Part shown: piece after piece, positions 1-64,000 of the stretch
Layout: each line of letters starts with the position of its first letter
Numbering within the stretch: the stretch's first letter is position 1
Origin: an uncultured bacterium
GTDB lineage: Bacteria; Patescibacteriota; Minisyncoccia; Phycocordibacterales; GWA1-40-21
Length of the DNA: 64,000 bases
NCBI GenBank assembly: GCA_903831595.1
Contig: CAIKXY010000004.1
Location: 96,552-160,551 of the forward strand
Reading direction: 5' to 3'
The notes under the pieces: generated by a model
Told to the model about the DNA's origin: nothing
The model's input: the letters and a program-made list of their open reading frames with translations, nothing else
Database searches by the model: none
Program-made: the position numbers and the translations under genes

Positions 1-3000
1 TTTTATCTGCCTTGGACCAACTATTTCATACTTATTTATACCCAACCAACCAAGTGCACTCCTGAATGCTTGTTGGTGCCTATATGATTTATTTGATGAC
101 CTTGAATAAAAATCTAAAGTTAAATTATCAGCACCGCTTACCCATGTCATAGTTTTTAAAGTTCTATTAATTATAATCTCTATATCAGCAACGAGTTTTT
201 TTACTACCTCTGGGTTATCATAATCAATTTCCTTATTATTTTCTGCAAAATTTGTTGTTCTGAGCTCATCTAAAGGACCAAATTTATCCCACTGTTCAAT
301 TGGTGAAAGACCTCGTTTTATCGCTTCTTCTGCACGACGAGTAGATGTAATTAGTCTAGAAACCACTGGTCCAGCGAAATCAATCGAACGTTTATTTTTG
401 GCACCACGTCTTGCTCCTTTAATTGCTCTACCTAAGTCAACATCTTCACCTACTCCAATTCTTGAATAACCATTTACGGCTGCATAAATACTGGCTTGAA
501 AAGCGAAATTTGCACCAGATGACGCAATTGTGCTTTCATCACCGCGTCTTAATATCACATCTACATATTGAAAAAATCTAGTACCAATGTGCACTAATGG
601 ATTTCTAGCATATGCCTCTAAACCCCAGTCGAGTTGGCCCATGTAAGCATCAGTTTCAGGATTTTTTTCAAATTTTCTAATAAAATTGTCAATATATTGA
701 GTTGCTATTCCTTCATTGTCGGCATCATTACTTAATATTGCAAGTTTTGGAGCATTTTTTCCACGACTGATGTGCCTCTCTAAAACTGCATCGGTGAGGT
801 ATTTTCTAATATTACCAATTTTAGCATCTTGAATTGGAAAAACTTTGTGCATAACTCTAATGTGTAATTCGGGATGGTCCTTTTTAAAACGTTGAATTTC
901 TTTTGCGGTATCATCTGGTAAAATATTTTTACCCTCATAATCTTTTTCGGGCTGATTAACAAACAAAACTATCTCAAATTCATCTTTCTTTGCGGTCTGA
1001 TTTAAATAATTTCCAAGAGTCTTATATATATTTTTACCCTCTTGGTGACCAGCAACTGGAATACATACTGAAAGTCTGCATTTTGAATCCATTGGGCCAG
1101 CTTCTTTTGCTAGCTCGTCTATTGTTTTTATATCTTCAGGACTTTGTCTAGATAAATAATTATTAATTTCTTCTTTCTCATTAAGTTCAGCATCTGGATT
1201 TTCCCTTAAATCTTTAGACATACGATCCAAATAATTCTCTCTTTTAGCATCATTAAATCCATTATAGGTATAACTCAACTCCTCATGAGTTATTGGGTTT
1301 CGCATTTTTTCTGCAAGGGCTCTGCCAAACATGGGGATAGACATAGAAAAATCGACAATAGGAGCGATTTGCTTTGTTGCCTGGCTACCAAGTTCAGTGG
1401 CGATGATATTTACATTATTGTTTCCATCAGGTGCGGTTCCAATAACTTGGGCAACTTCCATAAATCTTCCAGTAAATTGAGCGTGTCCATCAACAATTGT
1501 AAAAAAGTTTTTTCCGACAAAACTATCTGGATCAATTCTGACATGCCCATCAGGACCAATCGGTAATTCAACCACACTATGTTGTGTACCAGAAGAAAGT
1601 GAAAATAGCATTTTAAGTTGGCCGCCAATCATAAGGTCTTTTACTTTTATGGTTTCTCCAGCGTGGAATGAGCCAGTGTTAGTCATATGTGACACATCAA
1701 TATCGTAACCATGCCCACCATTAATGATGCCTGTATTATGAACTCCACCATACTGAATACCAAGCTCGTTATGATCATGGACTTTAGTATTGTTATCAAA
1801 AAACGTATGTCTGTGAACATGAACAAACTCTTTAGGGTGATGTGAAAGGATACCATGAGCTATTTGTTCGGTATGCCCACCATTTATTTGTGTCCCACCT
1901 AAAATATGGTCTTGCAAATTATTATTTTGACCAATTTGTGTTCCACCAGAAATATGCTCATGTAAATTATTATTTTGACCCAAATGACCAAACCATTGTC
2001 TTATCCCCTCAAACGCTGTAACATGAGCAGCTCCTTTATTTACTCCGATAGCATGTTCAATCAAACCTTGTTGGTCTGCATGAAAGAATGATGATACTTC
2101 TTGAAACATACCACCAATAACAAAACCAGTTACTACACCTTTTGTAACAGCACCAGCTATTTTTTTTACTTTTAATTTTTTAAATATACGATCTTTATCA
2201 TCTATGCCACCATTCCCATCATACAAATTTTTATTGTGTAAACTCATTACTGATGCATAAAATTCATCAAAAGTTTGATCTCCTGGTAAAGTCATATCTC
2301 CGCTCTCAACCATATGTCTTAATTTAATTTTTGCTTCAGCTCGAATAACATCAAGGTTAAGACGCTCTTGCTCAACTGATTTATAGTCTGAATATGAAAT
2401 AAGATCAATTTTTTCTTTGTCTGATAATCGTATTCGTGATTCAGCTTCAGAAAGTGCATTTACTGCAGAAAAATAATCTTCTGGAGACTCAACTTCGTCT
2501 GATAACTTTTTGATAGAGTCACATAATGATTTTGATGAAACTGTTTTATATATCGCACTTTCTAATTCAACACGGCGCTTCATGTCCGGTGTCATTTCTT
2601 TACCTTTAGCTCTCTCTCTTGAGTGCTGTTTTCTTTCCTCTGTTATTCTTACGCTTTCTTTTGCACCCGCAATTACTCCAGATAACGCAACCGAACCACC
2701 AAGTGACCAAATAGCAAATGCTTTACTACTTGCAAGTCTCTGAGAAAGTTTAGTGGCAACTGAATATGCAATTGCAACACCAGTAGCTACTGTTGTCTCG
2801 TTTACAAATCTACCAATTCCCGTGGCGTGCATTTTATCAATTATTTTGTCTACAGTATTCATCTTTGCTTCCGTTCTTACACCGGCCTTTGCTTTACCAA
2901 CAATAATTTCTACTTCTTGATCTATTTCATCAATACTAGCACCGTGTTCTATGGCTAACTTTGCCTCCTTGGCAATCTGAAGTAAGTTATCTGTATAGCG

Positions 3001-3624
3001 AACAGTATTTGTCAATTCTTTTCCCTTTAAACCAAGTGTGATAGAAAGAATTTTATTTCTTTCATCACTAAAAGACTTATCATCAATCTTATTTTCGGCG
3101 TATGAACGAATTAAACTGCGGACTAAAGAATTTAATTGTGAGTTATCTGGATCACTTGAATCTAAAATATTTCTTTCTTCGCCGGCTTCAGTGTGTATAG
3201 CTTCATCATACTCAGAAACAAACCTGTCTACTATAGCAGCCATAGCTTGGTCGTGCGCTGTTTTATCTGGATTATTTTCCCCAACATAAATGTTCCCAGA
3301 ATTTTTAATTTCATCTTTTGCTTTGTGATATTCCTTTTGTCTGTAATACTCACGTGCAAGGTTACCCTTCCAGATATTATTTTTGGTATATTCCCATACA
3401 GCAGATGCTTTCTCAGACATTTTTAAATGACGAAAATCTTTGAATTTCTCGCCGAATGTTTTATTTGTATTGGTTTTAGGTGTTGTTAATCTATCCTCAG
3501 CAATATCTTTAGCTTGAGACTCAACAATGTCACCGCTGTCAACAATAGCAATTCTTCTCTTTTTATTCTTTTTGACTTCTGGTTCTTTCTTTGCCTCTGT
3601 CTGGTTTTGTAATTCTGGTGTCAT
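1..3624 (-). CDS. Large multidomain membrane protein, C-terminally truncated by the window edge. It carries a GT2-family glycosyltransferase domain and a His-rich tandem repeat region. N-terminus at 3624.
   Basis: Manual minus-strand translation from ATG 3622-3624 is stop-free to position 1; checked blocks at 361-480 and 1441-1620. The track omits it because no stop lies in the window. GT2 motifs seen: SVCIPV, EIVLFVNQ, DxD as LSNDADNE, and EDVDLGRA (ED-x-D-L-x-x-R). Predicted TM helices near 2750-2650 and 2170-2110. His-rich ~48-nt tandem repeat at 1895-1990. Confidence 0.6.
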   Translation of the reverse strand, partial: MTPELQNQTEAKKEPEVKKNKKRRIAIVDSGDIVESQAKDIAEDRLTTPKTNTNKTFGEKFKDFRHLKMSEKASAVWEYTKNNIWKGNLAREYYRQKEYHKAKDEIKNSGNIYVGENNPDKTAHDQAMAAIVDRFVSEYDEAIHTEAGEERNILDSSDPDNSQLNSLVRSLIRSYAENKIDDKSFSDERNKILSITLGLKGKELTNTVRYTDNLLQIAKEAKLAIEHGASIDEIDQEVEIIVGKAKAGVRTEAKMNTVDKIIDKMHATGIGRFVNETTVATGVAIAYSVATKLSQRLASSKAFAIWSLGGSVALSGVIAGAKESVRITEERKQHSRERAKGKEMTPDMKRRVELESAIYKTVSSKSLCDSIKKLSDEVESPEDYFSAVNALSEAESRIRLSDKEKIDLISYSDYKSVEQERLNLDVIRAEAKIKLRHMVESGDMTLPGDQTFDEFYASVMSLHNKNLYDGNGGIDDKDRIFKKLKVKKIAGAVTKGVVTGFVIGGMFQEVSSFFHADQQGLIEHAIGVNKGAAHVTAFEGIRQWFGHLGQNNNLHEHISGGTQIGQNNNLQDHILGGTQINGGHTEQIAHGILSHHPKEFVHVHRHTFFDNNTKVHDHNELGIQYGGVHNTGIINGGHGYDIDVSHMTNTGSFHAGETIKVKDLMIGGQLKMLFSLSSGTQHSVVELPIGPDGHVRIDPDSFVGKNFFTIVDGHAQFTGRFMEVAQVIGTAPDGNNNVNIIATELGSQATKQIAPIVDFSMSIPMFGRALAEKMRNPITHEELSYTYNGFNDAKRENYLDRMSKDLRENPDAELNEKEEINNYLSRQSPEDIKTIDELAKEAGPMDSKCRLSVCIPVAGHQEGKNIYKTLGNYLNQTAKKDEFEIVLFVNQPEKDYEGKNILPDDTAKEIQRFKKDHPELHIRVMHKVFPIQDAKIGNIRKYLTDAVLERHISRGKNAPKLAILSNDADNEGIATQYIDNFIRKFEKNPETDAYMGQLDWGLEAYARNPLVHIGTRFFQYVDVILRRGDESTIASSGANFAFQASIYAAVNGYSRIGVGEDVDLGRAIKGARRGAKNKRSIDFAGPVVSRLITSTRRAEEAIKRGLSPIEQWDKFGPLDELRTTNFAENNKEIDYDNPEVVKKLVADIEIIINRTLKTMTWVSGADNLTLDFYSRSSNKSYRHQQAFRSALGWLGINKYEIVGPRQIK

Positions 3625-3639
3625 AGTGTTTTCAAATGA

Positions 3640-3945
3640 TTAATTTAACACGTTTGCTAAATACATATTTCTCAATTTTAATAGAGCACCAGCAACAACT
3701 TCGTCTAAATTTTTTATATGTTTACTACAAAATTCTTGGATTTCACTATCATTTCCTTCGTCTATTTTTTTCTCAAAATCAGCAAGCTTATCTTTAGGCA
3801 TATTATGAACCATCTCAGCTATGATAATATTTTCTGCTCTTTCTACGAGGTCGCTCCTTAACTGATCCATTATTTCATGAGACAAACCAGTAATACCTTT
3901 GTCTTTTACCAGTTGAGCTGCGAAATCATCAATGTTGTATTTCAT
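3640..3945 (-). CDS. hypothetical small protein (101 aa)
   Basis: ORF track; immediately upstream of and co-oriented with the giant GT2 protein; no recognisable motif. Confidence 0.4.
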   Translation of the reverse strand: MKYNIDDFAAQLVKDKGITGLSHEIMDQLRSDLVERAENIIIAEMVHNMPKDKLADFEKKIDEGNDSEIQEFCSKHIKNLDEVVAGALLKLRNMYLANVLN

Positions 3946-4103
3946 ATAATAATATAATTAATAAATGATAATAGTAAAATTATATCGCACACATAAAGTA
4001 TTGTAAAGTATGAATCTATTGGCGTAAATACACATTCCTGCCTAAATCTAGCTAGCAATATAGTGAAATCTTCTTATATTTTTCTACAATAAAATAAATA
4101 AGT

Positions 4104-5876
4104 TTATATAAATCCACTTACCTGCAAATCCCAAAGATTTTTGTACAAACCACTTTCTTTGTTTGATAATTCTTCATGTGTGCCATCTTCAACAATTAAT
4201 CCTTTTTCCATAGAAATTATTCTATCCATTTTTCTTATCGTCGAAAGTCTGTGAGCAATCACTATAGTTGTAGAATTTTCCATCAAATGTTTTAAGGCAT
4301 CTTGAATTAATGACTCAGAATATGAATCTAGACTCGATGTCGCTTCATCAAAAATAAGTATTGGTGCTTTTTTTAGGATTGCTCTTGCAATTGCGATTCT
4401 TTGTCTTTCGCCACCAGAAAGTTTAATTCCCCTTTCTCCAACATAGGTATCATATTTTAGTGGTAAACTTTCAATAAACTCATCACAATGAGCAAGTTTT
4501 GCAGCTATTTTTACTTCTTCGTCTGTTGCCTTTCTATTACCATAGCGAATGTTTTCAAGAAGAGTTCTGTGAAAGAGTACTGGGTCTTGTGGAACAAAAC
4601 TAATATTTTCTCTCAAACTATCTTGTGTGACTTTGCTAATGTCTTGACCATCAATATTTATTGTTCCCCCCGTAAGATTATAAAGCCTCATTATAAGTCT
4701 TACTATAGTAGTTTTACCAGCACCTGAATGTCCTACTATAGCAACTTTTTCTTTTGGTCTAATGGTAAGACTTAAATTATCTAATATTTTATTATCTTTA
4801 TTAAATTGAAATGAAACGTTATTAAAATCTATCTCACCATTTTTAACAATAAGAAGTTTTGCATTTGGTAAATCTTCAATTTCATATTTTGTTAATAAAA
4901 TATCTACCATTTCTTTTGAGTCAGCTATGCTTTGGTAAAAATTACGAATAGTTTTATTTAAACTCCATAACTGTTGTGATAGACCGATAATATAAGTTTG
5001 TCCAAGAACAAATGTCCCTAAACTAACCATGCCTACTTTCCAATATTTTATCGCAAAATAAAATACAAAAAATTCCACAATGGTAATAAGAAATACCTGT
5101 ACTACATCGGAAATATTTCCTAATCGCCAAGAGAATAAATATTTTTTTGCTTGGTCATTTGACACATTTTTAAAACCACTTGATTCATAAAAATGACCAG
5201 TAAAAAAAGAGATTGCATTATTATTTGTTATAGAATCTGATAAATAACCGGTTGTTAAGGAATCAGCTTCAGCAACTAATTTATCATATTTAAGTTTCCA
5301 AACTGAAAATATTATACTAAATATTACATAAAAAATAACCCATATCAATAATATAATCGCAAATACTGGTGCTATTAACCAAGTTACAATAATTGAACCG
5401 ACTACAGTTACCACCAGGGGCATAAAATTAAAAACTAAACCATCTATCATATTCTCAAAAGCTCGACTAAAACGTCCGACTTTTTGCACTAGACTTCCAC
5501 TAAAATTATTCGTAAAAAATGCGTGAGAGTGTTTAATTAAATAATCAAAAGAAATCTGTTTTAAACTTGCCATAATTTTAGAAACAGATGGTAAATAAAA
5601 ATATATAGCTATTTGCCAAAAAAATTGATCTACTAAATTAAAAATTAAAATTACAAAAATAATATGAAATAATATTGGTGCCGTTATATTTACATTAGTT
5701 GTTTTTCCTATGACATCAAAGAAATTCTTGTAAAAAAGAGGAACAATCACCATAATAATTCTTGATAGAAAGAAAAATAAAAAAGATAAAAATAATGCCA
5801 ACTTAAAATTTCCAATTCCACGCCAAAATTGGGTAAGTATTTCCAAAATAGTAGTTTCGTTTATTTTTTTGTTCAT
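4104..5876 (-). CDS. ABC transporter, fused permease/ATP-binding subunit (MsbA-like exporter)
   Basis: 6-TM N-terminal half; Walker A GHSGAGKTT, ABC signature LSGGERQRIAIARA, Walker B ILIFDEATSSLD. The track ORF begins at 5903; an internal ATG at 5876 is the more likely start. Confidence 0.85.
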   Translation of the reverse strand: MNKKINETTILEILTQFWRGIGNFKLALFLSFLFFFLSRIIMVIVPLFYKNFFDVIGKTTNVNITAPILFHIIFVILIFNLVDQFFWQIAIYFYLPSVSKIMASLKQISFDYLIKHSHAFFTNNFSGSLVQKVGRFSRAFENMIDGLVFNFMPLVVTVVGSIIVTWLIAPVFAIILLIWVIFYVIFSIIFSVWKLKYDKLVAEADSLTTGYLSDSITNNNAISFFTGHFYESSGFKNVSNDQAKKYLFSWRLGNISDVVQVFLITIVEFFVFYFAIKYWKVGMVSLGTFVLGQTYIIGLSQQLWSLNKTIRNFYQSIADSKEMVDILLTKYEIEDLPNAKLLIVKNGEIDFNNVSFQFNKDNKILDNLSLTIRPKEKVAIVGHSGAGKTTIVRLIMRLYNLTGGTINIDGQDISKVTQDSLRENISFVPQDPVLFHRTLLENIRYGNRKATDEEVKIAAKLAHCDEFIESLPLKYDTYVGERGIKLSGGERQRIAIARAILKKAPILIFDEATSSLDSYSESLIQDALKHLMENSTTIVIAHRLSTIRKMDRIISMEKGLIVEDGTHEELSNKESGLYKNLWDLQVSGFI

Positions 5877-5956
5877 CTTATTTTTCTTTTTTTTACAAAA
5901 CACCAGACGACCTTTATTGGTCGCCTATATAATAAAATAATTTGTATTTTTATAAA

Positions 5957-6184
5957 TTACATCATTAACCTTCTCAATTCATCTTGATGTTTTCGCATTA
6001 CTTCCATCGAAGCTGCGGTTTTACTCTTCCCTTCTTTTACCTTTTGTTCAATTTCTTTAGCAATATTTTCAAAAAATTGTGGGTCTTTTTCAATAGCGCT
6101 CATCATCATCTCCTGCTGTTCTTTAGGAACACCTTTCATTTGAGATTTTATCGCCTGTTTCATTAAAAATGTTTTTAGCCCCAT
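5957..6184 (-). CDS. hypothetical Met/Lys-rich small protein (75 aa)
   Basis: ORF track only; followed by a hairpin terminator at ~5915-5945. Confidence 0.35.
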   Translation of the reverse strand: MGLKTFLMKQAIKSQMKGVPKEQQEMMMSAIEKDPQFFENIAKEIEQKVKEGKSKTAASMEVMRKHQDELRRLMM

Positions 6185-6294
6185 GTTTGTTTTAATTACT
6201 TGATAACTATATATTTATATCATAAATAATGGATTTTTGCGAAGTAAAAATCCATTATTTTTTAATATATGCTAACGTTATAAATATTAATAAG

Positions 6295-7527
6295 TTATTC
6301 ATACCTTAGAGCTTCCATTGGGCTCTTTTTCGAAGCCTGGTTCGCTGGATATATACCAAAGACTAATCCGACCAATCCTGCAACCAAAACTCCCAATACT
6401 GCTGCACTCCATGGAAATACAAAGCTCCAATCAAGTTTAATAACCGATGTTAATATGATAGATATTACATAGGACAAAGTTGCTCCCAAAATAATTCCAA
6501 TAATACCACCAGACGCCGTAAGTATAACTGCTTCAAGTAAAAATTGAGTTAAAATATCTTTTCCGGTTGCCCCAATGGCTTTTCTCAAACCGATTTCTCG
6601 TGTTCTTTCAGTCACTGATACAAGCATGATATTCATAATTCCAATTCCTCCTACCACAAGAGAAATTGCGGCAACTGCAGCTAAAAATGCTGTGAGTGCA
6701 TTCGTTATTGTTGATAAAGTTGCAGCGACATCAGCCGAAGTTGTAACAGAAAAATCATCTTTCGTTGGGTCAGTAATGTTATGTGAGTTTCGTAAGGTAA
6801 TGGTCACATCTTGAACTGTTGATTTAAGATTTGCTTCTGAATCTGCTTCAACAACAATTCTATTATAATATTTTGTTCCAGTTATATATTGTTGAGCTGT
6901 TGTGTATGGCATGAAAACCGTATCATCAAAACTTGAAGAAGCCCCTTTTTCTGGTAATACTCCAATAACTTTAAAGGTATTATTTTTAATTCTTATTTTT
7001 TGACCTATTGGATCATCACCGTCAAAAAGATGTTGTTTAACTTTATAGCCAATTACAACTACAGATGACAAACTTTGTACATCTTGGTCAGAAAAAAATG
7101 TTCCCCTGTCAGGATTTAAACTAAAAATTTCTGGGACAAGTTCACCAGAACCGAAAACAGAAACTTGATAAACATTGCTTCCATAAACCGCTTTTCCGGC
7201 TCCGACAACCATTGGCATTACATATTTTGCATGAGGAACATTTGTTTTATTTTTTATTAATTTTAAATCTTTTTCTTTAAGAGAATCGTTCATCGTCTGC
7301 GATGCCATTGATGGACCAAAGGAAACTTTTCCGGGTAATGTGATAATCGTTGTTGCTCCTAGACCTTTTACTTGCCCAAGTATAAGATTTTGTGCGCCTT
7401 GTCCAAGTGACATAACCAATATAATTGAGGTGATACCAATAACAATACCTATTATCGTCAAAGCTGAGCGCGATTTGTGCGTTGTGAGTCCCGTTACTGC
7501 AGTTTTTATGCTATATCGTAATTTCAT
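6295..7527 (-). CDS. ABC transporter permease, MacB/FtsX family
   Basis: N-terminal TM helix, large periplasmic domain, C-terminal FtsX-like 3-TM bundle; placed with an ATPase and an HlyD adaptor. Confidence 0.8.
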   Translation of the reverse strand: MKLRYSIKTAVTGLTTHKSRSALTIIGIVIGITSIILVMSLGQGAQNLILGQVKGLGATTIITLPGKVSFGPSMASQTMNDSLKEKDLKLIKNKTNVPHAKYVMPMVVGAGKAVYGSNVYQVSVFGSGELVPEIFSLNPDRGTFFSDQDVQSLSSVVVIGYKVKQHLFDGDDPIGQKIRIKNNTFKVIGVLPEKGASSSFDDTVFMPYTTAQQYITGTKYYNRIVVEADSEANLKSTVQDVTITLRNSHNITDPTKDDFSVTTSADVAATLSTITNALTAFLAAVAAISLVVGGIGIMNIMLVSVTERTREIGLRKAIGATGKDILTQFLLEAVILTASGGIIGIILGATLSYVISIILTSVIKLDWSFVFPWSAAVLGVLVAGLVGLVFGIYPANQASKKSPMEALRYE

Positions 7528-7531
7528 ATTA

Positions 7532-8254
7532 TTATTTTATAAAGACATCTGAAGAAACTATTTTTCTATTTGCTACCTGTTCATCACTTGAAATTTGACC
7601 ATCAAGCAATCGGATTATTCTTTGAGCATACTCAGCTGTATAAGTTTCGTGGGTAATAAGAATAATTGTGTGACCTTTTTCAGTATTTAATTTTTGTATA
7701 ATTTCAATAATGGATTGGCCCGATTTTGAATCCAAGTTTCCTGTCGGTTCATCTGCAAAAATAACTTCGGGAGAATTTACAAGTGCACGAGCAATAGCGA
7801 CCCTCTGCTTTTCCCCTCCAGAAAGTTGAACTGCAAGGTGGTGCATGCGGTGTGCAAGCCCAACAGAAATAACTGCTTCTTCAGCAAGCTTGTCCCATTC
7901 TGACTCTGGCTTATCTGAATAAATCAAAGGTAATTTAACATTTTGTAAAACTGTTTCGTGTGGTAAAAGATTGAACGCTTGAAAAACAAACCCCATTTTT
8001 GAATTTCGAATCTTTGCAATTTCTATCTGATCATACTCGCCAAGATTTTTCCCAGAAAAATTATAAGTACCTTCAGTGTGGTTATCCAAAAGCCCAAGAA
8101 TTTGTAGCAAAGTTGATTTCCCCGAGCCGGATGGTCCCATAATGGCCACAAACTCCCCTTTCTTTATTTCAATAGAAACACCGCGAAGAGCTTCTGTTTT
8201 TGTACCTTCGCTGTCATAAACCTTCCAAATATTTTTTGTTTCTATTAGAGCCAC
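7532..8254 (-). CDS. ABC transporter ATP-binding protein (MacB/LolD-type)
   Basis: Walker [10 protein letters not shown], signature [15 protein letters not shown], Walker [12 protein letters not shown]. Confidence 0.85.
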
Positions 8255-8258
8255 GAGA

Positions 8259-9839
8259 TTATAAGTTTGGTGATGCCAATATTTTATCTCCTTCTTTTAA
8301 CCCAGAAATGATTTCAACGTAACCATCAACACCGCGCATACCAGCTTCTACTTTTGTTTCGGTTATTGTTTTTAAATCATCACCACTAAGTAATTTTACA
8401 TATTTCAAAATATCAACCGAGTAAACTGACCTTGTAGGGACAGCCAAAACATTGTCTTTTTGCCCAGTTAATATATCAAGATTTGCTGTCATACCAGATT
8501 TTATTCTTTCATCTGAAGAGGATGCAAATTTTAAAGTAACTTTGTATGTAGGAACATTTTCTATTACAGTTTCTGCAGGATCTATTTTTATAACTGAAGT
8601 TTCAAAAAAAGTACCTGAACCATAAGCATCAAGTGTAGTTGTTGCAATATCACCAATTTTTATTTTAGCAATGTCTGCTTCTGATATGTAAGATTCGACT
8701 TCATATTGTCCGTATGAAATTACAGATAATGCTGACATTCCAGCTTGTATGGTTTCCCCAACTTTTGCAACAATGTTTGTTATTACTCCGTTTATTGGTG
8801 AAGTTATTATGGATTTATTTAATCTTGCCTGAGCTGCATCAACACTTGCTTGTGCCTGCTCAACTGTAGCCTCTTGTGCTTGTAATTGATCCGCAGTTGC
8901 GCCAGTCTTTGTTAAGGTAAGTTGGCTGTTTGCAATATTCAATGCAGATATCGCTGATTGATATTGATTGTCAGTGGTTGATAAATTATTTATTACTAAT
9001 GCCATACTTGATCTTGACGTTGAAACATTTGTTCTCCAAAGAGTAATTGCCGTCTGGCTTATTGAAGAGTTTTGCATTAATTTATTTACGGCCAAAGCAA
9101 GGTTTTGTAATAATAATTGGATTGCAGAAAGGTAATTATTTGATAATAAGACTGCTTCATCAATATTTGAATTCATAGTCAAATCTAGAATTGAAGCACT
9201 CCAAGTTGTTAGAATATTTTCTACATTAGCTCTTTCCGAGACAATATCATTTTGCAACTGAAAATCAGTTTGAAATTGCAAAGACGGACTCATACTTCGA
9301 GGATTTGTGAACATTAAGTCAACATAATTCCTAATAGCATCATCTGATTTGTTATATGCGTCTTTTATAGAATTTATTAAAGTATTTTTTGCATCTGCTA
9401 AGTCATTTCGTGCTTTATCAACTTGAGACTGATTTATAGCTATTTGCTCCGGTGTTGCTCCATTTTGAAGAGATGACAAATTTGCTTCGGCAATTTTAAG
9501 CCCCGCTTTTGCTTGTTCCACTGCAGCAACTAAATCCGCATTCGAAAGTGAAGCAAGATACTGTCCTTGGTAAACTTTGTCCCCAACAGATACATAAACA
9601 TGAGATACTTGACCACCAGTTTCAAAAGAAAGATTTAAATCTGAAAGGGGTTTTACATTACCCGTTGAACTCACAACTTCTACTATATTGTGTCTTGCAA
9701 CAGAAACACTATCAGCAACAGTTGATTTTTTACCGCTAAATATAAGGACACATAAGATTATAACAACAACTACGATTAGCACAGTCCACCATTTATTTTT
9801 TTTAATAAAATTTAAAATGCCAAAAAATATTTTTTTCAT
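8259..9839 (-). CDS. HlyD-family periplasmic adaptor (membrane fusion protein) of a MacAB-like efflux system
   Basis: N-terminal TM anchor, long coiled-coil region and C-terminal beta-barrel-like region; first gene of a three-gene run with 4-5 nt spacings. Confidence 0.7.
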   Translation of the reverse strand: MKKIFFGILNFIKKNKWWTVLIVVVVIILCVLIFSGKKSTVADSVSVARHNIVEVVSSTGNVKPLSDLNLSFETGGQVSHVYVSVGDKVYQGQYLASLSNADLVAAVEQAKAGLKIAEANLSSLQNGATPEQIAINQSQVDKARNDLADAKNTLINSIKDAYNKSDDAIRNYVDLMFTNPRSMSPSLQFQTDFQLQNDIVSERANVENILTTWSASILDLTMNSNIDEAVLLSNNYLSAIQLLLQNLALAVNKLMQNSSISQTAITLWRTNVSTSRSSMALVINNLSTTDNQYQSAISALNIANSQLTLTKTGATADQLQAQEATVEQAQASVDAAQARLNKSIITSPINGVITNIVAKVGETIQAGMSALSVISYGQYEVESYISEADIAKIKIGDIATTTLDAYGSGTFFETSVIKIDPAETVIENVPTYKVTLKFASSSDERIKSGMTANLDILTGQKDNVLAVPTRSVYSVDILKYVKLLSGDDLKTITETKVEAGMRGVDGYVEIISGLKEGDKILASPNL

Positions 9840-9888
9840 ATATAAATATTATATCAGATTTTTACTGAATTTGAAATAAAAAAATTTG

Positions 9889-9962
9889 TGGACGATACTG
9901 GATTCGAACCAGTGGCCTTACGAATGTGAATCGTATGCTCTAACCAACTGAGCTAATCGTCC
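9889..9962 (-). tRNA. tRNA-Val (anticodon CAC)
   Basis: Reverse complement GGACGAT-TA-GCTC AGTTGGTTA GAGC-A-TACGA TTCACAT TCGTA-AGGCC-ACTGG TTCGAAT CCAGT-ATCGTCC-A folds as a 74-nt cloverleaf with a perfect 7-bp acceptor stem; no encoded CCA. Confidence 0.75.
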
Positions 9963-10009
9963 TTTATTTTTTATATCTTTTATAATATACTTTTTTTGTT
10001 AAAATTGAA

Positions 10010-10082
10010 GGGCCGCTAGCTCATTTGGTAGAGCGCATCCATGGCATGGATGAGGCGACCGGTTCGATCCCGGTGCGGTCCA
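10010..10082 (+). tRNA. tRNA-Ala (anticodon GGC)
   Basis: GGGCCGC-TA-GCTC ATTTGGTA GAGC-G-CATCC ATGGCAT GGATG-AGGCG-ACCGG TTCGATC CCGGT-GCGGTCC-A; G3:U70 Ala identity pair present. Confidence 0.75.
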
Positions 10083-10244
10083 CAGGCGTATAAAATATCT
10101 GCATTTATGCTGATATTTAGCCTGTGGAAAGCGTAGCGATGTTTTGTGAGAATTAACGAACAAAACCGCGAGCTGGGGTCGCGAACACTTACATATTTTT
10201 GAAACTTTTAAGATTCAAAAATATTTAGTGATTCGTGATACACA
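10083..10244 (+). repeat. tRNA-Ala-linked conserved element, copy 1. An 8-bp stem (10080-10087 / 10120-10127) encloses an inner hairpin; a 121-nt GC-enriched structured core follows at 10124-10244.
   Basis: 97.5% identical (3 substitutions in 121 nt) to 13764-13884. Internal hairpins include GTTTTG..CAAAAC, CGCGA-GCTGGGG-TCGCG and TTTGAA..TTCAAA. Confidence 0.7.
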
Positions 10245-19695: not shown

Positions 19696-20082
19696 TTATT
19701 TTTTTATTATTGCGTCTACTTCTTCAATAATTTCATCTGGAGATAAAATAGCTTTTACCAAGAATTTTTTTGCCCCAAGAGAGACGCCTTTTTCCACGTC
19801 ATTTTTCTGTCCTAAATTTGAAAGAATAACAACAGCTGTATCTTTTTTATCCTTATCGGCTCTAATGTTTTCTAAAACCTGAAAACCATCCATTTTAGGT
19901 AACATAATATCAAGTAACACTAAATCAAATTTTGGATTTTCTTTTATTTTATCAACCGCTTCTTGTCCATCAATGGCAAGCGTAACATCGGCCTTATTTT
20001 CAATAAGTTTTTTTGACATTAGTTTACTCAACAAAATGTCATCCTCTACCAACAATATTCTTTTTCCGGAAAAATCTGCCAT
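19696..20082 (-). CDS. stand-alone response-regulator receiver domain (CheY-like, no output domain)
   Basis: ILLVEDD..D..LLDIMLPKMDG..K signature motifs; 128 aa. Confidence 0.85.
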   Translation of the reverse strand: MADFSGKRILLVEDDILLSKLMSKKLIENKADVTLAIDGQEAVDKIKENPKFDLVLLDIMLPKMDGFQVLENIRADKDKKDTAVVILSNLGQKNDVEKGVSLGAKKFLVKAILSPDEIIEEVDAIIKK

Positions 20083-20121
20083 ATTATTTTATATTATATC
20101 AATAAAAATTGTTTAGTCTAT

Positions 20122-22083
20122 CTATTTTATTGGTAAACTAAAGTGAAAACTTGTGCCTTTCTCTTCTTCGGATTCAAACCAGATTATACCTCTATGAGCA
20201 TTGATAATATTTTCCGTCAAAAAGAGCCCGATTCCAGTACCGTTTGGATCAACTTTTTTTGCATTATCACTTCTAAAAAATTTATTAAAAATACTACTTG
20301 ATTGATCTTTTGGGATACCAATTCCAAAATCTTGCATGATAAACTCAATATTTTTCCCATTATTTTTTAAAGTAATTATTATCTTTCCACCAATGTGCGA
20401 ATATTTTATTGCGTTATCAATTAAATTTTGAATTGCTATTTTAATTTTCTCTGAGTCAACTTGTATTTTAGGTAAATCTTTCGGCTCTTTATACTCAATA
20501 ATAATTTTTTTGTTTTTTATCAAGTGCTGATAATTATTTAAAACTGAATTAATAAGCTCTTTCATATCTACTAACGAAGTTTCATAAATATATTTACCTT
20601 CCTCGATACGAGTAATATTTAACAAATTATTTACCATAGAAACCATACTTTCATTTGTTTCAAAAGCTCTATCAATCACCTCCTTTTGGTCTTTGTTAAG
20701 TTTCCCGAAATCTCCTTTTTTTAGCATACTCATAGACCAATTCATGATAGAAAGTGGTGTTCTTAATTGATGCGCTGCGAGTGACACAAATTCACTTTTT
20801 GTTCTATCAACTATTTTTTCTCTACTAACATCATGCAAGACAACAAGGTGGCCAATATCTTTTTTTGTTAATTTTAATGGTATTACCGAAAGTTCATAAA
20901 TAACATCTTTTGATAAAATTATTTCTTTATTATAAATATTGTTTAAACCATCATTTAACACAGAAACTATAGGTACTGCATTAATAAAATCAGACATTGA
21001 ATAAATCGTTTTATTTATTAATTTTCCAGCTTTAAGCCCAAGCATTTTTTCAGCTTGCGGATTAATAGAAAAAATTTTATCTTTTTCATTAAGAATGATC
21101 AGACCATCAGCAAAACTATTTATTATAGTAAGCGTTCTGTCTCTCTCTGTTTCTATTTCAGTACGATTTTTTTCTGATTGCTCAAGCAGACCAGTCAAAT
21201 TAATCTTGGTCTTTTCCAAATCCCTTTTCTCTATAAAAAATACTCTACCAATAATAAACAAGGCTATGGCAACTATTATCGCAATGAGATAAAGAGGCCA
21301 GATTAATTTATTTGCTAGCAATGATGATCCTATAAACATCAAAAGCAATAGAACAGAAATTATTCCGATAATGACAAGCGCATACATTAGAGCTTGGAAA
21401 AACAACGATTTTATTCCCAATAAATTATATTTAACAATTGAATAACTGGTAAAACCAACCAAGAAAAGTGTTGCTGGAGAATCAAGGTTGTTAAACTGAT
21501 TTATGCCAAATAAAGGCAAAATTAAAAACACAATAATCACCCAAAGAGCAAATAGTCCTTCCCCGGTAATATAATATTGTATTTGTTTTTTTCTAATATC
21601 ACTAGATTTTTTTAATACTGTAAGCGGAATAATAATTGAGGTAAGTATCATCAATAATATGTATATTTCCCAGATAAGCATGAGCGGTCCATCTACAGTT
21701 GCCCAACCAAAGCCGACTGATCGGACAAGCTGATTTAACACCAAAGGAGTAAAAAGAATAATTATTGACCAAAAAAAACACACCACGGACAATAGTCTAA
21801 GAATCCATTTTTTTACTGTTATGCCAGACAAAGTAATAACAAAATATATTGATGCGAGTGAAAATAGTGTCCCGACAGAATAAGTAAGTCGAATAAAAAA
21901 AGTATCTTTAAAAACTAACAAAAGTAAATTAACAAGACACCATAATACTAAACTGCCACCAAAATATAGAAAATTTCTATTTAGCCTTGCTTTCGTATTT
22001 CTTGTGTAAACATAGATTGTTAAAGCAAGGTTTGTCGCCCCTGCTATTGCTATTAAAATTATAGTGATAATATCAGCCAACAT
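20122..22083 (-). CDS. sensor histidine kinase (multi-TM sensor + PAS + HisKA + HATPase_c)
   Basis: About 7 N-terminal TM helices; H-box LAAHQLRTPL; N and G boxes (IDNAIKYS, GTGIGL). Confidence 0.85.
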   Translation of the reverse strand: MLADIITIILIAIAGATNLALTIYVYTRNTKARLNRNFLYFGGSLVLWCLVNLLLLVFKDTFFIRLTYSVGTLFSLASIYFVITLSGITVKKWILRLLSVVCFFWSIIILFTPLVLNQLVRSVGFGWATVDGPLMLIWEIYILLMILTSIIIPLTVLKKSSDIRKKQIQYYITGEGLFALWVIIVFLILPLFGINQFNNLDSPATLFLVGFTSYSIVKYNLLGIKSLFFQALMYALVIIGIISVLLLLMFIGSSLLANKLIWPLYLIAIIVAIALFIIGRVFFIEKRDLEKTKINLTGLLEQSEKNRTEIETERDRTLTIINSFADGLIILNEKDKIFSINPQAEKMLGLKAGKLINKTIYSMSDFINAVPIVSVLNDGLNNIYNKEIILSKDVIYELSVIPLKLTKKDIGHLVVLHDVSREKIVDRTKSEFVSLAAHQLRTPLSIMNWSMSMLKKGDFGKLNKDQKEVIDRAFETNESMVSMVNNLLNITRIEEGKYIYETSLVDMKELINSVLNNYQHLIKNKKIIIEYKEPKDLPKIQVDSEKIKIAIQNLIDNAIKYSHIGGKIIITLKNNGKNIEFIMQDFGIGIPKDQSSSIFNKFFRSDNAKKVDPNGTGIGLFLTENIINAHRGIIWFESEEEKGTSFHFSLPIK

Positions 22084-22099
22084 AACTTGCTAAATTATA

Positions 22100-24172
22100 T
22101 CATATTTTTTTCTTGCCAACCTTAGATTTTATCTGGTCTTTTGCTCTAAGTTCTAATTTGTCTTTCAATATTCTTATCTCGTCTCGTAAAATAGCGGCGC
22201 TTTCGAAATCCAATATTTTTACCGCCGCATTCATCTGAATTTCCTTTTGTTTTATAAGCTTCTTTGGACTTTTTTTCATCATTTCTTCATCTATCCTTAC
22301 AAGCTCTTTTACAGCCTTGTCATGATCGCTTCTCATCGCATCTGTAATATCATGAATTTTTTTAATGATTGTTTTTGGAGTTATCCCGTGTTTTTTATTG
22401 TAAGCAATTTGTTTTTCCCTTCTTCTGTTTGTCTCACCAATTGCTCGCTCCATTGAACCAGTAATTCTATCTGCATATAGCACAACTCTTCCAGCAATAT
22501 TTCTTGCTGCACGCCCGATAGTCTGGATGAGTGAAGTGTCTGAACGCAAAAAACCTTCTTTATCAGCATCAAGAATTCCTATAAATTCCACTTCTGGCAA
22601 ATCCAAACCTTCGCGAAGCAAGTTTACCCCAACAAGACAATCAAACTTCCCTTTTCTAAAATTTGTAAGAATATCAATCCTATCAATCGTTTTTATTTCA
22701 CTGTGCAAATATTCTGCTTTAACTCCTTTTTCTTTTAAATATTCGCTCAAATCTTCCGCCATTTTTTTTGTAAGAGTTGTTGCAATTACTCTTCCACCGT
22801 TTTTTACAACTTTTTCTGTTTCTTCTATAAAATCATAAACTTGTGATTTATTTTTGTTTTTTATCTCGGTAATTGCCTTTACTTCTACAATAGGATCAAC
22901 AAGTCCGGTTGGTCTTATTACTTGTTCAATAATTTTTTCTGATTTTTCTTTTTCATAATCACCGGGTGTTGCTGACGTATAAATAATCTGCCCAACTCTT
23001 TTTTCAAACTCATCAAATTTAAGTGGCCTATTATCTCGTGCTGATGGAAGTCGAAAACCATAATCAATAAGTGTTTTCTTTCTTGAAGCATCGCCAGCAA
23101 ACATTCCTCTTATTTGGGAAACTGTGACGTGGGATTCATCTATAATTGTAAGAAAATCTGGCGAACCATCTACTTTCTTTGGAAAATATTCTAAAAGCGT
23201 GTCTGGTGCTTCGCCTGCAAGTTTTCCTGAAAAATGTCTTGAATAATTTTCAATTCCGTTACAATAACCAACTTCTTTTATTAATGATAAGTCATAAACA
23301 GTTCTTCTACGAAGTCTTTCTGCCTCTAAATTTTTCCCTTCTTTCTTTAATTCTTCAAGGCGAACTTCGAGTTCAGCTTTGATGCTTTTAAAGGCTCTGT
23401 CTTGCTGTTCTTTATCCGTAATAAAATGTTTTGCTGGGAAAATAAAAGTTGATTGTATTTCATCTTCAACAAGTTTTCTTGAGACTGAATCAATTCTTGA
23501 AATTTTTGATATTTTGTCTTCAGCAAAATCAAGTCTAATCAAAATCTTTTCGTTTACGGGCATTACTTCAATAGAATTTCCTATTGCACGAAATGTTCCA
23601 GGTTTTATGTCAGAATTTGTTCTTTCAAAATGAACATTTATGAGTTTTTTAATAATATCCTGTCTACTAACTTCTTCCCCAACTTTAAGTTTTAAATTTA
23701 CTTTTTCATATTCTTCTGGAGAACCTAGACCATAAATACAAGAAACTGACGCAACAATAATCACATCTTTTCTTGTAAGAAGCGCTTGCGTGGAAGCATG
23801 GCGAAGTCTATCAATTTCCTCGTTTATCATCGCCTCCTTCTCAATATATGTGTCAGTGACCGGCATATAAGCTTCCGGCTGATAGTAGTCATAATAAGAA
23901 ACAAAATAATGAACGGCATTGTTTGGAAAAAATTCTTTATATTCTTGAGCAAGCTGAGCCGCTAGAGTTTTGTTGTGAGCTATTACAAGAGTAGGTTTTT
24001 GTATTTTTTCAATAACATTTGCAACTGTAAAAGTTTTTCCAGAACCAGTTACGCCAAAAAGAGTTTGTTTTGACAAACCTTTTTCAATCCCTGTGACCAA
24101 CTCTTTAATTGCATTCGGTTGGTCTCCACTCGGGGCAAATTCACTCTTTAATTTAAATTTTTGTTGTGACAT
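22100..24172 (-). CDS. uvrB: Excinuclease ABC subunit B
   Basis: GVTGSGKTF helicase motif I, beta-hairpin region YYDYYQPEAY, C-terminal UVR coiled coil. The track ORF extends to 24283; the likely start is MSQQKF at 24172. Confidence 0.95.
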   Translation of the reverse strand: MSQQKFKLKSEFAPSGDQPNAIKELVTGIEKGLSKQTLFGVTGSGKTFTVANVIEKIQKPTLVIAHNKTLAAQLAQEYKEFFPNNAVHYFVSYYDYYQPEAYMPVTDTYIEKEAMINEEIDRLRHASTQALLTRKDVIIVASVSCIYGLGSPEEYEKVNLKLKVGEEVSRQDIIKKLINVHFERTNSDIKPGTFRAIGNSIEVMPVNEKILIRLDFAEDKISKISRIDSVSRKLVEDEIQSTFIFPAKHFITDKEQQDRAFKSIKAELEVRLEELKKEGKNLEAERLRRRTVYDLSLIKEVGYCNGIENYSRHFSGKLAGEAPDTLLEYFPKKVDGSPDFLTIIDESHVTVSQIRGMFAGDASRKKTLIDYGFRLPSARDNRPLKFDEFEKRVGQIIYTSATPGDYEKEKSEKIIEQVIRPTGLVDPIVEVKAITEIKNKNKSQVYDFIEETEKVVKNGGRVIATTLTKKMAEDLSEYLKEKGVKAEYLHSEIKTIDRIDILTNFRKGKFDCLVGVNLLREGLDLPEVEFIGILDADKEGFLRSDTSLIQTIGRAARNIAGRVVLYADRITGSMERAIGETNRRREKQIAYNKKHGITPKTIIKKIHDITDAMRSDHDKAVKELVRIDEEMMKKSPKKLIKQKEIQMNAAVKILDFESAAILRDEIRILKDKLELRAKDQIKSKVGKKKI

Positions 24173-24332
24173 ATACTTATATTTGGCTTCTTGCCCCGTC
24201 AAATGCATTCCTATTTGACTGGGGTGATTTTGAATTTTGACATATTTAAACACTAAAATACCATAAAAAACGACTTTTGGCATTTTTCCAATAAAGATAT
24301 TCCTTACTAATTAAATTAAAAAACTGTTCTTA

Positions 24333-24881
24333 CTAGTTAACTCTGCTCAATAATTTTTTAGCAAGGTTTTCTAATCCAAAAGCAAAATCAAAAACAAACC
24401 CACCAATATTGTCTATAAGAATCCATTTATAAAAATCCTCAGCTTTACCGAGTTGAGAAATAGTATTTTTCTTTTTTTCATCTTCGTGAAAATATTTTCC
24501 ATAAAACCAATCATCAAGGATATTTTTAATAGTTTTACTTTCTTTTACTGGGATGCCGGCAGGAAAACTAATTTTTAGATTTTCATCATAATCACTCTGA
24601 CATTTTTGTAATTCTTTTTTCTCATCTGGACTAACATATTTCATAAAAATAGGAAACATTTTTATGAAACTTGTAGCCTCACTTTCCATATAAAGTTTCC
24701 TTATATCAAGAATAAACGAGCGAAGAGACTCCTCGTCTGGTTTAGGAAGATTTGGACGAGAATAAATAATATTGAACAGATTATTTTTTTGAAATTCTGC
24801 CATAAATGGTAAGCTGCGAATGTGCCCAACCAAATCAACAAAATTAGTTATTTTTTTGTGGTCAGAATCAGTCATCAACAT
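24333..24881 (-). CDS. hypothetical protein (182 aa)
   Basis: ORF track. Confidence 0.4.
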   Translation of the reverse strand: MLMTDSDHKKITNFVDLVGHIRSLPFMAEFQKNNLFNIIYSRPNLPKPDEESLRSFILDIRKLYMESEATSFIKMFPIFMKYVSPDEKKELQKCQSDYDENLKISFPAGIPVKESKTIKNILDDWFYGKYFHEDEKKKNTISQLGKAEDFYKWILIDNIGGFVFDFAFGLENLAKKLLSRVN

Positions 24882-24894
24882 AAAAGTCTATGGT

Positions 24895-25455
24895 TTACTT
24901 TTGCTTATCTTTTTTTTCTTTTTCTCGCCTTTCTGCAAAGACCTCCTCAACAGCTTGCGCTTTTCTCTTTAATTTATCGTGTACAAATTTAGAACTTGAG
25001 TCTTGACCCAACATTTCCTCAACGCGTTTTGCAACTTCCTGAATAGTAACATAGGCCTCTTTAGTTCGTTCTTCATGCGAATCATAAGCTGTACTTTTCA
25101 TATCAACATCCAACCATTCTCTAGAAAACTTTACCCTCTCTACAGCATGTGAATAAGCCATCCAATCCTGTGCAATTTCAAGTTGCTTCTTTGGATCATG
25201 TTTAAAACGTTCTCGAAGACGCATCATATCTCTTTCCATAGCTTTTACCATGTCTCTCTCATCTTGTAAATAATTTTCTAGATTAGGACTTTTAGATAAT
25301 ACTTCCGCCATATTTTCACTCGCACGTTTCCACATTTCCTCCACAGTCAACGACTCATTTTCCGCTCTGAGATTCAAACCGTTTTTTTTAGATCGAGAAT
25401 AAAAATATATTCCAGCGATAATCATAGCGACTATAATCCAGGTTGATATATACAT
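24895..25455 (-). CDS. hypothetical membrane-anchored coiled-coil protein (186 aa)
   Basis: N-terminal TM helix followed by a charged helical region. Confidence 0.4.
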   Translation of the reverse strand: MYISTWIIVAMIIAGIYFYSRSKKNGLNLRAENESLTVEEMWKRASENMAEVLSKSPNLENYLQDERDMVKAMERDMMRLRERFKHDPKKQLEIAQDWMAYSHAVERVKFSREWLDVDMKSTAYDSHEERTKEAYVTIQEVAKRVEEMLGQDSSSKFVHDKLKRKAQAVEEVFAERREKEKKDKQK

Positions 25456-25545
25456 AAATTTTATTATATTAAAATAACTAGCTAAGTATTAATAATTTCT
25501 TCTAAGAGACCTATTATATCATATATCTGCCAAGGACAATTATTG

Positions 25546-26766
25546 CTAATGCTTATATTTTTCCAAAAATTCTTTTTTGAATTTATCAAAATTATCATCG
25601 AAAATACTTTGTCTAATTTGTTTAACTAAATTTACAATAAAATGAATATTGTGAATTGAAGCGAGAGTTCCACCGAGCATTTCTTTTCCGTGAAATAAAT
25701 GTGCTAGATATGCGCGAGAATAATTTTTGCAAGTATAACATTCGCAATTTTCTTCAATAGGTTTTAAATCTTCTCTGTATGTTGTATTTGTTATATGTAT
25801 TTTACCGTATTTTGTATAAATTGTGCCATTTCTTCCAAGACGGGTTGGCAAAACACAGTCAAAAAGATCAACACCATTTTCAATTCCCATAAATAAATCT
25901 TCTGGCTCACCAATACCTAATAGATGTCTTGGTTTATCTTCTGGCAGAATATCATTAACCCATTTTATAGCAGTGGACATATCTTCTTTAGCAAATGAAC
26001 CGCCAATTCCAAATCCATCAAATTTTTGTCCATCAACTTCTAGCTCAGAAATAATTTTTGCAGATTTTTTTCTCAAAGATTCTTCCCTACCACCTTGCAC
26101 AATTCCAAACAAAGAAACTTTATTTTCAGTATTTAGTTTGTTGTGTTCACGAAGTGAGCGCTCTGCCCAATTATGAGTTCTATCAAGCGCCTCATTTTGA
26201 TATTTTAAATCTTCTGCCGGTGAAGTGCATTCATCAAAAGCAAAAATCATATCTGCACCAAGATTATGCTGAATCTGAATTGATTTTTCTGGAGTAATAT
26301 AATGTATTGAGCCATCAAGGTGCGATGTGAAAGAAACTCCATCTTGTCCAACTTTCGCAAGTCTTGGTGCATCTGTATCATCAAACCTTTCAGGAATTAA
26401 TAGTGATGGATTTGTAATTTGTATTACTTTTGAAATTCCTTTTTTATAAGCTGCTCCAAGTGAAAATACCTGAAAGCCACCAGAATCTGTCATTGTAGGT
26501 CCGGACCAATTCATCATTTTATTTAATCCTCCCATTTTTTTAACTGTCTCATCTCCTGGTTGCAAATATAAATGATATGTATTTGCAAGAACGACTTGCG
26601 CGCCGGCATCTCTCACCTGTTCTGGATTTACAGACTTTACCGTGGCTTTTGTGCCAACAACGACAAAAGCTGGGGTTTCTATTTCCCCGTGTGGTGTTTT
26701 CAAAATTCCAGCTCTTCCAAGCTTTCCTTTTAATTTTTTTTCTATTTTGAAGTTGACTGAACTCAT
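25546..26766 (-). CDS. tgt: queuine tRNA-ribosyltransferase
   Basis: TPHGEIETPAFV, catalytic region, C-terminal zinc site CxCxxC..H. Confidence 0.9.
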   Translation of the reverse strand: MSSVNFKIEKKLKGKLGRAGILKTPHGEIETPAFVVVGTKATVKSVNPEQVRDAGAQVVLANTYHLYLQPGDETVKKMGGLNKMMNWSGPTMTDSGGFQVFSLGAAYKKGISKVIQITNPSLLIPERFDDTDAPRLAKVGQDGVSFTSHLDGSIHYITPEKSIQIQHNLGADMIFAFDECTSPAEDLKYQNEALDRTHNWAERSLREHNKLNTENKVSLFGIVQGGREESLRKKSAKIISELEVDGQKFDGFGIGGSFAKEDMSTAIKWVNDILPEDKPRHLLGIGEPEDLFMGIENGVDLFDCVLPTRLGRNGTIYTKYGKIHITNTTYREDLKPIEENCECYTCKNYSRAYLAHLFHGKEMLGGTLASIHNIHFIVNLVKQIRQSIFDDNFDKFKKEFLEKYKH

Positions 26767-26798
26767 ACAAAATAGATAATAGCAGTTTCAGTAAAAAA

Positions 26799-26836
26799 CA
26801 AAAGGGCGGCTCGCAAGCGAGCCACCCTTTTGTAAT
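26799..26836 (-). terminator. intrinsic terminator (GGCTCG-CAAG-CGAGCC with flanking G/C) and a T-tract on the minus strand
   Basis: Located 3' of the FKBP gene. Confidence 0.65.
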
Positions 26837-26842
26837 TTACAA

Positions 26843-27292
26843 TTATTTCACACCTAATAACTCAATATTGAAAATTAGTGTAGAATTTCCAGGAATTGGC
26901 CCATAATCTTTTTCTCCGTATCCAAGTGATGGTGGAATTACTAATATTCTTTTACCACCAACTTTCATACCCTCAACTCCGATATCCCAACCCTTTATTA
27001 CCATACCTGCACCAAGCTTAAAAGTAAATGGTGTACCTCTGTCAATTGAGCTATCGAACTTTTTCCCATCTGAAAAAACTCCAACGTAGTTTACTGTAAC
27101 TTGCTTACCTGCGACTGCTACGTCCCCTGTTCCAACCACTATATCTTTTGATTGAATTTGTGTTGCTTCTTGCATTGCTGTATCTTGTGTTTTATTTGAA
27201 TTTGTAAATAAACCCCCGACCAAACCTCCCCCAATCAAAACCCCCACGACAACTATCACTATTACTACTGCTATTATTGTTTTTTTATTCAT
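26843..27292 (-). CDS. FKBP-type peptidyl-prolyl cis-trans isomerase, membrane-anchored or secreted
   Basis: N-terminal hydrophobic segment; FKBP core VNYVGVFSDGKKFDSS..GMKVGGKRILVIPPSLGYG. Confidence 0.85.
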   Translation of the reverse strand: MNKKTIIAVVIVIVVVGVLIGGGLVGGLFTNSNKTQDTAMQEATQIQSKDIVVGTGDVAVAGKQVTVNYVGVFSDGKKFDSSIDRGTPFTFKLGAGMVIKGWDIGVEGMKVGGKRILVIPPSLGYGEKDYGPIPGNSTLIFNIELLGVK

Positions 27293-27401
27293 TTTATTAT
27301 AATTAATTAATACTTTTAGTATTATAACAATATAATATAAATAAATCCACTATAATATTTGAGCTTTTCATAATCAAATAAATAATGCTATAATTCACAA
27401 C

Positions 27402-28130
27402 ATGAATTTTAAAAATATTTTTTCAAAAAGTAAAAACGCGCTAGAAATTGTGGATGGTAATCATATTGGTGCAGGTCCAGTCACACGTAAAAAAATGCGG
27501 GAGATCATTAGGAGAAGAGAAAAAGTCACAGGCAAAGAATTTGATAAAGGATATGATTTAATAGAAAAATACCCAAGATCAGTAAGTATTTTTGGATCAG
27601 CAAGATTTAAAAATGATAATATATATTATAAAAAAGCTGAATCATTGGGGGCAAGAATTGTAAAAGAATTAAAATATGCGGTTGTGACTGGTGGTGGACC
27701 CGGAATAATGGAAGCTGCAAGTAAAGGAGCCTATGAAGCTGGTGGCACATCGTTGGGGTTTACAATTAAACTCCCAAGTGAACAAATGATAAATAAATAT
27801 CTTACTGATTATGTCGAGTTCGAATATTTTTTTAGTAGGAAAACTTTATTATTTTTTGCAGCTGAAACATACATATATTTTCCAGGTGGTTTTGGAACAT
27901 TTGATGAACTATTGGAAATAGTAACATTAATTCAAACACGAAAAATTAACAGGACACCAGTGATTTTGGTAGGAAAAGAATTTTGGACACCTTTTTTAGA
28001 TTTATTTAAACAAAAACTTGCTATAGAAAACAATACCATCAATCTAGACGACATCAATATTTGCAAAGTTGTAGATTCAGAAGATGAAATTATTCAAATA
28101 ATAAGAAATGCACCTTACAGAGAAGAATAG
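27402..28130 (+). CDS. LOG family protein (TIGR00730; cytokinin riboside 5'-monophosphate phosphoribohydrolase-like)
   Basis: GGGPGIMEA and PGGFGTFDEL signature motifs. Confidence 0.85.
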   Translation: MNFKNIFSKSKNALEIVDGNHIGAGPVTRKKMREIIRRREKVTGKEFDKGYDLIEKYPRSVSIFGSARFKNDNIYYKKAESLGARIVKELKYAVVTGGGPGIMEAASKGAYEAGGTSLGFTIKLPSEQMINKYLTDYVEFEYFFSRKTLLFFAAETYIYFPGGFGTFDELLEIVTLIQTRKINRTPVILVGKEFWTPFLDLFKQKLAIENNTINLDDINICKVVDSEDEIIQIIRNAPYREE

Positions 28131-28138
28131 GATAAATA

Positions 28139-28168
28139 AAATGACGGTCACTTCTTGGCCGTCATTTT
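28139..28168. terminator. bidirectional terminator hairpin (AATGACGG-N11-CCGTCATT) between convergent genes
   Basis: Hairpin with T/A tracts on both sides. Confidence 0.55.
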
Positions 28169-28170
28169 AT

Positions 28171-28893
28171 TTATTTAAGACTAAAAGCTGCTTTCACAGT
28201 CACCATCACATTTTTATTTATTTTTGAAGTGTCATAGGTACCATAATCTGAAACTTCTAAAGAATTCGCAGGAAGAACCTGGACAACACCACTTGCCGCA
28301 GATTTCAAATCTCCCACATTTCTTCCTGTAGCCTCAGCAATTTTTTGTGCTCTAGCTTTAGCGTCTTTTATTGCATCTGAAAGCAAAGTAACCCTTAACT
28401 CTGGCAGTTTTGTATAATAATATTCAACTGCATTTGTACTGAATATTACACCTTTATTTATTAAATCTTGTGTTTTTTGAGCAAGTAAAGTTATTTTATT
28501 TATATCAGAAGATGACACTTCAATAGTTTGGCTAATTGTATATTCTTTTTCTACTTGAGTATTATTGTTATTATAATTATAATTTTCAAACATTGAAACG
28601 GTTGAGATTGTCACGTTTTTATCATCAATCCCCTGATCAACTAGAAACTTTTTTACTGTGAGCAAATCTTGTGCTATTTGAGCGTAACCAGTTTTCAAAT
28701 TACTAACTTTTACTATTCTTGAAAAATTACCTGAAAACTTTGCACTATCTGAAACAACTTCTTTACTAGCAGAACCAGTGACAGACAGTGAGTTACTTGA
28801 ATCTTTATTATAATAAGAGATTGCCCAAATTGAAGAACTAATAATTAAACAAACTCCGATTATTATTGATAGCGCAAGGTTATTTTGTTTCAT
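28171..28893 (-). CDS. SIMPL/DUF541-family secreted protein
   Basis: Signal/TM N-terminus; overall SIMPL-like pattern (two-lobed periplasmic protein); family call tentative. Confidence 0.55.
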   Translation of the reverse strand: MKQNNLALSIIIGVCLIISSSIWAISYYNKDSSNSLSVTGSASKEVVSDSAKFSGNFSRIVKVSNLKTGYAQIAQDLLTVKKFLVDQGIDDKNVTISTVSMFENYNYNNNNTQVEKEYTISQTIEVSSSDINKITLLAQKTQDLINKGVIFSTNAVEYYYTKLPELRVTLLSDAIKDAKARAQKIAEATGRNVGDLKSAASGVVQVLPANSLEVSDYGTYDTSKINKNVMVTVKAAFSLK

Positions 28894-28925
28894 TTTTTAT
28901 TTTTTAAATTAATAAATAGATTATA

Positions 28926-29546
28926 TTACACTTTTATTTCTTTGTCTTGCTTCTTTTTTATTAAAAAAGTATCTATTGCCCTACTAATAAAAATTCCAGC
29001 CACAATCAAAATCACAATAAATAAGACATGCTTAACTTTCCCTATGCTTTTCACAATTGGAGCGTAAGATTCATTGAAGAAATAACCAACCCAGATTAGA
29101 AAAGGTGCATAAATAAAAGTGGCTAAGGTGTTATACGTCATAAAAGTCTGATGTTTAACCTTTGTATGCCCAGAAAAAACTGGACCAACGAATCTCAAAA
29201 AAGGAATAAACCTACAAATAAAAACTGTTATGCCAATATGTTTGGTAATAAAATCCCTTCTTTTTGCAATTATTTTTAATGACAAAACTTCATGAATTAA
29301 TTTTGAAACATATTTATTGTTTTTGAGTGTAAGCGAGTAAACAATATTATCCCCAATTACAAAAGCCATTATGATAATAAAAACTGCAGGTATTGTACTT
29401 ATTAAGTTTGACTTAATCATGTAACCGGTAATAATAAGTATCATTTCCTCTGGGAAAGGAATCAGCGTACCAGAAAATAATGCGAAAAAGAAAATCGCTA
29501 AATAAGAAAAATGCTCAACCGAGACGATAAAAAGTGTGTCGTGCAT
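28926..29546 (-). CDS. DedA-family (SNARE-associated/TVP38) membrane protein
   Basis: GTLIPFPEEMILIITGY motif and topology. Confidence 0.8.
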   Translation of the reverse strand: MHDTLFIVSVEHFSYLAIFFFALFSGTLIPFPEEMILIITGYMIKSNLISTIPAVFIIIMAFVIGDNIVYSLTLKNNKYVSKLIHEVLSLKIIAKRRDFITKHIGITVFICRFIPFLRFVGPVFSGHTKVKHQTFMTYNTLATFIYAPFLIWVGYFFNESYAPIVKSIGKVKHVLFIVILIVAGIFISRAIDTFLIKKKQDKEIKV

Positions 29547-29634
29547 AATAATTTATATCTAAACATTTTAGCATAAATATAAATAAAAAATAGTGCACAT
29601 TGTTTTATTTACCAATAACAGTTAATATAAAATT

Positions 29635-30339
29635 ATGTTAGAAGAAAGCCCAAAAAATATAAGGATAAATAAGTATTTGGCCATGCAGGGTGTTACGACA
29701 AGAAGAGACGCAGACAAAATTATTGAGGCAGGAAAAGTTACAATAAACGGAAGAAAAGCAGTACTTGGTGACAGAGTGAATGAGGGTGACAAAGTTGAGG
29801 TCTTGAAGAAATTAAAAAATAATTTTGTATATTTTGCGTACTACAAGCCGCGTGGAATAATAACCCACTCCCCACAAGATGGAGAAACCGATATTGTTTC
29901 ATTAATAAAAATTAAGGGTGTATTTCCTATTGGTAGGCTCGATAAAGATTCAGAAGGTTTAATTTTGCTTACAAATGACGGCAGAATTACAGACAGACTC
30001 TTAAATCCAAAGTATGAGCATGATAAAGAATATATTGTAAAAACAAGAGTCCCAATAAAAGAATTCCAACTAAAAGTAATGAAGAAAGGAATGGATCTCG
30101 AAGGAATGACCACCGCTCCATGTAAGACGAGGCTAATTGATGACAAACTATTTGCTATTACAATTTCAGAGGGTCAAAAACATCAGATAAGAAGAATGTG
30201 CGATGCACTTACTTTACCCATTGATTCTTTAAAAAGAGTCAGAGTGATGAATATCAAGCTCGGACAACTAAAGCCAAATGAGTATAGAAAAATTGAAGGT
30301 GAAGAGTTAAAAGAGTTTTTAAAATCTTTATCTTTATAA
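29635..30339 (+). CDS. rRNA pseudouridine synthase, RsuA/RluB family, with an S4 domain
   Basis: N-terminal S4 (INKYLAMQGVTTRRDADKII); catalytic GRLDKDSEGLILLTNDG. Confidence 0.85.
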   Translation: MLEESPKNIRINKYLAMQGVTTRRDADKIIEAGKVTINGRKAVLGDRVNEGDKVEVLKKLKNNFVYFAYYKPRGIITHSPQDGETDIVSLIKIKGVFPIGRLDKDSEGLILLTNDGRITDRLLNPKYEHDKEYIVKTRVPIKEFQLKVMKKGMDLEGMTTAPCKTRLIDDKLFAITISEGQKHQIRRMCDALTLPIDSLKRVRVMNIKLGQLKPNEYRKIEGEELKEFLKSLSL

Positions 30340-30344
30340 ATAGA

Positions 30345-30378
30345 AAAGGAGGCCCTAAAAGAACCTCCTTTTTTTCTT
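30345..30378. terminator. bidirectional terminator (GGAGG-N11-CCTCC followed by a T-tract)
   Basis: Lies between convergent genes ending at 30339 (+) and 30355 (-). Confidence 0.6.
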
Positions 30379-30627
30379 AAGTCTTTCCATTTCTTGAAAA
30401 TAGACAAGAAACTTTTTCTTTTCTTCTTTGTCTATTTTCATCCAAAGCTTAGCCTGTTCTTTCATCTTCTCCTTTGGATTTATTAAACACTTATTTTCCT
30501 GATTTTGAAAAACATTATCAGGATTCCAGAGCGCGTATCTTGAATACAAATATGCTCTCCTCTTTCTGATTTTGTTTAATATTTCTAAAATGGAACTAAA
30601 TAACAATATAATTCCTAATGTGGTCAT
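30355..30627 (-). CDS. hypothetical basic small protein (90 aa)
   Basis: ORF track only. Confidence 0.3.
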   Translation of the reverse strand: MTTLGIILLFSSILEILNKIRKRRAYLYSRYALWNPDNVFQNQENKCLINPKEKMKEQAKLWMKIDKEEKKKFLVYFQEMERLKKKRRFF

Positions 30628-30703
30628 TATTGACCTCCTTTTCCAGGATTTATTGCTCTAATGAAAAGATAGCATTCTGGTAAACTAAAATCAATTCACC
30701 AAT

Positions 30704-31201
30704 TTATTTTTTAATAATAAAATAAACAACCAGTACAAAAATTGAAATAAAGACTTGTATGGAAATACCAAGCCAAATATACTTTTTGTCTTCAATGTCG
30801 TGACCAATCTTATCGTGAAGTCTTTGAAAAAAAATAAAAGGTTGCTTTTTAAAGCTATAATATAATAATTGAAAAAAATCTGGTAACCACGCACCAATAA
30901 TTCCTATAAGTGTTATCGCGGCGCTTTTTTCATCCCTCACAAATATTAAAAAACATAATATAAGAGCTCCAATCGCTTCAAATATAATAAATATTAATTT
31001 TAGTGCCGCAGCAGAACTTTTGAATATGGATACTACCGTTCTAGTTTTTTTATCCATAAAACTATTAATGTCATAATCCTTATGTGGAATCATATCCAAA
31101 ACATAATGACTAAGGAATGCGAATACAAAACCTAATACAGGCTCATTAGGAACCAAATTTGCAACAGCCGCACCTACAATAGCATGGGGAGTTAAAATCA
31201 T
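30704..31201 (-). CDS. membrane-bound metal-dependent hydrolase-like protein (YdjM/DUF457-like)
   Basis: N-terminal HAIVGAA..SHYVLDMIPH motif; multi-TM. Confidence 0.5.
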   Translation of the reverse strand: MILTPHAIVGAAVANLVPNEPVLGFVFAFLSHYVLDMIPHKDYDINSFMDKKTRTVVSIFKSSAAALKLIFIIFEAIGALILCFLIFVRDEKSAAITLIGIIGAWLPDFFQLLYYSFKKQPFIFFQRLHDKIGHDIEDKKYIWLGISIQVFISIFVLVVYFIIKK

Positions 31202-31303
31202 ATTGCCTGCCCTGTGTGAATTTTCACATTAATAATAACTATATTTAATAAATGATATTTAGCTGTATTCATTTTAATATTTTAAGTAATTTTGTAAAAT
31301 TCT

Positions 31304-32386
31304 TTACAGGGTTTTAATACAATTGTTAAATGCTGACACTTCCTTATTATAATCAGCAACCCTGGCTTTTATCTCTGATGCTAAATTATTATAAAGACCA
31401 GCTAAAGCATTTCTTTCAGAAACTTTTGTATTATATGTTTGTGTGTCAGCAGCACTAATTGTCTTTAATTCAGTATCTATATTTTTTATATTATTTAAAA
31501 TACTATCTGCAGAAAATTTATATTGAGTAATTTTGTCTTTTAAAATTACTTCGGGAGACGTACACCCGGTCATTGGCTTTCCAAAAATCTGTGTAGCTAT
31601 CCAAACAGATTGACCATTATACATTCCCTGCATTGCATAAACACCGATTTCTGTATAATTTTTATTTAAAATATTTGCTCTATGACCTGGACTATCCATC
31701 CACGCATTCACGATACCTTTTGACCCATTAAAATTTCCAAGTGCAATGTTTTCCCCAATAGTAATATATGAATAACCATTTTTTACCGCCTCTTTTGAAG
31801 CATTATCACCTGTCGGAGAATTGTGTTCAAAATATTGTTCTGCAAACATATCCTTAACTCGAATCTCAGCAATGTTTGATAAAATGCTATTATATTTCAA
31901 ATCAACCAGACTTTGGTCATTGTCTTTTCTGGCATTATTTGTAAACATAATAATTTGACTAACATTTAAATCTCCGCCCCCGACACCAACATTTGTCATA
32001 TATATATCTGGCTCAGGATTATTTATTGATGACGTCTTCGGTAATTCAGGATTTGAAATATTACTGTTCCCATTTAAATTTAGTAATGATGTTTGATTTA
32101 TTTTATTTGTTAAATCTGTGGGTACCTTGTACGAAATACAAAATCTTTTTCCAAGATTAGTTCTTAATTCCCCGTCTTTCCATTCCCCAATAGATAAAGA
32201 TAAAATATAATTTTTACAAAAATCATTCTTTATCTGTCCAACAATTTTTGTACTTACGAAATTAATAATACCAGAAACTGTGTCAGTAAAAGTGGATGCC
32301 TTTGCGACATTGCAAAATAACACCAAAAACACAAAAGAAATAGACAAAAATAGAATAACTATGCGCTTATTATAAAAAGGTATCAT
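31304..32386 (-). CDS. secreted CAP/SCP (PR-1-like) domain protein
   Basis: Signal peptide; C-terminal CAP motifs GHRANILNKNYTEIGV and WIATQIFG. Confidence 0.7.
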   Translation of the reverse strand: MIPFYNKRIVILFLSISFVFLVLFCNVAKASTFTDTVSGIINFVSTKIVGQIKNDFCKNYILSLSIGEWKDGELRTNLGKRFCISYKVPTDLTNKINQTSLLNLNGNSNISNPELPKTSSINNPEPDIYMTNVGVGGGDLNVSQIIMFTNNARKDNDQSLVDLKYNSILSNIAEIRVKDMFAEQYFEHNSPTGDNASKEAVKNGYSYITIGENIALGNFNGSKGIVNAWMDSPGHRANILNKNYTEIGVYAMQGMYNGQSVWIATQIFGKPMTGCTSPEVILKDKITQYKFSADSILNNIKNIDTELKTISAADTQTYNTKVSERNALAGLYNNLASEIKARVADYNKEVSAFNNCIKTL

Positions 32387-32455
32387 ATATAATATTATAC
32401 AATATAAACAAAAAAGACACTATAAAAAATTAATAATGGGTGTTATAATCAATAC

Positions 32456-32848
32456 ATGAAATTTTTTACAACCTATTTTGGTTATTTAAAATGGCATTAC
32501 GGTAAAGCACTTGCTACGACTTTTGCATTTTGGAAAAACATTTTGTATTTTTTATTTAATTATTTTTCACTTAAAAATTTAATTGGTAATTTTTTTTCTC
32601 CTTGGAAAAGACTTGCTGATAATTACCCAAAACAATTTAGTATTAAGGTGTATTTTGGTATATTTATTGTTAATACAATAATGAGAGTTGTCGGTATATT
32701 AATGAGAACAATAATTATATTTGTTGGGCTATCTGTGTGCTTGATATATATTGTATTGCTTCCCGTTTCACTACTTTTATGGTTAATGCTTCCTATAATA
32801 ACGATTGGTTTAATCGTATATGGTTTAATATTAATATTTTTTTCTTAG
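32456..32848 (+). CDS. small membrane protein (130 aa), translationally coupled to the downstream AAA+ gene
   Basis: Three predicted TM helices; the stop lies 4 nt before the next start. Confidence 0.45.
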   Translation: MKFFTTYFGYLKWHYGKALATTFAFWKNILYFLFNYFSLKNLIGNFFSPWKRLADNYPKQFSIKVYFGIFIVNTIMRVVGILMRTIIIFVGLSVCLIYIVLLPVSLLLWLMLPIITIGLIVYGLILIFFS

Positions 32849-32851
32849 ACA

Positions 32852-35329
32852 ATGAATATAAGAGAATACTTAAAACAAAGCTCGATATACAATGTTTTGG
32901 CAACAGAATCTTTGGTGTCAGAAAATTTTAGAAATAAATTATCGAAGATATCAAAAGTCATATTATCTATATTGGTATTAATTTTGATCTTGTTTTATTT
33001 TACTCAGCATTCAATAAAATTTACAAATTTTAAGAATTTTATTGTCATTCATGACTTAATAAATAGAACGGTTGGTCTTATTATGTTTAATGTTGGTATA
33101 TATATTTATTCAAGTATAGCAAGTTTTTATCTTGCATCAGAATATTATTTTGAAAAGATTACTCAAAATAAGTATAGCAAAGATGAACTATACACTTTTT
33201 CCGCTGGTAGGATTTTATATACTGGTAGAAAAACTGATATATTGCATGGTTTTTTTGCTTCAAAAATTGGAAGACTTATATTAATAAGATTGGGCATAAA
33301 TACAAAAGATATCAATTTTTTTTATAATTCAGAGAATATTACTACAGATGAAAATGTACCAGTTGTAGATGGACAGATATTAAAATTGAAGGATATTGCA
33401 AAATATCTATATAATACAAAACCAAATTTTGTTAAATTTTTAAATGATAGAGGCATTAGTGATAAAGAGCTTTTTGGTACGATAGAATGGGTTATCTATG
33501 AAATTGAAACGAAAGAATACCAATCACAGTGGTGGAGGCCGGAAATATTATCTACAAAAAAAAGGATTGCTAGTGACTGGTCCTTTGGAAAAACATTTCT
33601 TCTAGAAAGGTATGGCAGAAACTTAATGAATGACTCCGAAGTAAATTCTGAAGCAATTTCATTTGAAAGCAGGGTAACTGAAATAAGCCAAATTGAAAAT
33701 GCCCTTTCAAAATCAACTGCTGCAAATGCAATGCTCGTTGGTGAGCCTGGGCAAGAAAAAATGCAAGTTATTTGGAGTTTGTGTAGAAATATAAAAAATA
33801 ATACCATTTCTCCAGCACTACAAAAGAAAAAACCGATCTTGCTAATGGCAAATATATTAATATCAGAGTGTGGAAGTAAAGATCTTTTAGAGAATCAAGT
33901 GTCAAAAATCCTAAACGAAGTTATTCGCGCTGGAAATGTAATACTAGTTATAGAAAATTTTACTGAATTATTTAAACATGCAGAAAACATTGGTAGTAAC
34001 TTTTTGGATTTGATTAATCCTTTTCTAAGTAGCTCAAGTATTCAAGTGGTTGCAATTGTAAATTCAATTGATTTTCATCAATATTTTGAGAATAATAAGT
34101 TATTGTCAAATAACATTGAGACAATTTTAGTTAGACCATTAACAGCGGATGAAGTAATAAAAATTGTTTACGCAGCAGCTCTTGAATCAGAAAAAAATTA
34201 TAAAATATATTTTACTTTTCAGGCTGTTCAGGAATTTGCAAATAGCGCAAGTTATTATTTTCCAAACGGCGTAACCTCCGATATTGCAATAAATCTATTA
34301 AATGAGATATCACCTTGGTCAAAGAGAAATGGGTATAAAATAATTGGTAAAGATGAAGTGCTTGAATATATTGAGCAAAAAACAAACATTCCAACTAGTG
34401 GAAAAATTTCAGCAAAAGAAAAAGAAAAACTACTTGATTTAGAAAATCAGATAGGAAAACGAGTCGTTGGCCAAAAAGATGCAATTGTTGCTATCAGTAA
34501 TTCTTTGAGACGTGCGAGAACTGGAGTAAGAAATCCAAATAAACCAATTGGCTCTTTTCTATTTCTTGGTCCTACTGGTGTGGGTAAAACTGAGACAGCA
34601 AAAGCACTTGCATACGTGTTTTTTGGAAGCGAGGAAAACATGATGCGCCTTGATATGTCAGAATATCAAACTGACGATTCTATGGAAAGGCTTATTGGCT
34701 CATTTAGTACGGGTAAACCAGGTGTATTTTCTAGTATGATTAGAGAGAAGCAGTACGGCGTCATTCTTCTAGACGAATTTGAAAAAACTCACAAGGATGT
34801 ATTAAACCTGTTCTTACAAATTCTTGATGAAGGTTTTTTCTCTGATACCTCTGGTCAAAAAGTAAATACGAGAAATATTATATTTATTGCAACTTCAAAT
34901 GCTGGTGCTAATACTATTTTTGAAATGGTTAATGCTGGGAAAAATCCAAAAGAAGCTCAGGATGAAATTATTGATGAAATAGTTAAAAATGGATTATTTA
35001 AACCTGAATTGATAAATCGTTTTGATGCAACAATTATTTATAAACCGCTTGAAAGTGATGACTTAAAACAAATTGCAAAAATAATGCTAACTAAAGTTGC
35101 AAGCAGAATGGTTGAAAAAGGTTTAACTCTAAATATTTCAGATGAACTTATTGACTATATCGTTAAGAATGGTTCAAATAAAGCCTTTGGTGCAAGACCA
35201 ATGAACAGATTTATTCAAGAAACAATAGAAGGAACAATTGCAAACCTTATTTTGAAAGGTGAGGCTATTTCAGGAAAAACAATATCATTTGTAGTAAATA
35301 ATAATAATTTAGTGACAGAAATCTCATAA
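32852..35329 (+). CDS. membrane-anchored ClpA/ClpB-like AAA+ ATPase with a degenerate D1 and an intact D2
   Basis: Two N-terminal TM helices. D1 Walker A degenerate (GEPGQEKMQV) and Walker B IEN in place of DE. D2 Walker A GPTGVGKTE, Walker B ILLDEFEKTH, sensor-2 GARPMNR. Confidence 0.8.
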   Translation: MNIREYLKQSSIYNVLATESLVSENFRNKLSKISKVILSILVLILILFYFTQHSIKFTNFKNFIVIHDLINRTVGLIMFNVGIYIYSSIASFYLASEYYFEKITQNKYSKDELYTFSAGRILYTGRKTDILHGFFASKIGRLILIRLGINTKDINFFYNSENITTDENVPVVDGQILKLKDIAKYLYNTKPNFVKFLNDRGISDKELFGTIEWVIYEIETKEYQSQWWRPEILSTKKRIASDWSFGKTFLLERYGRNLMNDSEVNSEAISFESRVTEISQIENALSKSTAANAMLVGEPGQEKMQVIWSLCRNIKNNTISPALQKKKPILLMANILISECGSKDLLENQVSKILNEVIRAGNVILVIENFTELFKHAENIGSNFLDLINPFLSSSSIQVVAIVNSIDFHQYFENNKLLSNNIETILVRPLTADEVIKIVYAAALESEKNYKIYFTFQAVQEFANSASYYFPNGVTSDIAINLLNEISPWSKRNGYKIIGKDEVLEYIEQKTNIPTSGKISAKEKEKLLDLENQIGKRVVGQKDAIVAISNSLRRARTGVRNPNKPIGSFLFLGPTGVGKTETAKALAYVFFGSEENMMRLDMSEYQTDDSMERLIGSFSTGKPGVFSSMIREKQYGVILLDEFEKTHKDVLNLFLQILDEGFFSDTSGQKVNTRNIIFIATSNAGANTIFEMVNAGKNPKEAQDEIIDEIVKNGLFKPELINRFDATIIYKPLESDDLKQIAKIMLTKVASRMVEKGLTLNISDELIDYIVKNGSNKAFGARPMNRFIQETIEGTIANLILKGEAISGKTISFVVNNNNLVTEIS

Positions 35330-35349
35330 ATATAGCCATAATAAATAGC

Positions 35350-35377
35350 TTGACAAAAAAAACAATTGGAGTACAAT
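35350..35377 (+). promoter_or_regulatory. consensus sigma70-type promoter TTGACA-N16-TACAAT, followed by the inverted repeat GTTATCA-N5-TGATAAC (35391-35409)
   Basis: Exact hexamer matches; no convincing CDS downstream before the terminator at 35589. Confidence 0.55.
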
Positions 35378-35588
35378 TGTGATGTAAATAGTTATCACCA
35401 GTTGATAACATTTACTGGGGTTCTTGGTTTTATATCTACCCCAAGTCTGTGCGATTATCCAGATACTCTTTTGTATCCAGACTATAATATCGCTCCCGTT
35501 CTTTTTTTGTTCTTTCAACAGTTAATAGGACTGTTAGTTATAATTTTTACTTTTGTAATTATTTAACTTATCCACCCTATTCAGCTTC

Positions 35589-35622
35589 CACTTCCGGAGG
35601 CTGTTTTTTTATTTTTAATAAC
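35589..35622 (+). terminator. intrinsic terminator (CAGCTTCC-ACTTCC-GGAGGCTG plus T7ATTTT)
   Basis: 8-bp stem with one G-U pair, followed by a long T-tract. Confidence 0.7.
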
Positions 35623-35651
35623 TTGACAAAGTTAAAATTATTTGCTACAAT
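35623..35651 (+). promoter_or_regulatory. consensus sigma70-type promoter TTGACA-N17-TACAAT; RBS AGGAGGT at 35664-35670
   Basis: Exact -35/-10 hexamers with 17-nt spacing, upstream of the ATG at 35678. Confidence 0.65.
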
Positions 35652-35677
35652 CGCTAACGGGAAAGGAGGTGATAAAA

Positions 35678-35881
35678 ATGGAAAACCTTTCCAAGGAGGA
35701 AATGGGAGAAATTGCCCTGAAATATGTTGCCATGAAACTTTATAAAGATGGCTTCACTATTTCAAAAAGTTCTTTGCGTGAAATAAATAATCACGCAAAG
35801 GAACTTGGCATCCCAGCTGAGAAACTGAAAGAGTTTCTCAGAGTTATGGTCCAGGAAACAATGGACCAGGTGTTCAAATAA
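35678..35881 (+). CDS. hypothetical small protein (67 aa), probably highly expressed
   Basis: Strong promoter plus a perfect Shine-Dalgarno. The track ORF starts at TTG 35642, but the ATG at 35678 with its RBS is preferred. Confidence 0.5.
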   Translation: MENLSKEEMGEIALKYVAMKLYKDGFTISKSSLREINNHAKELGIPAEKLKEFLRVMVQETMDQVFK

Positions 35882-35992
35882 TGAACACCAGCAACAAAAG
35901 CGTAGAGTTGAACCACATCTGTGGTTCGTAAAGGGGTAATTGCATCTCGCCAGGTTTGGCCAGATGTCAGAACAAGAACCCAGCTCCCGCTT

Positions 35993-36027
35993 AAGGCGCG
36001 GCGATAATCAGCGGCGCCTTTTTATTT
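35993..36027 (+). terminator. intrinsic terminator (AAGGCGC-N14-GCGCCTT plus TTTTTATTT) ending a GC-rich structured 3' region
   Basis: GC stem plus T-tract, 112 nt beyond the stop of the 67-aa gene. Confidence 0.6.
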
Positions 36028-36030
36028 GAC

Positions 36031-36735
36031 TTAAATTCTACTTTTTAAATATGCAATTCTTTTGTCCTCCTCAAATTTTTCAATTGCATAACGAAGCATG
36101 GTTCGTGGCATTTTTTTATAATATTTTTTCAGAAATTTTTCTTCCTCAGCTTGATTTCTGTTCCCCACTTCTCGCAACATCCAACCAACGGCTTTATGTA
36201 TCAAATCATGTTTATCATTCATTAATATTTTTGCTAGTCTCAAACTATCACTAAACTTTTCATTTTTTATAAATGTATACGTAGAAATAATTGAAATACG
36301 TTTCTCCCATAGATTATTTGATGCTGCAAATTTATATAAAATTGTTTTATTTTTATTTAATAAGTATTCCCCTACTATTCTAGGACTTGAAAGGTCTACA
36401 AGATCCCAATTGTTTGCTCGTTTTGCATTATTAATATAAAACTTAAATATTTTTTCTTGCTCATCCAGGTTCGCCATGGCGAACTTATCAACTAGTATAA
36501 GAAGTGCGCAAAGTCTTTCTTCGTGAATTTTTGAATACAATAATTTCTTTATTTCTGAAAGTGATAAATCTGTATATCTTTTAGCAACTTTTCTAACTTT
36601 TGGTACTTTAACGCCGATAAATACGTCTCCTTCACCATATTGGCCTTTTCCAGTTTTAAAAAACCATTGTAAATTGTCTGCATGATCAAAATCTGCTAAA
36701 AATTTCAAATCATTTTTTATGTCTTCTGCGGTCAT
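36031..36735 (-). CDS. DNA alkylation repair protein (AlkD/AlkC-like HEAT-repeat glycosylase family)
   Basis: Length and motifs (FFKTGKGQYGEGD, WDLVD) match the PF08713 family. Confidence 0.75.
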   Translation of the reverse strand: MTAEDIKNDLKFLADFDHADNLQWFFKTGKGQYGEGDVFIGVKVPKVRKVAKRYTDLSLSEIKKLLYSKIHEERLCALLILVDKFAMANLDEQEKIFKFYINNAKRANNWDLVDLSSPRIVGEYLLNKNKTILYKFAASNNLWEKRISIISTYTFIKNEKFSDSLRLAKILMNDKHDLIHKAVGWMLREVGNRNQAEEEKFLKKYYKKMPRTMLRYAIEKFEEDKRIAYLKSRI

Positions 36736-36739
36736 ATGT

Positions 36740-38620
36740 TTATATTCTTTGCTTCATATATAAACTAAATATTCTGGTAGAATTAATTAGTGGCAAAAAG
36801 TCAGTAAGAAAATTATAGGCGGAAGCTCCAGTCGGTTTTAAAATACTAAATAATACAAGTGCTAAACCTATTGTGTTTGTTACACCCCAGATAATAAAAT
36901 CCTGATTTGCAATTTTCATAACATATTTTGAAAGTCTGATAAGGTCTGGGATTTTTGAAAAATCGTCTTTCATCAAAATTACATTCGCTGACTCAATCGC
37001 AACATCATATCCAACAGCGCCCATCGCGATTCCAATATCTGCAAGTGTTAAAGAGGCCGCATCATTGATACCATCTCCCACCATTATCGTTTTATATTTT
37101 TTGCTTTGAGTTTTTTTAATGAAATCAAATTTTTCAGCAGGTAATAAGTTTGCATGATATTCTGTAAGCCCAACAGAATCAGAAATTCTTTTTGCTACTC
37201 TTTCATTATCTCCGGTCAACATGATGATTCTTTCCACTCCAAGCTTTTTCAAAGCTTCCATATCATCTTTAATATCAATTTTTATTTCATCTGCAATAAC
37301 GAAAAAACCTTTGAGTTCATTATTTAATGAAATAAGTGTCGTATTAAAGCCGTTATTTTCTTCAATGATAACCTGTTTTTTCATGCTATCAGAAATCATT
37401 ACACCACTTTCTTCTAAATAAGTCGTTTTCCCGAGAATCAAACGCTCGCCCTTAAAAACAGCAGAAATTCCCTTTCCACTTGTTTCAGCAAAATAATCTG
37501 GAGTAATCGTCCCTATATCTTCTTCTTTGTCTGTTTCAATATAATTTACAATTGCTTTTGATATCGGATGGTCTGAAAGAATTGCTAATATACCAGAATA
37601 ATTTAATATTTTTGCTTTTTCTTCCTCATTGCATACGTCAGAATCACAAATAAACTTTTCAACTTTTAATTTGCCTTTTGTAAGAGTCCCGGTTTTATCA
37701 ACAAAGACAACTTTTACATCACGAAGTGCTTCAAGATAGCTAGCACCCTTAATAATAATTCCATTTTTTGCACAATAACTTATTGCTGTTAAAAAGGTTA
37801 AGGGAACGGCTACCGCGACGTCATCAGCACAAACTACAAGTAAAATTGCTAGAACAAAAAGCAAATCTTTAGTAATAAAATACGCTACAATTGAGCCAAT
37901 AAATACAAGAACAAGATAAATTGAAGCGAATCTTTCCGCTGAAGTGTGGATATCAGGCTTATCTATTTGGGCCTGTTCAACAAGCTTAATAATTTTTTCA
38001 AGAGTTGTCTCTGCACCTATTTTTTCTGTTTCGACTATAAGATGACCTGTGAGAACCAACGTTGAACTGTAAACTTTATCATTCTTAATCTTTGAAACTG
38101 GTATTGATTCACCAGTAAGAGAAGATTCATCTGCTGTGGCCTCACCGTCAATAATCTTTCCATCAATTGGAATTCTTTCTCCTAAATCTACAATAACTAA
38201 ATCACCAACTTTTACTTCTTTTGGATCAATTTCAATAATTTTTCCATCACTTTCCTTTATTTTAACTTTCTTTGGTTTGAGTTTAAGTAAACTTTCAATA
38301 TTCTTTCTTGCCCTTGCTTCATTATAAGTCATAAATATTCTTGCCGAAGTAAGCATCAAGTTTATGAAAATTGCAGAAAGCCATTCTTGACTAGCAAGTG
38401 AAAAAACCAAAGCAATACTTGCAAGTAAATCAACAGATATTTTTTTATTTACAATACTTTTATATGCACTAAATAAAACAGACACAGTAGCTATTATTGC
38501 AATAATAATCAATAAATATTCTTGTAAAGAAAAAAGCTTCCAGTAAGTAATCGGAAGAATTACTAATAAACATAGGAGTAAAATATTATCGAAACTTATT
38601 ATATTATAAAATTTTTTCAT
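36740..38620 (-). CDS. P-type cation-transporting ATPase
   Basis: DKTGTLT phosphorylation motif, TGES-like actuator region, MLTGDN, GDGINDA hinge; about 8 TM. Confidence 0.85.
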   Translation of the reverse strand: MKKFYNIISFDNILLLCLLVILPITYWKLFSLQEYLLIIIAIIATVSVLFSAYKSIVNKKISVDLLASIALVFSLASQEWLSAIFINLMLTSARIFMTYNEARARKNIESLLKLKPKKVKIKESDGKIIEIDPKEVKVGDLVIVDLGERIPIDGKIIDGEATADESSLTGESIPVSKIKNDKVYSSTLVLTGHLIVETEKIGAETTLEKIIKLVEQAQIDKPDIHTSAERFASIYLVLVFIGSIVAYFITKDLLFVLAILLVVCADDVAVAVPLTFLTAISYCAKNGIIIKGASYLEALRDVKVVFVDKTGTLTKGKLKVEKFICDSDVCNEEEKAKILNYSGILAILSDHPISKAIVNYIETDKEEDIGTITPDYFAETSGKGISAVFKGERLILGKTTYLEESGVMISDSMKKQVIIEENNGFNTTLISLNNELKGFFVIADEIKIDIKDDMEALKKLGVERIIMLTGDNERVAKRISDSVGLTEYHANLLPAEKFDFIKKTQSKKYKTIMVGDGINDAASLTLADIGIAMGAVGYDVAIESANVILMKDDFSKIPDLIRLSKYVMKIANQDFIIWGVTNTIGLALVLFSILKPTGASAYNFLTDFLPLINSTRIFSLYMKQRI

Positions 38621-39110
38621 TTTGATTTCTTAATTTTTTCTTTAATACTCCATATTCATGTCCGGTCAAAAGCACGACAATTATATCAAGAATCGTAAAA
38701 GTCAAAAGCCAGATTGAGTGTGTAAAATAATATTCATAAACTTGATAAAAGATTAATAAGGTAAATACGACAATACTAACTGGGTATGCCCATATTTTTC
38801 TTCGAAACAAATTGATAACTAGAAAAAGTTTTACGATACCGTGGAGGAAAAGGTAAGTTCCCAAAAAATATTGTGAACTCACGGAAAAAGATGCAGCGGA
38901 ATTAACAATTAAATTTGCGACAACATCTTTCGGGTCATCAGACAATTCGTTGTGTAATAAATTTAGAACAAAAGTAATTATAAATGCTTTACTTACAAAC
39001 CATATAAAAATGCCGTTCACGATATCGCCAAAAGCTCCAATGCATTTTAAATAAAGTGTTGTTCGAAAAAAACTAAGGTATTCTTTTTCTTTTATTTGTG
39101 GAAATTGCAC
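38604..39110 (-). CDS. DUF2127-like small membrane protein
   Basis: Four predicted TM helices; overlaps the downstream gene start by 17 nt. Confidence 0.45.
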   Translation of the reverse strand: MQFPQIKEKEYLSFFRTTLYLKCIGAFGDIVNGIFIWFVSKAFIITFVLNLLHNELSDDPKDVVANLIVNSAASFSVSSQYFLGTYLFLHGIVKLFLVINLFRRKIWAYPVSIVVFTLLIFYQVYEYYFTHSIWLLTFTILDIIVVLLTGHEYGVLKKKLRNQNEKIL

Positions 39111-39144
39111 AACGAAATAATTATAGCATGATTTATTAATGCAA

Positions 39145-39185
39145 ATACAAATGGCGACTGCGAAGCAGTCGCCCTTTGTATTTAA
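39145..39185 (-). terminator. intrinsic terminator (GGCGACTGC-GAA-GCAGTCGCC)
   Basis: Perfect 9-bp GC stem 3' of the DEAD-box helicase gene. Confidence 0.7.
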
Positions 39186-39209
39186 TTTATATCTATGCCA
39201 TGGCGTAGA

Positions 39210-40640
39210 TTAACTAATAAATGTGAGCGCCTTTCCTTTTTTATTTGCCCTTCCTGTTCTTCCAATTCTATGAACATAATCGTCATACGTGGCCGGAACA
39301 TCATAGTTAATAACATGGGTTACATCTGGAATATCAAGACCTCTGGCAGCAACATCCGTCGCAACAAGAATTTTTATGTGGTCATCTTTAAATTTACCCA
39401 AAGCTCTTTGTCTTGCTGACTGATTTTTATCTCCATGGATTGAATCTGCTTTAAAACCTCTTTGTTCCAAAGTTTTAGAAAGTCTTTCTACGCCATGTTT
39501 TGTTCTTCCAAAAATAAGTACTTTAGAAAGTTCTGGATTATTCAAAAGTTCATGCAAAACATCAATTTTTTCTCTACCATTTACTCTCACTACATCTTGA
39601 TCAACACTTTTACTAGTGTCGCCTGTTTTAACAGATATTGTCACTGGATTTTTCAAAAACGCTTTAATTAATTGTTCAACTTCATGAGACACTGTGGCTG
39701 AAAAAAATAATGTATGTCTTTTTGCGGACATTTGAGACATTATGAGTTTCATGTCAGCGATAAATCCCATATCAAGCATTCTATCAGCTTCATCGAGAAC
39801 TATTGTGGAAAATGGTTTTAAATTTAAAACTCTTCTATTTACCAAATCTTTCAGTCTTCCTGGTGTTCCAATAATAAAGTTATTCCAATATCTAAGCATT
39901 GAAATTTGTCTTCCTATCGGTGCACCTCCTACGCAACAAACAGAATATATTTTCATACCTTCTGTAAAACTTTTTAATTCATCTTCAATTTGCTGAGCAA
40001 GTTCTCTTGTTGGGACCACAATAAGAATTTCCTCCTTTGGATTCAAAAGTACTTTGTGAATAAGTGGAATAAGAAATGCCGCTGTTTTTCCTGTCCCTGT
40101 ATTTGCAATACCAACCACGTCTTCACCACGTAATACATGCGGAATTATTTTATCCTGAATAGGAGTAGGTTCGTTATAACCCTTTGCAAAAATATTTGCT
40201 TTTATTCTGTCATCTATACTAAAATCTTTAAAAAGATGCTCTGGAACAAATTTTTGAATAACTTCTGTAATAACAGCTTTATTAATAAATTTTGAAAAGT
40301 GAATATCTGAGCCGGTGTTTCTTCTTCTTGAATTTGAAAACCCGCCTCTTCCTCTACCACCAAAACGACTTCTGCCAGAAAATGATGGTTTTCCACCAAA
40401 GCTAGGTTTACTGTTTCCACGGGCAAATTTATTGCCACCAAAAGATGGTTTGCTTACAAAAGAGGGTTTTGCATTTTGACTTGCATGACTAAAATCAGCA
40501 CGAGGTTTACTTGCTGTATGGCTATTATCAGAACTGGTTTTTGGCCCAACTCTAAAATCACTTTTATGCGCTGCAAACCTTTTTGACTTTTTGCTATCAA
40601 ATCTATCAAAAGGAGCAACCTTTCTTATTACTTTTCTCAT
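39210..40640 (-). CDS. DEAD-box ATP-dependent RNA helicase with an N-terminal Arg/Gly-rich KPSFGG-repeat extension
   Basis: Motifs AxxGxGKT, PTRELA, DEAD, SAT, HRIGRTGR. The track ORF extends to 40691; the likely start is MRKVIRK at 40640. Confidence 0.9.
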   Translation of the reverse strand: MRKVIRKVAPFDRFDSKKSKRFAAHKSDFRVGPKTSSDNSHTASKPRADFSHASQNAKPSFVSKPSFGGNKFARGNSKPSFGGKPSFSGRSRFGGRGRGGFSNSRRRNTGSDIHFSKFINKAVITEVIQKFVPEHLFKDFSIDDRIKANIFAKGYNEPTPIQDKIIPHVLRGEDVVGIANTGTGKTAAFLIPLIHKVLLNPKEEILIVVPTRELAQQIEDELKSFTEGMKIYSVCCVGGAPIGRQISMLRYWNNFIIGTPGRLKDLVNRRVLNLKPFSTIVLDEADRMLDMGFIADMKLIMSQMSAKRHTLFFSATVSHEVEQLIKAFLKNPVTISVKTGDTSKSVDQDVVRVNGREKIDVLHELLNNPELSKVLIFGRTKHGVERLSKTLEQRGFKADSIHGDKNQSARQRALGKFKDDHIKILVATDVAARGLDIPDVTHVINYDVPATYDDYVHRIGRTGRANKKGKALTFIS

Positions 40641-40835
40641 ATTATTATTTTGAGCGATAAAATACCGCTTATTAGGCCTACAAATAGGCATTATTAAATG
40701 TAAAAATGTCGCACGGATTCTGCGACAATTAGTTCTTACGCTTAATCAGTGAGATGAATCTCAGGTGAGATTTATTTACTTTTTTATAATAGCAAAAAAG
40801 TAAATACATGTCAAGTGTGCGTCACAAATAAACAA

Positions 40836-40872
40836 AAACCACCAAAAGATTACTGGGTGGTTTTTTGTTTCT
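40836..40872. terminator. bidirectional terminator (AACCACC-N12-GGTGGTT with flanking A/T tracts)
   Basis: Located 3' of the DUF378 gene. Confidence 0.55.
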
Positions 40873-40885
40873 ATTAATTCTTAAT

Positions 40886-41092
40886 TTAAGATTTTATTTT
40901 CTTTAAAATAAAAATTACATAAATAGCTGATAGTCCTACTAAAGCATAAACAATAGTTGCGATAAGTGAACCGACTCCAAAAATAGTATCTACTAAATTC
41001 CAATTTAATGCTACGAGTCCCCAGTTCAAACCACCAACAATAATCAATATAAGAGCTATCCAGTCTAACACGTTCAATTTTGACATGTTCAT
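40886..41092 (-). CDS. DUF378-family small membrane protein
   Basis: ILIIVGGLNWGLVAL motif; 2 TM; 68 aa. Confidence 0.65.
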   Translation of the reverse strand: MNMSKLNVLDWIALILIIVGGLNWGLVALNWNLVDTIFGVGSLIATIVYALVGLSAIYVIFILKKIKS

Positions 41093-41161
41093 AATAATGA
41101 AATTATTAAACGACCTTTATTAAGAGTAAATTATACAATGATATTTCTCGTATTACAATCG

Positions 41162-41422
41162 CTACTTTTTCCTATAGACTAATATTAAAATTAAAACCGC
41201 CCAAGAGCCAAAAACGCCTAAAACAAAGCTTATAATTAAAGTGATATCTTTTGTTAATATTCCGTATATCAGATATGTAAGTGTCCCCAAAGAAAAAATT
41301 GCATATGTTGGAAGAGAAATATTTTCAGAAGACTTATTCTTCCACATTTTATATATCTGTGGATAATAGCCAAATGACATTGCAAGACCAACTATTGCTA
41401 AGAATATTCTAAATATTTCCAT
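41162..41422 (-). CDS. SemiSWEET/PQ-loop family small transporter (86 aa, 3 TM)
   Basis: PQ motif YYPQIYKMWKNKSS after TM1; size and topology typical of bacterial SemiSWEETs. Confidence 0.55.
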   Translation of the reverse strand: MEIFRIFLAIVGLAMSFGYYPQIYKMWKNKSSENISLPTYAIFSLGTLTYLIYGILTKDITLIISFVLGVFGSWAVLILILVYRKK

Positions 41423-41448
41423 ACACTCTTATTATATCATCCAATAAT

Positions 41449-42912
41449 TTATTTCTCCAAGTTAAACACTTCAGTAATTTTTATTTGTTTGACAAATTCT
41501 GGCACGTGGCTAACAAGTATCATTGCACCTTCATAATCACTAAGAGCTTTTGCTATCACTGGTAAATGGCGAAAATTCATATGGTTTGTTGGTTCGTCTA
41601 GTATTAGAAGCCCGGGCTTTTGTAAAACAAGTCTAGCAAGTGCAACAAGACCTTTTTGACCCTCAGAAAGACTTCCTATTTTTGTGTAAATCATATCACC
41701 TGTTATCAAAAACCCAGCTGCAACATTTCGCATTTCTTGTTCAATATGTTTATCCATCACTGACATCAAAGAATCAAAAACGGTGTCTTCAAAATTTAAT
41801 GTAGAAAAATCTTGTCTGTAATATCCCACTTTTATACCTGGTGCAATTTTGCTACCAACAGCATCTCCAGAAGCTATCGCTTCAAGCAAAGTGCTTTTTC
41901 CGATACCATTTGGACCAACCATAAGTAGGTGCTGTTTTTTCTTTATAGAAATATTGGTTTTTCTTGCAACTTTTTTATGATTTTTAAAAATAAAAAATTC
42001 TGAAATATGAATAATTTCTCCGACCAAATGCTCTTGGACAGGAATATGAAATTGATGAATTGTTTTATCTTCTCTTCTCACATCAACTTTTTCTTCTTCT
42101 AATTCTTCAGCTTTTTCACGCATTCTTTTTGCAACAAGTCTCATACGGCCTCCTTTCATTGCAAAAAAGTTTGCTTTTTCTTTATTTTCTTGGATTTCCT
42201 TTGCAAGCTGAGCATTTTTCATATTTTCTTTTTCAATTCTTGCTGTTATTTGATCTCTCACATCAAAATAATCTCCTACATATTGCTCAACTTTTTTTGT
42301 ATAAATATCTAAATACAAAACCCCATGAGTAAACGCATTTAAAAATTCAGCGTCATGAGAAATAACTATACAAGATTTTTTGTATGCAACCAAAAACTTT
42401 GTAAGATGGGCAATCCCCTCTTTATCCAAATTGTTTGTCGGCTCATCCAAAAGTAATAAATCTGGATCTTGAATAAGTGCTGACGCAAGAAGAAGTCTTG
42501 CTTGTTGTCCACCGGAAAAAGTTTTAACCGCCCTATCAAATGGTGCTTTCAAATTTACAACTTCAAGTATTTCTTCTATTTTTGGTTCAATATCGTAAAC
42601 CTTATGTTTAAAACATTTTTCAAAAAATTCCTTAACTGTAAGATGTAAATCTGCTCGTGGAATAACCTGTTTTGCGGTCGCAATTGTGAGCTTGTTTTGT
42701 ATGTGTATTTTGCCAAATTCTGGCTTATAGTGACTTGTTATAAGGTTGAAAATAGTACTCTTTCCAGAGCCATTTTGGCCCATTAAGGTCACTTTTGCAC
42801 CCCTCCTTAGAGTAAAATCAACCTCGTGCAAAATAGGCTTATTGTGTCCAAATTCAAAAGAAACATCTTCAAATTTGAGTATTACTTCCCCGTGTAATTC
42901 TTGTGTTGACAT
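41449..42912 (-). CDS. ABC-F family ATPase (tandem ABC domains, no TM; EttA/Uup-like translation factor)
   Basis: Two Walker A motifs (GQNGSGKST, GPNGIGKST), two LSGGQ/LSEGQ signatures, charged interdomain linker. Confidence 0.85.
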   Translation of the reverse strand: MSTQELHGEVILKFEDVSFEFGHNKPILHEVDFTLRRGAKVTLMGQNGSGKSTIFNLITSHYKPEFGKIHIQNKLTIATAKQVIPRADLHLTVKEFFEKCFKHKVYDIEPKIEEILEVVNLKAPFDRAVKTFSGGQQARLLLASALIQDPDLLLLDEPTNNLDKEGIAHLTKFLVAYKKSCIVISHDAEFLNAFTHGVLYLDIYTKKVEQYVGDYFDVRDQITARIEKENMKNAQLAKEIQENKEKANFFAMKGGRMRLVAKRMREKAEELEEEKVDVRREDKTIHQFHIPVQEHLVGEIIHISEFFIFKNHKKVARKTNISIKKKQHLLMVGPNGIGKSTLLEAIASGDAVGSKIAPGIKVGYYRQDFSTLNFEDTVFDSLMSVMDKHIEQEMRNVAAGFLITGDMIYTKIGSLSEGQKGLVALARLVLQKPGLLILDEPTNHMNFRHLPVIAKALSDYEGAMILVSHVPEFVKQIKITEVFNLEK

Positions 42913-42993
42913 AGTTGTCTAGATTACATCATTTATCAATAAAATGAAAGAAAATATCTATAAAAATTAATACTTATATGTTAAAATTTAATT

Positions 42994-43629
42994 ATGCCAC
43001 AAAAAGAAGTAATTATTGTTGTTCCTGGAGCAAAATATATACAATCAAAAATATTATTTGTTCAGAAGTTTGTTTTATTTTTCTATAGATTAGTCAATAT
43101 AAAAAATCCTGTTTATAAAAATTATATCAAGGATTGGGAACCATATTTAAAAAAAGATAACAGAAAAATTGTACTGCTTGATTGGGATCAAGGGCTTGCA
43201 CCTTGGTCACTTTGGCTTGCAAAACTAATGCTTAAAGTTCAAATATTTAAACATTTAAACGAGGGTCATACCGTAAATTTGATGGGTTTTAGTTTGGGGG
43301 GAGAAATCGTTATAAATACAATAAATGAATATAAAGACGGTGAAATAAACAAAGTTGTTTTAGTATGCTCCGTAAACACAGACAATACAATGGATAAAAA
43401 TATTACAAAATTTCTAAATATTTATTCACCACATGACTTGCTAGCAACAATAGCCATAAAAGTCTTTGCTCCCGTTCACGGTGGTAGTGTAATGCAGGGA
43501 GATTCAGTAAAAAATATTTCTATTGATAATTTTGGTCATGATAATTTTTGTATTAATGATATGATTGAAAACGGTACATATAAAGGTAAAAGAATTACTG
43601 ACTTTATTAATGAATTTTTTGATAAATAA
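42994..43629 (+). CDS. alpha/beta-hydrolase-fold protein (putative esterase/lipase)
   Basis: GFSLGG nucleophile elbow; downstream D (SPHD) and H (GHDNF) candidates. Confidence 0.5.
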   Translation: MPQKEVIIVVPGAKYIQSKILFVQKFVLFFYRLVNIKNPVYKNYIKDWEPYLKKDNRKIVLLDWDQGLAPWSLWLAKLMLKVQIFKHLNEGHTVNLMGFSLGGEIVINTINEYKDGEINKVVLVCSVNTDNTMDKNITKFLNIYSPHDLLATIAIKVFAPVHGGSVMQGDSVKNISIDNFGHDNFCINDMIENGTYKGKRITDFINEFFDK

Positions 43630-43635
43630 TTTTTT

Positions 43636-44046
43636 ATGGCCAAGGAATATTCGAAAAAAATTATTTGGAAAATTATGTATCATATTTGGCCACCAGTAGT
43701 TCGGTTATTAGAATTACTTAAAATACACAACTCCCGCCAAGATTTTCTTTTAGGATACTTATCTTCAAAATATAATAAAGATAATTTTATAAAATTTCTT
43801 TTTGAGAAAGGCTTTGAATTTAATGTGCTAGCTTATAGAGACCCAGGAGAAATTTTGGCAATGAGAAAACTTGATTCATTAATTTATCAATATCACATAA
43901 GACTTTTTAGTGATGGAGAAATAAGAGGTCATTATGAATATGCACCTGAAGCGAAGCCAATAGCTCATTCTTTTGCAAGATTGATGGAACCAAAAAAGGA
44001 GTACTTTGAAAAAGAATTCTGTGAATATCTAGGTTTAATTAAATAA
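43636..44046 (+). CDS. hypothetical protein (136 aa)
   Basis: ORF track; 7-nt spacing from the hydrolase gene. Confidence 0.4.
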   Translation: MAKEYSKKIIWKIMYHIWPPVVRLLELLKIHNSRQDFLLGYLSSKYNKDNFIKFLFEKGFEFNVLAYRDPGEILAMRKLDSLIYQYHIRLFSDGEIRGHYEYAPEAKPIAHSFARLMEPKKEYFEKEFCEYLGLIK

Positions 44047-44048
44047 TA

Positions 44049-44078
44049 AAAAGAGCCGGGGTAGTTCCGGCTCTTAGT
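44049..44078. terminator. bidirectional terminator (AGAGCCGG-GGTAGTT-CCGGCTCT)
   Basis: Perfect 8-bp stem between convergent genes. Confidence 0.65.
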
Positions 44079-44079
44079 A

Positions 44080-44559
44080 CTAATTTTGACTAAATTGGTT
44101 AAACATAATAACTTCAACCCTTTCATTATGTATCTCCTTCATTAAACACGCACGGCAGTTTTGTTTTATTACCTCCCATCCATCAATTACTCTTATAGTA
44201 TTGCATTGATGTTTGGACAAGCAATATATTCCGAATTCCTCGTTTATTGATTCAACAAAAAGAATATCAGTGATCGCCGCCTTTGTGTAAAGTTCTACTG
44301 CCTTTTTTGCCATTTCTTTCAATTTCTTTACGAACCTTTGCGGGTCATCTGCATTTGCAATCAGAATTGCTTTTTGGTGCAGATTCGAGAGACTCATCTT
44401 AAGTTCACATGAATAATTATAAAGCTTTTTTGTACCCTCCGCTCTGATTCTACCAATAGAAACATCGGACTGCTTTTGGGGCTCGTGAAAAACTTTTCTT
44501 TCTTGTGTTGAAGTTGCAGCCACTTCTTTTAAAATAGCTTCTAATACTTCTATTTTCAT
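44080..44559 (-). CDS. hypothetical protein with C-terminal Cys cluster (159 aa)
   Basis: ORF track; CLSKHQC..CRAC. Confidence 0.4.
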   Translation of the reverse strand: MKIEVLEAILKEVAATSTQERKVFHEPQKQSDVSIGRIRAEGTKKLYNYSCELKMSLSNLHQKAILIANADDPQRFVKKLKEMAKKAVELYTKAAITDILFVESINEEFGIYCLSKHQCNTIRVIDGWEVIKQNCRACLMKEIHNERVEVIMFNQFSQN

Positions 44560-44629
44560 AAACCCTCCCTGGATTTAGATTGTACTTTCACAAAAAGAAT
44601 AACACAAGAAAATATTTTGTCAAATATGT

Positions 44630-45352
44630 TTAAACTAATTTACCAAGATAGTTCTTTAAAGTGTAAATCCAATCTTCATCACTCGCTTCATTTTTCATTT
44701 TTTCATTTAAAAGCCACTCTAAATATTTTTTGTCTATCCTTATAACATCAGCGATTTTTTCATCTTTATGTTTCCCAAAAGAAAATTTATTAAATAATGT
44801 TGGATTTTTTGATATTTCAATCATTTTTTCAATTGCCTCCTTTTCATCTTTTTTTTCTTCTTTTACTTTATCTAGAAGTCTTAAAAAAAGCGCACGGAGA
44901 ACTTTAACATCACCTTCAGCATCATGAGCATGAGTATGCACTGGCATATCAAGGTCTAAAAAATATCTGAGAAATTGTAAATTATATTCTGGAATTTTGT
45001 TTTCTTTGTCCAAATATCTTGCAACTCTCAATGTACAAATAAATTTTGGTACTTCTATCCCCTCTGCTTCAAGCATCGTGATATCAAACTTCGCATTATG
45101 AGCAACAAGAATTCCATCTTTCAAAAGTTTTTTTATTTCTTTTTGCATTTCACTACCTTCAAAACTTGGTTTATCGGCAAGCATTTTATTTGTAATGTGA
45201 GTAATGCTCGTCGACTTCACCGAAACTGGAAGTGGTGGTTTAAAATATTCTGTTTTTATGTCAGCACCATACTGATAGCAAACTTGGCAAAGTCTATCTT
45301 TACCAATTTCATTTCCTGTCGTTTCTGTGTCTAAGAAAATTAATTTATCCAT
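44630..45352 (-). CDS. DnaQ-like (DEDDh) 3'-5' exonuclease with a C-terminal extension
   Basis: Exo I FLDTETTG, Exo II LVAHNAKFD, Exo III HDAEGD. Confidence 0.8.
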   Translation of the reverse strand: MDKLIFLDTETTGNEIGKDRLCQVCYQYGADIKTEYFKPPLPVSVKSTSITHITNKMLADKPSFEGSEMQKEIKKLLKDGILVAHNAKFDITMLEAEGIEVPKFICTLRVARYLDKENKIPEYNLQFLRYFLDLDMPVHTHAHDAEGDVKVLRALFLRLLDKVKEEKKDEKEAIEKMIEISKNPTLFNKFSFGKHKDEKIADVIRIDKKYLEWLLNEKMKNEASDEDWIYTLKNYLGKLV

Positions 45353-45387
45353 CCGGTTATATATTATAATTTTGGATTTCTTGCTAA

Positions 45388-45732
45388 TTATTTTGTATTT
45401 GGTCCATACTTATTATCAGCGGGCGTACTGTTAATTACAAATAAAATTATTAACCAAATCTGGCCAACTATAGGAATAAGACAAATAAATAACCACCATC
45501 CGCTTTTACCAATATCATGCAACCTTCTTATAGAGACTGCTATCCCTGGAATAATCACAGCTAAAGAATATATTACCGAAAGGATACTGTAGGTATCTCC
45601 TATTATTTTACTGACAATGTTGACTAATACACTTGCAAGAATGTTAAAAAGAAAAAAATACCAATATTCTGCTCTAGGAGCACGGCCATTAAAAATGGCA
45701 TATTTTTTTAAAACTGTTAAATAGTGATTCAT
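45388..45732 (-). CDS. DUF805-family membrane protein
   Basis: RRLHDIGKSGWW motif. Confidence 0.7.
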   Translation of the reverse strand: MNHYLTVLKKYAIFNGRAPRAEYWYFFLFNILASVLVNIVSKIIGDTYSILSVIYSLAVIIPGIAVSIRRLHDIGKSGWWLFICLIPIVGQIWLIILFVINSTPADNKYGPNTK

Positions 45733-45826
45733 ATTTATACTATTATTAATTAATAAATTTAGACCTTAATTATAACATCTAATATACTTAACACAATCAA
45801 ACTTATTAATGATTTCGAAATAATAT

Positions 45827-46765
45827 TTATTTTAAAAATTCTTTCAGCTTATAATTCCTTAATGCGTCGTCATAACCTAATTTGAACGTTTTTTTGAGGT
45901 CATCCTGGTTGTGGTCAATTGCACTTATGGTTGTCGCTGTGCTTGGCTCAATATAAAACATCCCAATATTCTCTGGTATAACATAGTCTTTTGTTGTCTC
46001 ATTATTTTTTATTGCATTACGTATTGGATCACTTGCAATAAACGACAGTATTTTCCAATATAAAGAAGTGTCAGTTGGTTGATTTGGCAATGCTCTATCA
46101 TTATTGATGACCAAAATTTTTGTTGCTCCTTCTTTTATTGCCTTTTGTATGTTTATATCAACAGAAGATGCAACATCTCCATCAACATACTCACCTCCAT
46201 TTATATTAATTTTTTTGTTATACACTAGAGGTAATGCTACCGTTGCACGAGCAGCTTCAAATATATCAACCTTACCATCATTAGAAAGATACTCGACTTG
46301 CCCCGTCTCATAATTTGTCGCGCTCAAAAATAATTTTGTATTTGATTTTAAAATTTTATTGATATCAAGTGGTGTTTGTTGTTTAAAAACAACATCTACC
46401 AAATAATCCATATCAAATATTGGATATAATCTAGTTAAAGAAATAAATTTATCGGTAGATAATAACTCTGTCCAGATCCTTGTACCAAATTCGTACTGCT
46501 TAGAAATATAATAAAGTAAAGATGCTCCACCTCCAGAACTTCCGACTGCAATATCTGGCTCTGGGAATCCTAATTTTTCTCCCAGAGCCATTAGCACTCC
46601 GGCTGAATATGCACATTTCATCCCACCACCACTCACGACAATTGCAATCTTCTGTTTTTCTTTTGGGACTCTTGTTCTAACTTTTGTAGACGTTGTAATA
46701 ATCGATAACAGAACAAGAAGTAATATACAAAATATTAACAAAGAGAATAAATAAATTTTTTCCAT
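45827..46765 (-). CDS. patatin-like phospholipase
   Basis: Oxyanion GGGMKC; nucleophile GSSGG (GxSxG); catalytic DG(A) near YVDGDVAS; N-terminal TM. Confidence 0.8.
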   Translation of the reverse strand: MEKIYLFSLLIFCILLLVLLSIITTSTKVRTRVPKEKQKIAIVVSGGGMKCAYSAGVLMALGEKLGFPEPDIAVGSSGGGASLLYYISKQYEFGTRIWTELLSTDKFISLTRLYPIFDMDYLVDVVFKQQTPLDINKILKSNTKLFLSATNYETGQVEYLSNDGKVDIFEAARATVALPLVYNKKININGGEYVDGDVASSVDINIQKAIKEGATKILVINNDRALPNQPTDTSLYWKILSFIASDPIRNAIKNNETTKDYVIPENIGMFYIEPSTATTISAIDHNQDDLKKTFKLGYDDALRNYKLKEFLK

Positions 46766-46776
46766 GTAATAATAAA

Positions 46777-47364
46777 TTAAATAATAATATTTGCTAATAA
46801 TTCAGGAAATTTGTCTGTTTGCATTGATTTAAACGTAAAATGACGTTTCCCAGTAAATTCTTGAAATTCAACATTCTTTAATTTTGATTTAAGAATTTTT
46901 ATACTTTCAAGAACTTCTGCGTGGTCATCAGTTGAATACATTATTTTTACACCAGCGGTTTTTGATGCTAGATTTTCATCAATATCAAATGTGAAAAATT
47001 CTGGTTCGAACATTTCTCTTGGAATTTTTGTAGGGTACATGGGATTAATCCATGGCGCGACAAGAATGACCTGTCCAACTTTAATATTATTTTCACTAAG
47101 CCAGCGAACTAAAAAACCTCCTCCGCAAGAGTGACCTATTAAAATAGTTTCCTCATCAATGTTAAATTGTTCGAATGTGCTTTTCCAGTCTTCATAATGC
47201 GGCATATACGCTTTTGGCATTTCTGGTGTCTGAGCAAGAATATCTTTCAACAAAAGCTGTCTTTGAATCCATGGGAGCCAGTGCATATTTGAAGGGCTTG
47301 ATACATTAATATCATAATATTCTTCTTTTTGAGGCCATCCATGTATAATAATTGCTGTTTTCAT
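46777..47364 (-). CDS. YdeN/RBBP9-like serine hydrolase (alpha/beta fold)
   Basis: AIIIHGW and nucleophile GHSCGGG. Confidence 0.7.
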   Translation of the reverse strand: MKTAIIIHGWPQKEEYYDINVSSPSNMHWLPWIQRQLLLKDILAQTPEMPKAYMPHYEDWKSTFEQFNIDEETILIGHSCGGGFLVRWLSENNIKVGQVILVAPWINPMYPTKIPREMFEPEFFTFDIDENLASKTAGVKIMYSTDDHAEVLESIKILKSKLKNVEFQEFTGKRHFTFKSMQTDKFPELLANIII

Positions 47365-47368
47365 AATA

Positions 47369-47767
47369 TTATTTATTTAACCAAGTTACTGTAAGTTGCA
47401 AAATTGTTGCAAAAGTTCCCCAAAGTAGATATGGAATATTAATAAAAGAAACCCATTTTACATAAGGAAAAATTGAAACGATGGCCCAAACAAGAGTTCC
47501 AACAACTAGCAATATGTCTATTGCTGCTAAATAATTATTTTTTAAACCAAATTGAATTGGAGTAAACGCAAAGTTAAAAATAAGATTTAGGATAAATGGT
47601 AAAAGAACAATAAAAGGAATTTTCTTTGTAAAAAAAAGATAGCCAACATATCCGTAAGAAATTGCTATCAAAATATAAAGCACTGTCCACACTGGACCAA
47701 AAAGCCATGATGGTGGCGCAAAAAATGGTTTCTTTAATTGTGAGTACCACGAGTATGCTTGTGACAT
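47369..47767 (-). CDS. TspO/MBR (tryptophan-rich sensory protein) family membrane protein
   Basis: WYSQLKKPFFAPPSWLFGPVWTVLY matches the TspO N-terminal signature. Confidence 0.65.
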   Translation of the reverse strand: MSQAYSWYSQLKKPFFAPPSWLFGPVWTVLYILIAISYGYVGYLFFTKKIPFIVLLPFILNLIFNFAFTPIQFGLKNNYLAAIDILLVVGTLVWAIVSIFPYVKWVSFINIPYLLWGTFATILQLTVTWLNK

Positions 47768-47798
47768 GTTTTAATGATTATTTTATTACAGTATTATA

Positions 47799-48257
47799 TC
47801 ACTTTTTCCTTTTAAAAATAACATGGTCATAAATCGACATAACAATAAGAATTAATACTGTCATGATAAGAAACAGTTTGCTAAAACCTGAAGCAACGAG
47901 TGTCCTATCGAAACAAATCATTCCACTACAAATATCTGGGGTTGTAATTGTAATAATAAGAGAAATTATGAACACGGGAATCATTATTTTCGCCCAGAGT
48001 TTAAAAGTATTTTTTGAGAAGAAAAATAATAAAAAAGTAGAAATGATTAAGTAAGGTAAACTCCAATATAATGGTATTGATACACCATCCAACCAAAATG
48101 ATTCACACAAACCACTACCATGGCAAAGTCCAAGATTTTCTGGAAATCTTAAAACTTTTGATAATAAAAATGAGATAAAAAAGAAAATAGAAATAGATAA
48201 AATAACAACTCTATATTTATTCTCCCCCAAAAATATTTTTTTAATTATTTTAACCAT
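47799..48257 (-). CDS. hypothetical membrane protein with paired cysteines (possible thiol-disulfide oxidoreductase-like)
   Basis: 4 TM; CHGSGLC and CSGMIC in predicted loops. Confidence 0.35.
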   Translation of the reverse strand: MVKIIKKIFLGENKYRVVILSISIFFFISFLLSKVLRFPENLGLCHGSGLCESFWLDGVSIPLYWSLPYLIISTFLLFFFSKNTFKLWAKIMIPVFIISLIITITTPDICSGMICFDRTLVASGFSKLFLIMTVLILIVMSIYDHVIFKRKK

Positions 48258-48279
48258 TATATTTGTAATAATATTACCT

Positions 48280-51200
48280 TTATTTATAAAAAAAGAAAAC
48301 TGGAAAAATTGATTTGATCATTGAAAATAAAATATTTAAAAAATTTGGCACTTTATTTACTCCAACTGACGCTGTCATAATCAAATTATTTTTTGGACTA
48401 GTACTGGCATAACTGTATATGACAGGTGATACAATTCTCGCCTTTAAGCTCCGCGCAGCAAGCCCCCCATTTTTTACCTTATTATTTTTAGTTATGCTTT
48501 CCTCTATTTCTATCTTTTTTATATCTGAAAGGGTGGAGGTTGCAAAAATGGAAAGTGTTGACTTGCCAATAATTGTATCTAATATTGGAACAGTTGTGGT
48601 TGTATTTACAACTGATGGAATGTCGGGGGCAGCAATACTTGCTGGTAGACTTACACGACGTCTTGTATTTTTACTAATAACATTTATTATTCTTGAACTT
48701 GTAGCAATATTTCCGGAAGAATCCGTAACAATATAATCGAAATAGTATGTCCCAGGTTTTGTAATATCTAGATTTGTAGAAGTAGATATTAATGAAGTTA
48801 TTTCCCCGTTAACATTGTCGATTGCTTTAGCACCTAAATCAGCATAATCATCACCAACTATAATAGTAATTTGATTATCACCTAATAGTTTAAGAATTGG
48901 TGCCGTTGAATCCTGGCTATCGCTTGGCTCAATATAAAAATCTGTTATCCCATCTCCATTTGAATCTATCAACAAATTTGTCGAGGTAGAACTTGTTGCA
49001 TCAAACATTTCTGATGAAACCTTTATCTCTCCTGTAGTATTTTTTGTAGATGAAATATTTGTGTATCGTCTTCTTTTTAAAACAATACCGTCACTTGAAA
49101 CAACTTTTGTTTCAAGTGAGAAAACAGCGTCTTCTGTCCCCTTCAATTTGACTGTGTAATCTTCCCCTTCATTTAAAAAAACATTTGTACTATCACCAAC
49201 ATTTATATAACGACTTCCAGGTATATTTTCTTCCGCAACTTCTAAATCTGAATCCGGAAGTGGGTTTATCACCATACCTGTATATTCATTTTTTGCACTA
49301 TATACACCTAAACGTACTGGTGAATGTAGTGATAATTCCAATATTTTGTCTGTTGAGGTTGGTTTTTCTTTAGTGATGTATTCTGGCAAAATATCGTTTA
49401 AATTTAATACTATATTATTTACAAAATTTATCGTTGAAGTAGCTTCAAAAATATTTGTATGTGCCAAACTAATACCCGAATCTTTTTTTATTTTTTTTAA
49501 ATCTAAATAATATTTTTCAGCAGAATCAATTGTTGTGGCGCTTGGTACTACAACTGTACTATCTCCATCTTCCGTAACAATTGGATTCCTGTCCATAGTC
49601 TTTTTTGGTTTAAAACAAAAAATAAAACCAATTTCACAAACGTCATTTGCAAAATACTCTATTCCACTTACGGTTTTTATTCCCCAACCAGCAAGTTGGG
49701 TGACTTTTATATTTGAGGGCGGTAACCAATTATCAAGAACTGTGTGATTATCTTCTGCAATTTGAAGTAAATTTGATTTCAAAACATTCGGAGTAATAGT
49801 ATCACTATTCGCTGGCTCTTTCCTACCATCTACACCCAAAAGAAAATCTTTAAGCTCCATATAATTATCTATGATATTATTGTATTTTTCTCTTAAATTA
49901 TTAATATCATCAACAGATTCATCAAATTTAATAACTGGTGACGCAACTTTTGTAAAATATTCATTCTGTGGTAATAAATTGTAAGCCCCCATCATATTTT
50001 CACCCAAAGTTCTTGCTGTAGGTTTATTTAAAAAATAATACAAATCCTTAAGCGCAATTATTTCTTGCCCATCTCCGTGAAGCATAGCAGAAATGGCGCT
50101 TGGGGTACCAAGTTGTGGCGCGGCAACCATTACTAAATTATCAATTAAATTATCTTTGCCACGTTTTTTTAATTCGTTTATTAATACCTTTGCTAAAAGT
50201 CCACCATTACTGTGAGTAACAATTGCGACTTTTCCTGTCTGAGAGGAACTAGACATTTTTATAACTTCATCGATAAAATTTAGTCTTGAACCATCTTCAA
50301 GTAAAACTCCATCAGTAATTATTTTATTTAAATCATATCTCCAATCGTATGGTATAGCTTCCCAATCATTAATTTTTTTATCAGCAACCAAATCATCAAG
50401 CGAATTGGCAAAACTTTTGTAAACATTTTCATCCCAAATTCCAAGACCAATATTTGATCGTTTTATTATGTCTCTCGTATAAACGTTTTGGTTTATACTG
50501 TTCCCCGAATCATCCAAATATAATTTTTGTACATCAGCATTGCGATTTGGCTCCCAAAGTTGATTTTCGAAAAGTAATCCTTTTGTGTACAATCTACTTC
50601 CTTCAAGACCTGGAATAAAAATCACGTTTGAACAACATTTTGGTTTATCATCCGGCACAGATATCAGCCATGGCTGATATTCAACATTCGAGGAAACTTT
50701 ATTTGCAGTGCCCGAAGCATTTGTTTCAGTGTTGAATGGACCACTGGCATCTCCCCACCAATTATTAGTGGCTTTTATTTTTGGCATTTCGTGCCAATCA
50801 GAAAAAATGTCTAAGTATGAAGACAAATTTTTAATTCCAAATAATGTATTATTTTTTATCGTACTATGATTAATTTCTACATTTGCTCCGCGGCTATTTA
50901 TACCATTATTGTTCAAAGAGATTTCACTATCCGATATATTGACAACTGGATAATCATAAACCTGTATTCCATCTTTAGCAAAATTTTTAATTATTGTTTT
51001 TATAATATTTACTTCAACATTTTTATAAATTATTAAACCAGAAGCATTTCCATAACTTATAATTGAATTGTAGATATTTAATGTGGTTGTCGCGTAACTA
51101 TTGTTATCTGCACCAAATATTTCAATTGCTGCTTGATATTTATCGTTAATAGTATTTTTTAATAATGAATCAGAAAAGTTTAACCGGCTTCCATAATATA

Positions 51201-52098
51201 CTTCAAAAACTGTATTCGCAGAAATATTGTTGATACTTGAACTAGCAATATTTGCTGAACTATTAAAATACACCTGAAAAGCAGACCACCAGCCATTTGG
51301 CATATTTTCTATATTGGTATTGGTTATGTCCACAAAGCTATCTTCGGCAACTTCAGCTACATAATCCCCATTAACATTTAATATATTTGTATTGGTGATT
51401 TTTGCATGGCTACTATTAAATATCCCAAATAAACTATCAACATTATTAATAAATGAATCACTTATATCTATTGAGCTATTGTCGTATAGAACAAAATTAT
51501 GACTCCAACCACGGCTTTCGCCTATATTTTTTATATTAGAATGATTTATGTCAACCCTGCTATCTATAATGCCCGCAACACTTTGACAATTAACGATATC
51601 CGAATTAATTATGCTTCCTGTGGAATGATGGTAAATAAAAGCAATCTCTGCAAAAGAAACAACGACATTGTCTATTTCTGCAATTCCGCCATCATCAACT
51701 TCAATACCAGACCAGTCAGAATCTGACGGAAAAATTAGCCCTTCATCTGAACCAACATCTCCACCAACAGAGTCATCGTCAATCGATGTAAAATATACTT
51801 TTTCAGCATCAGAAATACCATTAGCAAAAAGTTTTCCAGAAATTATTATTGACTGACCATAATCAAATTTAACTACAACGCCAGGATTGATGTTTAAAGT
51901 TACACCGGCAGCAACTGTTAGATCTGAAGTGCTGTCTGGAGAAGCATAAATAACGTATGGGCTTCCCTCCGCAGTCCAAGTTGTATCTTCTGAAATCACA
52001 CCACCATAAATATCAGTCTCCGCATGAACAAAGCTAAAACAAAAGCAAAATAATAAAATAAATATTGCACACAGGTAATATTCACTAGTTTTTTTCAT
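48280..52098 (-). CDS. giant secreted/surface protein (1272 aa): N-terminal parallel beta-helix repeats, central alpha/beta-hydrolase lipase-like domain, Ig-like domain, C-terminal TM anchor
   Basis: Signal peptide; Asn/Ser-rich ~22-aa beta-helix repeats; GxSxG as THSNGG within a PGAP1/LCAT-like region; DNVNGEITS..DYIVTDSSGN Ig-like segment; C-terminal hydrophobic tail. Confidence 0.8.
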   Translation of the reverse strand: MKKTSEYYLCAIFILLFCFCFSFVHAETDIYGGVISEDTTWTAEGSPYVIYASPDSTSDLTVAAGVTLNINPGVVVKFDYGQSIIISGKLFANGISDAEKVYFTSIDDDSVGGDVGSDEGLIFPSDSDWSGIEVDDGGIAEIDNVVVSFAEIAFIYHHSTGSIINSDIVNCQSVAGIIDSRVDINHSNIKNIGESRGWSHNFVLYDNSSIDISDSFINNVDSLFGIFNSSHAKITNTNILNVNGDYVAEVAEDSFVDITNTNIENMPNGWWSAFQVYFNSSANIASSSINNISANTVFEVYYGSRLNFSDSLLKNTINDKYQAAIEIFGADNNSYATTTLNIYNSIISYGNASGLIIYKNVEVNIIKTIIKNFAKDGIQVYDYPVVNISDSEISLNNNGINSRGANVEINHSTIKNNTLFGIKNLSSYLDIFSDWHEMPKIKATNNWWGDASGPFNTETNASGTANKVSSNVEYQPWLISVPDDKPKCCSNVIFIPGLEGSRLYTKGLLFENQLWEPNRNADVQKLYLDDSGNSINQNVYTRDIIKRSNIGLGIWDENVYKSFANSLDDLVADKKINDWEAIPYDWRYDLNKIITDGVLLEDGSRLNFIDEVIKMSSSSQTGKVAIVTHSNGGLLAKVLINELKKRGKDNLIDNLVMVAAPQLGTPSAISAMLHGDGQEIIALKDLYYFLNKPTARTLGENMMGAYNLLPQNEYFTKVASPVIKFDESVDDINNLREKYNNIIDNYMELKDFLLGVDGRKEPANSDTITPNVLKSNLLQIAEDNHTVLDNWLPPSNIKVTQLAGWGIKTVSGIEYFANDVCEIGFIFCFKPKKTMDRNPIVTEDGDSTVVVPSATTIDSAEKYYLDLKKIKKDSGISLAHTNIFEATSTINFVNNIVLNLNDILPEYITKEKPTSTDKILELSLHSPVRLGVYSAKNEYTGMVINPLPDSDLEVAEENIPGSRYINVGDSTNVFLNEGEDYTVKLKGTEDAVFSLETKVVSSDGIVLKRRRYTNISSTKNTTGEIKVSSEMFDATSSTSTNLLIDSNGDGITDFYIEPSDSQDSTAPILKLLGDNQITIIVGDDYADLGAKAIDNVNGEITSLISTSTNLDITKPGTYYFDYIVTDSSGNIATSSRIINVISKNTRRRVSLPASIAAPDIPSVVNTTTTVPILDTIIGKSTLSIFATSTLSDIKKIEIEESITKNNKVKNGGLAARSLKARIVSPVIYSYASTSPKNNLIMTASVGVNKVPNFLNILFSMIKSIFPVFFFYK

Positions 52099-52185
52099 TA
52101 AAAAAATAATTTATTTGGAAATAAAAAACAATTCGAAAAATATAATAACACGAAGTCTAATAATATTTAAAATGTGGATAACTTC

Positions 52186-52250
52186 TTCCCCGAGGCTCCA
52201 CCTCGGGGAAAATAAAAAGACCCGCTTCGTGTAAAACGAAGCGGGCCCGA
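52186..52250 (-). terminator. tandem intrinsic terminators (CCCCGAGG-CTCCA-CCTCGGGG and CCCGCTTCG-TGTAAAA-CGAAGCGGG)
   Basis: Two perfect GC hairpins 3' of the 52252-52869 gene. Confidence 0.75.
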
Positions 52251-52251
52251 C

Positions 52252-52869
52252 TTAAGTCTTTCTTATCTTTCTGTTTACCCTGATCGGAGTAAACATCTTG
52301 ATAAGCCATGCTTTTGTCATGCAAGCCACCACATAAGCGATAACTGGAAAGACAAAAGAACAAATTGTTAATATTACTCCTGGCAATAGTCCAGAAAAAA
52401 AACCGGCACCAGCGAATACTCCAATGACTAATCCCGATACTCCGCCAATTCCTTTTTCTAGAACCTCTGCGAGGTCGCTCTTTGTCGCAAGTCCAGATAG
52501 TGTGCTTAGAATCACTAAAAAAATTAACATAGGAACAATCCCTATTTGGGCTCCGATGTACCCTCCGGCAAACAACCCAACTATAAGGCCAGCTTTTAAG
52601 GGCCGCCACACATCCTCTAGGCGCGTTTTCAAAAGATAATACACCGTAATAGCAATCGGGAGAATCATTAAATCCGCCCAACGGCTTATCTCAAAACTCA
52701 AGTTGAACCAGTAATGATAATGGTTTTCACCTGTGTTTCTAAGTACCCTTCCTACTGTAGGCATACCATAATCAGTTCCAACAAATCTCTCAAGCCACAA
52801 CAGGTGCACTAAGACTACAATTGCCATTTTCTCCAGCCAGTCAATTATATCGTTTTTCGTCTCAAGCAT
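52252..52869 (-). CDS. hypothetical Gly-rich multi-TM membrane protein in a GC-elevated segment
   Basis: 205-aa ORF with hydrophobic helices and glycine-zipper-like GxxxG runs; GC visibly higher than in neighbouring genes. Confidence 0.5.
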   Translation of the reverse strand: MLETKNDIIDWLEKMAIVVLVHLLWLERFVGTDYGMPTVGRVLRNTGENHYHYWFNLSFEISRWADLMILPIAITVYYLLKTRLEDVWRPLKAGLIVGLFAGGYIGAQIGIVPMLIFLVILSTLSGLATKSDLAEVLEKGIGGVSGLVIGVFAGAGFFSGLLPGVILTICSFVFPVIAYVVACMTKAWLIKMFTPIRVNRKIRKT

Positions 52870-52990
52870 TTATTACCCCCTTTTAATTGGATTTTGGAAT
52901 TTTGTTGGTTTTATTAAACTAATTTTTAGTGTCCTCCTGACCAATTTATACAGGTATTTTGTGATTTTGTCAATATAAAACAGCGGGTTG

Positions 52991-53290
52991 TTAATCCGCT
53001 GTTTTTAAAAGACCGTGCGAGTGATTGATAATAAACGCACGAGTTACCATCCCTATCGAACAAAATATAAAAAAGATTGACACATAGGGCAATAACTCCC
53101 GACCTAGTACTTCGAAAAGAATAAATCCTACAAGTCCAACAACTGTTGCAGCTGCATAAACTTTTTCTTCTGATGTGGTTTTGTTTATTATTGATTTTTT
53201 TAAAAACAAATCAATGATTACAACACCAATTACCACACCTAATACCGCGAAACAAATAAAACAAACTAAGTCAGACTCTATTCTTACCAT
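52991..53290 (-). CDS. hypothetical small membrane protein (99 aa)
   Basis: Three predicted TM helices; RBS AGGAGG upstream. Confidence 0.4.
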   Translation of the reverse strand: MVRIESDLVCFICFAVLGVVIGVVIIDLFLKKSIINKTTSEEKVYAAATVVGLVGFILFEVLGRELLPYVSIFFIFCSIGMVTRAFIINHSHGLLKTAD

Positions 53291-53580
53291 ACATCCTCCT
53301 TTGGATGAGCAAATAAAAAAATATTCTCATTTATGAGAATAAAAACATTTCGTAGACTATATAACATATAGTACTAAATGTCAATAGTATTTATATTTGT
53401 GATCCTTTTTCGTCCATATTTATAATAATTGTACTCTAAATAATTGTTAAGTAAAGTAAGATAAATATAATTTTGTGGGGCGTTTTTGCAAAGCAAAATT
53501 GCTCAATTATCATTTTTCACATTATCATTATTAGCATGTCAATGCAGATTTTTTGAAAAAAATTTTGTATAATGTAGCAA

Positions 53581-53588
53581 TAACTTAT
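53581..53588 (+). promoter_or_regulatory. extended -10 promoter element TGTATAAT, upstream of ppdK
   Basis: TGnTATAAT match ~80 nt upstream of the ppdK ATG. Confidence 0.45.
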
Positions 53589-53667
53589 TGTTAAGTGCAA
53601 ATGAGTTAAAAACACCTAAAAGGATGTTTTTTAATTTGTTAATTTTATTAGAGTTAATTATAAAAAA

Positions 53668-56331
53668 ATGGCAAAAAACAAAAAATACGTTTATGCATTT
53701 GAGGAAGGAAACAAGGATATGAAAGAAATCCTTGGAGGAAAAGGTGCGAACTTAGCAGAAATGAAAAATTTGGGAATCAATGTTCCCCCAGGTTTTACTA
53801 TCAGTACTGAAGCCTGTGCACTTTATTATGAAGTCGGCAAAAAAATAAATGCTGAAGTAAAAAAACAGACAGATATTAAACTTGCACAGCTTGAAAAGAA
53901 AATGGGAAAGAAGCTTGGAGATGCAAATGATCCCCTTCTAGTCTCCGTTCGCTCTGGTGCTTTCGCATCAATGCCTGGAATGATGGATACCATTTTGAAT
54001 CTTGGTTTAAATGACAAATCAGTTGTAGGACTTGCAAAAATCACAAACAATCCTCGCTTCGCGTGGGATTCATATAGAAGACTTATTCAGATGTTTGGAA
54101 ACGTTGTTATGGAAATGGGACATGGAGATTTTGAACACATTTTGGAATCTGTAAAAGATACAAAAGGTGCAAAATATGACACAGACCTTACAGCCGACGA
54201 TTTGAAAGAAATTGTTACAAAATACAAAGCAAAAATAAAAGCTGTCAAAGGAGTAGAATTTCCACAAGACCCTATCAAACAGATGTATTTGGCTATTAAC
54301 GCCGTTTTTAATTCTTGGAACAACTATCGCGCTATAAGATACAGAGAAATAAATAGCATCAAAGGACTTATCGGAACTGCTGTAAATATTCAAGCAATGG
54401 TCTTCGGAAATCTTGGAGATGATTCTGGAACAGGTGTATGCTTTACAAGAAATCCTTCAACAGGAGAAGCAAAATTCTACGGAGAATATTTGATGAACGC
54501 ACAAGGAGAAGATGTAGTCGCTGGTATCAGAACTCCCCTTTCTGTAGCAACATTGGCAAAAGCAAATCCAAAAATTTATAAAGAACTTGTCAGTATTTGT
54601 AATAAAGTTGAAAAACATTACAAAGATATGCAAGATATGGAATTTACAATTGAAAGAGGTGTGCTTTATATTCTTCAAGCAAGAAATGGTAAAAGAACTG
54701 CAGCCGCTTCTGTAAAAATCGCCGTTGACTTAGTAAAAGAAAAACTTATTTCACTCGAAACAGCACTTTTGAGAATTGACCCAAACCAATTAAACCAACT
54801 CCTACACAAACAGCTAGACCCAATCGCCGTTTCAAAAGCAAGAGTCATTGCACAAGGACTTCCAGCTTCTCCAGGAGCAGCTGTCGGAGAAGTAGTATTT
54901 ACTGCAGGTGAAGCGTTTGCAAAAGCGAAATCAGGTCTTGATGTAATTCTTGTTAGAACAGAAACATCACCAGAAGATATTGACGGTATGCACTCATCAA
55001 AAGGAATTTTGACAGCAAGAGGTGGTATGACAAGCCATGCTGCTGTGGTTGCACGAGGTATGGGAACATGCTGTGTGGCAGGTTGCGCAGATATTTCAAT
55101 CGATGAAAAAGCAAAGACACTTACAATAAAAAGCCAAGGGATTGTGATTAAAGAAGGAGAATTTATTTCTCTTGATGGTTCAACAGGAAAAGTTTATGAA
55201 GGAAAACTCGGAACGCAAGATGCATCATTGCTTGGAAACTTTGGAACTCTGATGAATTGGTCAGACAAATTTAGAAAAATTGGCGTGCGAACAAATGCAG
55301 ACACACCTCACGATGCACAAGTTGCTAGAAAATTTGGTGCAGAAGGTATTGGACTTTGCAGAACTGAACACATGTTTTTTGAAGGTGCTCGTATAAAAGC
55401 GGTTCGCGAAATGATACTTGCAGGCGATCTTGAAGCTAGAAAAAAAGCATTGGCAAAACTTTATCCATATCAGAAAGGAGATTTTGCTGGATTATTTGAA
55501 GCCATGGACGGTCTTGCAGTTACTATCAGACTATTAGATGCACCACTTCATGAATTCTTACCAAAAGAAAAGAAAGATATTGAGGAACTTTCAAAAGAAA
55601 TGAGAGTTGATGTAAAAACACTTGAAGCAAAGATTGAAGACCTACATGAATTCAATCCTATGCTTGGACACCGAGGTTGCAGACTTGCTATCACCTATCC
55701 TGAAATTTACGATATGCAAGCAATGGCAATCATTGATGCTGCAATTGAAGTAAAGAAAAACAAAAAAGCAAAGTCAGTCAAGCCAGAAATAATGATTCCT
55801 ATTGTTGCCACAACAAAAGAATTCTCAATCTTAAAAGATAGAATTGTAAAAATTGTTGAAGCAAAAATAAAAGAATCAAAAGTGAAAATTGAATATAAGA
55901 TCGGAACAATGATTGAAGTTCCACGTGCGGCTTTGATTGCAGATAAGATTGTAAATGCTGGTGCAGAGTTCTTCTCATTTGGAACAAACGATCTTACACA
56001 AATGGGAGCTGGACTTTCAAGAGATGATGCTGGTAAATTCTTAAAAGAATATGTTGCTCAAGATATTTTCGCTTATGATCCATTTGAAGTTTTGGACCAA
56101 GAAGGTATCGGCCAACTTATTAAAATCGCTATACAAAAAGGTAGGAGTATAAAGAAAGATTTGAAAGTTGGTATTTGTGGAGAACATGGTGGAGAGCCAA
56201 AAACAGTTGAATTCTGTCACAGGGAAGGATTAAATTATGTTTCTTGCTCACCATTTAGAGTACCAATCGCAAGACTCGCAGGAGCTCAAGCGGTAGTGAG
56301 AGAATTATTGAACAAAAAAGGAAAAAAATAA
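53668..56331 (+). CDS. ppdK: pyruvate, phosphate dikinase
   Basis: N-terminal EILGGKGANLAEM, catalytic His region GGMTSHAAVVARG, C-terminal PEP/pyruvate-binding domain; 887 aa. Confidence 0.95.
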   Translation: MAKNKKYVYAFEEGNKDMKEILGGKGANLAEMKNLGINVPPGFTISTEACALYYEVGKKINAEVKKQTDIKLAQLEKKMGKKLGDANDPLLVSVRSGAFASMPGMMDTILNLGLNDKSVVGLAKITNNPRFAWDSYRRLIQMFGNVVMEMGHGDFEHILESVKDTKGAKYDTDLTADDLKEIVTKYKAKIKAVKGVEFPQDPIKQMYLAINAVFNSWNNYRAIRYREINSIKGLIGTAVNIQAMVFGNLGDDSGTGVCFTRNPSTGEAKFYGEYLMNAQGEDVVAGIRTPLSVATLAKANPKIYKELVSICNKVEKHYKDMQDMEFTIERGVLYILQARNGKRTAAASVKIAVDLVKEKLISLETALLRIDPNQLNQLLHKQLDPIAVSKARVIAQGLPASPGAAVGEVVFTAGEAFAKAKSGLDVILVRTETSPEDIDGMHSSKGILTARGGMTSHAAVVARGMGTCCVAGCADISIDEKAKTLTIKSQGIVIKEGEFISLDGSTGKVYEGKLGTQDASLLGNFGTLMNWSDKFRKIGVRTNADTPHDAQVARKFGAEGIGLCRTEHMFFEGARIKAVREMILAGDLEARKKALAKLYPYQKGDFAGLFEAMDGLAVTIRLLDAPLHEFLPKEKKDIEELSKEMRVDVKTLEAKIEDLHEFNPMLGHRGCRLAITYPEIYDMQAMAIIDAAIEVKKNKKAKSVKPEIMIPIVATTKEFSILKDRIVKIVEAKIKESKVKIEYKIGTMIEVPRAALIADKIVNAGAEFFSFGTNDLTQMGAGLSRDDAGKFLKEYVAQDIFAYDPFEVLDQEGIGQLIKIAIQKGRSIKKDLKVGICGEHGGEPKTVEFCHREGLNYVSCSPFRVPIARLAGAQAVVRELLNKKGKK

Positions 56332-56337
56332 ATTAGA

Positions 56338-56376
56338 AAAAAAGAGCGGCGCCATAGGCGCCGCTCTTTTATTTTA
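56338..56376. terminator. bidirectional terminator (GAGCGGCGCC-ATAG-GGCGCCGCTC) between convergent ppdK and ackA
   Basis: 10-bp GC stem with A/T tracts on both sides. Confidence 0.75.
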
Positions 56377-57555
56377 TTATACCTTTTGCATATCTTTAGC
56401 CATCTGATTTATCTCATCAGTACAAACTACCAATACTTTTACTGGAGAGAAAAATGAACTTATTTTTCTATCAACACTTACTGTTTTATTGTTTTTCTTT
56501 TTACTGAGTTTGATACCAAGATATTCTAAATCTTTACAAATTCTTTCTCTCATAATAAATGACCTCTCACCTATCGTGCCTGAAAATACCAAAGTATCGA
56601 TTCCTCCCATTTCTGCAACGTAAGCACCAATATATTTTTTAATACTCATCACAAATTTTTCCAATGCCAATTCAGCGTCTTTGTCGCCCTTTGATTCAAG
56701 GACTAACAAATCACGAACGTCAGAGCTTTTGCCACCAGACAACCCTAGAAGACCACATTCATTATTGAAATATGCCTCAAGTTCAGTGATATCTTTGCCC
56801 AATTTCTGTCCTAGATACATAACAGCGACTGGGTCAATATCTCCAACTCTTGTAGACATGACAAGACCCTGTAGTGGTGTATAACCCATTGAAGTATCAA
56901 AACTTTTGCCATCCTTCAGGGCTACAACACTTAGTCCTCCACCGAGGTGACAAATTATAATTTTTTCAGAAATTTTGCCATTATTTTTCAATTTATTAAC
57001 AATGGATTTTACGGAAATTCCATGATAACCAAAATGATAAATGTCTAATTCTTTTGCAACATTTTTTGGAATAGCATAATTCTTTGCAAAATCAGGAATA
57101 TTTTTATGAAATGAACTATCTGAAATACCAACAATCTGAGTATTAGGAAATATTTTCTTTATTTCTTTTATTTCTTTCAGCGTGGTTGGAACATGGCGCG
57201 GAGCTTCTTCCTTTTCTTCCGTAATTTTCTCAACAAACCCTTCGTCAATAATTCTGTTTGACTGAAAATATGTCCCTGGAGAAACTATTCTTATGCTTAT
57301 TGAAGAAATATCTTCTTTACTTTCAATAATTTTATTATTTATTGCTTCTTGAATAAAATAATCCAAAGAATTATTAAATATCTCGTCATCTATTTTTATT
57401 GTTGTTGGTTTATTTTTGTTACCATCTGAATAAAAAGTTACGATTGCTTTACCAGTCTCTATTTCAAAATGACCAAAAAATAATTCTGATTTTTCATCAT
57501 AAATTGCGTATTTTGCCGAAACTGAACCTGTATTTACAATTAAATATTTTTTCAT
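56377..57555 (-). CDS. ackA: acetate kinase
   Basis: N-terminal LVNTGSVSAKYAIYD and HLGGGLSV motifs; 392 aa. Confidence 0.9.
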   Translation of the reverse strand: MKKYLIVNTGSVSAKYAIYDEKSELFFGHFEIETGKAIVTFYSDGNKNKPTTIKIDDEIFNNSLDYFIQEAINNKIIESKEDISSISIRIVSPGTYFQSNRIIDEGFVEKITEEKEEAPRHVPTTLKEIKEIKKIFPNTQIVGISDSSFHKNIPDFAKNYAIPKNVAKELDIYHFGYHGISVKSIVNKLKNNGKISEKIIICHLGGGLSVVALKDGKSFDTSMGYTPLQGLVMSTRVGDIDPVAVMYLGQKLGKDITELEAYFNNECGLLGLSGGKSSDVRDLLVLESKGDKDAELALEKFVMSIKKYIGAYVAEMGGIDTLVFSGTIGERSFIMRERICKDLEYLGIKLSKKKNNKTVSVDRKISSFFSPVKVLVVCTDEINQMAKDMQKV

Positions 57556-57558
57556 ATT

Positions 57559-64000: not shown

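Follow-up and report, generated by a model that had tools for sequence, protein, structure and literature searches.

A putative structured RNA module trailing tRNA genes in Patescibacteria tRNA operons

We examined a repeated module that lies behind two tRNA genes in a 64,000-nt stretch of DNA from an uncultured member of the Patescibacteria (the window). By its neighbouring proteins, the window comes from a lake-metagenome Patescibacteria genome of the Paceibacteria/Minisyncoccia type. The two copies probably belong to an uncatalogued, clade-restricted family of structured RNAs that is transcribed as a 3' trailer or inter-tRNA spacer in the tRNA operons of Paceibacteria-like Patescibacteria. 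Each module is made of a tRNA, a hairpin anchored in the tRNA end (P1) and a core with two further hairpins (P2 and P3). The coordinates of these features in the window are given in Table 1.

Results

Two copies of one module

A repeat search of the window returned a direct repeat at 10010-10244 and 13650-13884, with the two copies 3640 nt apart. The equal length of the modules was confirmed by an ungapped 235-nt alignment in register, in which 203 of 235 positions are identical. The tRNA parts are identical at 55 of 73 positions (75%, near the approximately 72% of the original prediction), the 41-nt spacer and hairpin between tRNA and core at 30 of 41, and the 121-nt core at 118 of 121. The last count agrees with the 97.5% identity and three substitutions first described; these are, for copy 1/copy 2, T/C at 10134, G/A at 10138 and A/C at 10204. 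Judged from the sequence, a 121-nt repeat with this identity cannot be chance.

Both ARAGORN and Rfam called the two tRNA-Ala genes, with the different anticodons GGC and UGC that had been read from the sequence. In tRNA-Ala(GGC), CCA is not encoded, the acceptor 3' strand occupies 10075-10081 and the discriminator is A10082. The third Ala gene of the window, Ala(CGC) at 10808-10878, has no module.

The core had been described as GC-enriched. It is indeed higher in GC than the window mean (37-38% versus 32.5%), but the difference is marginal given a standard deviation of 5.9% over 121-nt windows. The core was also said to have no coding potential, and this stands, as its sole ATG encodes MFCEN and is then followed by a stop. 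Open reading frames in the module were rejected as spurious, being unconserved and passing through the tRNA.

Table 1. Positions of the module features in the window. Helices are given for copy 1.
Feature	Position	Strand	Evidence or remark
tRNA-Ala(GGC)	10010..10082	+	ARAGORN; Rfam tRNA 55.2 bits
P1 hairpin, copy 1	10080..10127	+	RNAfold: 18 pairs, -20.7 kcal/mol
Core RNA, copy 1	10124..10244	+	MFE -37.7 kcal/mol, z = -5.4; covariance model R1 100.5 bits, E 2.5e-22; covariation
P0	10124-10126/10241-10243	+	weak, 3 bp
P2a	10130-10132/10172-10174	+	covariation
Internal loop, GUA opposite GA	10133-10135/10170-10171	+	
P2b	10136-10138/10167-10169	+	
AU bulge	10139-10140	+	
P2c	10141-10147/10160-10166	+	
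Junction GGG	10175-10177	+	
P3 base	10178-10185/10232-10239	+	
P3 middle	10186-10189/10227-10230	+	
P3 tip, variable	10193-10224	+	
Possible decayed tRNA-Ala(GGC) 3'-end copy	10257..10265	+	TACGCAGTA vs TGCGGTCCA; weak, by eye
tRNA-Ala(UGC), CCA not encoded	13650..13722	+	ARAGORN; Rfam tRNA 64.3 bits
P1 hairpin, copy 2	13720..13767	+	RNAfold: 19 pairs, -24.3 kcal/mol
Core RNA, copy 2	13764..13884	+	covariance model R1 96.5 bits; helices as in copy 1, offset +3640
Possible degenerate tRNA-Ala(UGC) 3'-end copy	13892..13905	+	GGCTGAAAGTCCAC vs CCGCTCAGGTCCAC; suggestive only

P1 is anchored in the tRNA end

The outer stem of P1 is CCACAGGC/GCCTGTGG in copy 1, where it begins at tRNA nucleotides 71-73 and the inner hairpin lies at 10093-10118. 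In copy 2 the outer stem is CCACAAGC/GCTTGTGG and the inner hairpin AAAATCCGCA-CTTT-TGCGGATTTT, which matches the inner hairpin at the same tRNA, Ala(UGC), in the related locus L007. The original prediction held that an 8-bp stem uses the tRNA 3' end and carries a compensatory change from G-C to A-T, and we find this change at G10085-C10122 in copy 1 and A13725-T13762 in copy 2. The inner hairpins differ in sequence and both fold, as had been noted, and they are in register with one further compensatory pair.

Across the modules that we collected from relatives (see below), P1 is a near-perfect hairpin of 17-23 bp in which GUGG pairs with tRNA nucleotides 71-73 and the first trailer base. Where the core directly trails the tRNA, which is the case for 14 of the 18 folded hairpins, P1 starts at tRNA nucleotide 71 and has 17-23 pairs; the P1-type hairpins of L048 and L016 have 12-14. 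The sequence of P1 is very divergent among copies and the end of its stem covaries with the last bases of the tRNA (CCAC/GTGG, TCAC/GTGA for tRNA-Glu and GCAC/GTGC in L022). The fetched loci contain 114 tRNAs, and hardly any of these has a long hairpin anchored in its end unless the module or a related unit trails it.

Taken together, the 18 folded hairpins contain 341 Watson-Crick pairs and 5 G·U pairs, and P1 resembles the long A/T-extended palindromes at gene ends of the window that are ordinary terminators (repeats I5, I7 and I9). Because of this likeness and the near absence of G·U pairs, P1 might be a terminator or a DNA-level element and not an RNase III site. A terminator scan called no terminator-like site at P1 on the + strand, where the U-run lies within the stem, and in L011 and L020 expression of the downstream tRNAs needs read-through of P1. 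P1 may still terminate transcription in part. Its predicted geometry, about two turns of near-perfect duplex, would also fit an RNase III processing stem, and P1 may be a leaky terminator, an RNase III site or both.

The core has a covarying fold on the tRNA strand

The core of approximately 95-120 nt is predicted to fold into two branched hairpins, P2 and P3, and to be closed by P0 (GUGG.../...CAC). In copy 2, a G-to-A change at 13778 makes one P2b pair A·C. We assessed covariation in an alignment of 23 sequences that was fitted to a covariance model, which favours the structure. Compensatory changes, noted at first between the two window copies only, were found across relatives as well: in this model-fitted alignment 93.0% of cells are occupied by standard pairs versus 74.6% in shuffles, and both sides change in 15 of the 20 pairs of the fold. 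The observed measures were reached by 0 of 500 shuffles and slid controls gave 31-42%. Switches of pair type in P2 are also visible in the raw, unfitted sequences, with P2a occurring as AGC/GCU, GGC/GCC, GAC/GUC and GCC/GGC.

The supported helices are P2a, P2b, the P2c hairpin and the base of P3 (GGUCGCGAA/UUCGUGAYC), which has fixed G·U pairs. Outside the helices, conservation extends to the GNA/GA internal loop and the AU bulge of P2 and to an NNG junction. K-turn and sarcin-ricin readings of the GNA/GA loop were rejected because, judged by eye, the motifs do not fit. The length of the P3 tip defines long forms (the window, L005, L006, L018, L007-Val and L037), the remainder being short forms; a MAFFT alignment that mispaired long with short forms was set aside and another alignment was used.

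Three hairpins had been proposed for the core. Two were retained, GTTTTG..CAAAAC as P2c and TTTGAA..TTCAAA as the P3 tip. The third, CGCGA-GCTGGGG-TCGCG, was not: its bases pair elsewhere (P2a, P2b and P3 base) in the 23-sequence alignment, and CGCGA-GCUGGGG-UCGCG cannot form in several of the relatives' copies.

One pair of P3 is G·U in 16 of the 23 copies, and the predicted fold of the + strand (-37.7 kcal/mol) is more stable than that of the - strand (-28.9 kcal/mol). Both point to an RNA on the tRNA strand. By contrast, it is very improbable that the element is a DNA-level or opposite-strand feature, such as an operator or promoter region, a minus-strand small RNA or a terminator. The P3 tip is palindromic and a terminator-like TCGCGACCCCAGCTCGCGG+TTTTGTTCGT was called on the - strand at 10184-10166 and 13824-13806, but this hairpin is not kept in other copies (L007_Val, with CCGAGCCGGGGTCGCGAG, cannot form it), so that the minus-strand terminator was rejected on comparative grounds. 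In addition, the conserved G·U pairs would read C·A on the - strand and the genes downstream differ at every site.

The module matches no catalogued RNA or mobile element

The only Rfam 15 matches in the window are its four tRNAs, and relaxing the threshold to E<=10 added no credible match in the module. The modules of relatives (E<=1) gave only tRNAs and chance matches to miRNA models with long hairpins. Thus no Rfam 15 family matches the module, in line with the suggestion that the element is undescribed. For 5S rRNA, SRP RNA, 6S RNA, RNase P RNA, Y RNA, the hammerhead and other ribozymes, neither the motifs, judged by eye, nor Rfam fit. Group I introns have been reported in tRNAs of Patescibacteria (PMC13011429). 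This identity was rejected for the module, which has a different position and no Rfam intron match.

BLAST of the module against phage and plasmid collections gave no match. Searches of viral contigs with exact or degenerate core patterns and the X hairpin (described below) gave either 0 matches or 19 chance matches that fail the model. The gene tables of the loci and Pfam showed no integrase, transposase or recombinase gene beside any copy, and Pfam found nothing related to recombinases or RNA in the neighbouring ORFs of 164, 295, 97 and 141 aa. An origin from a MITE or IS, which had been named as an outcome that would overturn the idea of an RNA element, finds no support in the loci covered: all 22 copies found below adjoin tRNAs in a fixed, tRNA-strand orientation, with no transposase nearby and no phage or plasmid match.

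The family occurs behind several tRNAs in related genomes

The covariance model R1 was run over 84 sources, 1.35 Mb in total, which included syntenic loci fetched via the adjoining HlyD-like gene. This returned 22 good copies in about 15 related Paceibacteria/Minisyncoccia assemblies, every one of them on the tRNA strand and adjoining a tRNA or tRNA fragment. These data support the prediction of a tRNA-linked element that recurs in related genomes, and dispose of the converse, that it is absent from all of them. Eleven copies begin at an annotated tRNA 3' end (Ala-GGC, Ala-CGC, Ala-UGC, Val-CAC and Glu-CUC) and the remaining copies trail partial tRNA copies, including one of tRNA-His(GUG) in L037. 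In the P1-type copies the nhmmer match begins 3 nt before the tRNA end. A core 20-mer searched in groundwater metagenomes led to two homologous contigs, L005, in which the core trails tRNA-Glu(CUC), and L006, in which it trails the tRNA end ...CGGTCCA. A third 20-mer match, L004, was a chance match in GC-rich coding DNA, and an R1 match in L065 (16.5 bits, E 0.77) was taken as false. Some further relatives carried no tRNA cluster at the corresponding locus.

In L011, L016, L018, L020 and L031 the module fills the space between two tRNA genes, with 7-26 nt left before the second of them. L011 and L020 show the arrangement tRNA - module - tRNA (- module - tRNA), with gaps of 7-10 nt from module to next tRNA. 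Only one promoter-like site was called in each of these two loci, upstream of the first tRNA, and no terminator-like site, so the downstream tRNAs would have to be transcribed through the module. Co-transcription with the tRNA is thus the natural reading of the gene order. The original prediction of an RNA co-transcribed with tRNA-Ala fits in its first part, as several relatives share this arrangement behind one promoter-like site, but not in its restriction to Ala, because copies also lie behind Val, Glu and His tRNAs.

The position between tRNAs raises the question of whether the module is purely a cis-acting spacer, with P1 and the core forming a leaky terminator, attenuator or processing platform that sets the output of the downstream tRNA or aids 3'-end maturation, and with no RNA acting in trans. 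Several observations suit this: the module sits between tRNAs of one operon, the downstream Ala-CGC and Pro-CGG tRNAs presumably read codons that are rare in an AT-rich genome, P1 looks like the palindromic terminators of the genome, and GUGG, which can pair with either the tRNA end or the core 3' end, could be a folding switch. However, a 100-nt junction with invariant loops and covarying helices is superfluous for a terminator or cleavage site. The core also ends transcription units, as do both window copies, and it occurs in tRNA-like scaffolds with no downstream tRNA nearby. Other tRNAs in the same clusters are joined by short spacers without a module (17 nt in L020 and 0 nt in L024), so the module is not needed for processing. 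We consider a purely cis-acting role quite unlikely. The presence of the module is patchy even among close relatives, as expected of an accessory or selfish element.

An origin as a relic of an rRNA operon spacer or 23S leader, duplicated along with tRNA-Ala, had been raised as an alternative. tRNA-Ala(UGC) is the classic tRNA of the 16S-23S internal transcribed spacer (ITS), and P1 is as long as an RNase III processing stem. However, Rfam found no rRNA gene in the window, and none of more than 100 fetched loci contained an rRNA signature. The copies trail Ala(GGC), Ala(CGC), Val(CAC), Glu(CUC) and His(GUG), mostly non-ITS tRNAs, and a core at the Ala(UGC) site is confined to the lineage of the window and L007, the site having none in L009, L011, L016 and L031. 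The relic explanation found no support in the window or the fetched loci and is very improbable.

The near-identity of the window copies reflects recent copying

Locus L007 has 88% amino-acid identity to the window in a neighbouring protein, and its tRNA-Ala(UGC) and tRNA-Ala(GGC) genes are 100% identical to those of the window. Its core behind Ala(UGC) is only 60% identical to the window core at the same site, and is 88% identical to the Ala(CGC) core of L011. At the Ala(GGC) site, L007 keeps the hairpin and lacks the core, and its tRNA-Val, unlike that of the window, is followed by a core. The stretch that runs from tRNA-Val to tRNA-Ala(CGC) has opposite orientations in the two genomes. Elsewhere, the window-type core trails Ala(GGC) in L018 and L021; in L006 the tRNA end that precedes it is truncated and matches Ala(GGC).

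Because the same-site core in L007 is 60% identical even though the tRNA is identical, the window pair appears to reflect recent gene conversion or duplication. The sequences are most simply explained if, in the window, the Ala(GGC) copy recently overwrote the Ala(UGC) copy. Such copying would explain the 97.5% identity of the window cores, with no need for exceptional constraint. Selection had been proposed to act on both the RNA structure and the core sequence. The compensatory changes uphold the first part; the second, in which the 97.5% identity is taken as strong purifying selection, does not agree with the 60% of the L007 core.

Fuller units in relatives resemble tRNA-like scaffolds with a cargo

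Some relatives hold fuller units. Their order is tRNA, P1, an antisense copy of the acceptor 3' strand, a hairpin that we call X, the T-stem 5' strand, the reverse complement of the T-loop (AAUCGAA, or AUUUGAA for tRNA-Pro), a cargo, and a direct copy of the tRNA 3' end made of the T-loop 3' part, T-stem 3' strand and acceptor 3' strand. The antisense acceptor copy is exact in L025 and L048, and has one wobble or mismatch in L009, L011, L037-Leu and L047. In L025 the antisense arm GTGGACCGC gives A3-U70 where tRNA-Ala has G3·U70, which is the identity pair for AlaRS. The X hairpin is conserved as AGCAAGC...GCUUGCG, often with a CUGC loop. The fuller units (L025, L048, L009, L011, L037 and L047) are predicted to fold as tRNA-like stems capped by the cargo. 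At least four types of cargo occur: C, the window core; Y, in L025, L007, L021 and L006; Z, in L011 Pro, L016 Pro and L037 Leu; and W, in L047 Asn.

Of the 114 tRNAs, 10 are followed, at a distance of 76-184 nt, by a direct repeat of the tRNA 3' end. The direct copy is clear, at 12-55 nt, in L006, L007, L009, L011, L025, L037 and L048, and L037 His has tandem units. The antisense stretch is 8-17 nt in relatives and is GUGG in the window (10124-10127 and 13764-13767). The scaffold of the window is thus reduced to GUGG and CAC (10241-10243), that is 3-4 nt, plus the two weak tRNA-end remnants of Table 1, and the only tRNA-like helices left are the 3-bp P0 and the P3 base, GGUC.../...GAUAC. At the position that matches the first remnant, L006 has TGCGGAGCA (7/9 to the tRNA end) followed by a clear second copy, CCCCGGTGCGGTCCAC, both by eye. 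The L007 counterpart of the second remnant is a related AGGCTGATAGTTCAC.

These repeats bear on whether the module is a selfish duplicative cassette with no host role, either a non-autonomous element or the leftover of an integrative element at tRNA 3' ends with an att-like duplication. The direct repeats behind 10 of 114 tRNAs and the tandem units of L037 His agree with this, as do the turnover of presence and absence among close relatives, the inversion with its ends at tRNA genes, the hybrid nature of the L007 Ala(UGC) copy, the sharing of one scaffold by unrelated cargo types (C, Y, Z and W) and the P1 palindromes that are nearly all Watson-Crick. Yet the genes beside the copies include no integrase or transposase (gene tables, Pfam), the phage, plasmid and viral collections gave no match, the units are just 100-250 nt and their orientation relative to the tRNA is fixed. 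The same core occurs at six tRNA identities, for which either a separate attP each or a target-copying mechanism is needed, and mobility of DNA leaves the strand-specific RNA covariation with conserved G·U pairs unexplained. We regard a purely selfish cassette as unlikely.

Discussion

The best and most likely reading of the module is a co-transcribed trailer or spacer RNA that is cut out by tRNA-processing enzymes; that it is transcribed with the tRNA, where it is cut and whether it persists as a separate RNA are inferred. The module begins inside the tRNA, as the P1 hairpin, and continues with the core and its P2 and P3. RNA polymerase would read from the tRNA promoter into the module, which tRNA-maturation enzymes would then excise: RNase Z would cut at the 3' end of the CCA-less tRNA, RNase P at the next tRNA or at the tRNA-like end of the module, and RNase III perhaps in P1. 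Once released from the tRNA end, GUGG could close the core as P0. In relatives the core lies within the complete tRNA-like scaffold of antisense and direct tRNA-end copies. Copies spread and homogenise among tRNA genes through duplication and gene conversion. In the modelled fold, the conserved loop and the helix with G·U pairs look like a candidate binding site for a protein or other ligand.

We also raise, more tentatively, a broader idea that seems possible but is clearly less probable than the reading above. The window modules could be reduced representatives of a class that has gone unrecognised, 'tRNA-end-templated RNA cassettes', with a wide distribution in Patescibacteria. In these, two copies of the host tRNA 3' end, one antisense and one sense, would scaffold a structured cargo (C, Y, Z or W) in place of the T-loop, and E. 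coli rtT would be a lone instance of what is a general means of coupling small structured RNAs to the transcription and processing of tRNAs. Such cassettes might spread by an undescribed target-copying mechanism, with the C-type core acting elsewhere with its own partner.

To our knowledge, almost no non-coding RNAs are known in the phylum Patescibacteria. Although their genomes are tiny, members of this clade retain, duplicate and rearrange a folded 100-160-nt RNA behind several of their tRNA genes. If released and functional, the module would be a new structured RNA family in Patescibacteria and a natural example of a 'tRNA scaffold' that expresses an RNA. For annotation, it explains partial tRNA copies and long palindromes near tRNA clusters, which R1 can mark.

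Comparison with known systems

The units of relatives share with the att-site repeats of integrases the direct repeats of a tRNA 3' segment, from the T-loop on, that flank an insert. They differ in that the inserts are 100-250 nt, no locus has a recombinase gene, the host tRNAs are of six identities, the same tRNA segment is present in inverted form as well and there is covariation at the RNA level.

tRNA-like processing elements include the t-elements of plant mitochondria, the mascRNA of MALAT1 and the Y-RNA domain of bacterial YrlA. Like these, the units of L025, L048, L009, L011, L037 and L047 are predicted to mimic an acceptor and T-stem and could recruit RNase P, RNase Z and the CCA-adding enzyme. 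By contrast, the mimic in Patescibacteria is made of exact sense and antisense copies of the 3' end of the neighbouring tRNA, the cargo takes the place of the T-loop and Rfam gives no match to Y RNA or related families.

In E. coli, 3'ETS-leuZ and the metZ-metW ITS are spacer RNAs of tRNA precursors that act as small RNAs; they are short, base-pairing sponges with little structure. By analogy, the module may likewise be a by-product RNA of the transcription and processing of a tRNA operon. Those RNAs are experimentally defined, whereas the module is a covarying junction of 100-120 nt that is known here from sequence.

The closest likeness in arrangement is to the tyrT/rtT locus of E. coli (rttR, RF00391). 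There, rtT also lies directly 3' of tRNA genes on the same strand. The tyrT-tyrV-rttR locus has three 178-bp units, every one of which terminates with 19 nt from the tRNA-Tyr 3' end and holds an antisense GGGGAAGGAT that pairs with the tRNA-end copy to close a structured middle. The fuller Patescibacteria units are closed in the same manner, by a sense copy of the tRNA 3' end and an antisense stretch, and the tandem units of L037 His have their counterpart in E. coli. In a 1991 study that PMC3318445 cites, Bösl and Kersten reportedly showed that rtT is released from the tyrT transcript by processing; its function is said to have stayed unclear since then, with a possible relation to stress. 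The two systems have no homology in sequence or structure, as RF00391 does not match the modules (gathering score, E<=10 or E<=1) and R1 does not match the tyrT locus. The window copies keep 3-4 nt of the tRNA-end copy where the E. coli units have 19 nt, and the Patescibacteria modules have no Tpr-like ORF and do not encode CCA. As a comparison in the other direction, the Patescibacteria units add the tRNA-anchored P1 hairpin and the X hairpin. Set beside rtT, they offer a comparative handle on why tRNA operons gather units that mimic the tRNA 3' end.

Other RNAs in the tRNA-like scaffold

The tRNA-like scaffold that holds the window-type core RNA in relatives is also occupied by other cargo RNAs, which we designate types Y, Z, and W. 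The scaffold around these cargos combines an acceptor arm in antisense with the X hairpin (AGCAAGC..GCUUGCG) and the T-loop's reverse complement, and it includes the tRNA 3' end as a direct copy. The host tRNAs upstream of the units are those for Ala, Pro, Leu, His, and Asn. No Rfam match to the units was obtained in the regions scanned.

Coordinates of features in the window (whose two modules each join a tRNA-Ala to a core RNA), in related loci (L007 to L047), and at the E. coli locus
Feature	Locus	Position	Strand
Y/Z/W cargo unit	L025	8332-8474	
Y/Z/W cargo unit	L007	9174-9310	
Y/Z/W cargo unit	L021	~9520-9660	
Y/Z/W cargo unit	L011	9793-9946	
Y/Z/W cargo unit	L016	9790-9945	
Y/Z/W cargo unit	L037	1318-1484	
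Y/Z/W cargo unit	L047	~5480-5670	
164-aa ORF, directly 3' of module copy 1	window	10290-10784	+
295-aa ORF beside tRNA-Ala(CGC), absent from L007	window	10929-11816	-
Long near-perfect A/T-extended palindrome, gene end	window	19640-19701	
Long near-perfect A/T-extended palindrome, gene end	window	56314-56396	
Long near-perfect A/T-extended palindrome, gene end	window	62362-62428	
Intact tRNA-Pro(CGG) nested among tRNA-Pro halves	L009	~6980-7520	-
Further tRNA-half arrangement	L009	~9440-9500	
Further tRNA-half arrangement	L011	~8990-9057	
Further tRNA-half arrangement	L022	~2415-2466	
tyrT/rtT locus, E. coli K-12	NC_000913.3	1286600-1287330	

Surroundings of the modules

Comparison of window positions 9888-13723 with positions 6990-9961 of L007, the close relative (88% amino-acid identity in a neighbouring protein), showed that the segment from tRNA-Val(CAC) to tRNA-Ala(CGC) has opposite orientations in the two, with breakpoints at tRNA 3' ends. 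The 295-aa ORF is Cys-rich with CxxC motifs, and no Pfam family was found for it. The 164-aa ORF is kept at the same place in L007; its sole domain match, to DUF6886, is sub-threshold (E 0.012). The position of a perfect extended -10 box, TGTTATAAT, ~9 nt upstream of its ATG suggests that its mRNA is leaderless.

The gene-end palindromes have arms of 31-40 nt and appear to be the usual bidirectional terminator style of this genome, which bears on how the P1 hairpin, anchored in the tRNA 3' end, is to be read.

Comparison with known systems

In related locus L009, the intact tRNA-Pro(CGG) lies between two 5' halves and two 3' halves of tRNA-Pro, all split exactly at anticodon-loop position 35/36 (TTCG|GGA), and the arrangement is flanked by the inverted repeats CCCGAACAAACTTTT and AAAAGTTTGAACGGG. 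In three genomes, tRNA-Val is followed by the same combination of AACGGGCAAG and a tRNA 3' half. In Patescibacteria tRNAs, a group I intron has been reported at position 35/36 (PMC13011429). The L009 split shares this position, but the DNA between the halves contains a whole tRNA and gave no intron match.

At the E. coli tyrT/rtT locus, every 178-bp repeat contains GGGGAAGGAT and ends with the tRNA-Tyr 3' segment ATCCTTCCCC, to which GGGGAAGGAT is antisense. The two are predicted to pair, which would close the unit. Loops of the GCGAAGC / GAGCGAAGCGAG type recur at module hairpin tips (P2/P3 loops in L011, L026, L025, and L037); d(GCGAAGC) is a mini-hairpin of very high stability. Loop sequences of this type are also present in the E. 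coli rtT unit.

Follow-up and report, generated by a model that had tools for sequence, protein, structure and literature searches.

What might an Hsp100/Clp protein do if it is held in the membrane, retains only one working ring and is encoded directly behind a small membrane protein? Hsp100/Clp proteins are textbook soluble unfoldases with two motors. The locus that raises the question lies in a 64,000-nt stretch of DNA (referred to here as the window) from an uncultured member of the Patescibacteria, a group that accounts for a very large, little-understood share of bacterial diversity. An original prediction, made from the letters of the window, had proposed a membrane-tethered unfoldase or disaggregase with a single active ring, possibly acting on membrane or secreted substrates together with its small neighbour.

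Both reading frames were found where they had been placed, with lengths of 130 and 825 aa (Table 1). The TAG stop of the partner gene (32846-32848) is followed by "aca" and then by the ATG of the ATPase gene at 32852, leaving a gap of 3 nt. An extended -10-like element, which was not detected by a two-hexamer scan, may point to a leaderless transcript of the two-gene operon. A terminator-like hairpin may mark the end of the operon, although the scan yielded one site versus 1.6 expected in shuffled sequences, a weak result. Rfam and tRNA scans found nothing in the 700-nt gap downstream.

Table 1. Features of the two-gene locus, with positions in the window
Feature	Position	Strand	Basis
Extended -10-like element TGTTATAAT	32441..32449	+	Read off the sequence; 6 nt 5' of partner ATG
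Partner gene, 130 aa, small membrane protein	32456..32848	+	ORF list
Partner residues 1-84, net-positive, aromatic-rich, probably cytoplasmic	32456..32707	+	Alignment
Partner residues 85-130: 46 hydrophobic residues without charge, interpreted as two-helix hairpin	32708..32845	+	Profile, charge
Membrane-anchored Hsp100/Clp ATPase, 825 aa	32852..35329	+	ORF list, profile and structure searches
Conserved net-positive cytoplasmic N-tail, residues 1-33	32852..32950	+	Identity and charge
TM hairpin: TM1 34-52, short outer loop 53-72, TM2 73-95	32951..33136	+	Kyte-Doolittle scan, AlphaFold, charge
Divergent Clp N-domain, residues 110-224	33179..33523	+	AlphaFold, Foldseek, hhalign
Clade-specific Trp-rich linker, residues 225-252, QWWRPE...DWSFGKT	33524..33607	+	Alignment
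D1 pseudo-ATPase module, residues 272-500	33665..34351	+	Aligns to ClpB D1 183-413
Degenerate D1 Walker A GEPGQEKM (canonical GEPGVGKT)	33740..33763	+	Alignment
Degenerate D1 Walker B VILVIEN (canonical ILFIDE)	33938..33958	+	Alignment
D2 large ATPase domain, residues 530-730	34439..35041	+	Pfam AAA_2, E = 2e-43
D2 Walker A GPTGVGKT	34568..34591	+	Invariant
Shortened D2 pore loop 1, GSFSTGKPG (canonical GAPPGYVGYEEGG)	34697..34723	+	HMMER and MAFFT
D2 Walker B VILLDE	34760..34777	+	D641 and E642 invariant
D2 arginine finger R723 in PELINRFD	35018..35020	+	Invariant; aligns to ClpB PEFINRID
ClpB_D2-small domain, residues 731-812, including sensor-2 GARPMNR (35189-35209)	35042..35287	+	Pfam PF10431
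Terminator-like hairpin, ~250 nt 3' of ATPase stop	35582..35603	+	Hairpin scan

The identity of the ATPase as a relative of the class I (two-ring) Clp/Hsp100 proteins is solid. Its AlphaFold model (pLDDT 84) matched ClpC and ClpB in Foldseek at E = 1e-44, with TM scores of up to 0.80 on the target, and a phmmer comparison with ClpB gave 46 bits for D1 and 260 bits for D2. Scores against the NCBIfam models were 331 for ClpA (cut-off 993) and 377 for ClpB (TIGR03346; cut-off 1232). In a neighbour-joining tree, the anchored proteins form a monophyletic clade (bootstrap 100/100) whose branch arises on the ClpC/ClpE side rather than from ClpB. The clade is found across the Patescibacteria (CPR), and the window protein has all of its features, namely a TM anchor, a Trp-rich linker, a partner gene and the lack of both an M-domain and a ClpP loop. 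A contig scan with the family alignment mostly recovered canonical ClpB/ClpC loci through generic D2 patterns (GPTGVGKTE), and it supplied the reference set, the negative control and ten distant anchored loci. Basal members of the clade retain GEPGVGKT and GYxG, which fits a threading ancestor whose motifs were lost step by step. In a full-text search of the literature, no account of a membrane-anchored Hsp100 from CPR turned up. Annotation pipelines currently name these ATPases "ClpC" or "AAA family ATPase", which masks the difference.

Two N-terminal hydrophobic helices had been predicted, and both are seen in the hydropathy scan and in the AlphaFold model (helices at residues 24-51 and 69-102), so that membrane tethering is borne out. 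Kyte-Doolittle hydropathy reaches 3.3 in TM1; the maximum in TM2 is only 1.6 in the window protein and is higher in relatives (120 homologues scanned). A wrong start or signal-peptide artefact is ruled out, since residues 1-33 are conserved (mean pairwise identity of 0.50 among 61 orthologues) and the stop codon of the partner gene is separated from the ATG by only 3 nt. This N-tail carries 5.6 K+R versus 3.1 D+E. The features of the anchored ATPase are kept in 77 orthologues and are therefore not due to chance.

The two helices had been thought to stand in place of the Clp N-domain. This proved wrong, as the fold search places a divergent N-domain behind the hairpin. Pfam Clp_N matched neither the window protein nor tier-2 members, and hhalign against the Clp_N profile gave E = 3e-4 with a probability of 40%; these comparisons were insufficient, and the identity of the domain was decided by structure. 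Residues ~110-224 are modelled with a pLDDT of ~90, and the top ~27 Foldseek matches are all Clp/Hsp104 N-domains (probability up to 0.99, TM 0.39-0.52, E = 0.03-1). In the predicted structure, then, a Clp_N double-repeat domain is present at the level of fold only. The Trp-rich linker that follows is the best-conserved region outside D2 (pairwise identity 0.63, nine invariant columns). Its motif occurs in 102 of 111 anchored proteins versus 0 of 20 canonical ones, and it is kept in partner-ATPase fusions.

The proposal that D1 is inactivated holds on HMMER alignment to E. coli ClpB, by which the D1 motifs were paired. Both Walker motifs are degenerate, with Asn in place of the catalytic Glu in Walker B. 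In addition, the pore loop reads GSKD instead of KYRG, and so lacks its Tyr, and the Arg fingers read SNNI instead of ERRF. The catalytic motifs (Walker A, Walker B and Arg fingers) are likewise missing in 77 orthologues. The earlier reading of Walker B as IEN is right for the window protein, but the family form is [VI]IDN (66 of 77 orthologues). Judged by its motifs, D1 is probably free of nucleotide. Purifying selection on it nevertheless persists, with a pairwise identity of 0.53-0.59.

D2, in contrast, is the sole ring with catalytic motifs, and the motif states thus agree with the expected single competent ring. Its large domain has 82 invariant columns; GPTGVGKT, ILLDEFEK, TSN, PELINRFD and GARPMNR are all invariant among 31 orthologues, and PF10431 matches residues 733-811 at E = 8e-22. 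D2 had been called fully canonical, which is correct for its ATPase motifs but not for pore loop 1. This loop is shorter by four residues, with a gap between GS and FSTGKPG relative to GAPPGYVGYEEGG in both HMMER and MAFFT alignments, and the aromatic residue in it varies across the family. Of 77 orthologues, 65 have F or Y at position 618 and 12 have a different residue or a gap there, and the aromatic is absent in most aligned tier-2 and Saccharibacteria members. The pore-loop tyrosines of D1 KYRG and D2 GYVG are accordingly both missing.

Several modules of canonical Hsp100s are also absent. Between reference positions 470 and 530 there are 61 residues versus 181-187 in ClpB references, leaving no ClpB M-domain, and ClpB residues 413-534 (the M-domain) are unaligned in the HMMER comparison. 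Nor is there a short, UVR-like M-domain as in ClpC (~60 residues versus 118-121 in ClpC references, and no UVR match in Pfam). A ClpP-binding IGF/L loop, for which a check had been advised, is absent: there is no insertion after D2 sensor 1 and no [ILVM]G[FL] beyond residue 600, whereas ClpC references carry LGF or IGF within an insertion of 8-16 residues. The segment from sensor 1 to the Arg finger has the length seen in ClpB. No protease domain, including Peptidase_M41, was found in the Pfam search.

The partner had been described as a protein with three TM helices. Its family profile, built from 139 representatives that are mutually ≤50% identical, suggests instead a positive region (residues 1-84) followed by a 46-residue, uncharged two-helix hairpin. 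Conservation is 90% or higher at each of W13 H14 Y15, F32, F37 S38, L42, N73, R77, G80 and R84, and W109 and P113, at the turn of the hairpin, are invariant. The C-terminus would be cytoplasmic; in the fusions P0093, P0115, P0119 and P0345 the partner hairpin leads straight into the cytoplasmic ATPase. Profile searches of Pfam, NCBIfam, PADLOC and PDB found no relative of the partner. Its 243 homologues are all unnamed or "hypothetical", and the family comprises 1,356 clusters at 50% identity that carry no annotation.

The coupling of the ATPase to this small membrane protein is much stronger than the first reading could know. A partner gene lies immediately 5' of the ATPase gene in 18 of 18 anchored loci with enough upstream sequence (16/16 plus L088 and L089), whereas none of 66 canonical Clp loci has one there. 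The pair is thus conserved in relatives, in every anchored locus examined, and it is kept in at least ten differing genomic contexts. Three loci were considered as partner-less and rejected: L019 has a divergent partner, and the ATPases of L090 and L091 are fusions. Fusion of the partner to the N-terminus of the ATPase is seen in at least seven proteins (P0325, P0345, P0085, P0091, P0093, P0115 and P0119), and the P0345 type is represented by at least six independent full-length copies. In P0325 and P0345, the partner stands in for the hairpin and most of the N-domain. P0325 has one additional, moderately hydrophobic segment, and its topology does not readily fit the N-in/C-in model.

The surrounding genes form a housekeeping context that is conserved by descent. 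Division genes are represented by MraZ-RsmH-FtsL-FtsI (L001, L086) and RsmH-FtsL (L087, L019). Envelope genes include WecA/MraY-like genes (L009, L087), MurT (L010, Southlakia), an LCP transferase gene that overlaps the partner gene (L002), a WbaP-like PGT with GT1 (L003), PAP2 (L084, L001) and, in tier 1, DedA/VTT three genes away. No envelope genes occur in contexts L089, L006 and L007, and no secretion or competence genes recur beside the pair in the neighbourhoods examined. These neighbourhoods tentatively suggest divisome proteins or polyprenyl-phosphate-dependent enzymes of envelope synthesis as candidate clients, and the pair is possibly linked to envelope biogenesis. As a separate observation, a conserved 165-aa neighbour was compared with YdjM, which lies 5' of the ATPase gene in L091; the Pfam E-value was 0.022, and BLASTP gave no significant match.

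A matching arrangement with matching domain coordinates exists in Southlakia epibionticum as SEML1_0701/0700 (PMC10633639 Table S1). From the published domain coordinates and gene order, these genes are likely the orthologue pair. In Tn-seq, the two are called NE/NE/GD and lose reads in parallel (PMC10633639 Table S1); that is, they are non-essential and are depleted together by passage 2 (PMC10633639). The phenotype is mild and unspecific, and the main text of the paper (Cell 2023) does not discuss the two genes, which are listed in its tables only. Southlakia has only two ClpB_D2-small proteins, a canonical ClpC and the anchored type, and so has no ClpB.

The preferred reading, which is given an even chance of being correct, is that the pair forms a two-subunit, membrane-integrated Hsp100/Clp machine that is confined to, and common among, Patescibacteria (CPR) and acts as a D2-driven remodeller or extractor. 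The ATPase would be anchored by an N-in/C-in helical hairpin, followed in order by the divergent N-domain, the Trp-rich linker, a dead D1 as scaffold ring and D2 as the sole motor. The partner, with its cytoplasmic N-region and two-helix hairpin, would be a stable, equimolar subunit. The hairpin and N-domain of the ATPase probably serve chiefly to dock it, because the partner replaces them in the two fusions named above. Hsp100s normally admit substrates at the N-domain/D1 face; in the presumed hexamer, this face would be turned toward the membrane, beneath a ring of hairpins from both subunits. ATP hydrolysis in D2 would then pull on or remodel membrane-embedded clients from the cytoplasmic side, and these would be extracted or disassembled without degradation. 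With no M-domain, ClpB-type coupling to DnaK is not expected, and with no docking loop the machine is not a ClpP protease. Since hardly any of either protein is exposed beyond the membrane, action on secreted substrates, which had been proposed, is unlikely. Canonical threading requires a pore-loop aromatic, and the state of the loops (D1 without an aromatic, the D2 loop shortened, the aromatic lost in 12/77) argues against extraction by threading. The term "unfoldase" is accordingly uncertain in its canonical, threading sense, as neither ring has the canonical Tyr.

The same pore loops lend themselves to another reading, in which the ATPase is a Torsin-like, non-threading ATP switch. The D2 cycle would alter the conformation or oligomeric state of the partner hairpins with no translocation of a polypeptide through the ring, and might in this way, for instance, gate, scaffold or organise an assembly in the membrane. 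A switch would fit the loss of GYVG, the shortened D2 loop with an aromatic not conserved clade-wide, the lack of a D1 pore-loop Tyr, the near absence of extracytoplasmic loops in both proteins and a partner that is a permanent, fusible subunit rather than a client. It is harder to square with GYxG in basal members, with F or Y in the loop of 65/77 close orthologues, with the invariance of other D2 translocation features (including a cis Arg finger, which Torsins lack) and with retention of the N-domain, usually a substrate or adaptor module; on balance it is considered somewhat unlikely. A bolder picture, and an unlikely one, is that of a membrane ring of ~24 helices (six ATPase and six partner hairpins) over an Hsp100 channel with rebuilt pore loops, which handles cargo other than an ordinary unfolded polypeptide. 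If true, this CPR-specific ring would extract, insert or move its cargo, for which membrane proteins of the divisome or envelope synthesis, or polyprenyl-linked intermediates, are candidates, and AAA+ membrane remodellers would gain a mechanistic class unseen in model bacteria.

It is quite unlikely that the ATPase is a cytosolic unfoldase or disaggregase merely parked at the membrane, where, in genomes without ClpB, it would substitute for that protein in handling soluble misfolded or aggregated proteins. The lack of ClpB in Southlakia, the retained N-domain and the absence of a ClpP loop, as in ClpB, are all in line with this role. However, disaggregation by ClpB/Hsp104 depends on two active rings and on an M-domain that couples it to Hsp70. 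With the M-domain absent and D1 dead, a disaggregase in the ClpB sense, as originally suggested, is improbable; the pore loops are also non-canonical, and the obligate, conserved membrane partner would be left unexplained. A protein translocation motor, seated on a channel formed by the hairpins and transporting polypeptides through the membrane of these bacteria, which depend on a host, would have analogues in HSP101-EXP2 of PTEX and in Hsp93 at the chloroplast TIC complex. Very little likelihood is attached to it, given hairpins that are short, uncharged and without obvious polar pore-lining residues, degenerate pore loops, a mild Tn-seq phenotype and no recurrent secretion or competence neighbours. 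On its side are the ~24 TM helices that a hexamer with an equimolar partner would place around an axial channel, and the fact that cultivated CPR bacteria live by exchange with a host (PMC10633639, PMC11665869). Finally, there is scarcely any probability that the ATPase is a ClpP-dependent membrane protease, an FtsH-like substitute or a ClpB-like anti-phage component such as Dodola (DolB). A ClpP-coupled protease is rejected because the [ILVM]G[FL] docking loop is missing, as is a protease domain. The PADLOC models DolB and PDC-M37B do match the D2 core, but these matches cover generic D2 only (residues 514-684 for DolB), which does not place the pair in the Dodola (DolA/DolB) system; PADLOC yielded no defence-model match for the partner or neighbours, and the context is one of housekeeping genes inherited by descent.

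The clade departs from the Hsp100 norm in being membrane-integral, with a dead D1, rebuilt pore loops and an obligate, repeatedly fused small subunit. The matched fitness defect of SEML1_0700/0701 in the genetically tractable S. epibionticum makes the system testable now, and the natural fusions supply ready-made single chains for biochemical work and cryo-EM. If the link to the envelope or divisome is true, the pair would offer an entry into envelope building and division of ultrasmall bacteria.

Among known systems, ClpC (Bacillus/Staphylococcus ClpC and mycobacterial ClpC1) shares the two-ring fold (Foldseek E down to 1e-44), the Clp N-domain fold and the D2-small domain. The window ATPase differs from it in having no M-domain (~60 versus ~120 residues) and no LGF loop, in its added TM hairpin and Trp-rich linker, in its dead D1 and shortened D2 pore loop, and in having a membrane partner where ClpC uses soluble adaptors such as MecA. 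ClpB/Hsp104 is likewise independent of ClpP, has an equal sensor-1-to-Arg-finger length and provides the best D2 sequence match (260 bits), whereas the window ATPase has no M-domain, no GYVG and an inactive D1, and is membrane-integrated. A degenerate ring kept as a scaffold while the other ring works is seen in NSF (D2) and PEX1/PEX6 (D1), which share the one inactive ring but belong to different AAA+ clades. A completely degenerate D1 is not known from any other Hsp100 unfoldase. Plant SMAX1/D53-type Hsp100 relatives, which matched weakly in the HMMER search, are degenerate, soluble nuclear repressors.

Torsin is a Clp-D2-like AAA+ protein that has no canonical pore-loop aromatic and needs a membrane-spanning partner, LAP1 or LULL1 (PMC5425593). 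Torsins are, however, single-ring and lumenal, with an Arg finger supplied by a partner of AAA-like fold, whereas R723 is invariant in cis in the window ATPase and the 130-aa partner is mostly hairpin, with no AAA-like fold. FtsH, Msp1/ATAD1 and Bcs1 have a like geometry, with an N-terminal anchor and a ring entrance that faces the bilayer from the cytoplasm or matrix, and Msp1 is an N-terminally anchored AAA+ protein that acts on membrane proteins (PMC7018516). These three are not close relatives of the window ATPase, each having just one AAA ring, of the classical type and with strong aromatic pore loops; in addition, the M41 protease domain of FtsH is absent from the two-ring ATPase described here, and none of them has a comparable obligate small hairpin partner. 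It is nonetheless their geometry that argues for extraction of membrane clients by the Patescibacterial pair.

ORF calling recovered both predicted genes exactly where the original prediction had placed them: a gene for a small membrane protein (the partner) and, directly downstream, one for a Hsp100/Clp-type ATPase. As read directly from the window sequence, the partner stop codon (TAG, 32846–32848) is followed by 'aca' and then by the ATPase ATG, and this tight spacing suggests that the two proteins are translated together. The position of an extended -10-like element ahead of the partner gene may point to a leaderless mRNA for the two-gene operon. The window has a low GC content (about 32%) and is a housekeeping region; named homologues come from Paceibacterota, Parcubacteria, and other Patescibacteria. 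Scans of the gap downstream of the ATPase for tRNAs and Rfam families gave no match.

Coordinates of the gene pair, its surroundings, and other genes of the window
Feature	Position	Strand	Remarks
Four clustered tRNA genes	9888-13723		tRNA-Val(CAC) and three tRNA-Ala (GGC, CGC, UGC)
DedA/VTT-domain membrane protein, 206 aa	28926-29546	-	three genes from pair; kept in L081-L083
Multi-pass membrane protein, 165 aa	30704-31201	-	divergent from pair
Secreted CAP/YkwD-family protein, 360 aa	31304-32386	-	divergent from pair
Extended -10-like element TGTTATAAT	32441-32458 region		ends 6 nt before partner ATG; read from sequence
Partner ORF, 130 aa	32456-32848	+	ORF calling
ATPase ORF, 825 aa	32852-35329	+	ORF calling
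Downstream gap, 700 nt	35330-36030		directly 3' of ATPase
Two strong sigma-70-like promoter matches	35350 and 35623		11/12 each; within downstream gap
Terminator-like hairpin	35582-35603		within downstream gap
67-aa ORF in downstream gap	locus 6723-6926 of L081		called in identical contig L081
LCAT-type lipase/acyltransferase domain protein, 1,272 aa	48280-52098	-	also has bacterial surface Ig-like domain
Pyruvate phosphate dikinase	53668-56331	+	close to phosphoketolase gene
Phosphoketolase (XFP)	57559-59943	-	close to pyruvate phosphate dikinase gene

Some other genes of the window deserve mention. The LCAT/Ig-like protein may be a surface lipid-scavenging enzyme, which, if true, would be remarkable for a lineage believed incapable of synthesising its own lipids. 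The dikinase and phosphoketolase are central-carbon enzymes within an otherwise reduced genome.

Database models capture the ATPase only in part. Pfam recognises the second AAA+ ring (D2) alone, as AAA_2 (residues 564–726) and ClpB_D2-small (733–811), and the NCBIfam ClpB, ClpA, ClpV, ClpG, and ClpK models all score far under their cut-offs. With phmmer against the PDB, residues 274–505, the first ring (D1), align to E. coli ClpB 183–413 at 46 bits and D2 (501–821) aligns to 534–854 at 260 bits, while the M-domain (ClpB 413–534) is without a counterpart. An AlphaFold2 model with 31 orthologues in the input has a mean pLDDT of 84, finds ClpC and ClpB as structural neighbours in Foldseek (E down to 8e-44), and places N-terminal helices at residues 24–51 and 69–102. 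TM1 is strongly hydrophobic, and TM2 moderately so in the window ATPase and more strongly in relatives. In 73 orthologues the N-tail is net positive (K+R 5.6, D+E 3.1), which fits an N-in hairpin with a cytoplasmic ATPase. The region behind it (residues 104–270), when modelled separately (pLDDT 81), matched almost exclusively Clp/Hsp104 N-domains in a fold search of the PDB; the ClpC N-domain was matched at a probability of 0.99 and TM of 0.39–0.52, with E-values of only 0.03–1, and profile–profile comparison aligned both Clp_N repeats (E = 3e-4, probability 40%). The hairpin therefore precedes a divergent N-domain, rather than replacing it as had been proposed.

A search of 5.8 billion proteins returned 77 full-length close orthologues (P0001–P0078 minus one truncated protein), 45–100% identical to the window ATPase and nearly all 808–830 aa long, along with more distant relatives (tier 2) at 30–39% identity. 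Almost all family members carry the N-terminal hydrophobic helices. In the phmmer alignment of D1, Walker A GEPGVGKT of ClpB lies opposite GEPGQEKM, Walker B ILFIDELH opposite ILVIENFT, the pore loop AKYRGEFE opposite CGSKDLLE, and the arginine fingers LERRFQ opposite LSNNIE. All 77 close orthologues have GEPGQEK[MI] or a near variant as Walker A; Walker B reads [VI]IDN in 66 (VIEN is confined to the window ATPase), and the pore-loop Tyr and Arg fingers occur in none. The degenerate D1 motifs of the window protein are shared by these orthologues. Far from decaying, D1 has a pairwise identity (0.53–0.59) equal to that of the N-domain and D2-small, against 0.74 in the D2 core. The site of the lost D1 pore loop (residues 338–347; 33863–33892) holds a new motif, S-x-C-K-D-K-x-x-L-E, whose Cys and Lys are kept in most close orthologues, the window ATPase having G at the first Lys; the D1 loop is therefore under selection for a role different from the canonical Tyr function.

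D2 had been described as fully canonical, and its catalytic motifs are indeed invariant (Walker A, Walker B, sensor 1, Arg finger R723, and sensor 2 GARPMNR), but pore loop 1, canonically GAPPGYVGYEEGG, has lost four residues and reads GS-F-S/T-x-G-K-P-G. Its aromatic position is F or Y in 65 of the 77 orthologues, and the other 12 have Q, N, S, R, I, V, or a gap there; in aligned tier 2 and Saccharibacteria relatives, the loop is 4–6 residues shorter and mostly lacks the aromatic. By comparison with 20 canonical references (ClpB, ClpC, and ClpE), the M-domain is missing from all anchored proteins: the region spans about 60 residues, where ClpC has about 120 and ClpB about 182. None has the inserted LGF/IGF ClpP-docking loop, whose presence the original prediction had left to be checked. 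The pair has no route to ClpP or to DnaK-type coupling. Outside D2, the best-conserved segment is a Trp-rich linker, QWWRPE...DWSFGKT (residues 225–252), which is specific to the clade: its motif occurs in 102 of 111 anchored proteins and in 0 of the 20 references.

In a neighbour-joining tree on 545 D1+D2 columns, all anchored proteins fall into a single clade (100/100 bootstraps) that emerges from the ClpC/ClpE side and includes Paceibacteria, other Parcubacteria, Woykebacteria, Saccharibacteria, and unclassified Patescibacteria. Neighbour joining with long branches is possibly misleading, and independent support for the clade comes from the common hairpin, linker, M-domain loss, and partner gene. 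The basal members P0116, P0117, P0118, P0098, and P0114 keep more ancestral features, with D1 GEPG[VT]GKT and D2 GAPPGY[EA]G retained in P0116 and P0117; on these sequences, stepwise loss from a threading ancestor is suggested. The anchored ATPase also occurs in four MAGs labelled 'uncultured Gammaproteobacteria' (loci L008, L009, L019, and L027), accompanied by the partner in the last three, the upstream sequence of L008 being too short. Protein composition in L019 is unlike that of the AT-rich window genome. Either these MAGs are mislabelled or the system extends beyond the candidate phyla radiation (CPR).

The partner has no relative in Pfam, NCBIfam, PADLOC, or the PDB. Its homologues lie directly upstream of ATPase orthologues at 71%, 57%, and 48% identity, as well as of tier 2 and basal ATPases. 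In a survey of 85 Clp loci, a partner gene was the next gene upstream, in many cases running into the start of the ATPase gene, in 16 of 16 anchored loci with upstream sequence and in 0 of 66 canonical loci, which bears out the predicted coupling to a small membrane protein. Locus L019, a candidate for an anchored locus without a partner, proved to have a divergent one (38% identity to the L087 partner, E = 6e-18), and two further basal loci likewise have it upstream. Since flanking genes vary among lineages, this adjacency is more than mere synteny. When 1.84 billion cluster representatives were searched with a profile, 1,356 partner clusters emerged, 773 of them at E <= 1e-10; almost all are 120–140 aa long. 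Among 139 representatives, W13, H14, Y15, F32, F37, S38, L42, N73, R77, G80, R84, W109, and P113 are at least 90% conserved. Residues 1–84 are net positive, and 85–130 make up an uncharged hydrophobic stretch of 46 residues centred on W109 and P113. The partner, predicted earlier to have three TM helices, is accordingly read as a putative cytoplasmic region plus a tight two-helix hairpin.

Natural fusions join the two subunits. In P0325 (824 aa) and P0345 (768 aa), the partner domain is followed by the ATPase from about residue 190–200 (window numbering); the N-tail, hairpin, and most of the N-domain are missing, and the Trp-linker, D1, and D2 are kept. At least six full-length copies of the P0345 form exist in independent NCBI, JGI, and Logan assemblies, and frameshift read-through, which would give roughly 955 aa, was rejected given this length and recurrence. 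Five further ATPases from the first search (P0085, P0091, P0093, P0115, and P0119) carry the partner domain at residues 2–119 (E = 1e-22 to 3e-32), and their loci, L090 and L091, contain no separate partner gene. In P0093, P0115, and P0119, the partner hairpin leads straight into the N-domain, which puts the C-terminus of the partner in the cytoplasm. Repeated fusion speaks for the partner as a stable, equimolar subunit and against it as a client, and suggests that the ATPase hairpin, in some lineages with the N-domain, mainly docks it. One extra moderately hydrophobic segment lies between partner hairpin and ATPase in P0325 (residues 137–158). It could not be fitted to an N-in/C-in topology and, if membrane-crossing, would place the ATPase on the wrong side; a re-entrant helix, a peripheral helix, and a remnant are candidates.

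Neighbouring genes offer a lead to function. For example, MraZ-RsmH-FtsL-FtsI lie downstream of the pair in L001 and L086, RsmH and FtsL upstream in L087 and L019, and L009 and L087 have WecA/MraY-family transferases downstream. A divergent MurT occurs in L010 and a divergent MurT/GatD in Southlakia; in L002 the gene of an LCP glycopolymer transferase overlaps that of the partner, in L003 the pair is followed by a WbaP-type phosphoglycosyl transferase and a GT1, and PAP2-family genes occur in L084 and L001. No such envelope or division genes surround the pair in L006 (which has TatC), L007, or L089. Within this set of loci, the pair is repeatedly near division or polyprenyl-phosphate-dependent envelope-synthesis genes, which may hint at its role. 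The divergent CAP/YkwD and 165-aa genes of the window are kept in orthologous loci L081–L084, down to 48% ATPase identity. Some DedA proteins are implicated in undecaprenyl-phosphate recycling, a role that, for the DedA/VTT protein of the window, would fit the envelope theme in other lineages. The CAP protein resembles the 'divisome-associated lipoprotein DalA' model weakly, at the level of the domain (32.7 bits, cut-off 200). For the 165-aa protein, a match to YdjM falls below the threshold (E = 0.022), and in L091 the gene immediately upstream of the fused ATPase is a true YdjM.

An initial clue to the phenotype comes from the saccharibacterium Southlakia epibionticum (Wang et al., Cell 2023, PMC10633639, Table S1). 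SEML1_0700, an 'AAA family ATPase' of 860 aa (AAA_2 544–706, D2-small 713–792, without Clp_N), and the overlapping upstream SEML1_0701, a hypothetical protein of 127 aa, are equated here with the pair family as putative members on the basis of architecture and gene order, which match those of Saccharibacteria loci L002, L006, L007, and L010. Both genes are scored NE, NE, and GD at passages 0, 1, and 2, over which normalised reads go from 4124 to 2517 to 1638 for SEML1_0700 and from 258 to 157 to 51 for SEML1_0701. Canonical ClpC (SEML1_0512, Clp_N + UVR) and ClpP (SEML1_0493) are also present and both non-essential; the main text is silent on SEML1_0700 and SEML1_0701 (PMC10633639).

The pair is a membrane-integrated Hsp100 in which D2 is the sole catalytic ring, permanently associated with a small hairpin protein. 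The observation behind the original prediction is substantially borne out, and its interpretation as a membrane-tethered unfoldase or disaggregase in part. What emerges is a large, unannotated, CPR-wide two-subunit Hsp100 variant with recurrent natural fusions. Two readings are contradicted: a ClpP protease by the missing docking loop, and a defence system by PADLOC matches confined to the generic D2.

The preferred model, given an even chance, is that D2 would use ATP to pull or remodel clients lying within the membrane, working from its cytoplasmic side; D1 would be a passive scaffold and the partner a built-in adaptor to the membrane. Its chief problem is the state of the pore loops, and hence its main rival, unlikely though favoured by those same loops, is a non-threading, Torsin-like switch acting on the partner hairpins. 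Both are better supported than a tethered cytosolic disaggregase, which is improbable, or a trans-membrane translocation motor, which is more improbable still. The ATPase would probably assemble as a hexamer, and since its anchor lies ahead of the N-domain, the N/D1 face, the usual substrate entrance, would be turned to the membrane. In this presumed geometry the pair would resemble FtsH and Msp1.

Follow-up and report, generated by a model that had tools for sequence, protein, structure and literature searches.

A candidate gene for a structured non-coding RNA of about 230 nucleotides behind clp in Paceibacteria

A promoter, an RNA and a terminator in a row are the layout typical of base-pairing small RNAs (sRNAs). 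The DapZ/MicL type comprises sRNAs that are located in 3′ UTRs, have a promoter of their own and share the terminator of the upstream mRNA. To our knowledge, Patescibacteria have very small genomes and few regulators and lack cultured models, and their regulatory and structural RNAs are almost unknown apart from the universal ones; our literature searches found no report of such sRNAs in this group. Comparative genomics has also yielded orphan structured non-coding RNA (ncRNA) candidates, such as the raiA motif RNA and those of the Breaker/Weinberg surveys (PMC2864571), which are about 200 nt long and have many covarying helices, candidate pseudoknots, conserved junction or loop nucleotides and no tie to a downstream gene. 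The element described here shares these traits and, by analogy, appears most like these orphans, but it has so far been found in four Paceibacteria lineages at a single locus and has no match in Rfam 15.

The window, by which we mean the whole stretch of 64,000 nt that was analysed, comes from an uncultured bacterium (GCA_903831595.1, contig CAIKXY010000004.1, positions 96,552-160,551, forward strand). It is part of a low-GC Patescibacteria (Paceibacterota) genome of a host called ultra-small Paceibacteria, and its nearest relatives are Paceibacterota-named metagenome-assembled genomes, mostly from stratified lakes. We read positions 35350-35616 as, very probably, an independent gene for a structured ncRNA of about 230 nt. 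That it is such a gene and that its product acts in trans through its fold, taken jointly, is a reading to which we give a probability of roughly 50%. A first-pass annotation of the window had proposed an independently transcribed sRNA of this size, and the comparison with relatives supports it: the unit is conserved in four lineages, is non-coding and carries compensatory changes on the + strand.

The transcription unit and its neighbours

The RNA gene adjoins clp, which lies upstream and encodes a ClpC-like AAA+ protein of 825 aa (32852-35329, + strand). Downstream follow a 67-aa ORF (35678-35881, +; ATG at 35678, stop ending at 35881) with its own promoter and Shine-Dalgarno sequence, a second structured element and a convergent alkD-like gene (36031-36735, - strand) with a P-type ATPase beyond it. 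The sigma-70-type promoter of the RNA gene (35350-35377, +) consists of TTGACA (35350-35355), a 16-nt spacer and TACAAT (35372-35377), and the arrangement TTGACA-16-TAYAAT is found in all four distinct sequences of the element (window, L001, L021 and L028; L-numbers label the clp-bearing loci compared with the window). Throughout the 64 kb the pattern TTGACA-N15-18-TAYAAT has only two matches, at 35350 and 35623, where shuffles lead one to expect 0.26; two matches were reached in 5 of 100 shuffles. The match at 35623 (TTGACA-17-TACAAT, 35623-35651, +) is the promoter of the neighbouring 67-aa gene and context rather than part of the RNA. It begins 6 nt after the T-run of the terminator and is missing in L021 and L028. 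Transcription of the RNA would start at about G35384, 7 nt past the -10 box. At the 3′ end stands an intrinsic terminator (35582-35616, +), in which an 8-bp stem, CAGCUUCC/GGAGGCUG, at 35582-35603 is followed by U7-A-U5; all four sequences keep it, some of its pairs having changed in a compensatory way or to G·U. Its own promoter, the 3′ intrinsic terminator and the lack of a conserved reading frame are, at the level of sequence, the marks of an sRNA gene. The first-pass annotation had described the exact promoter, a perfect inverted repeat behind it (GTTATCA at 35391-35397, N5, TGATAAC at 35403-35409) and a second consensus promoter right after the terminator, and all three are present; the terminator that it placed at 35589-35622 exists as well, but a few bases further to the left, with a T-run that ends at 35616.

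Between the clp stop codon and the -35 box lie 20 nt without a hairpin, and transcripts of clp probably end at the terminator of the RNA gene too, because clp has none of its own. The element resembles the DapZ/MicL type in standing behind a terminator-less coding gene with a promoter of its own and a shared intrinsic terminator, but its promoter follows the stop codon instead of lying within the coding sequence, and the RNA is much more structured. The short, hairpin-free distance would also suit a cis element of the clp transcript, that is, a 3′ UTR, terminator or insulator that stabilises the mRNA and blocks run-on into alkD, with an incidental internal promoter. Two further observations agree with this: the copies found are always located straight after clp, and in L021 and L028 the terminator ends beside the alkD stop codon. 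However, a single hairpin suffices for a terminator, against about nine conserved helices here; the consensus promoter and a hairpin (P1) placed exactly at +1 are kept in all four sequences; and relatives cope with clp and alkD abutting or overlapping, the spacer being absent. We consider a role confined to the clp transcript improbable.

About 180 nt of the unit had been described as lacking a credible ORF, and the relatives bear this out. A 66-aa ORF (35366-35566, +) exists, and with it the reading that the locus encodes a small hydrophobic protein or type I toxin, from this ORF or from a shorter F/L/I-rich one, T-rich DNA being apt to yield hydrophobic peptides. Yet the ORF starts with TTG upstream of the predicted transcription start, has neither an ATG nor a Shine-Dalgarno sequence and is not conserved, and its hydrophobic look is explained by the T-richness of the DNA. 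The copies do not share their stop-to-stop frames, all of which are shifted in L001, L021 and L028 by one 2-nt indel in the loop of a hairpin and by several of 1-5 nt, and the substitutions obey the logic of base pairing, not that of codons. A conserved small protein in relatives, which the earlier annotation had named as an outcome that would speak against an sRNA, was looked for, and the frames were found broken by indels. A protein product is extremely improbable.

Three known kinds of element were considered for the locus and rejected. A type I toxin-antitoxin system would call for a conserved small hydrophobic ORF with a ribosome-binding site, and none is present. For a type III (ToxI-like) system there are no tandem repeats, and the neighbours are clp, alkD or the 67-aa ORF, with no toxin gene. 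For a transposon guide RNA (omega RNA/HEARO) or a miniature mobile element, there is no TnpB or IscB nearby and only a single copy per locus, with no further one in the 260 kb scanned.

The neighbouring proteins offer some observations of their own. The 67-aa protein has a sub-threshold Pfam match to the N-terminal part of MecA (E = 0.015, 15.3 bits versus a cut-off of 22.5). MecA is an adaptor of ClpC. A large protein database yielded only an identical protein, and small ORFs at the equivalent place in L001, L003 and L015 show 17-31% identity to the 67-aa ORF. In the Clp-like protein, Pfam finds just AAA_2, AAA_5 and ClpB_D2-small together with weak AAA matches, and its N-terminus (32852-33150), as read from the translation, is a stretch of about 100 aa with hydrophobic, membrane-helix-like segments replacing the Clp N-domain.

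Covarying helices and candidate pseudoknots

The 229-nt window RNA is predicted to fold far more stably than its shuffles (z = -5.9; 0 of 200 equally stable), and its homologues reach z = -5.4 and -6.4. At the predicted 5′ end, P1 (35384-35415, +) is a 13-bp hairpin that includes the inverted repeat. In all four sequences it begins 7-8 nt past the -10 box, and eight of its pair positions have changed in a compensatory way; its sequence is largely replaced but its pairing is kept, with a UUCG tetraloop in two copies and a G·U pair in one. The repeat had been called operator-like, and a perfect 7-bp inverted repeat just past a promoter is what a DNA-level palindrome for a repressor would look like, the remainder of the region being spacer. 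The repeat, however, differs in each lineage, its G·U pair and UUCG tetraloop are meaningful in RNA only, no regulator is among the adjacent genes, and conservation spans 230 nt. Because its pairing and position are conserved and its sequence is not, the operator reading was dropped as hardly credible, and the repeat is best read as the inner part or top of the 5′-terminal RNA hairpin P1.

P1 is followed by P2 (35416-35443, +), a hairpin with the stem UGGGGU/ACCCCA, in which a G-C pair changes to U-A and G·U variants occur; its distal part is variable and extends to 10-11 bp in L001, L021 and L028. The core domain (35444-35493, +) comprises strand a (AGUCUG, 35444-35449), which pairs with a′ (CAGACU, 35478-35483), strand b (GCGAU, 35451-35455), which pairs with b′ (AUCGC, 35489-35493), and hairpin c (GAUAC/GUAUC, 35462-35477), all on the + strand. 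In L028 a U-A pair of a-a′ is turned to A-U (AGUCAG/CUGACU) and b-b′ reads GCGGA/UCCGC. A pyrimidine-rich linker without consensus pairing (35494-35516, +) contains GUUCUUU (35498-35504), which is kept in all four sequences. Beyond it, P4 (35517-35535, +) is a hairpin AACAG/CUGUU with the 9-nt loop YYRAUAGRM, one C-G pair being U-A in L028, and P5 (35536-35568, +) combines AGUU/AACU with AUAAUU/AAUUAU and carries the conserved UUUUGUAAU; in P5 a G-C pair changes to A-U between the window and L001, and details differ in L028. The bases AAUAGG of the P4 loop (35524-35529, +) are complementary to CCUAUU (35576-35581, +), which abuts the terminator stem. The corresponding pairs are GAUAGG/CCUAUC in L001, GAUAGAC/GUCUAUU in L021 and AUAGAC/GUCUAU in L028.

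Two pairs of these helices cross, a-a′ with b-b′ and P4 with the loop-tail pairing, and compensatory changes occur in all four of them. The connecting loops are of constant length, with 1-2 nt from a to b, 5 nt (WUAAW) from a′ to b′ and a 9-nt P4 loop that leaves 2-3 nt ahead of the pseudoknot strand and 0-1 nt behind it; the 3′ strand lies 0-2 nt from the terminator stem. These constant lengths match the geometry of H-type pseudoknots, and the crossing pairs suggest that there are two of them, candidate pseudoknot 1 in the core and candidate pseudoknot 2 between the P4 loop and the tail, although the crossing helices could be alternative conformations instead of simultaneous pseudoknots. Minimum-energy folds of single sequences contain, depending on the copy, either b-b′ and P4 or a-a′ and the loop-tail pairing.

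The helix table is our own structural alignment of four sequences, too few for R-scape-grade statistics, and holds 58 consensus pairs, of which 18 have compensatory and 4 one-sided changes, with 7 of 221 cells unpaired. It was curated by hand because realignment with a covariance model only reproduced the MAFFT registers, and in both kinds of alignment P1, P2 and the 3′ strand of pseudoknot 2 are out of register. In the case of the loop-tail pairing, MAFFT matches the 3′ strands found in L021 and L028 to an adjacent stretch of the window sequence, so that complementarity is present in four of four sequences but positional homology is uncertain. In the plain MAFFT alignment, 96.8% of the core cells are paired versus 26-46% with slid partners, three pairs have changed on both sides, and the covariation score was equalled by 3 of 500 shuffles; for P4 the figures are 85.7% versus 18-43%, likewise with three pairs changed on both sides. 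RNAalifold, run on the unbiased MAFFT alignment, picked part of P1, a-a′, c, the P4-loop/tail pairing, P5 and the terminator. Nine helices had been proposed from three sequences, and the fourth, L028, which was found later, retained all of them and showed additional compensatory changes, located in a-a′, b-b′, P4 and the terminator. The first-pass annotation had suggested looking for conserved structure in orthologous intergenic regions; such structure is present, with compensatory pairs in four lineages and on the + strand, which is favoured by 11 G·U cells that would become C·A mismatches on the opposite strand. An RNA from the minus strand was considered since one window hairpin would gain G·U pairs there, and was rejected: the 5′ arm of that hairpin is absent in L021 and L028, and the G·U cells argue for the + strand, as do the promoter and the terminator.

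Copies in relatives and the variable clp-alkD spacer

The whole unit of promoter, RNA of about 230 nt and terminator recurs 3′ of orthologous clp genes, and four distinct sequences are known: the window, L001 (identical in L014 and L020), L021 and L028 (with L029 and L030). A Clp-protein scan of species-representative genomes, confirmed by tblastn, gave 12 loci with the element in L001 only, where Clp is 86% identical and the element has 77% identity over 361 nt (E = 6e-66). Among metagenome contigs, a scan for the exact pattern returned L014 and a chance match in GC-rich DNA (L013), and nothing else. Contigs encoding a 72-86% identical Clp led to L020 and to the clearly diverged L021, and a member of the Clp cluster led to L028, L029 and L030, which hold the most diverged copy. 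With a covariance model of the first three sequences, this copy scores 82 bits (E = 2e-16). Over the window and 23 loci (260 kb), covariance model R1 found no extra copy, its best other score being 17.5 bits inside a small ORF of L015. Phage and plasmid collections gave no BLAST match to the element, and scans of viral contigs gave no true copy, only a single chance match to GC-rich phage DNA (L031), which was rejected by the covariance model. The Rfam search proposed by the first-pass annotation assigned the element to no family: at the gathering threshold, Rfam 15 (4227 models) finds four tRNAs only in the whole window, and at E <= 10 the window, L021 and L001 copies yield only sub-threshold, inconsistent, terminator-driven matches. 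Judged by these searches, the RNA belongs to a family so far undescribed.

L021 and L028 have neither the 67-aa gene nor the second promoter, and there the unit is by itself between clp and the convergent alkD. These copies bear on a reading suggested in part earlier, in which the region is a leader, riboswitch or attenuator and its terminator controls the 67-aa gene. A structured domain followed by an intrinsic terminator does precede a gene in the window and L001, and the 3′ strand of pseudoknot 2 touches the terminator, much as in riboswitch aptamers of the H-type pseudoknot kind, which likewise have a compact pseudoknotted fold with a 3′ strand abutting an intrinsic terminator. The element differs from these aptamers: two of four lineages have no gene downstream for it to regulate, no antiterminator was seen, and it matches no known aptamer class. 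Because stand-alone copies without a co-oriented gene downstream exist, the region is not read as a leader, and several further points stand against it: the next gene owns a consensus promoter in both the window and L001, L003 and L015 carry such small genes without the element, inspection of the four sequences revealed nothing that could pair as an antiterminator with either strand of the terminator, changes in the terminator sequence are, on direct reading, not accompanied by matching changes in an alternative partner, and Rfam aptamers give no match. Control of the 67-aa gene in cis is very unlikely.

Relatives whose Clp is 69-80% identical have no clp-alkD spacer or one with other contents. 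The RNA gene occupies the junction either by itself or together with an ORF and the second element; at other loci the junction is empty or overlapping, or filled by small ORFs of various kinds, a Na/Pi cotransporter gene or an amino-acid kinase gene. The RNA gene is, as far as these loci tell, accessory in a variable clp-alkD hotspot, since many close relatives are without it; it is thus dispensable and could be a nearly neutral passenger of a variable spacer. The L001 copy (6499-6762) is a mosaic, with a promoter/P1/P2 part that is 82% identical to L028 (5499-5765) and 61% to the window, and a core that has 93% identity with the window and 74% with L028. A 14-nt direct repeat, AATAGCTTGACAAA (35344-35357) and AATAACTTGACAAA (35617-35630), flanks the RNA cassette at a distance of 273 nt. 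Its copies are the -35 regions of both promoters, and recombination between them would cleanly remove the RNA gene. Several of the lineages come from the same metagenomes; JGI 3300009502, JGI 3300025162 and ENA ERZ27245625 are among the samples in which they occur. The variable hotspot, the flanking repeat, the L001 mosaic and this co-occurrence suggest that the RNA gene has been exchanged by recombination between lineages. Gain and loss at a single spacer, together with the mosaic copy, offer a small view on recombination between co-occurring species.

Possible mode of action

We infer that the RNA works in trans, its fold serving as a platform to which a protein or a small ligand binds, and put the chance of this somewhat short of even. 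P1 and the terminator hairpin would shield the two ends of the RNA; a hairpin at the extreme 5′ end protects against 5′-end-dependent RNases. Between them would lie two domains. An H-type pseudoknot would close each of these, in the first through a-a′ crossing b-b′ and in the second through pairing of the P4 loop with the bases just ahead of the terminator, and the conserved pyrimidine tract GUUCUUU would link both. The molecule would work as a trans-acting fold, not as a leader, with its partner protein or ligand supplied from elsewhere. This mode is favoured because conservation is strongest in the core helices and junctions and because the long-range closures of both domains covary; against it stands that most bacterial sRNAs of such gene layout are antisense regulators.

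A classical trans antisense sRNA, in which the single-stranded (C)GUUCUUU(UUU) pairs with purine-rich ribosome-binding regions and the structured domains serve for stability only, is a serious alternative. The gene layout is typical of such sRNAs, and the invariance of GUUCUUU in all four sequences, placed as it is between structured domains, would suit it. Sequence conservation peaks, however, in the core helices and junctions and not in the linker alone, and AAAGAAC, the sequence that would pair with the tract, occurs no more often in the window than expected (17 times versus 18). An RNAduplex scan against start regions gave uninterpretable long-loop duplexes, complementarity to the ribosome-binding site of the neighbouring gene is unconserved on direct reading of the sequences, and two covarying pseudoknot-type interactions would be unusual in a simple antisense RNA. 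Antisense action is less likely than the platform.

The trans-acting platform invites comparison with 6S RNA, which the element resembles in its length of about 200 nt, in its strong promoter and in that it would act by being bound, not by coding. The element has a local hairpin at the 5′ end and a multi-domain body; its ends are not paired to one another, and the rod with its central bubble is missing. It is also patchy and accessory where 6S RNA is near-universal, and Rfam gives no 6S match. Unpaired ends and patchy distribution argue that it is not 6S-like. A more far-reaching and less likely proposal is that the RNA is the first of an undescribed double-pseudoknot class in bacteria of the candidate phyla radiation, with an accessory, fold-dependent role (a trans ligand sensor, a ribonucleoprotein component or a protein sponge), passed among co-occurring Paceibacteria by recombination in the clp-alkD spacer. 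As a strongly promoted, multi-helix and probably pseudoknotted RNA of 230 nt, it is a candidate for in vitro study without culturing the host; as a narrow family, it carries moderate weight at present.

The second element, beyond the 67-aa ORF, is likewise conserved and RNA-like. It is GC-richer, ends in a terminator, and occupies 35910-36025 (+) in the window, 7062-7200 in L001 and 6878-7015 in L003. Its parts are, in order, a variable hairpin, the invariant UAAAGGGGUAAUUG, a hairpin, CAGAAYAAGAACC and the terminator. RNAalifold predicts 30 pairs for it, with compensatory changes in 10, and Rfam has no match. It is present in L003 without the first RNA and absent from L021 and L028, which marks it as an independent module.

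Follow-up and report, generated by a model that had tools for sequence, protein, structure and literature searches.

The window analysed here is a 64-kb stretch of Patescibacteria (Paceibacteria-type) DNA, and all positions given are window positions. A giant exported protein, a small four-TM protein with Cys pairs, a TspO/MBR homologue, a YdeN-type serine hydrolase and a patatin-like phospholipase are encoded in this order, with gaps of 22, 31, 4 and 11 nt, and a DUF805 membrane protein follows (Table 1). A sequence-only reading had described the patatin, YdeN, TspO and giant genes as four consecutive minus-strand genes, with the Cys-pair protein as a flanking gene. The ORFs and coordinates were correct. 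However, the four genes were not consecutive, because the Cys-pair gene sits between giant and TspO, and it proved to be the conserved partner of the giant. The domain calls were confirmed by Pfam for LCAT, Ig-like, TspO, Ser_hydrolase, patatin and DUF805, and the motifs were also found. The organism type agreed as well: the names of homologues indicated a Patescibacteria/Paceibacteria-type bacterium, a group reported to lack lipid biosynthesis. No lipid-biosynthesis genes were found within the 64-kb window.

Table 1. Features of the locus, in window positions.
Feature	Position	Strand	Description and evidence
Giant exported protein	48280..52098	-	1272 aa; ORF list, Pfam, homologues, alignments
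Predicted signal peptide	52021..52098	-	aa 1-26, MKK + hydrophobic core + VHA|ET; hydropathy/charge analysis
Right-handed beta-helix, N-terminal	50647..52020	-	aa ~27-484; ends with NNWWGDASGP motif
Predicted LCAT/LPLA2-fold alpha/beta hydrolase	49384..50646	-	aa ~485-905
Beta-sandwich after hydrolase	48919..49347	-	aa ~918-1060; AF2 strands; HSPVxxxxYxxxxxHTG motif
Bacterial surface Ig-like domain	48679..48891	-	aa 1070-1140; Pfam PF16403, E 3.3e-17
C-terminal tail	48283..48342	-	hydrophobic 19-mer FLNILFSMIKSIFPVFFFY + K
Small 4-TM Cys-pair membrane protein	47799..48257	-	152 aa; AF2 model, adjacency
TspO/MBR homologue	47369..47767	-	132 aa; Pfam
YdeN-type serine hydrolase	46777..47364	-	195 aa; Pfam PF06821
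Patatin-like phospholipase	45827..46765	-	312 aa; Pfam
DUF805 membrane protein	45388..45732	-	Pfam E 2.8e-33
Terminator-like hairpin, intrinsic type, strong	52218..52248	-	13 bp, 8 GC; upstream of giant
Promoter-like site TTTAAA-18-TATTAT with TG	52142..52171	-	weak evidence; in 153-nt gap 5' of giant
Next convincing terminator	44051..44075	-	

The tight packing and co-orientation at this locus are genomic background. The minus strand carried 44 of the 52 window genes, and 44% of the same-strand gaps within the window were 35 nt or shorter. The strong hairpin stood between the giant gene and the gene for a 205-aa membrane protein. From 52218 down to 44075 there was no intergenic terminator, which suggests a possible transcription unit of eight genes (giant, small TM, TspO, YdeN, patatin, DUF805, ExoX and a 159-aa ORF). 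This run includes the unrelated ExoX exonuclease and the 159-aa ORF beyond DUF805. The promoter scan of the region gave 65 sites against a shuffle expectation of 51 ± 6 and was uninformative in this AT-rich DNA.

The central domain of the giant matched Pfam LCAT (PF02450) over aa 579-855 and scored 59.4 bits (cutoff 21; E = 4.7e-16). The family profile matched the PDB sequences of LCAT and LPLA2 at E ~2e-14. An AF2 model of aa 480-1065 had a pLDDT of 91 and a pTM of 0.92. In the structural comparison, LPLA2 was far above all other hydrolases, and 325 of 376 residues were covered, including parts outside the alpha/beta core. Tle4 (PDB 4R1D) was the second-best structural match of the hydrolase domain and its best bacterial match. 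Weaker matches in sequence or structure were the PHB depolymerase PhaZ7, assorted esterases and cutinase-like lipases. The lipase-like domain of the sequence-only reading keeps its catalytic triad. Ser630 (nt 50209-50211), Asp846 (nt 49561-49563) and His880 (nt 49459-49461) aligned to S181, D345 and H377 of LCAT in the HMMER alignment and also by structure, and the triad was invariant in alignments A2 (31 sequences) and A3 (57 sequences). Across the 31 sequences of A2, down to 23% identity, H629, S630, G632, G633, Y584-R587, G845, D846 and H880 were all invariant. Ser630 sits in THSNGG, and aa 584-587 form a YDWR motif. By sequence and model, the hydrolase in the centre of the giant thus genuinely has the LCAT/LPLA2 fold. 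Like the LCAT/LPLA2 family, the giant shows the Ser-Asp-His triad, the YDWR motif and a Pfam score far over the gathering cutoff. Unlike that family, it is bacterial, its identity is ~13-18% and its nucleophile elbow is (T/A)HSNGG. In addition, the domain is embedded between the beta-helix and the beta-sandwich/Ig region, and the protein is paired with a 4-TM protein.

A look-up of the giant by exact sequence gave no record. Ninety-seven homologues of the giant were found, nearly all from Patescibacteria, and its genomic context was recovered via these homologues and the small TM protein. The earlier beta-helix call holds, as do the other domain assignments: Pfam Beta_helix was sub-threshold in the giant itself (21.9 versus 25.9 bits, E = 1.5e-4), but beta-helix PF13229 was precomputed for nearly all homologues. 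This module is swappable, as family members of 887-890 aa are without it. In the beta-sandwich, the conserved columns were H925, S926, P927, Y933, D934, H939, T940 and G941. The Ig-like domain was limited to the window's own clade (P0001 and P0002 among the LCAT-domain homologues, and also L089). PF16403 also occurred in a few unrelated beta-helix or surface proteins of the homologue list.

A Ser/Thr-rich linker lies between the Ig-like domain and the C-terminal hydrophobic tail. The tail is preceded by an MTASVG motif (aa 1239-1244, nt 48367-48384), just 5' of the tail coordinates. In the case of the proposed C-terminal TM anchor, a hydrophobic 19-mer was indeed present. However, residues 1253-1271 were only moderately hydrophobic, with a Kyte-Doolittle hydropathy of 1.69 and an internal Lys. 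The C-termini of relatives carried a similar motif with a hydrophobic and basic tail, a true TM, or a basic helical tail (..LNQLLDNLxK). TASVG, hydrophobic stretch and basic C-terminus were considered as a general sorting signal. In the window and all fetched loci, the motif was so placed in the giant family alone, and the scan of window ORFs of at least 100 aa revealed nothing sortase-like; this is kept as an observation.

The AF2 model of the small protein consisted of four helices with a pLDDT of 80, and the predicted topology was N-in/C-in. The predicted ecto-loops, of ~12-16 residues, carry Cys45/Cys51 and Cys110/Cys115. Searches of Pfam, NCBIfam and PDB folds gave no match for this protein. 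At 50% identity, its family fell into 119 clusters; every one consisted of standalone proteins, which were 44-187 aa long and in most cases ~130-150 aa, and the mean column identity was 25%. A DsbB/VKOR-like disulfide oxidoreductase was rejected, as CXXC does not occur, many members lack the second Cys pair, and the match to the VKOR fold was insignificant (E = 6.9, probability 0.07).

In about 20 of 30 loci, the small TM gene lay directly downstream of the giant gene, at -4 to +29 nt. The pair was seen at L001-L007, L009, L011-L016, L018, L020, L026-L028, L031, L047 and L089-L091. Among species-level loci, the small TM gene adjoined the LCAT gene in 15-16 of 25, to which L001, L003, L004, L006 and L089 are added. 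A recognisable small TM gene was absent in about 9 of these 25, which meant that the partner is not obligatory. Reverse look-up from the small-TM homologues P0098, P0103, P0108 and P0110 led each time to an adjoining LCAT gene, and it found the small TM gene also after the 887-890 aa LCAT proteins without beta-helix. The pair spanned Nomura-, Kaiser-, Moran-, Zambryski- and further Paceibacteria-type genomes. The conserved unit is the giant with the small 4-TM gene, rather than four lipid genes. A tandem pair of the small TM gene was carried by L012. A second small-TM copy in L015 was considered as an immunity array and rejected, as it arose from a methylase/DUF262-HNH island that duplicated the 3' end of the giant gene. 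Literature searches on LCAT, lipase or phospholipase in Patescibacteria, Parcubacteria or CPR turned up no account of the family or the pair.

The other three proteins are bona fide members of the TspO/MBR, YdeN (PDB 1UXO) and patatin families by Pfam score and conserved motifs. TspO matched TspO_MBR (PF03073) with 99.9 bits (E = 1.4e-28, profile positions 20-145), and its alignments began at residues 29 (RsTspO) and 58 (BcTspO). As a stop codon upstream also limits the ORF, this TspO has no canonical TM1, and the 132-aa protein does not show the five-TM architecture of TspO/MBR. The YdeN-like protein matched Ser_hydrolase (PF06821) with 37.2 bits (cutoff 22; E = 3.6e-9). It aligned with B. 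subtilis YdeN 1uxo at E = 2.4e-11, GHSCG against AHSLG, over a stretch that leaves out its triad Asp and His. It carries no signal peptide or TM and is therefore predicted to be cytoplasmic. The patatin matched PF01734 with 64.3 bits (cutoff 27.7; E = 2.2e-17). Its motifs GGGM46-49 (GGGMK), Ser77 in GSSGG and Asp195 in DGD were invariant in 23 homologues. One N-terminal TM (aa 6-24) is followed by a +5 charge cluster, and the positive-inside rule predicted the catalytic domain on the cytoplasmic face. This added TM was seen in the window's clade alone; distant homologues have no TM and are placed between FtsH and SmpB. A patatin scan of metagenome contigs gave only 3 close relatives. DUF805 was found at this position in the window genome only and was absent from the syntenic L004, L089 and L091.

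TspO or patatin occurred within 10 kb of a giant homologue in 0 of 25 species-level Patescibacteria loci, and giants ~50% identical to that of the window occupied unrelated neighbourhoods. The giant, TspO, YdeN and patatin co-occurred only in the window's genus-level clade (L004/5, L086-L092), with indels. The five genes remained together across three to four lineages of this clade. The order giant, small TM, TspO, YdeN, patatin was kept in L089/L091, an APH kinase and a 184-aa gene interrupted the array in L004/L005/L090, and YdeN was missing in L092. The neighbourhood was collinear throughout the clade, from XFP, AckA and PPDK to ExoX, ABC-F and DEAD, so that retention of the array is explained by general synteny. 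The proposal of a single module made up of patatin, YdeN, TspO and the giant thus failed on co-conservation beyond one genus-level clade, which largely fulfils a refutation that the sequence-only reading had itself named. The joint attack on a host membrane that had been proposed for them did not hold either, as patatin and YdeN, being predicted cytoplasmic, cannot act on such a membrane together with an exported giant. The best reading is that TspO, YdeN and patatin are intracellular or intramembrane neighbours that one genus-level lineage acquired and that stand outside the conserved machine. Within the clade, a local functional link to the pair may exist, and the three proteins may process lipids inside the cell.

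We consider it somewhat probable that the pair is a conserved two-gene module of a surface phospholipid deacylase/transacylase and a membrane partner for docking or self-protection. The giant would be exported by Sec and held at the cell surface by its C-terminal hydrophobic tail. There, it would remove or transfer glycerophospholipid acyl chains of a host or neighbour membrane or of membrane debris. Fatty acids and lysolipids would thereby be supplied to a cell unable to make its own lipids. The four-helix partner in the producer's membrane, whose two short ecto-loops may be of a disulfide type, would dock the enzyme there, silence it, or both. The gene content, the fold, the conserved triad, the export signal, the conserved adjacency and the missing co-conservation of the other genes were observed, while we infer which substrate is used, in which direction the attack goes and what the partner does. 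Against this reading, LCAT-fold enzymes can use other esters, the partner is absent from some loci, its ecto-loops are small for an inhibitor, and it shows no likeness to known immunity or anchor proteins. Simple tail-to-partner docking is not favoured, since two unrelated kinds of C-terminus both keep the partner.

A different role for the pair is suggested by Tle4-Tli4, a T6SS pair in which a membrane-targeting lipase is likewise encoded directly upstream of a small cognate gene. The giant could be a contact-dependent, membrane-lysing phospholipase that kills or permeabilises cells of a host or competitor, and the 4-TM protein its cognate immunity, with lipid nutrition incidental. The effector gene comes first, with the small gene overlapping or nearly abutting after it, and the partner evolves fast while the catalytic domain is conserved. 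However, no VgrG, Hcp, PAAR or other T6SS gene was present among the window ORFs of at least 100 aa scanned with Pfam, and neither was another injection apparatus found within the window. To our knowledge, no such apparatus, T6SS or other, is known in Patescibacteria. In contrast to Tle4, the enzyme has a signal peptide for Sec as well as a tether at its C-terminus, and it appears fixed to the producer. In contrast to Tli4, the partner is an integral 4-TM protein that shows no similarity to it and exposes only two very short loops. Moreover, pairing was found in about two-thirds of loci and the partner is absent from about a third, and the second copy of L015 is an island-driven duplication and no immunity array. 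We regard this reading as unlikely. A co-transcribed lipid-acquisition pathway that joins the giant to TspO, YdeN and patatin, and perhaps also to the small TM protein, appears less likely still. In that case, the lipase would free acyl chains or lysolipids, TspO would bind or import a hydrophobic ligand, and YdeN and patatin would remodel lipids inside. The short gaps between the genes, the terminator-free run, the retained gene order in L089/L091 (with an insertion in L004/L005/L090) and three products from lipid-active enzyme families with intact catalytic residues are consistent with it. However, the genes are not co-conserved past one genus-level clade, where synteny accounts for their retention. 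The array also tolerates the APH kinase and 184-aa insertion, the loss of YdeN and the insertion of DUF805, and ExoX shares the same terminator-free run, with tight same-strand packing as background.

The giant could also be an esterase or depolymerase at the cell surface that attacks esters outside membranes, with the beta-helix binding a polymer. Candidate substrates would be polysaccharides of the cell wall or capsule that are acetylated or esterified, polyesters such as PHB, and acyl groups of lipoproteins or teichoic acids. Beta-helix domains typically occur in polysaccharide-active enzymes and adhesins, the N-terminal module can be exchanged, and PhaZ7, esterases and cutinase-like lipases were among the weaker matches. 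We consider this very doubtful, as LPLA2 outscored all other hydrolases in the structural comparison, the YDWR motif and triad spacing of the LCAT family are conserved, and a phospholipase effector came first among the bacterial matches.

CPR/Patescibacteria have been reported to lack lipid biosynthesis and probably take lipids from other cells (PMC7242380; PMC8080830). Lysolipids are enriched in CPR bacteria, and a route by way of phospholipase A has been proposed (PMC7242380). In Vampirococcus lugosii, a CPR predator, a secreted phospholipase was proposed for host-lipid scavenging (PMC8080830). The deacylase/transacylase reading shares this rationale of a lipid-auxotrophic Patescibacterium that exports a lipid hydrolase and has giant surface proteins. 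However, neither a fusion of LCAT fold and beta-helix nor a conserved partner with four TMs is described in these reports (PMC8080830; PMC7242380). The patatin, YdeN and TspO genes were a misleading lead, being lineage-specific and predicted intracellular, and the 4-TM partner was previously unnoticed and has no family. The pair might even be a Patescibacteria-specific extracellular transacylase machine, which, like LCAT and LPLA2, would not merely hydrolyse but transfer acyl chains; these would go from host phospholipids straight onto lysolipid or other acceptors in the symbiont's outer leaflet, with the 4-TM protein presenting or organising them. We rate this as quite improbable. If true, membrane lipid would be built without fatty-acid synthesis, activation or ATP, and this would account for the lysolipid-rich membranes reported for CPR bacteria. 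Should the partner prove to be an immunity, docking or acceptor factor for a surface phospholipase, this would reveal a new way in which a monoderm-like ultrasmall bacterium protects itself or transfers lipids. For the question of how CPR bacteria supply their membranes with lipids without biosynthesis (PMC7242380), this pair is a concrete, widespread and testable candidate.

Six consecutive ORFs were called on the minus strand from 52098 to 45388, with successive intergenic gaps of 22, 31, 4, 11, and 94 nt. Every family named in the sequence-only reading was confirmed by Pfam, and NCBIfam gave nothing specific beyond Pfam. That reading had treated the Cys-pair membrane protein as a flank of the locus. 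The genes were real, but this protein sits inside the run (see table).

Features of the six-ORF run and of other parts of the window (minus and plus strands in brackets)
Feature	Length	Coordinates	Position
Giant	1272 aa	52098..48280 (-)	first of the six ORFs
C-terminus of giant		48283-48384 (-)	
Cys-pair membrane protein	152 aa	48257..47799 (-)	second, directly after giant, before TspO
TspO	132 aa	47369-47767 (-)	third
YdeN-type hydrolase	195 aa	(-)	fourth
Patatin	312 aa	(-)	fifth
DUF805	114 aa	45388-45732 (-)	sixth
Terminator		52248..52218 (-)	just upstream of giant
Terminator		44075..44051 (-)	
Two multi-TM proteins	205 aa, 99 aa	52252-53290 (-)	upstream of giant
Alpha/beta-hydrolase-like gene and ORF	211 aa, 136 aa	42994-44046 (+)	just past the minus-strand run
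PPDK (+), acetate kinase (-), phosphoketolase XFP (-)		53668-59943	grouped
TerC/Zip/HlyD-like/ABC/MacB block		6295-13557	
Four tRNA genes		9888-13723	within 4 kb
VTT/DedA-family membrane protein		28926-29546 (-)	
CAP-domain protein	360 aa	31304-32386 (-)	

Co-orientation and tight spacing were the background state, because the minus strand held 44 of the 52 window genes and 44% of same-strand gaps were ≤35 nt. Only two convincing minus-strand terminators were found, and therefore a possible transcript would also take in DUF805, an ExoX-type exonuclease, and a 159-aa ORF. The rest of the window, with a GC of ~32% overall, was ordinary Patescibacteria housekeeping (MacB/ABC/HlyD, UvrABC, TGT, Ddl, PPDK, acetate kinase, phosphoketolase, Pif1, tRNAs).

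Several other features of the window were recorded; homologous loci from other genomes or contigs are given L numbers, and stratified-lake samples (ERZ27245625, ERZ18624736, and similar) were among the sources of such contigs. The two multi-TM proteins upstream of the giant were uncharacterised, with no Pfam match. Their position was kept in L089/L091, and the strong terminator divides them from the giant. The 211-aa plus-strand protein, absent from the sequence-only reading, had a GFSLGG elbow and weak Abhydrolase matches only, and may be another lipase-like enzyme. It was found with its 136-aa neighbour also in the relative L004 (11313-12344). The PPDK, acetate kinase, and XFP block was collinear with L089; together the three genes give a phosphoketolase route to acetate, a kind of fermentation typical of reduced genomes. 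Small ORFs and the genes of two transporters, Zip and TerC, lay between the tRNA genes (Val-CAC and three tRNA-Ala: GGC, CGC, UGC). DedA proteins are tied to lipid flipping in other bacteria, and the DedA-family and CAP (cysteine-rich secretory protein) domain proteins could be relevant to the envelope or host interaction.

Hydropathy and charge analysis of the giant gave a classical N-terminal signal peptide (MKK..VHA|ET), and hydropathy gave a moderately hydrophobic 19-mer at the C-terminus. A database search found 97 homologues, and the best ~65 shared the LCAT domain. Where the source was named, these were annotated as Paceibacterota, Minisyncoccia, Parcubacteria, Taylorbacteria, or the Patescibacteria group. 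The commonest architecture was Beta_helix + LCAT (+DUF7379/PGAP1), and the Ig-like domain was found only in the window's clade among the LCAT-domain homologues. We aligned 31 family members with identity down to 23%. The LCAT-family YDWR motif (aa 584-587), the nucleophile elbow H629-S630-x-G632-G633, G845-D846, and H880 were all invariant, which also held with 57 members. The family profile matched LCAT and LPLA2 sequences with E ~2e-14, and the family Ser, Asp, and His aligned onto LCAT S181, D345, and H377. This meant that the lipase-like domain of the sequence-only reading kept its catalytic triad and appears capable of catalysis.

The N-terminal module was exchangeable, since family members of 887-890 aa lacked the beta-helix. 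In L095 (4537-8429) and L096 (5328-8432), a different ~190-aa N-terminal domain replaced it, and the same small TM partner was kept. The L095 pair adjoined a Y1 (IS200-like) transposase, with PKD-domain surface proteins downstream. The C-termini of the family were of two unrelated kinds, and the small TM partner was retained with both. The first kind, present in the window, had an (L/M)TASV(G/A) motif followed by a hydrophobic or amphipathic segment and then basic residues, which resembles a tripartite sorting signal. Within the window and the loci fetched, only members of the giant family carried this motif at the C-terminus. The second kind was helical and lysine-rich, with ..LL.MLNQLLDNL(I/M)K at its end.

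The partner, in the window the 152-aa Cys-pair membrane protein, was modelled by AF2 with four TM helices (pLDDT 80), and both ends are predicted to lie inside the cell because the N- and C-termini are basic. In the model, two short ecto-loops each carried a Cys pair: loop 1 had Cys45 and Cys51, and loop 2 was a beta-hairpin with Cys110 and Cys115. When the full library was searched with a profile, the matches fell into 119 clusters (50% identity); each was a standalone protein, between 44 and 187 aa long and mostly of ~130-150 aa. Among the 53 clusters compared, C45, C51, P62, and W88 were nearly invariant; many also had the second Cys pair with a D-R after it. No family member had a meaningful Pfam match, and a PDB fold search with the model gave no significant match (best E-value 1.9). 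The partner is thus a member of an uncharacterised family.

We then compared the locus with its relatives. In the window's own genus-level clade, the small TM protein of L089/L091 was 66% identical and the giant of L004/L005/L090 was 74% identical to those of the window. These loci retained the order giant, small TM, TspO, (YdeN), patatin, and ExoX. The collinearity spanned the whole neighbourhood, with XFP, AckA, and PPDK on one side and ABC-F, PQ-loop, and DEAD helicase on the other. An APH-family kinase and a 184-aa gene were inserted between TspO and YdeN in L004/L005/L090 (L004 6687-8333). L092 lacked YdeN, with patatin directly after TspO (650-2050), and DUF805 was found only in the window's genome among the clade loci.

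Beyond the clade, at ~50% identity, the giant was found in three unrelated neighbourhoods (L001/L002, L003, L006), where only the small membrane gene accompanied it. In L001, a ~51% identical relative, the pair came right after a TerC, Zip, HlyD-like, ABC, and MacB/FtsX block (3545-9576). The corresponding block of the window is ~40 kb from the pair, and therefore the pair had moved relative to a conserved backbone. A wider scan with one genome per GTDB species gave ~28 further Patescibacteria loci. When their ORFs were searched with phmmer and hmmsearch, none of the loci had TspO or patatin within 10 kb of a giant homologue, and a YdeN-like gene was present in one, L012, at 6 kb. With an iterated profile, we located a small 3-4-TM gene in 15-16 of the 25 loci whose 3' end was complete, at an offset of −4 to +18 nt. 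In the reverse direction, every small-TM homologue looked up was immediately downstream of an LCAT-domain gene. For patatin, homologues with 33-35% identity lay between FtsH and SmpB, with the other genes of the locus not nearby. Since the LCAT-fold protein kept only the small TM protein across loci and the others were unlinked, these two form the conserved unit. The patatin, YdeN, TspO, and giant, proposed as one module for attacking or scavenging lipids, were not co-conserved outside the window's clade. Their juxtaposition as a four-gene locus is specific to one lineage. In L015 (13224-17075), an insertion downstream of the pair carried methyltransferase-like and DUF262/HNH-like genes. Part of the giant's 3' end was duplicated and the small TM gene was present in a second copy, and these repeats flank the inserted genes. 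The insertion resembles a mobile island for defence or restriction-modification, with target duplication.

The predicted topology of the neighbours was also considered. The patatin had its full catalytic signature and a single N-terminal TM. Its catalytic domain is predicted to be cytoplasmic, because a +5 charge cluster follows the TM and more distant homologues lack the TM. YdeN had no export signal and matched B. subtilis YdeN (1uxo). TspO was a genuine family member without TM1 of the canonical five-TM form; the aligned part began at residue 29 in RsTspO and 58 in BcTspO. This was not an assembly truncation, because the 132-aa form was also found in the relatives L004 and L089. On this predicted topology, none of the three can join the exported giant in an attack on a foreign membrane. 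They could have at most a downstream role inside the cell.

The best-supported reading of the giant is a surface-tethered LCAT/LPLA2-type enzyme with a membrane-embedded partner, which would deacylate or transacylate phospholipids. Three things suggest a role for the partner: the order of the genes, a spacing like that of translational coupling, and the precedent of phospholipase effectors encoded with cognate proteins. It could serve for docking, for inhibition of the enzyme as self-protection, or as an acceptor/transfer site. In those effector systems, a cognate protein can confer immunity as well as act as an activator (4R1D; bioRxiv 10.1101/2023.03.28.534661). The lineage has been reported to lack lipid synthesis and to be lysolipid-rich, with lipids derived from other cells (PMC7242380), and work on Vampirococcus proposed a secreted phospholipase in the same role (PMC8080830). 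The literature already covers lipid scavenging as an idea and phospholipase export in CPR genomes; we found no description there of the LCAT-fold/beta-helix family or its conserved 4-TM partner. The evidence did not bear out the four-gene system. The two-gene pair, which is widespread and experimentally testable, gives a concrete candidate for the question of how CPR bacteria obtain membrane lipids.
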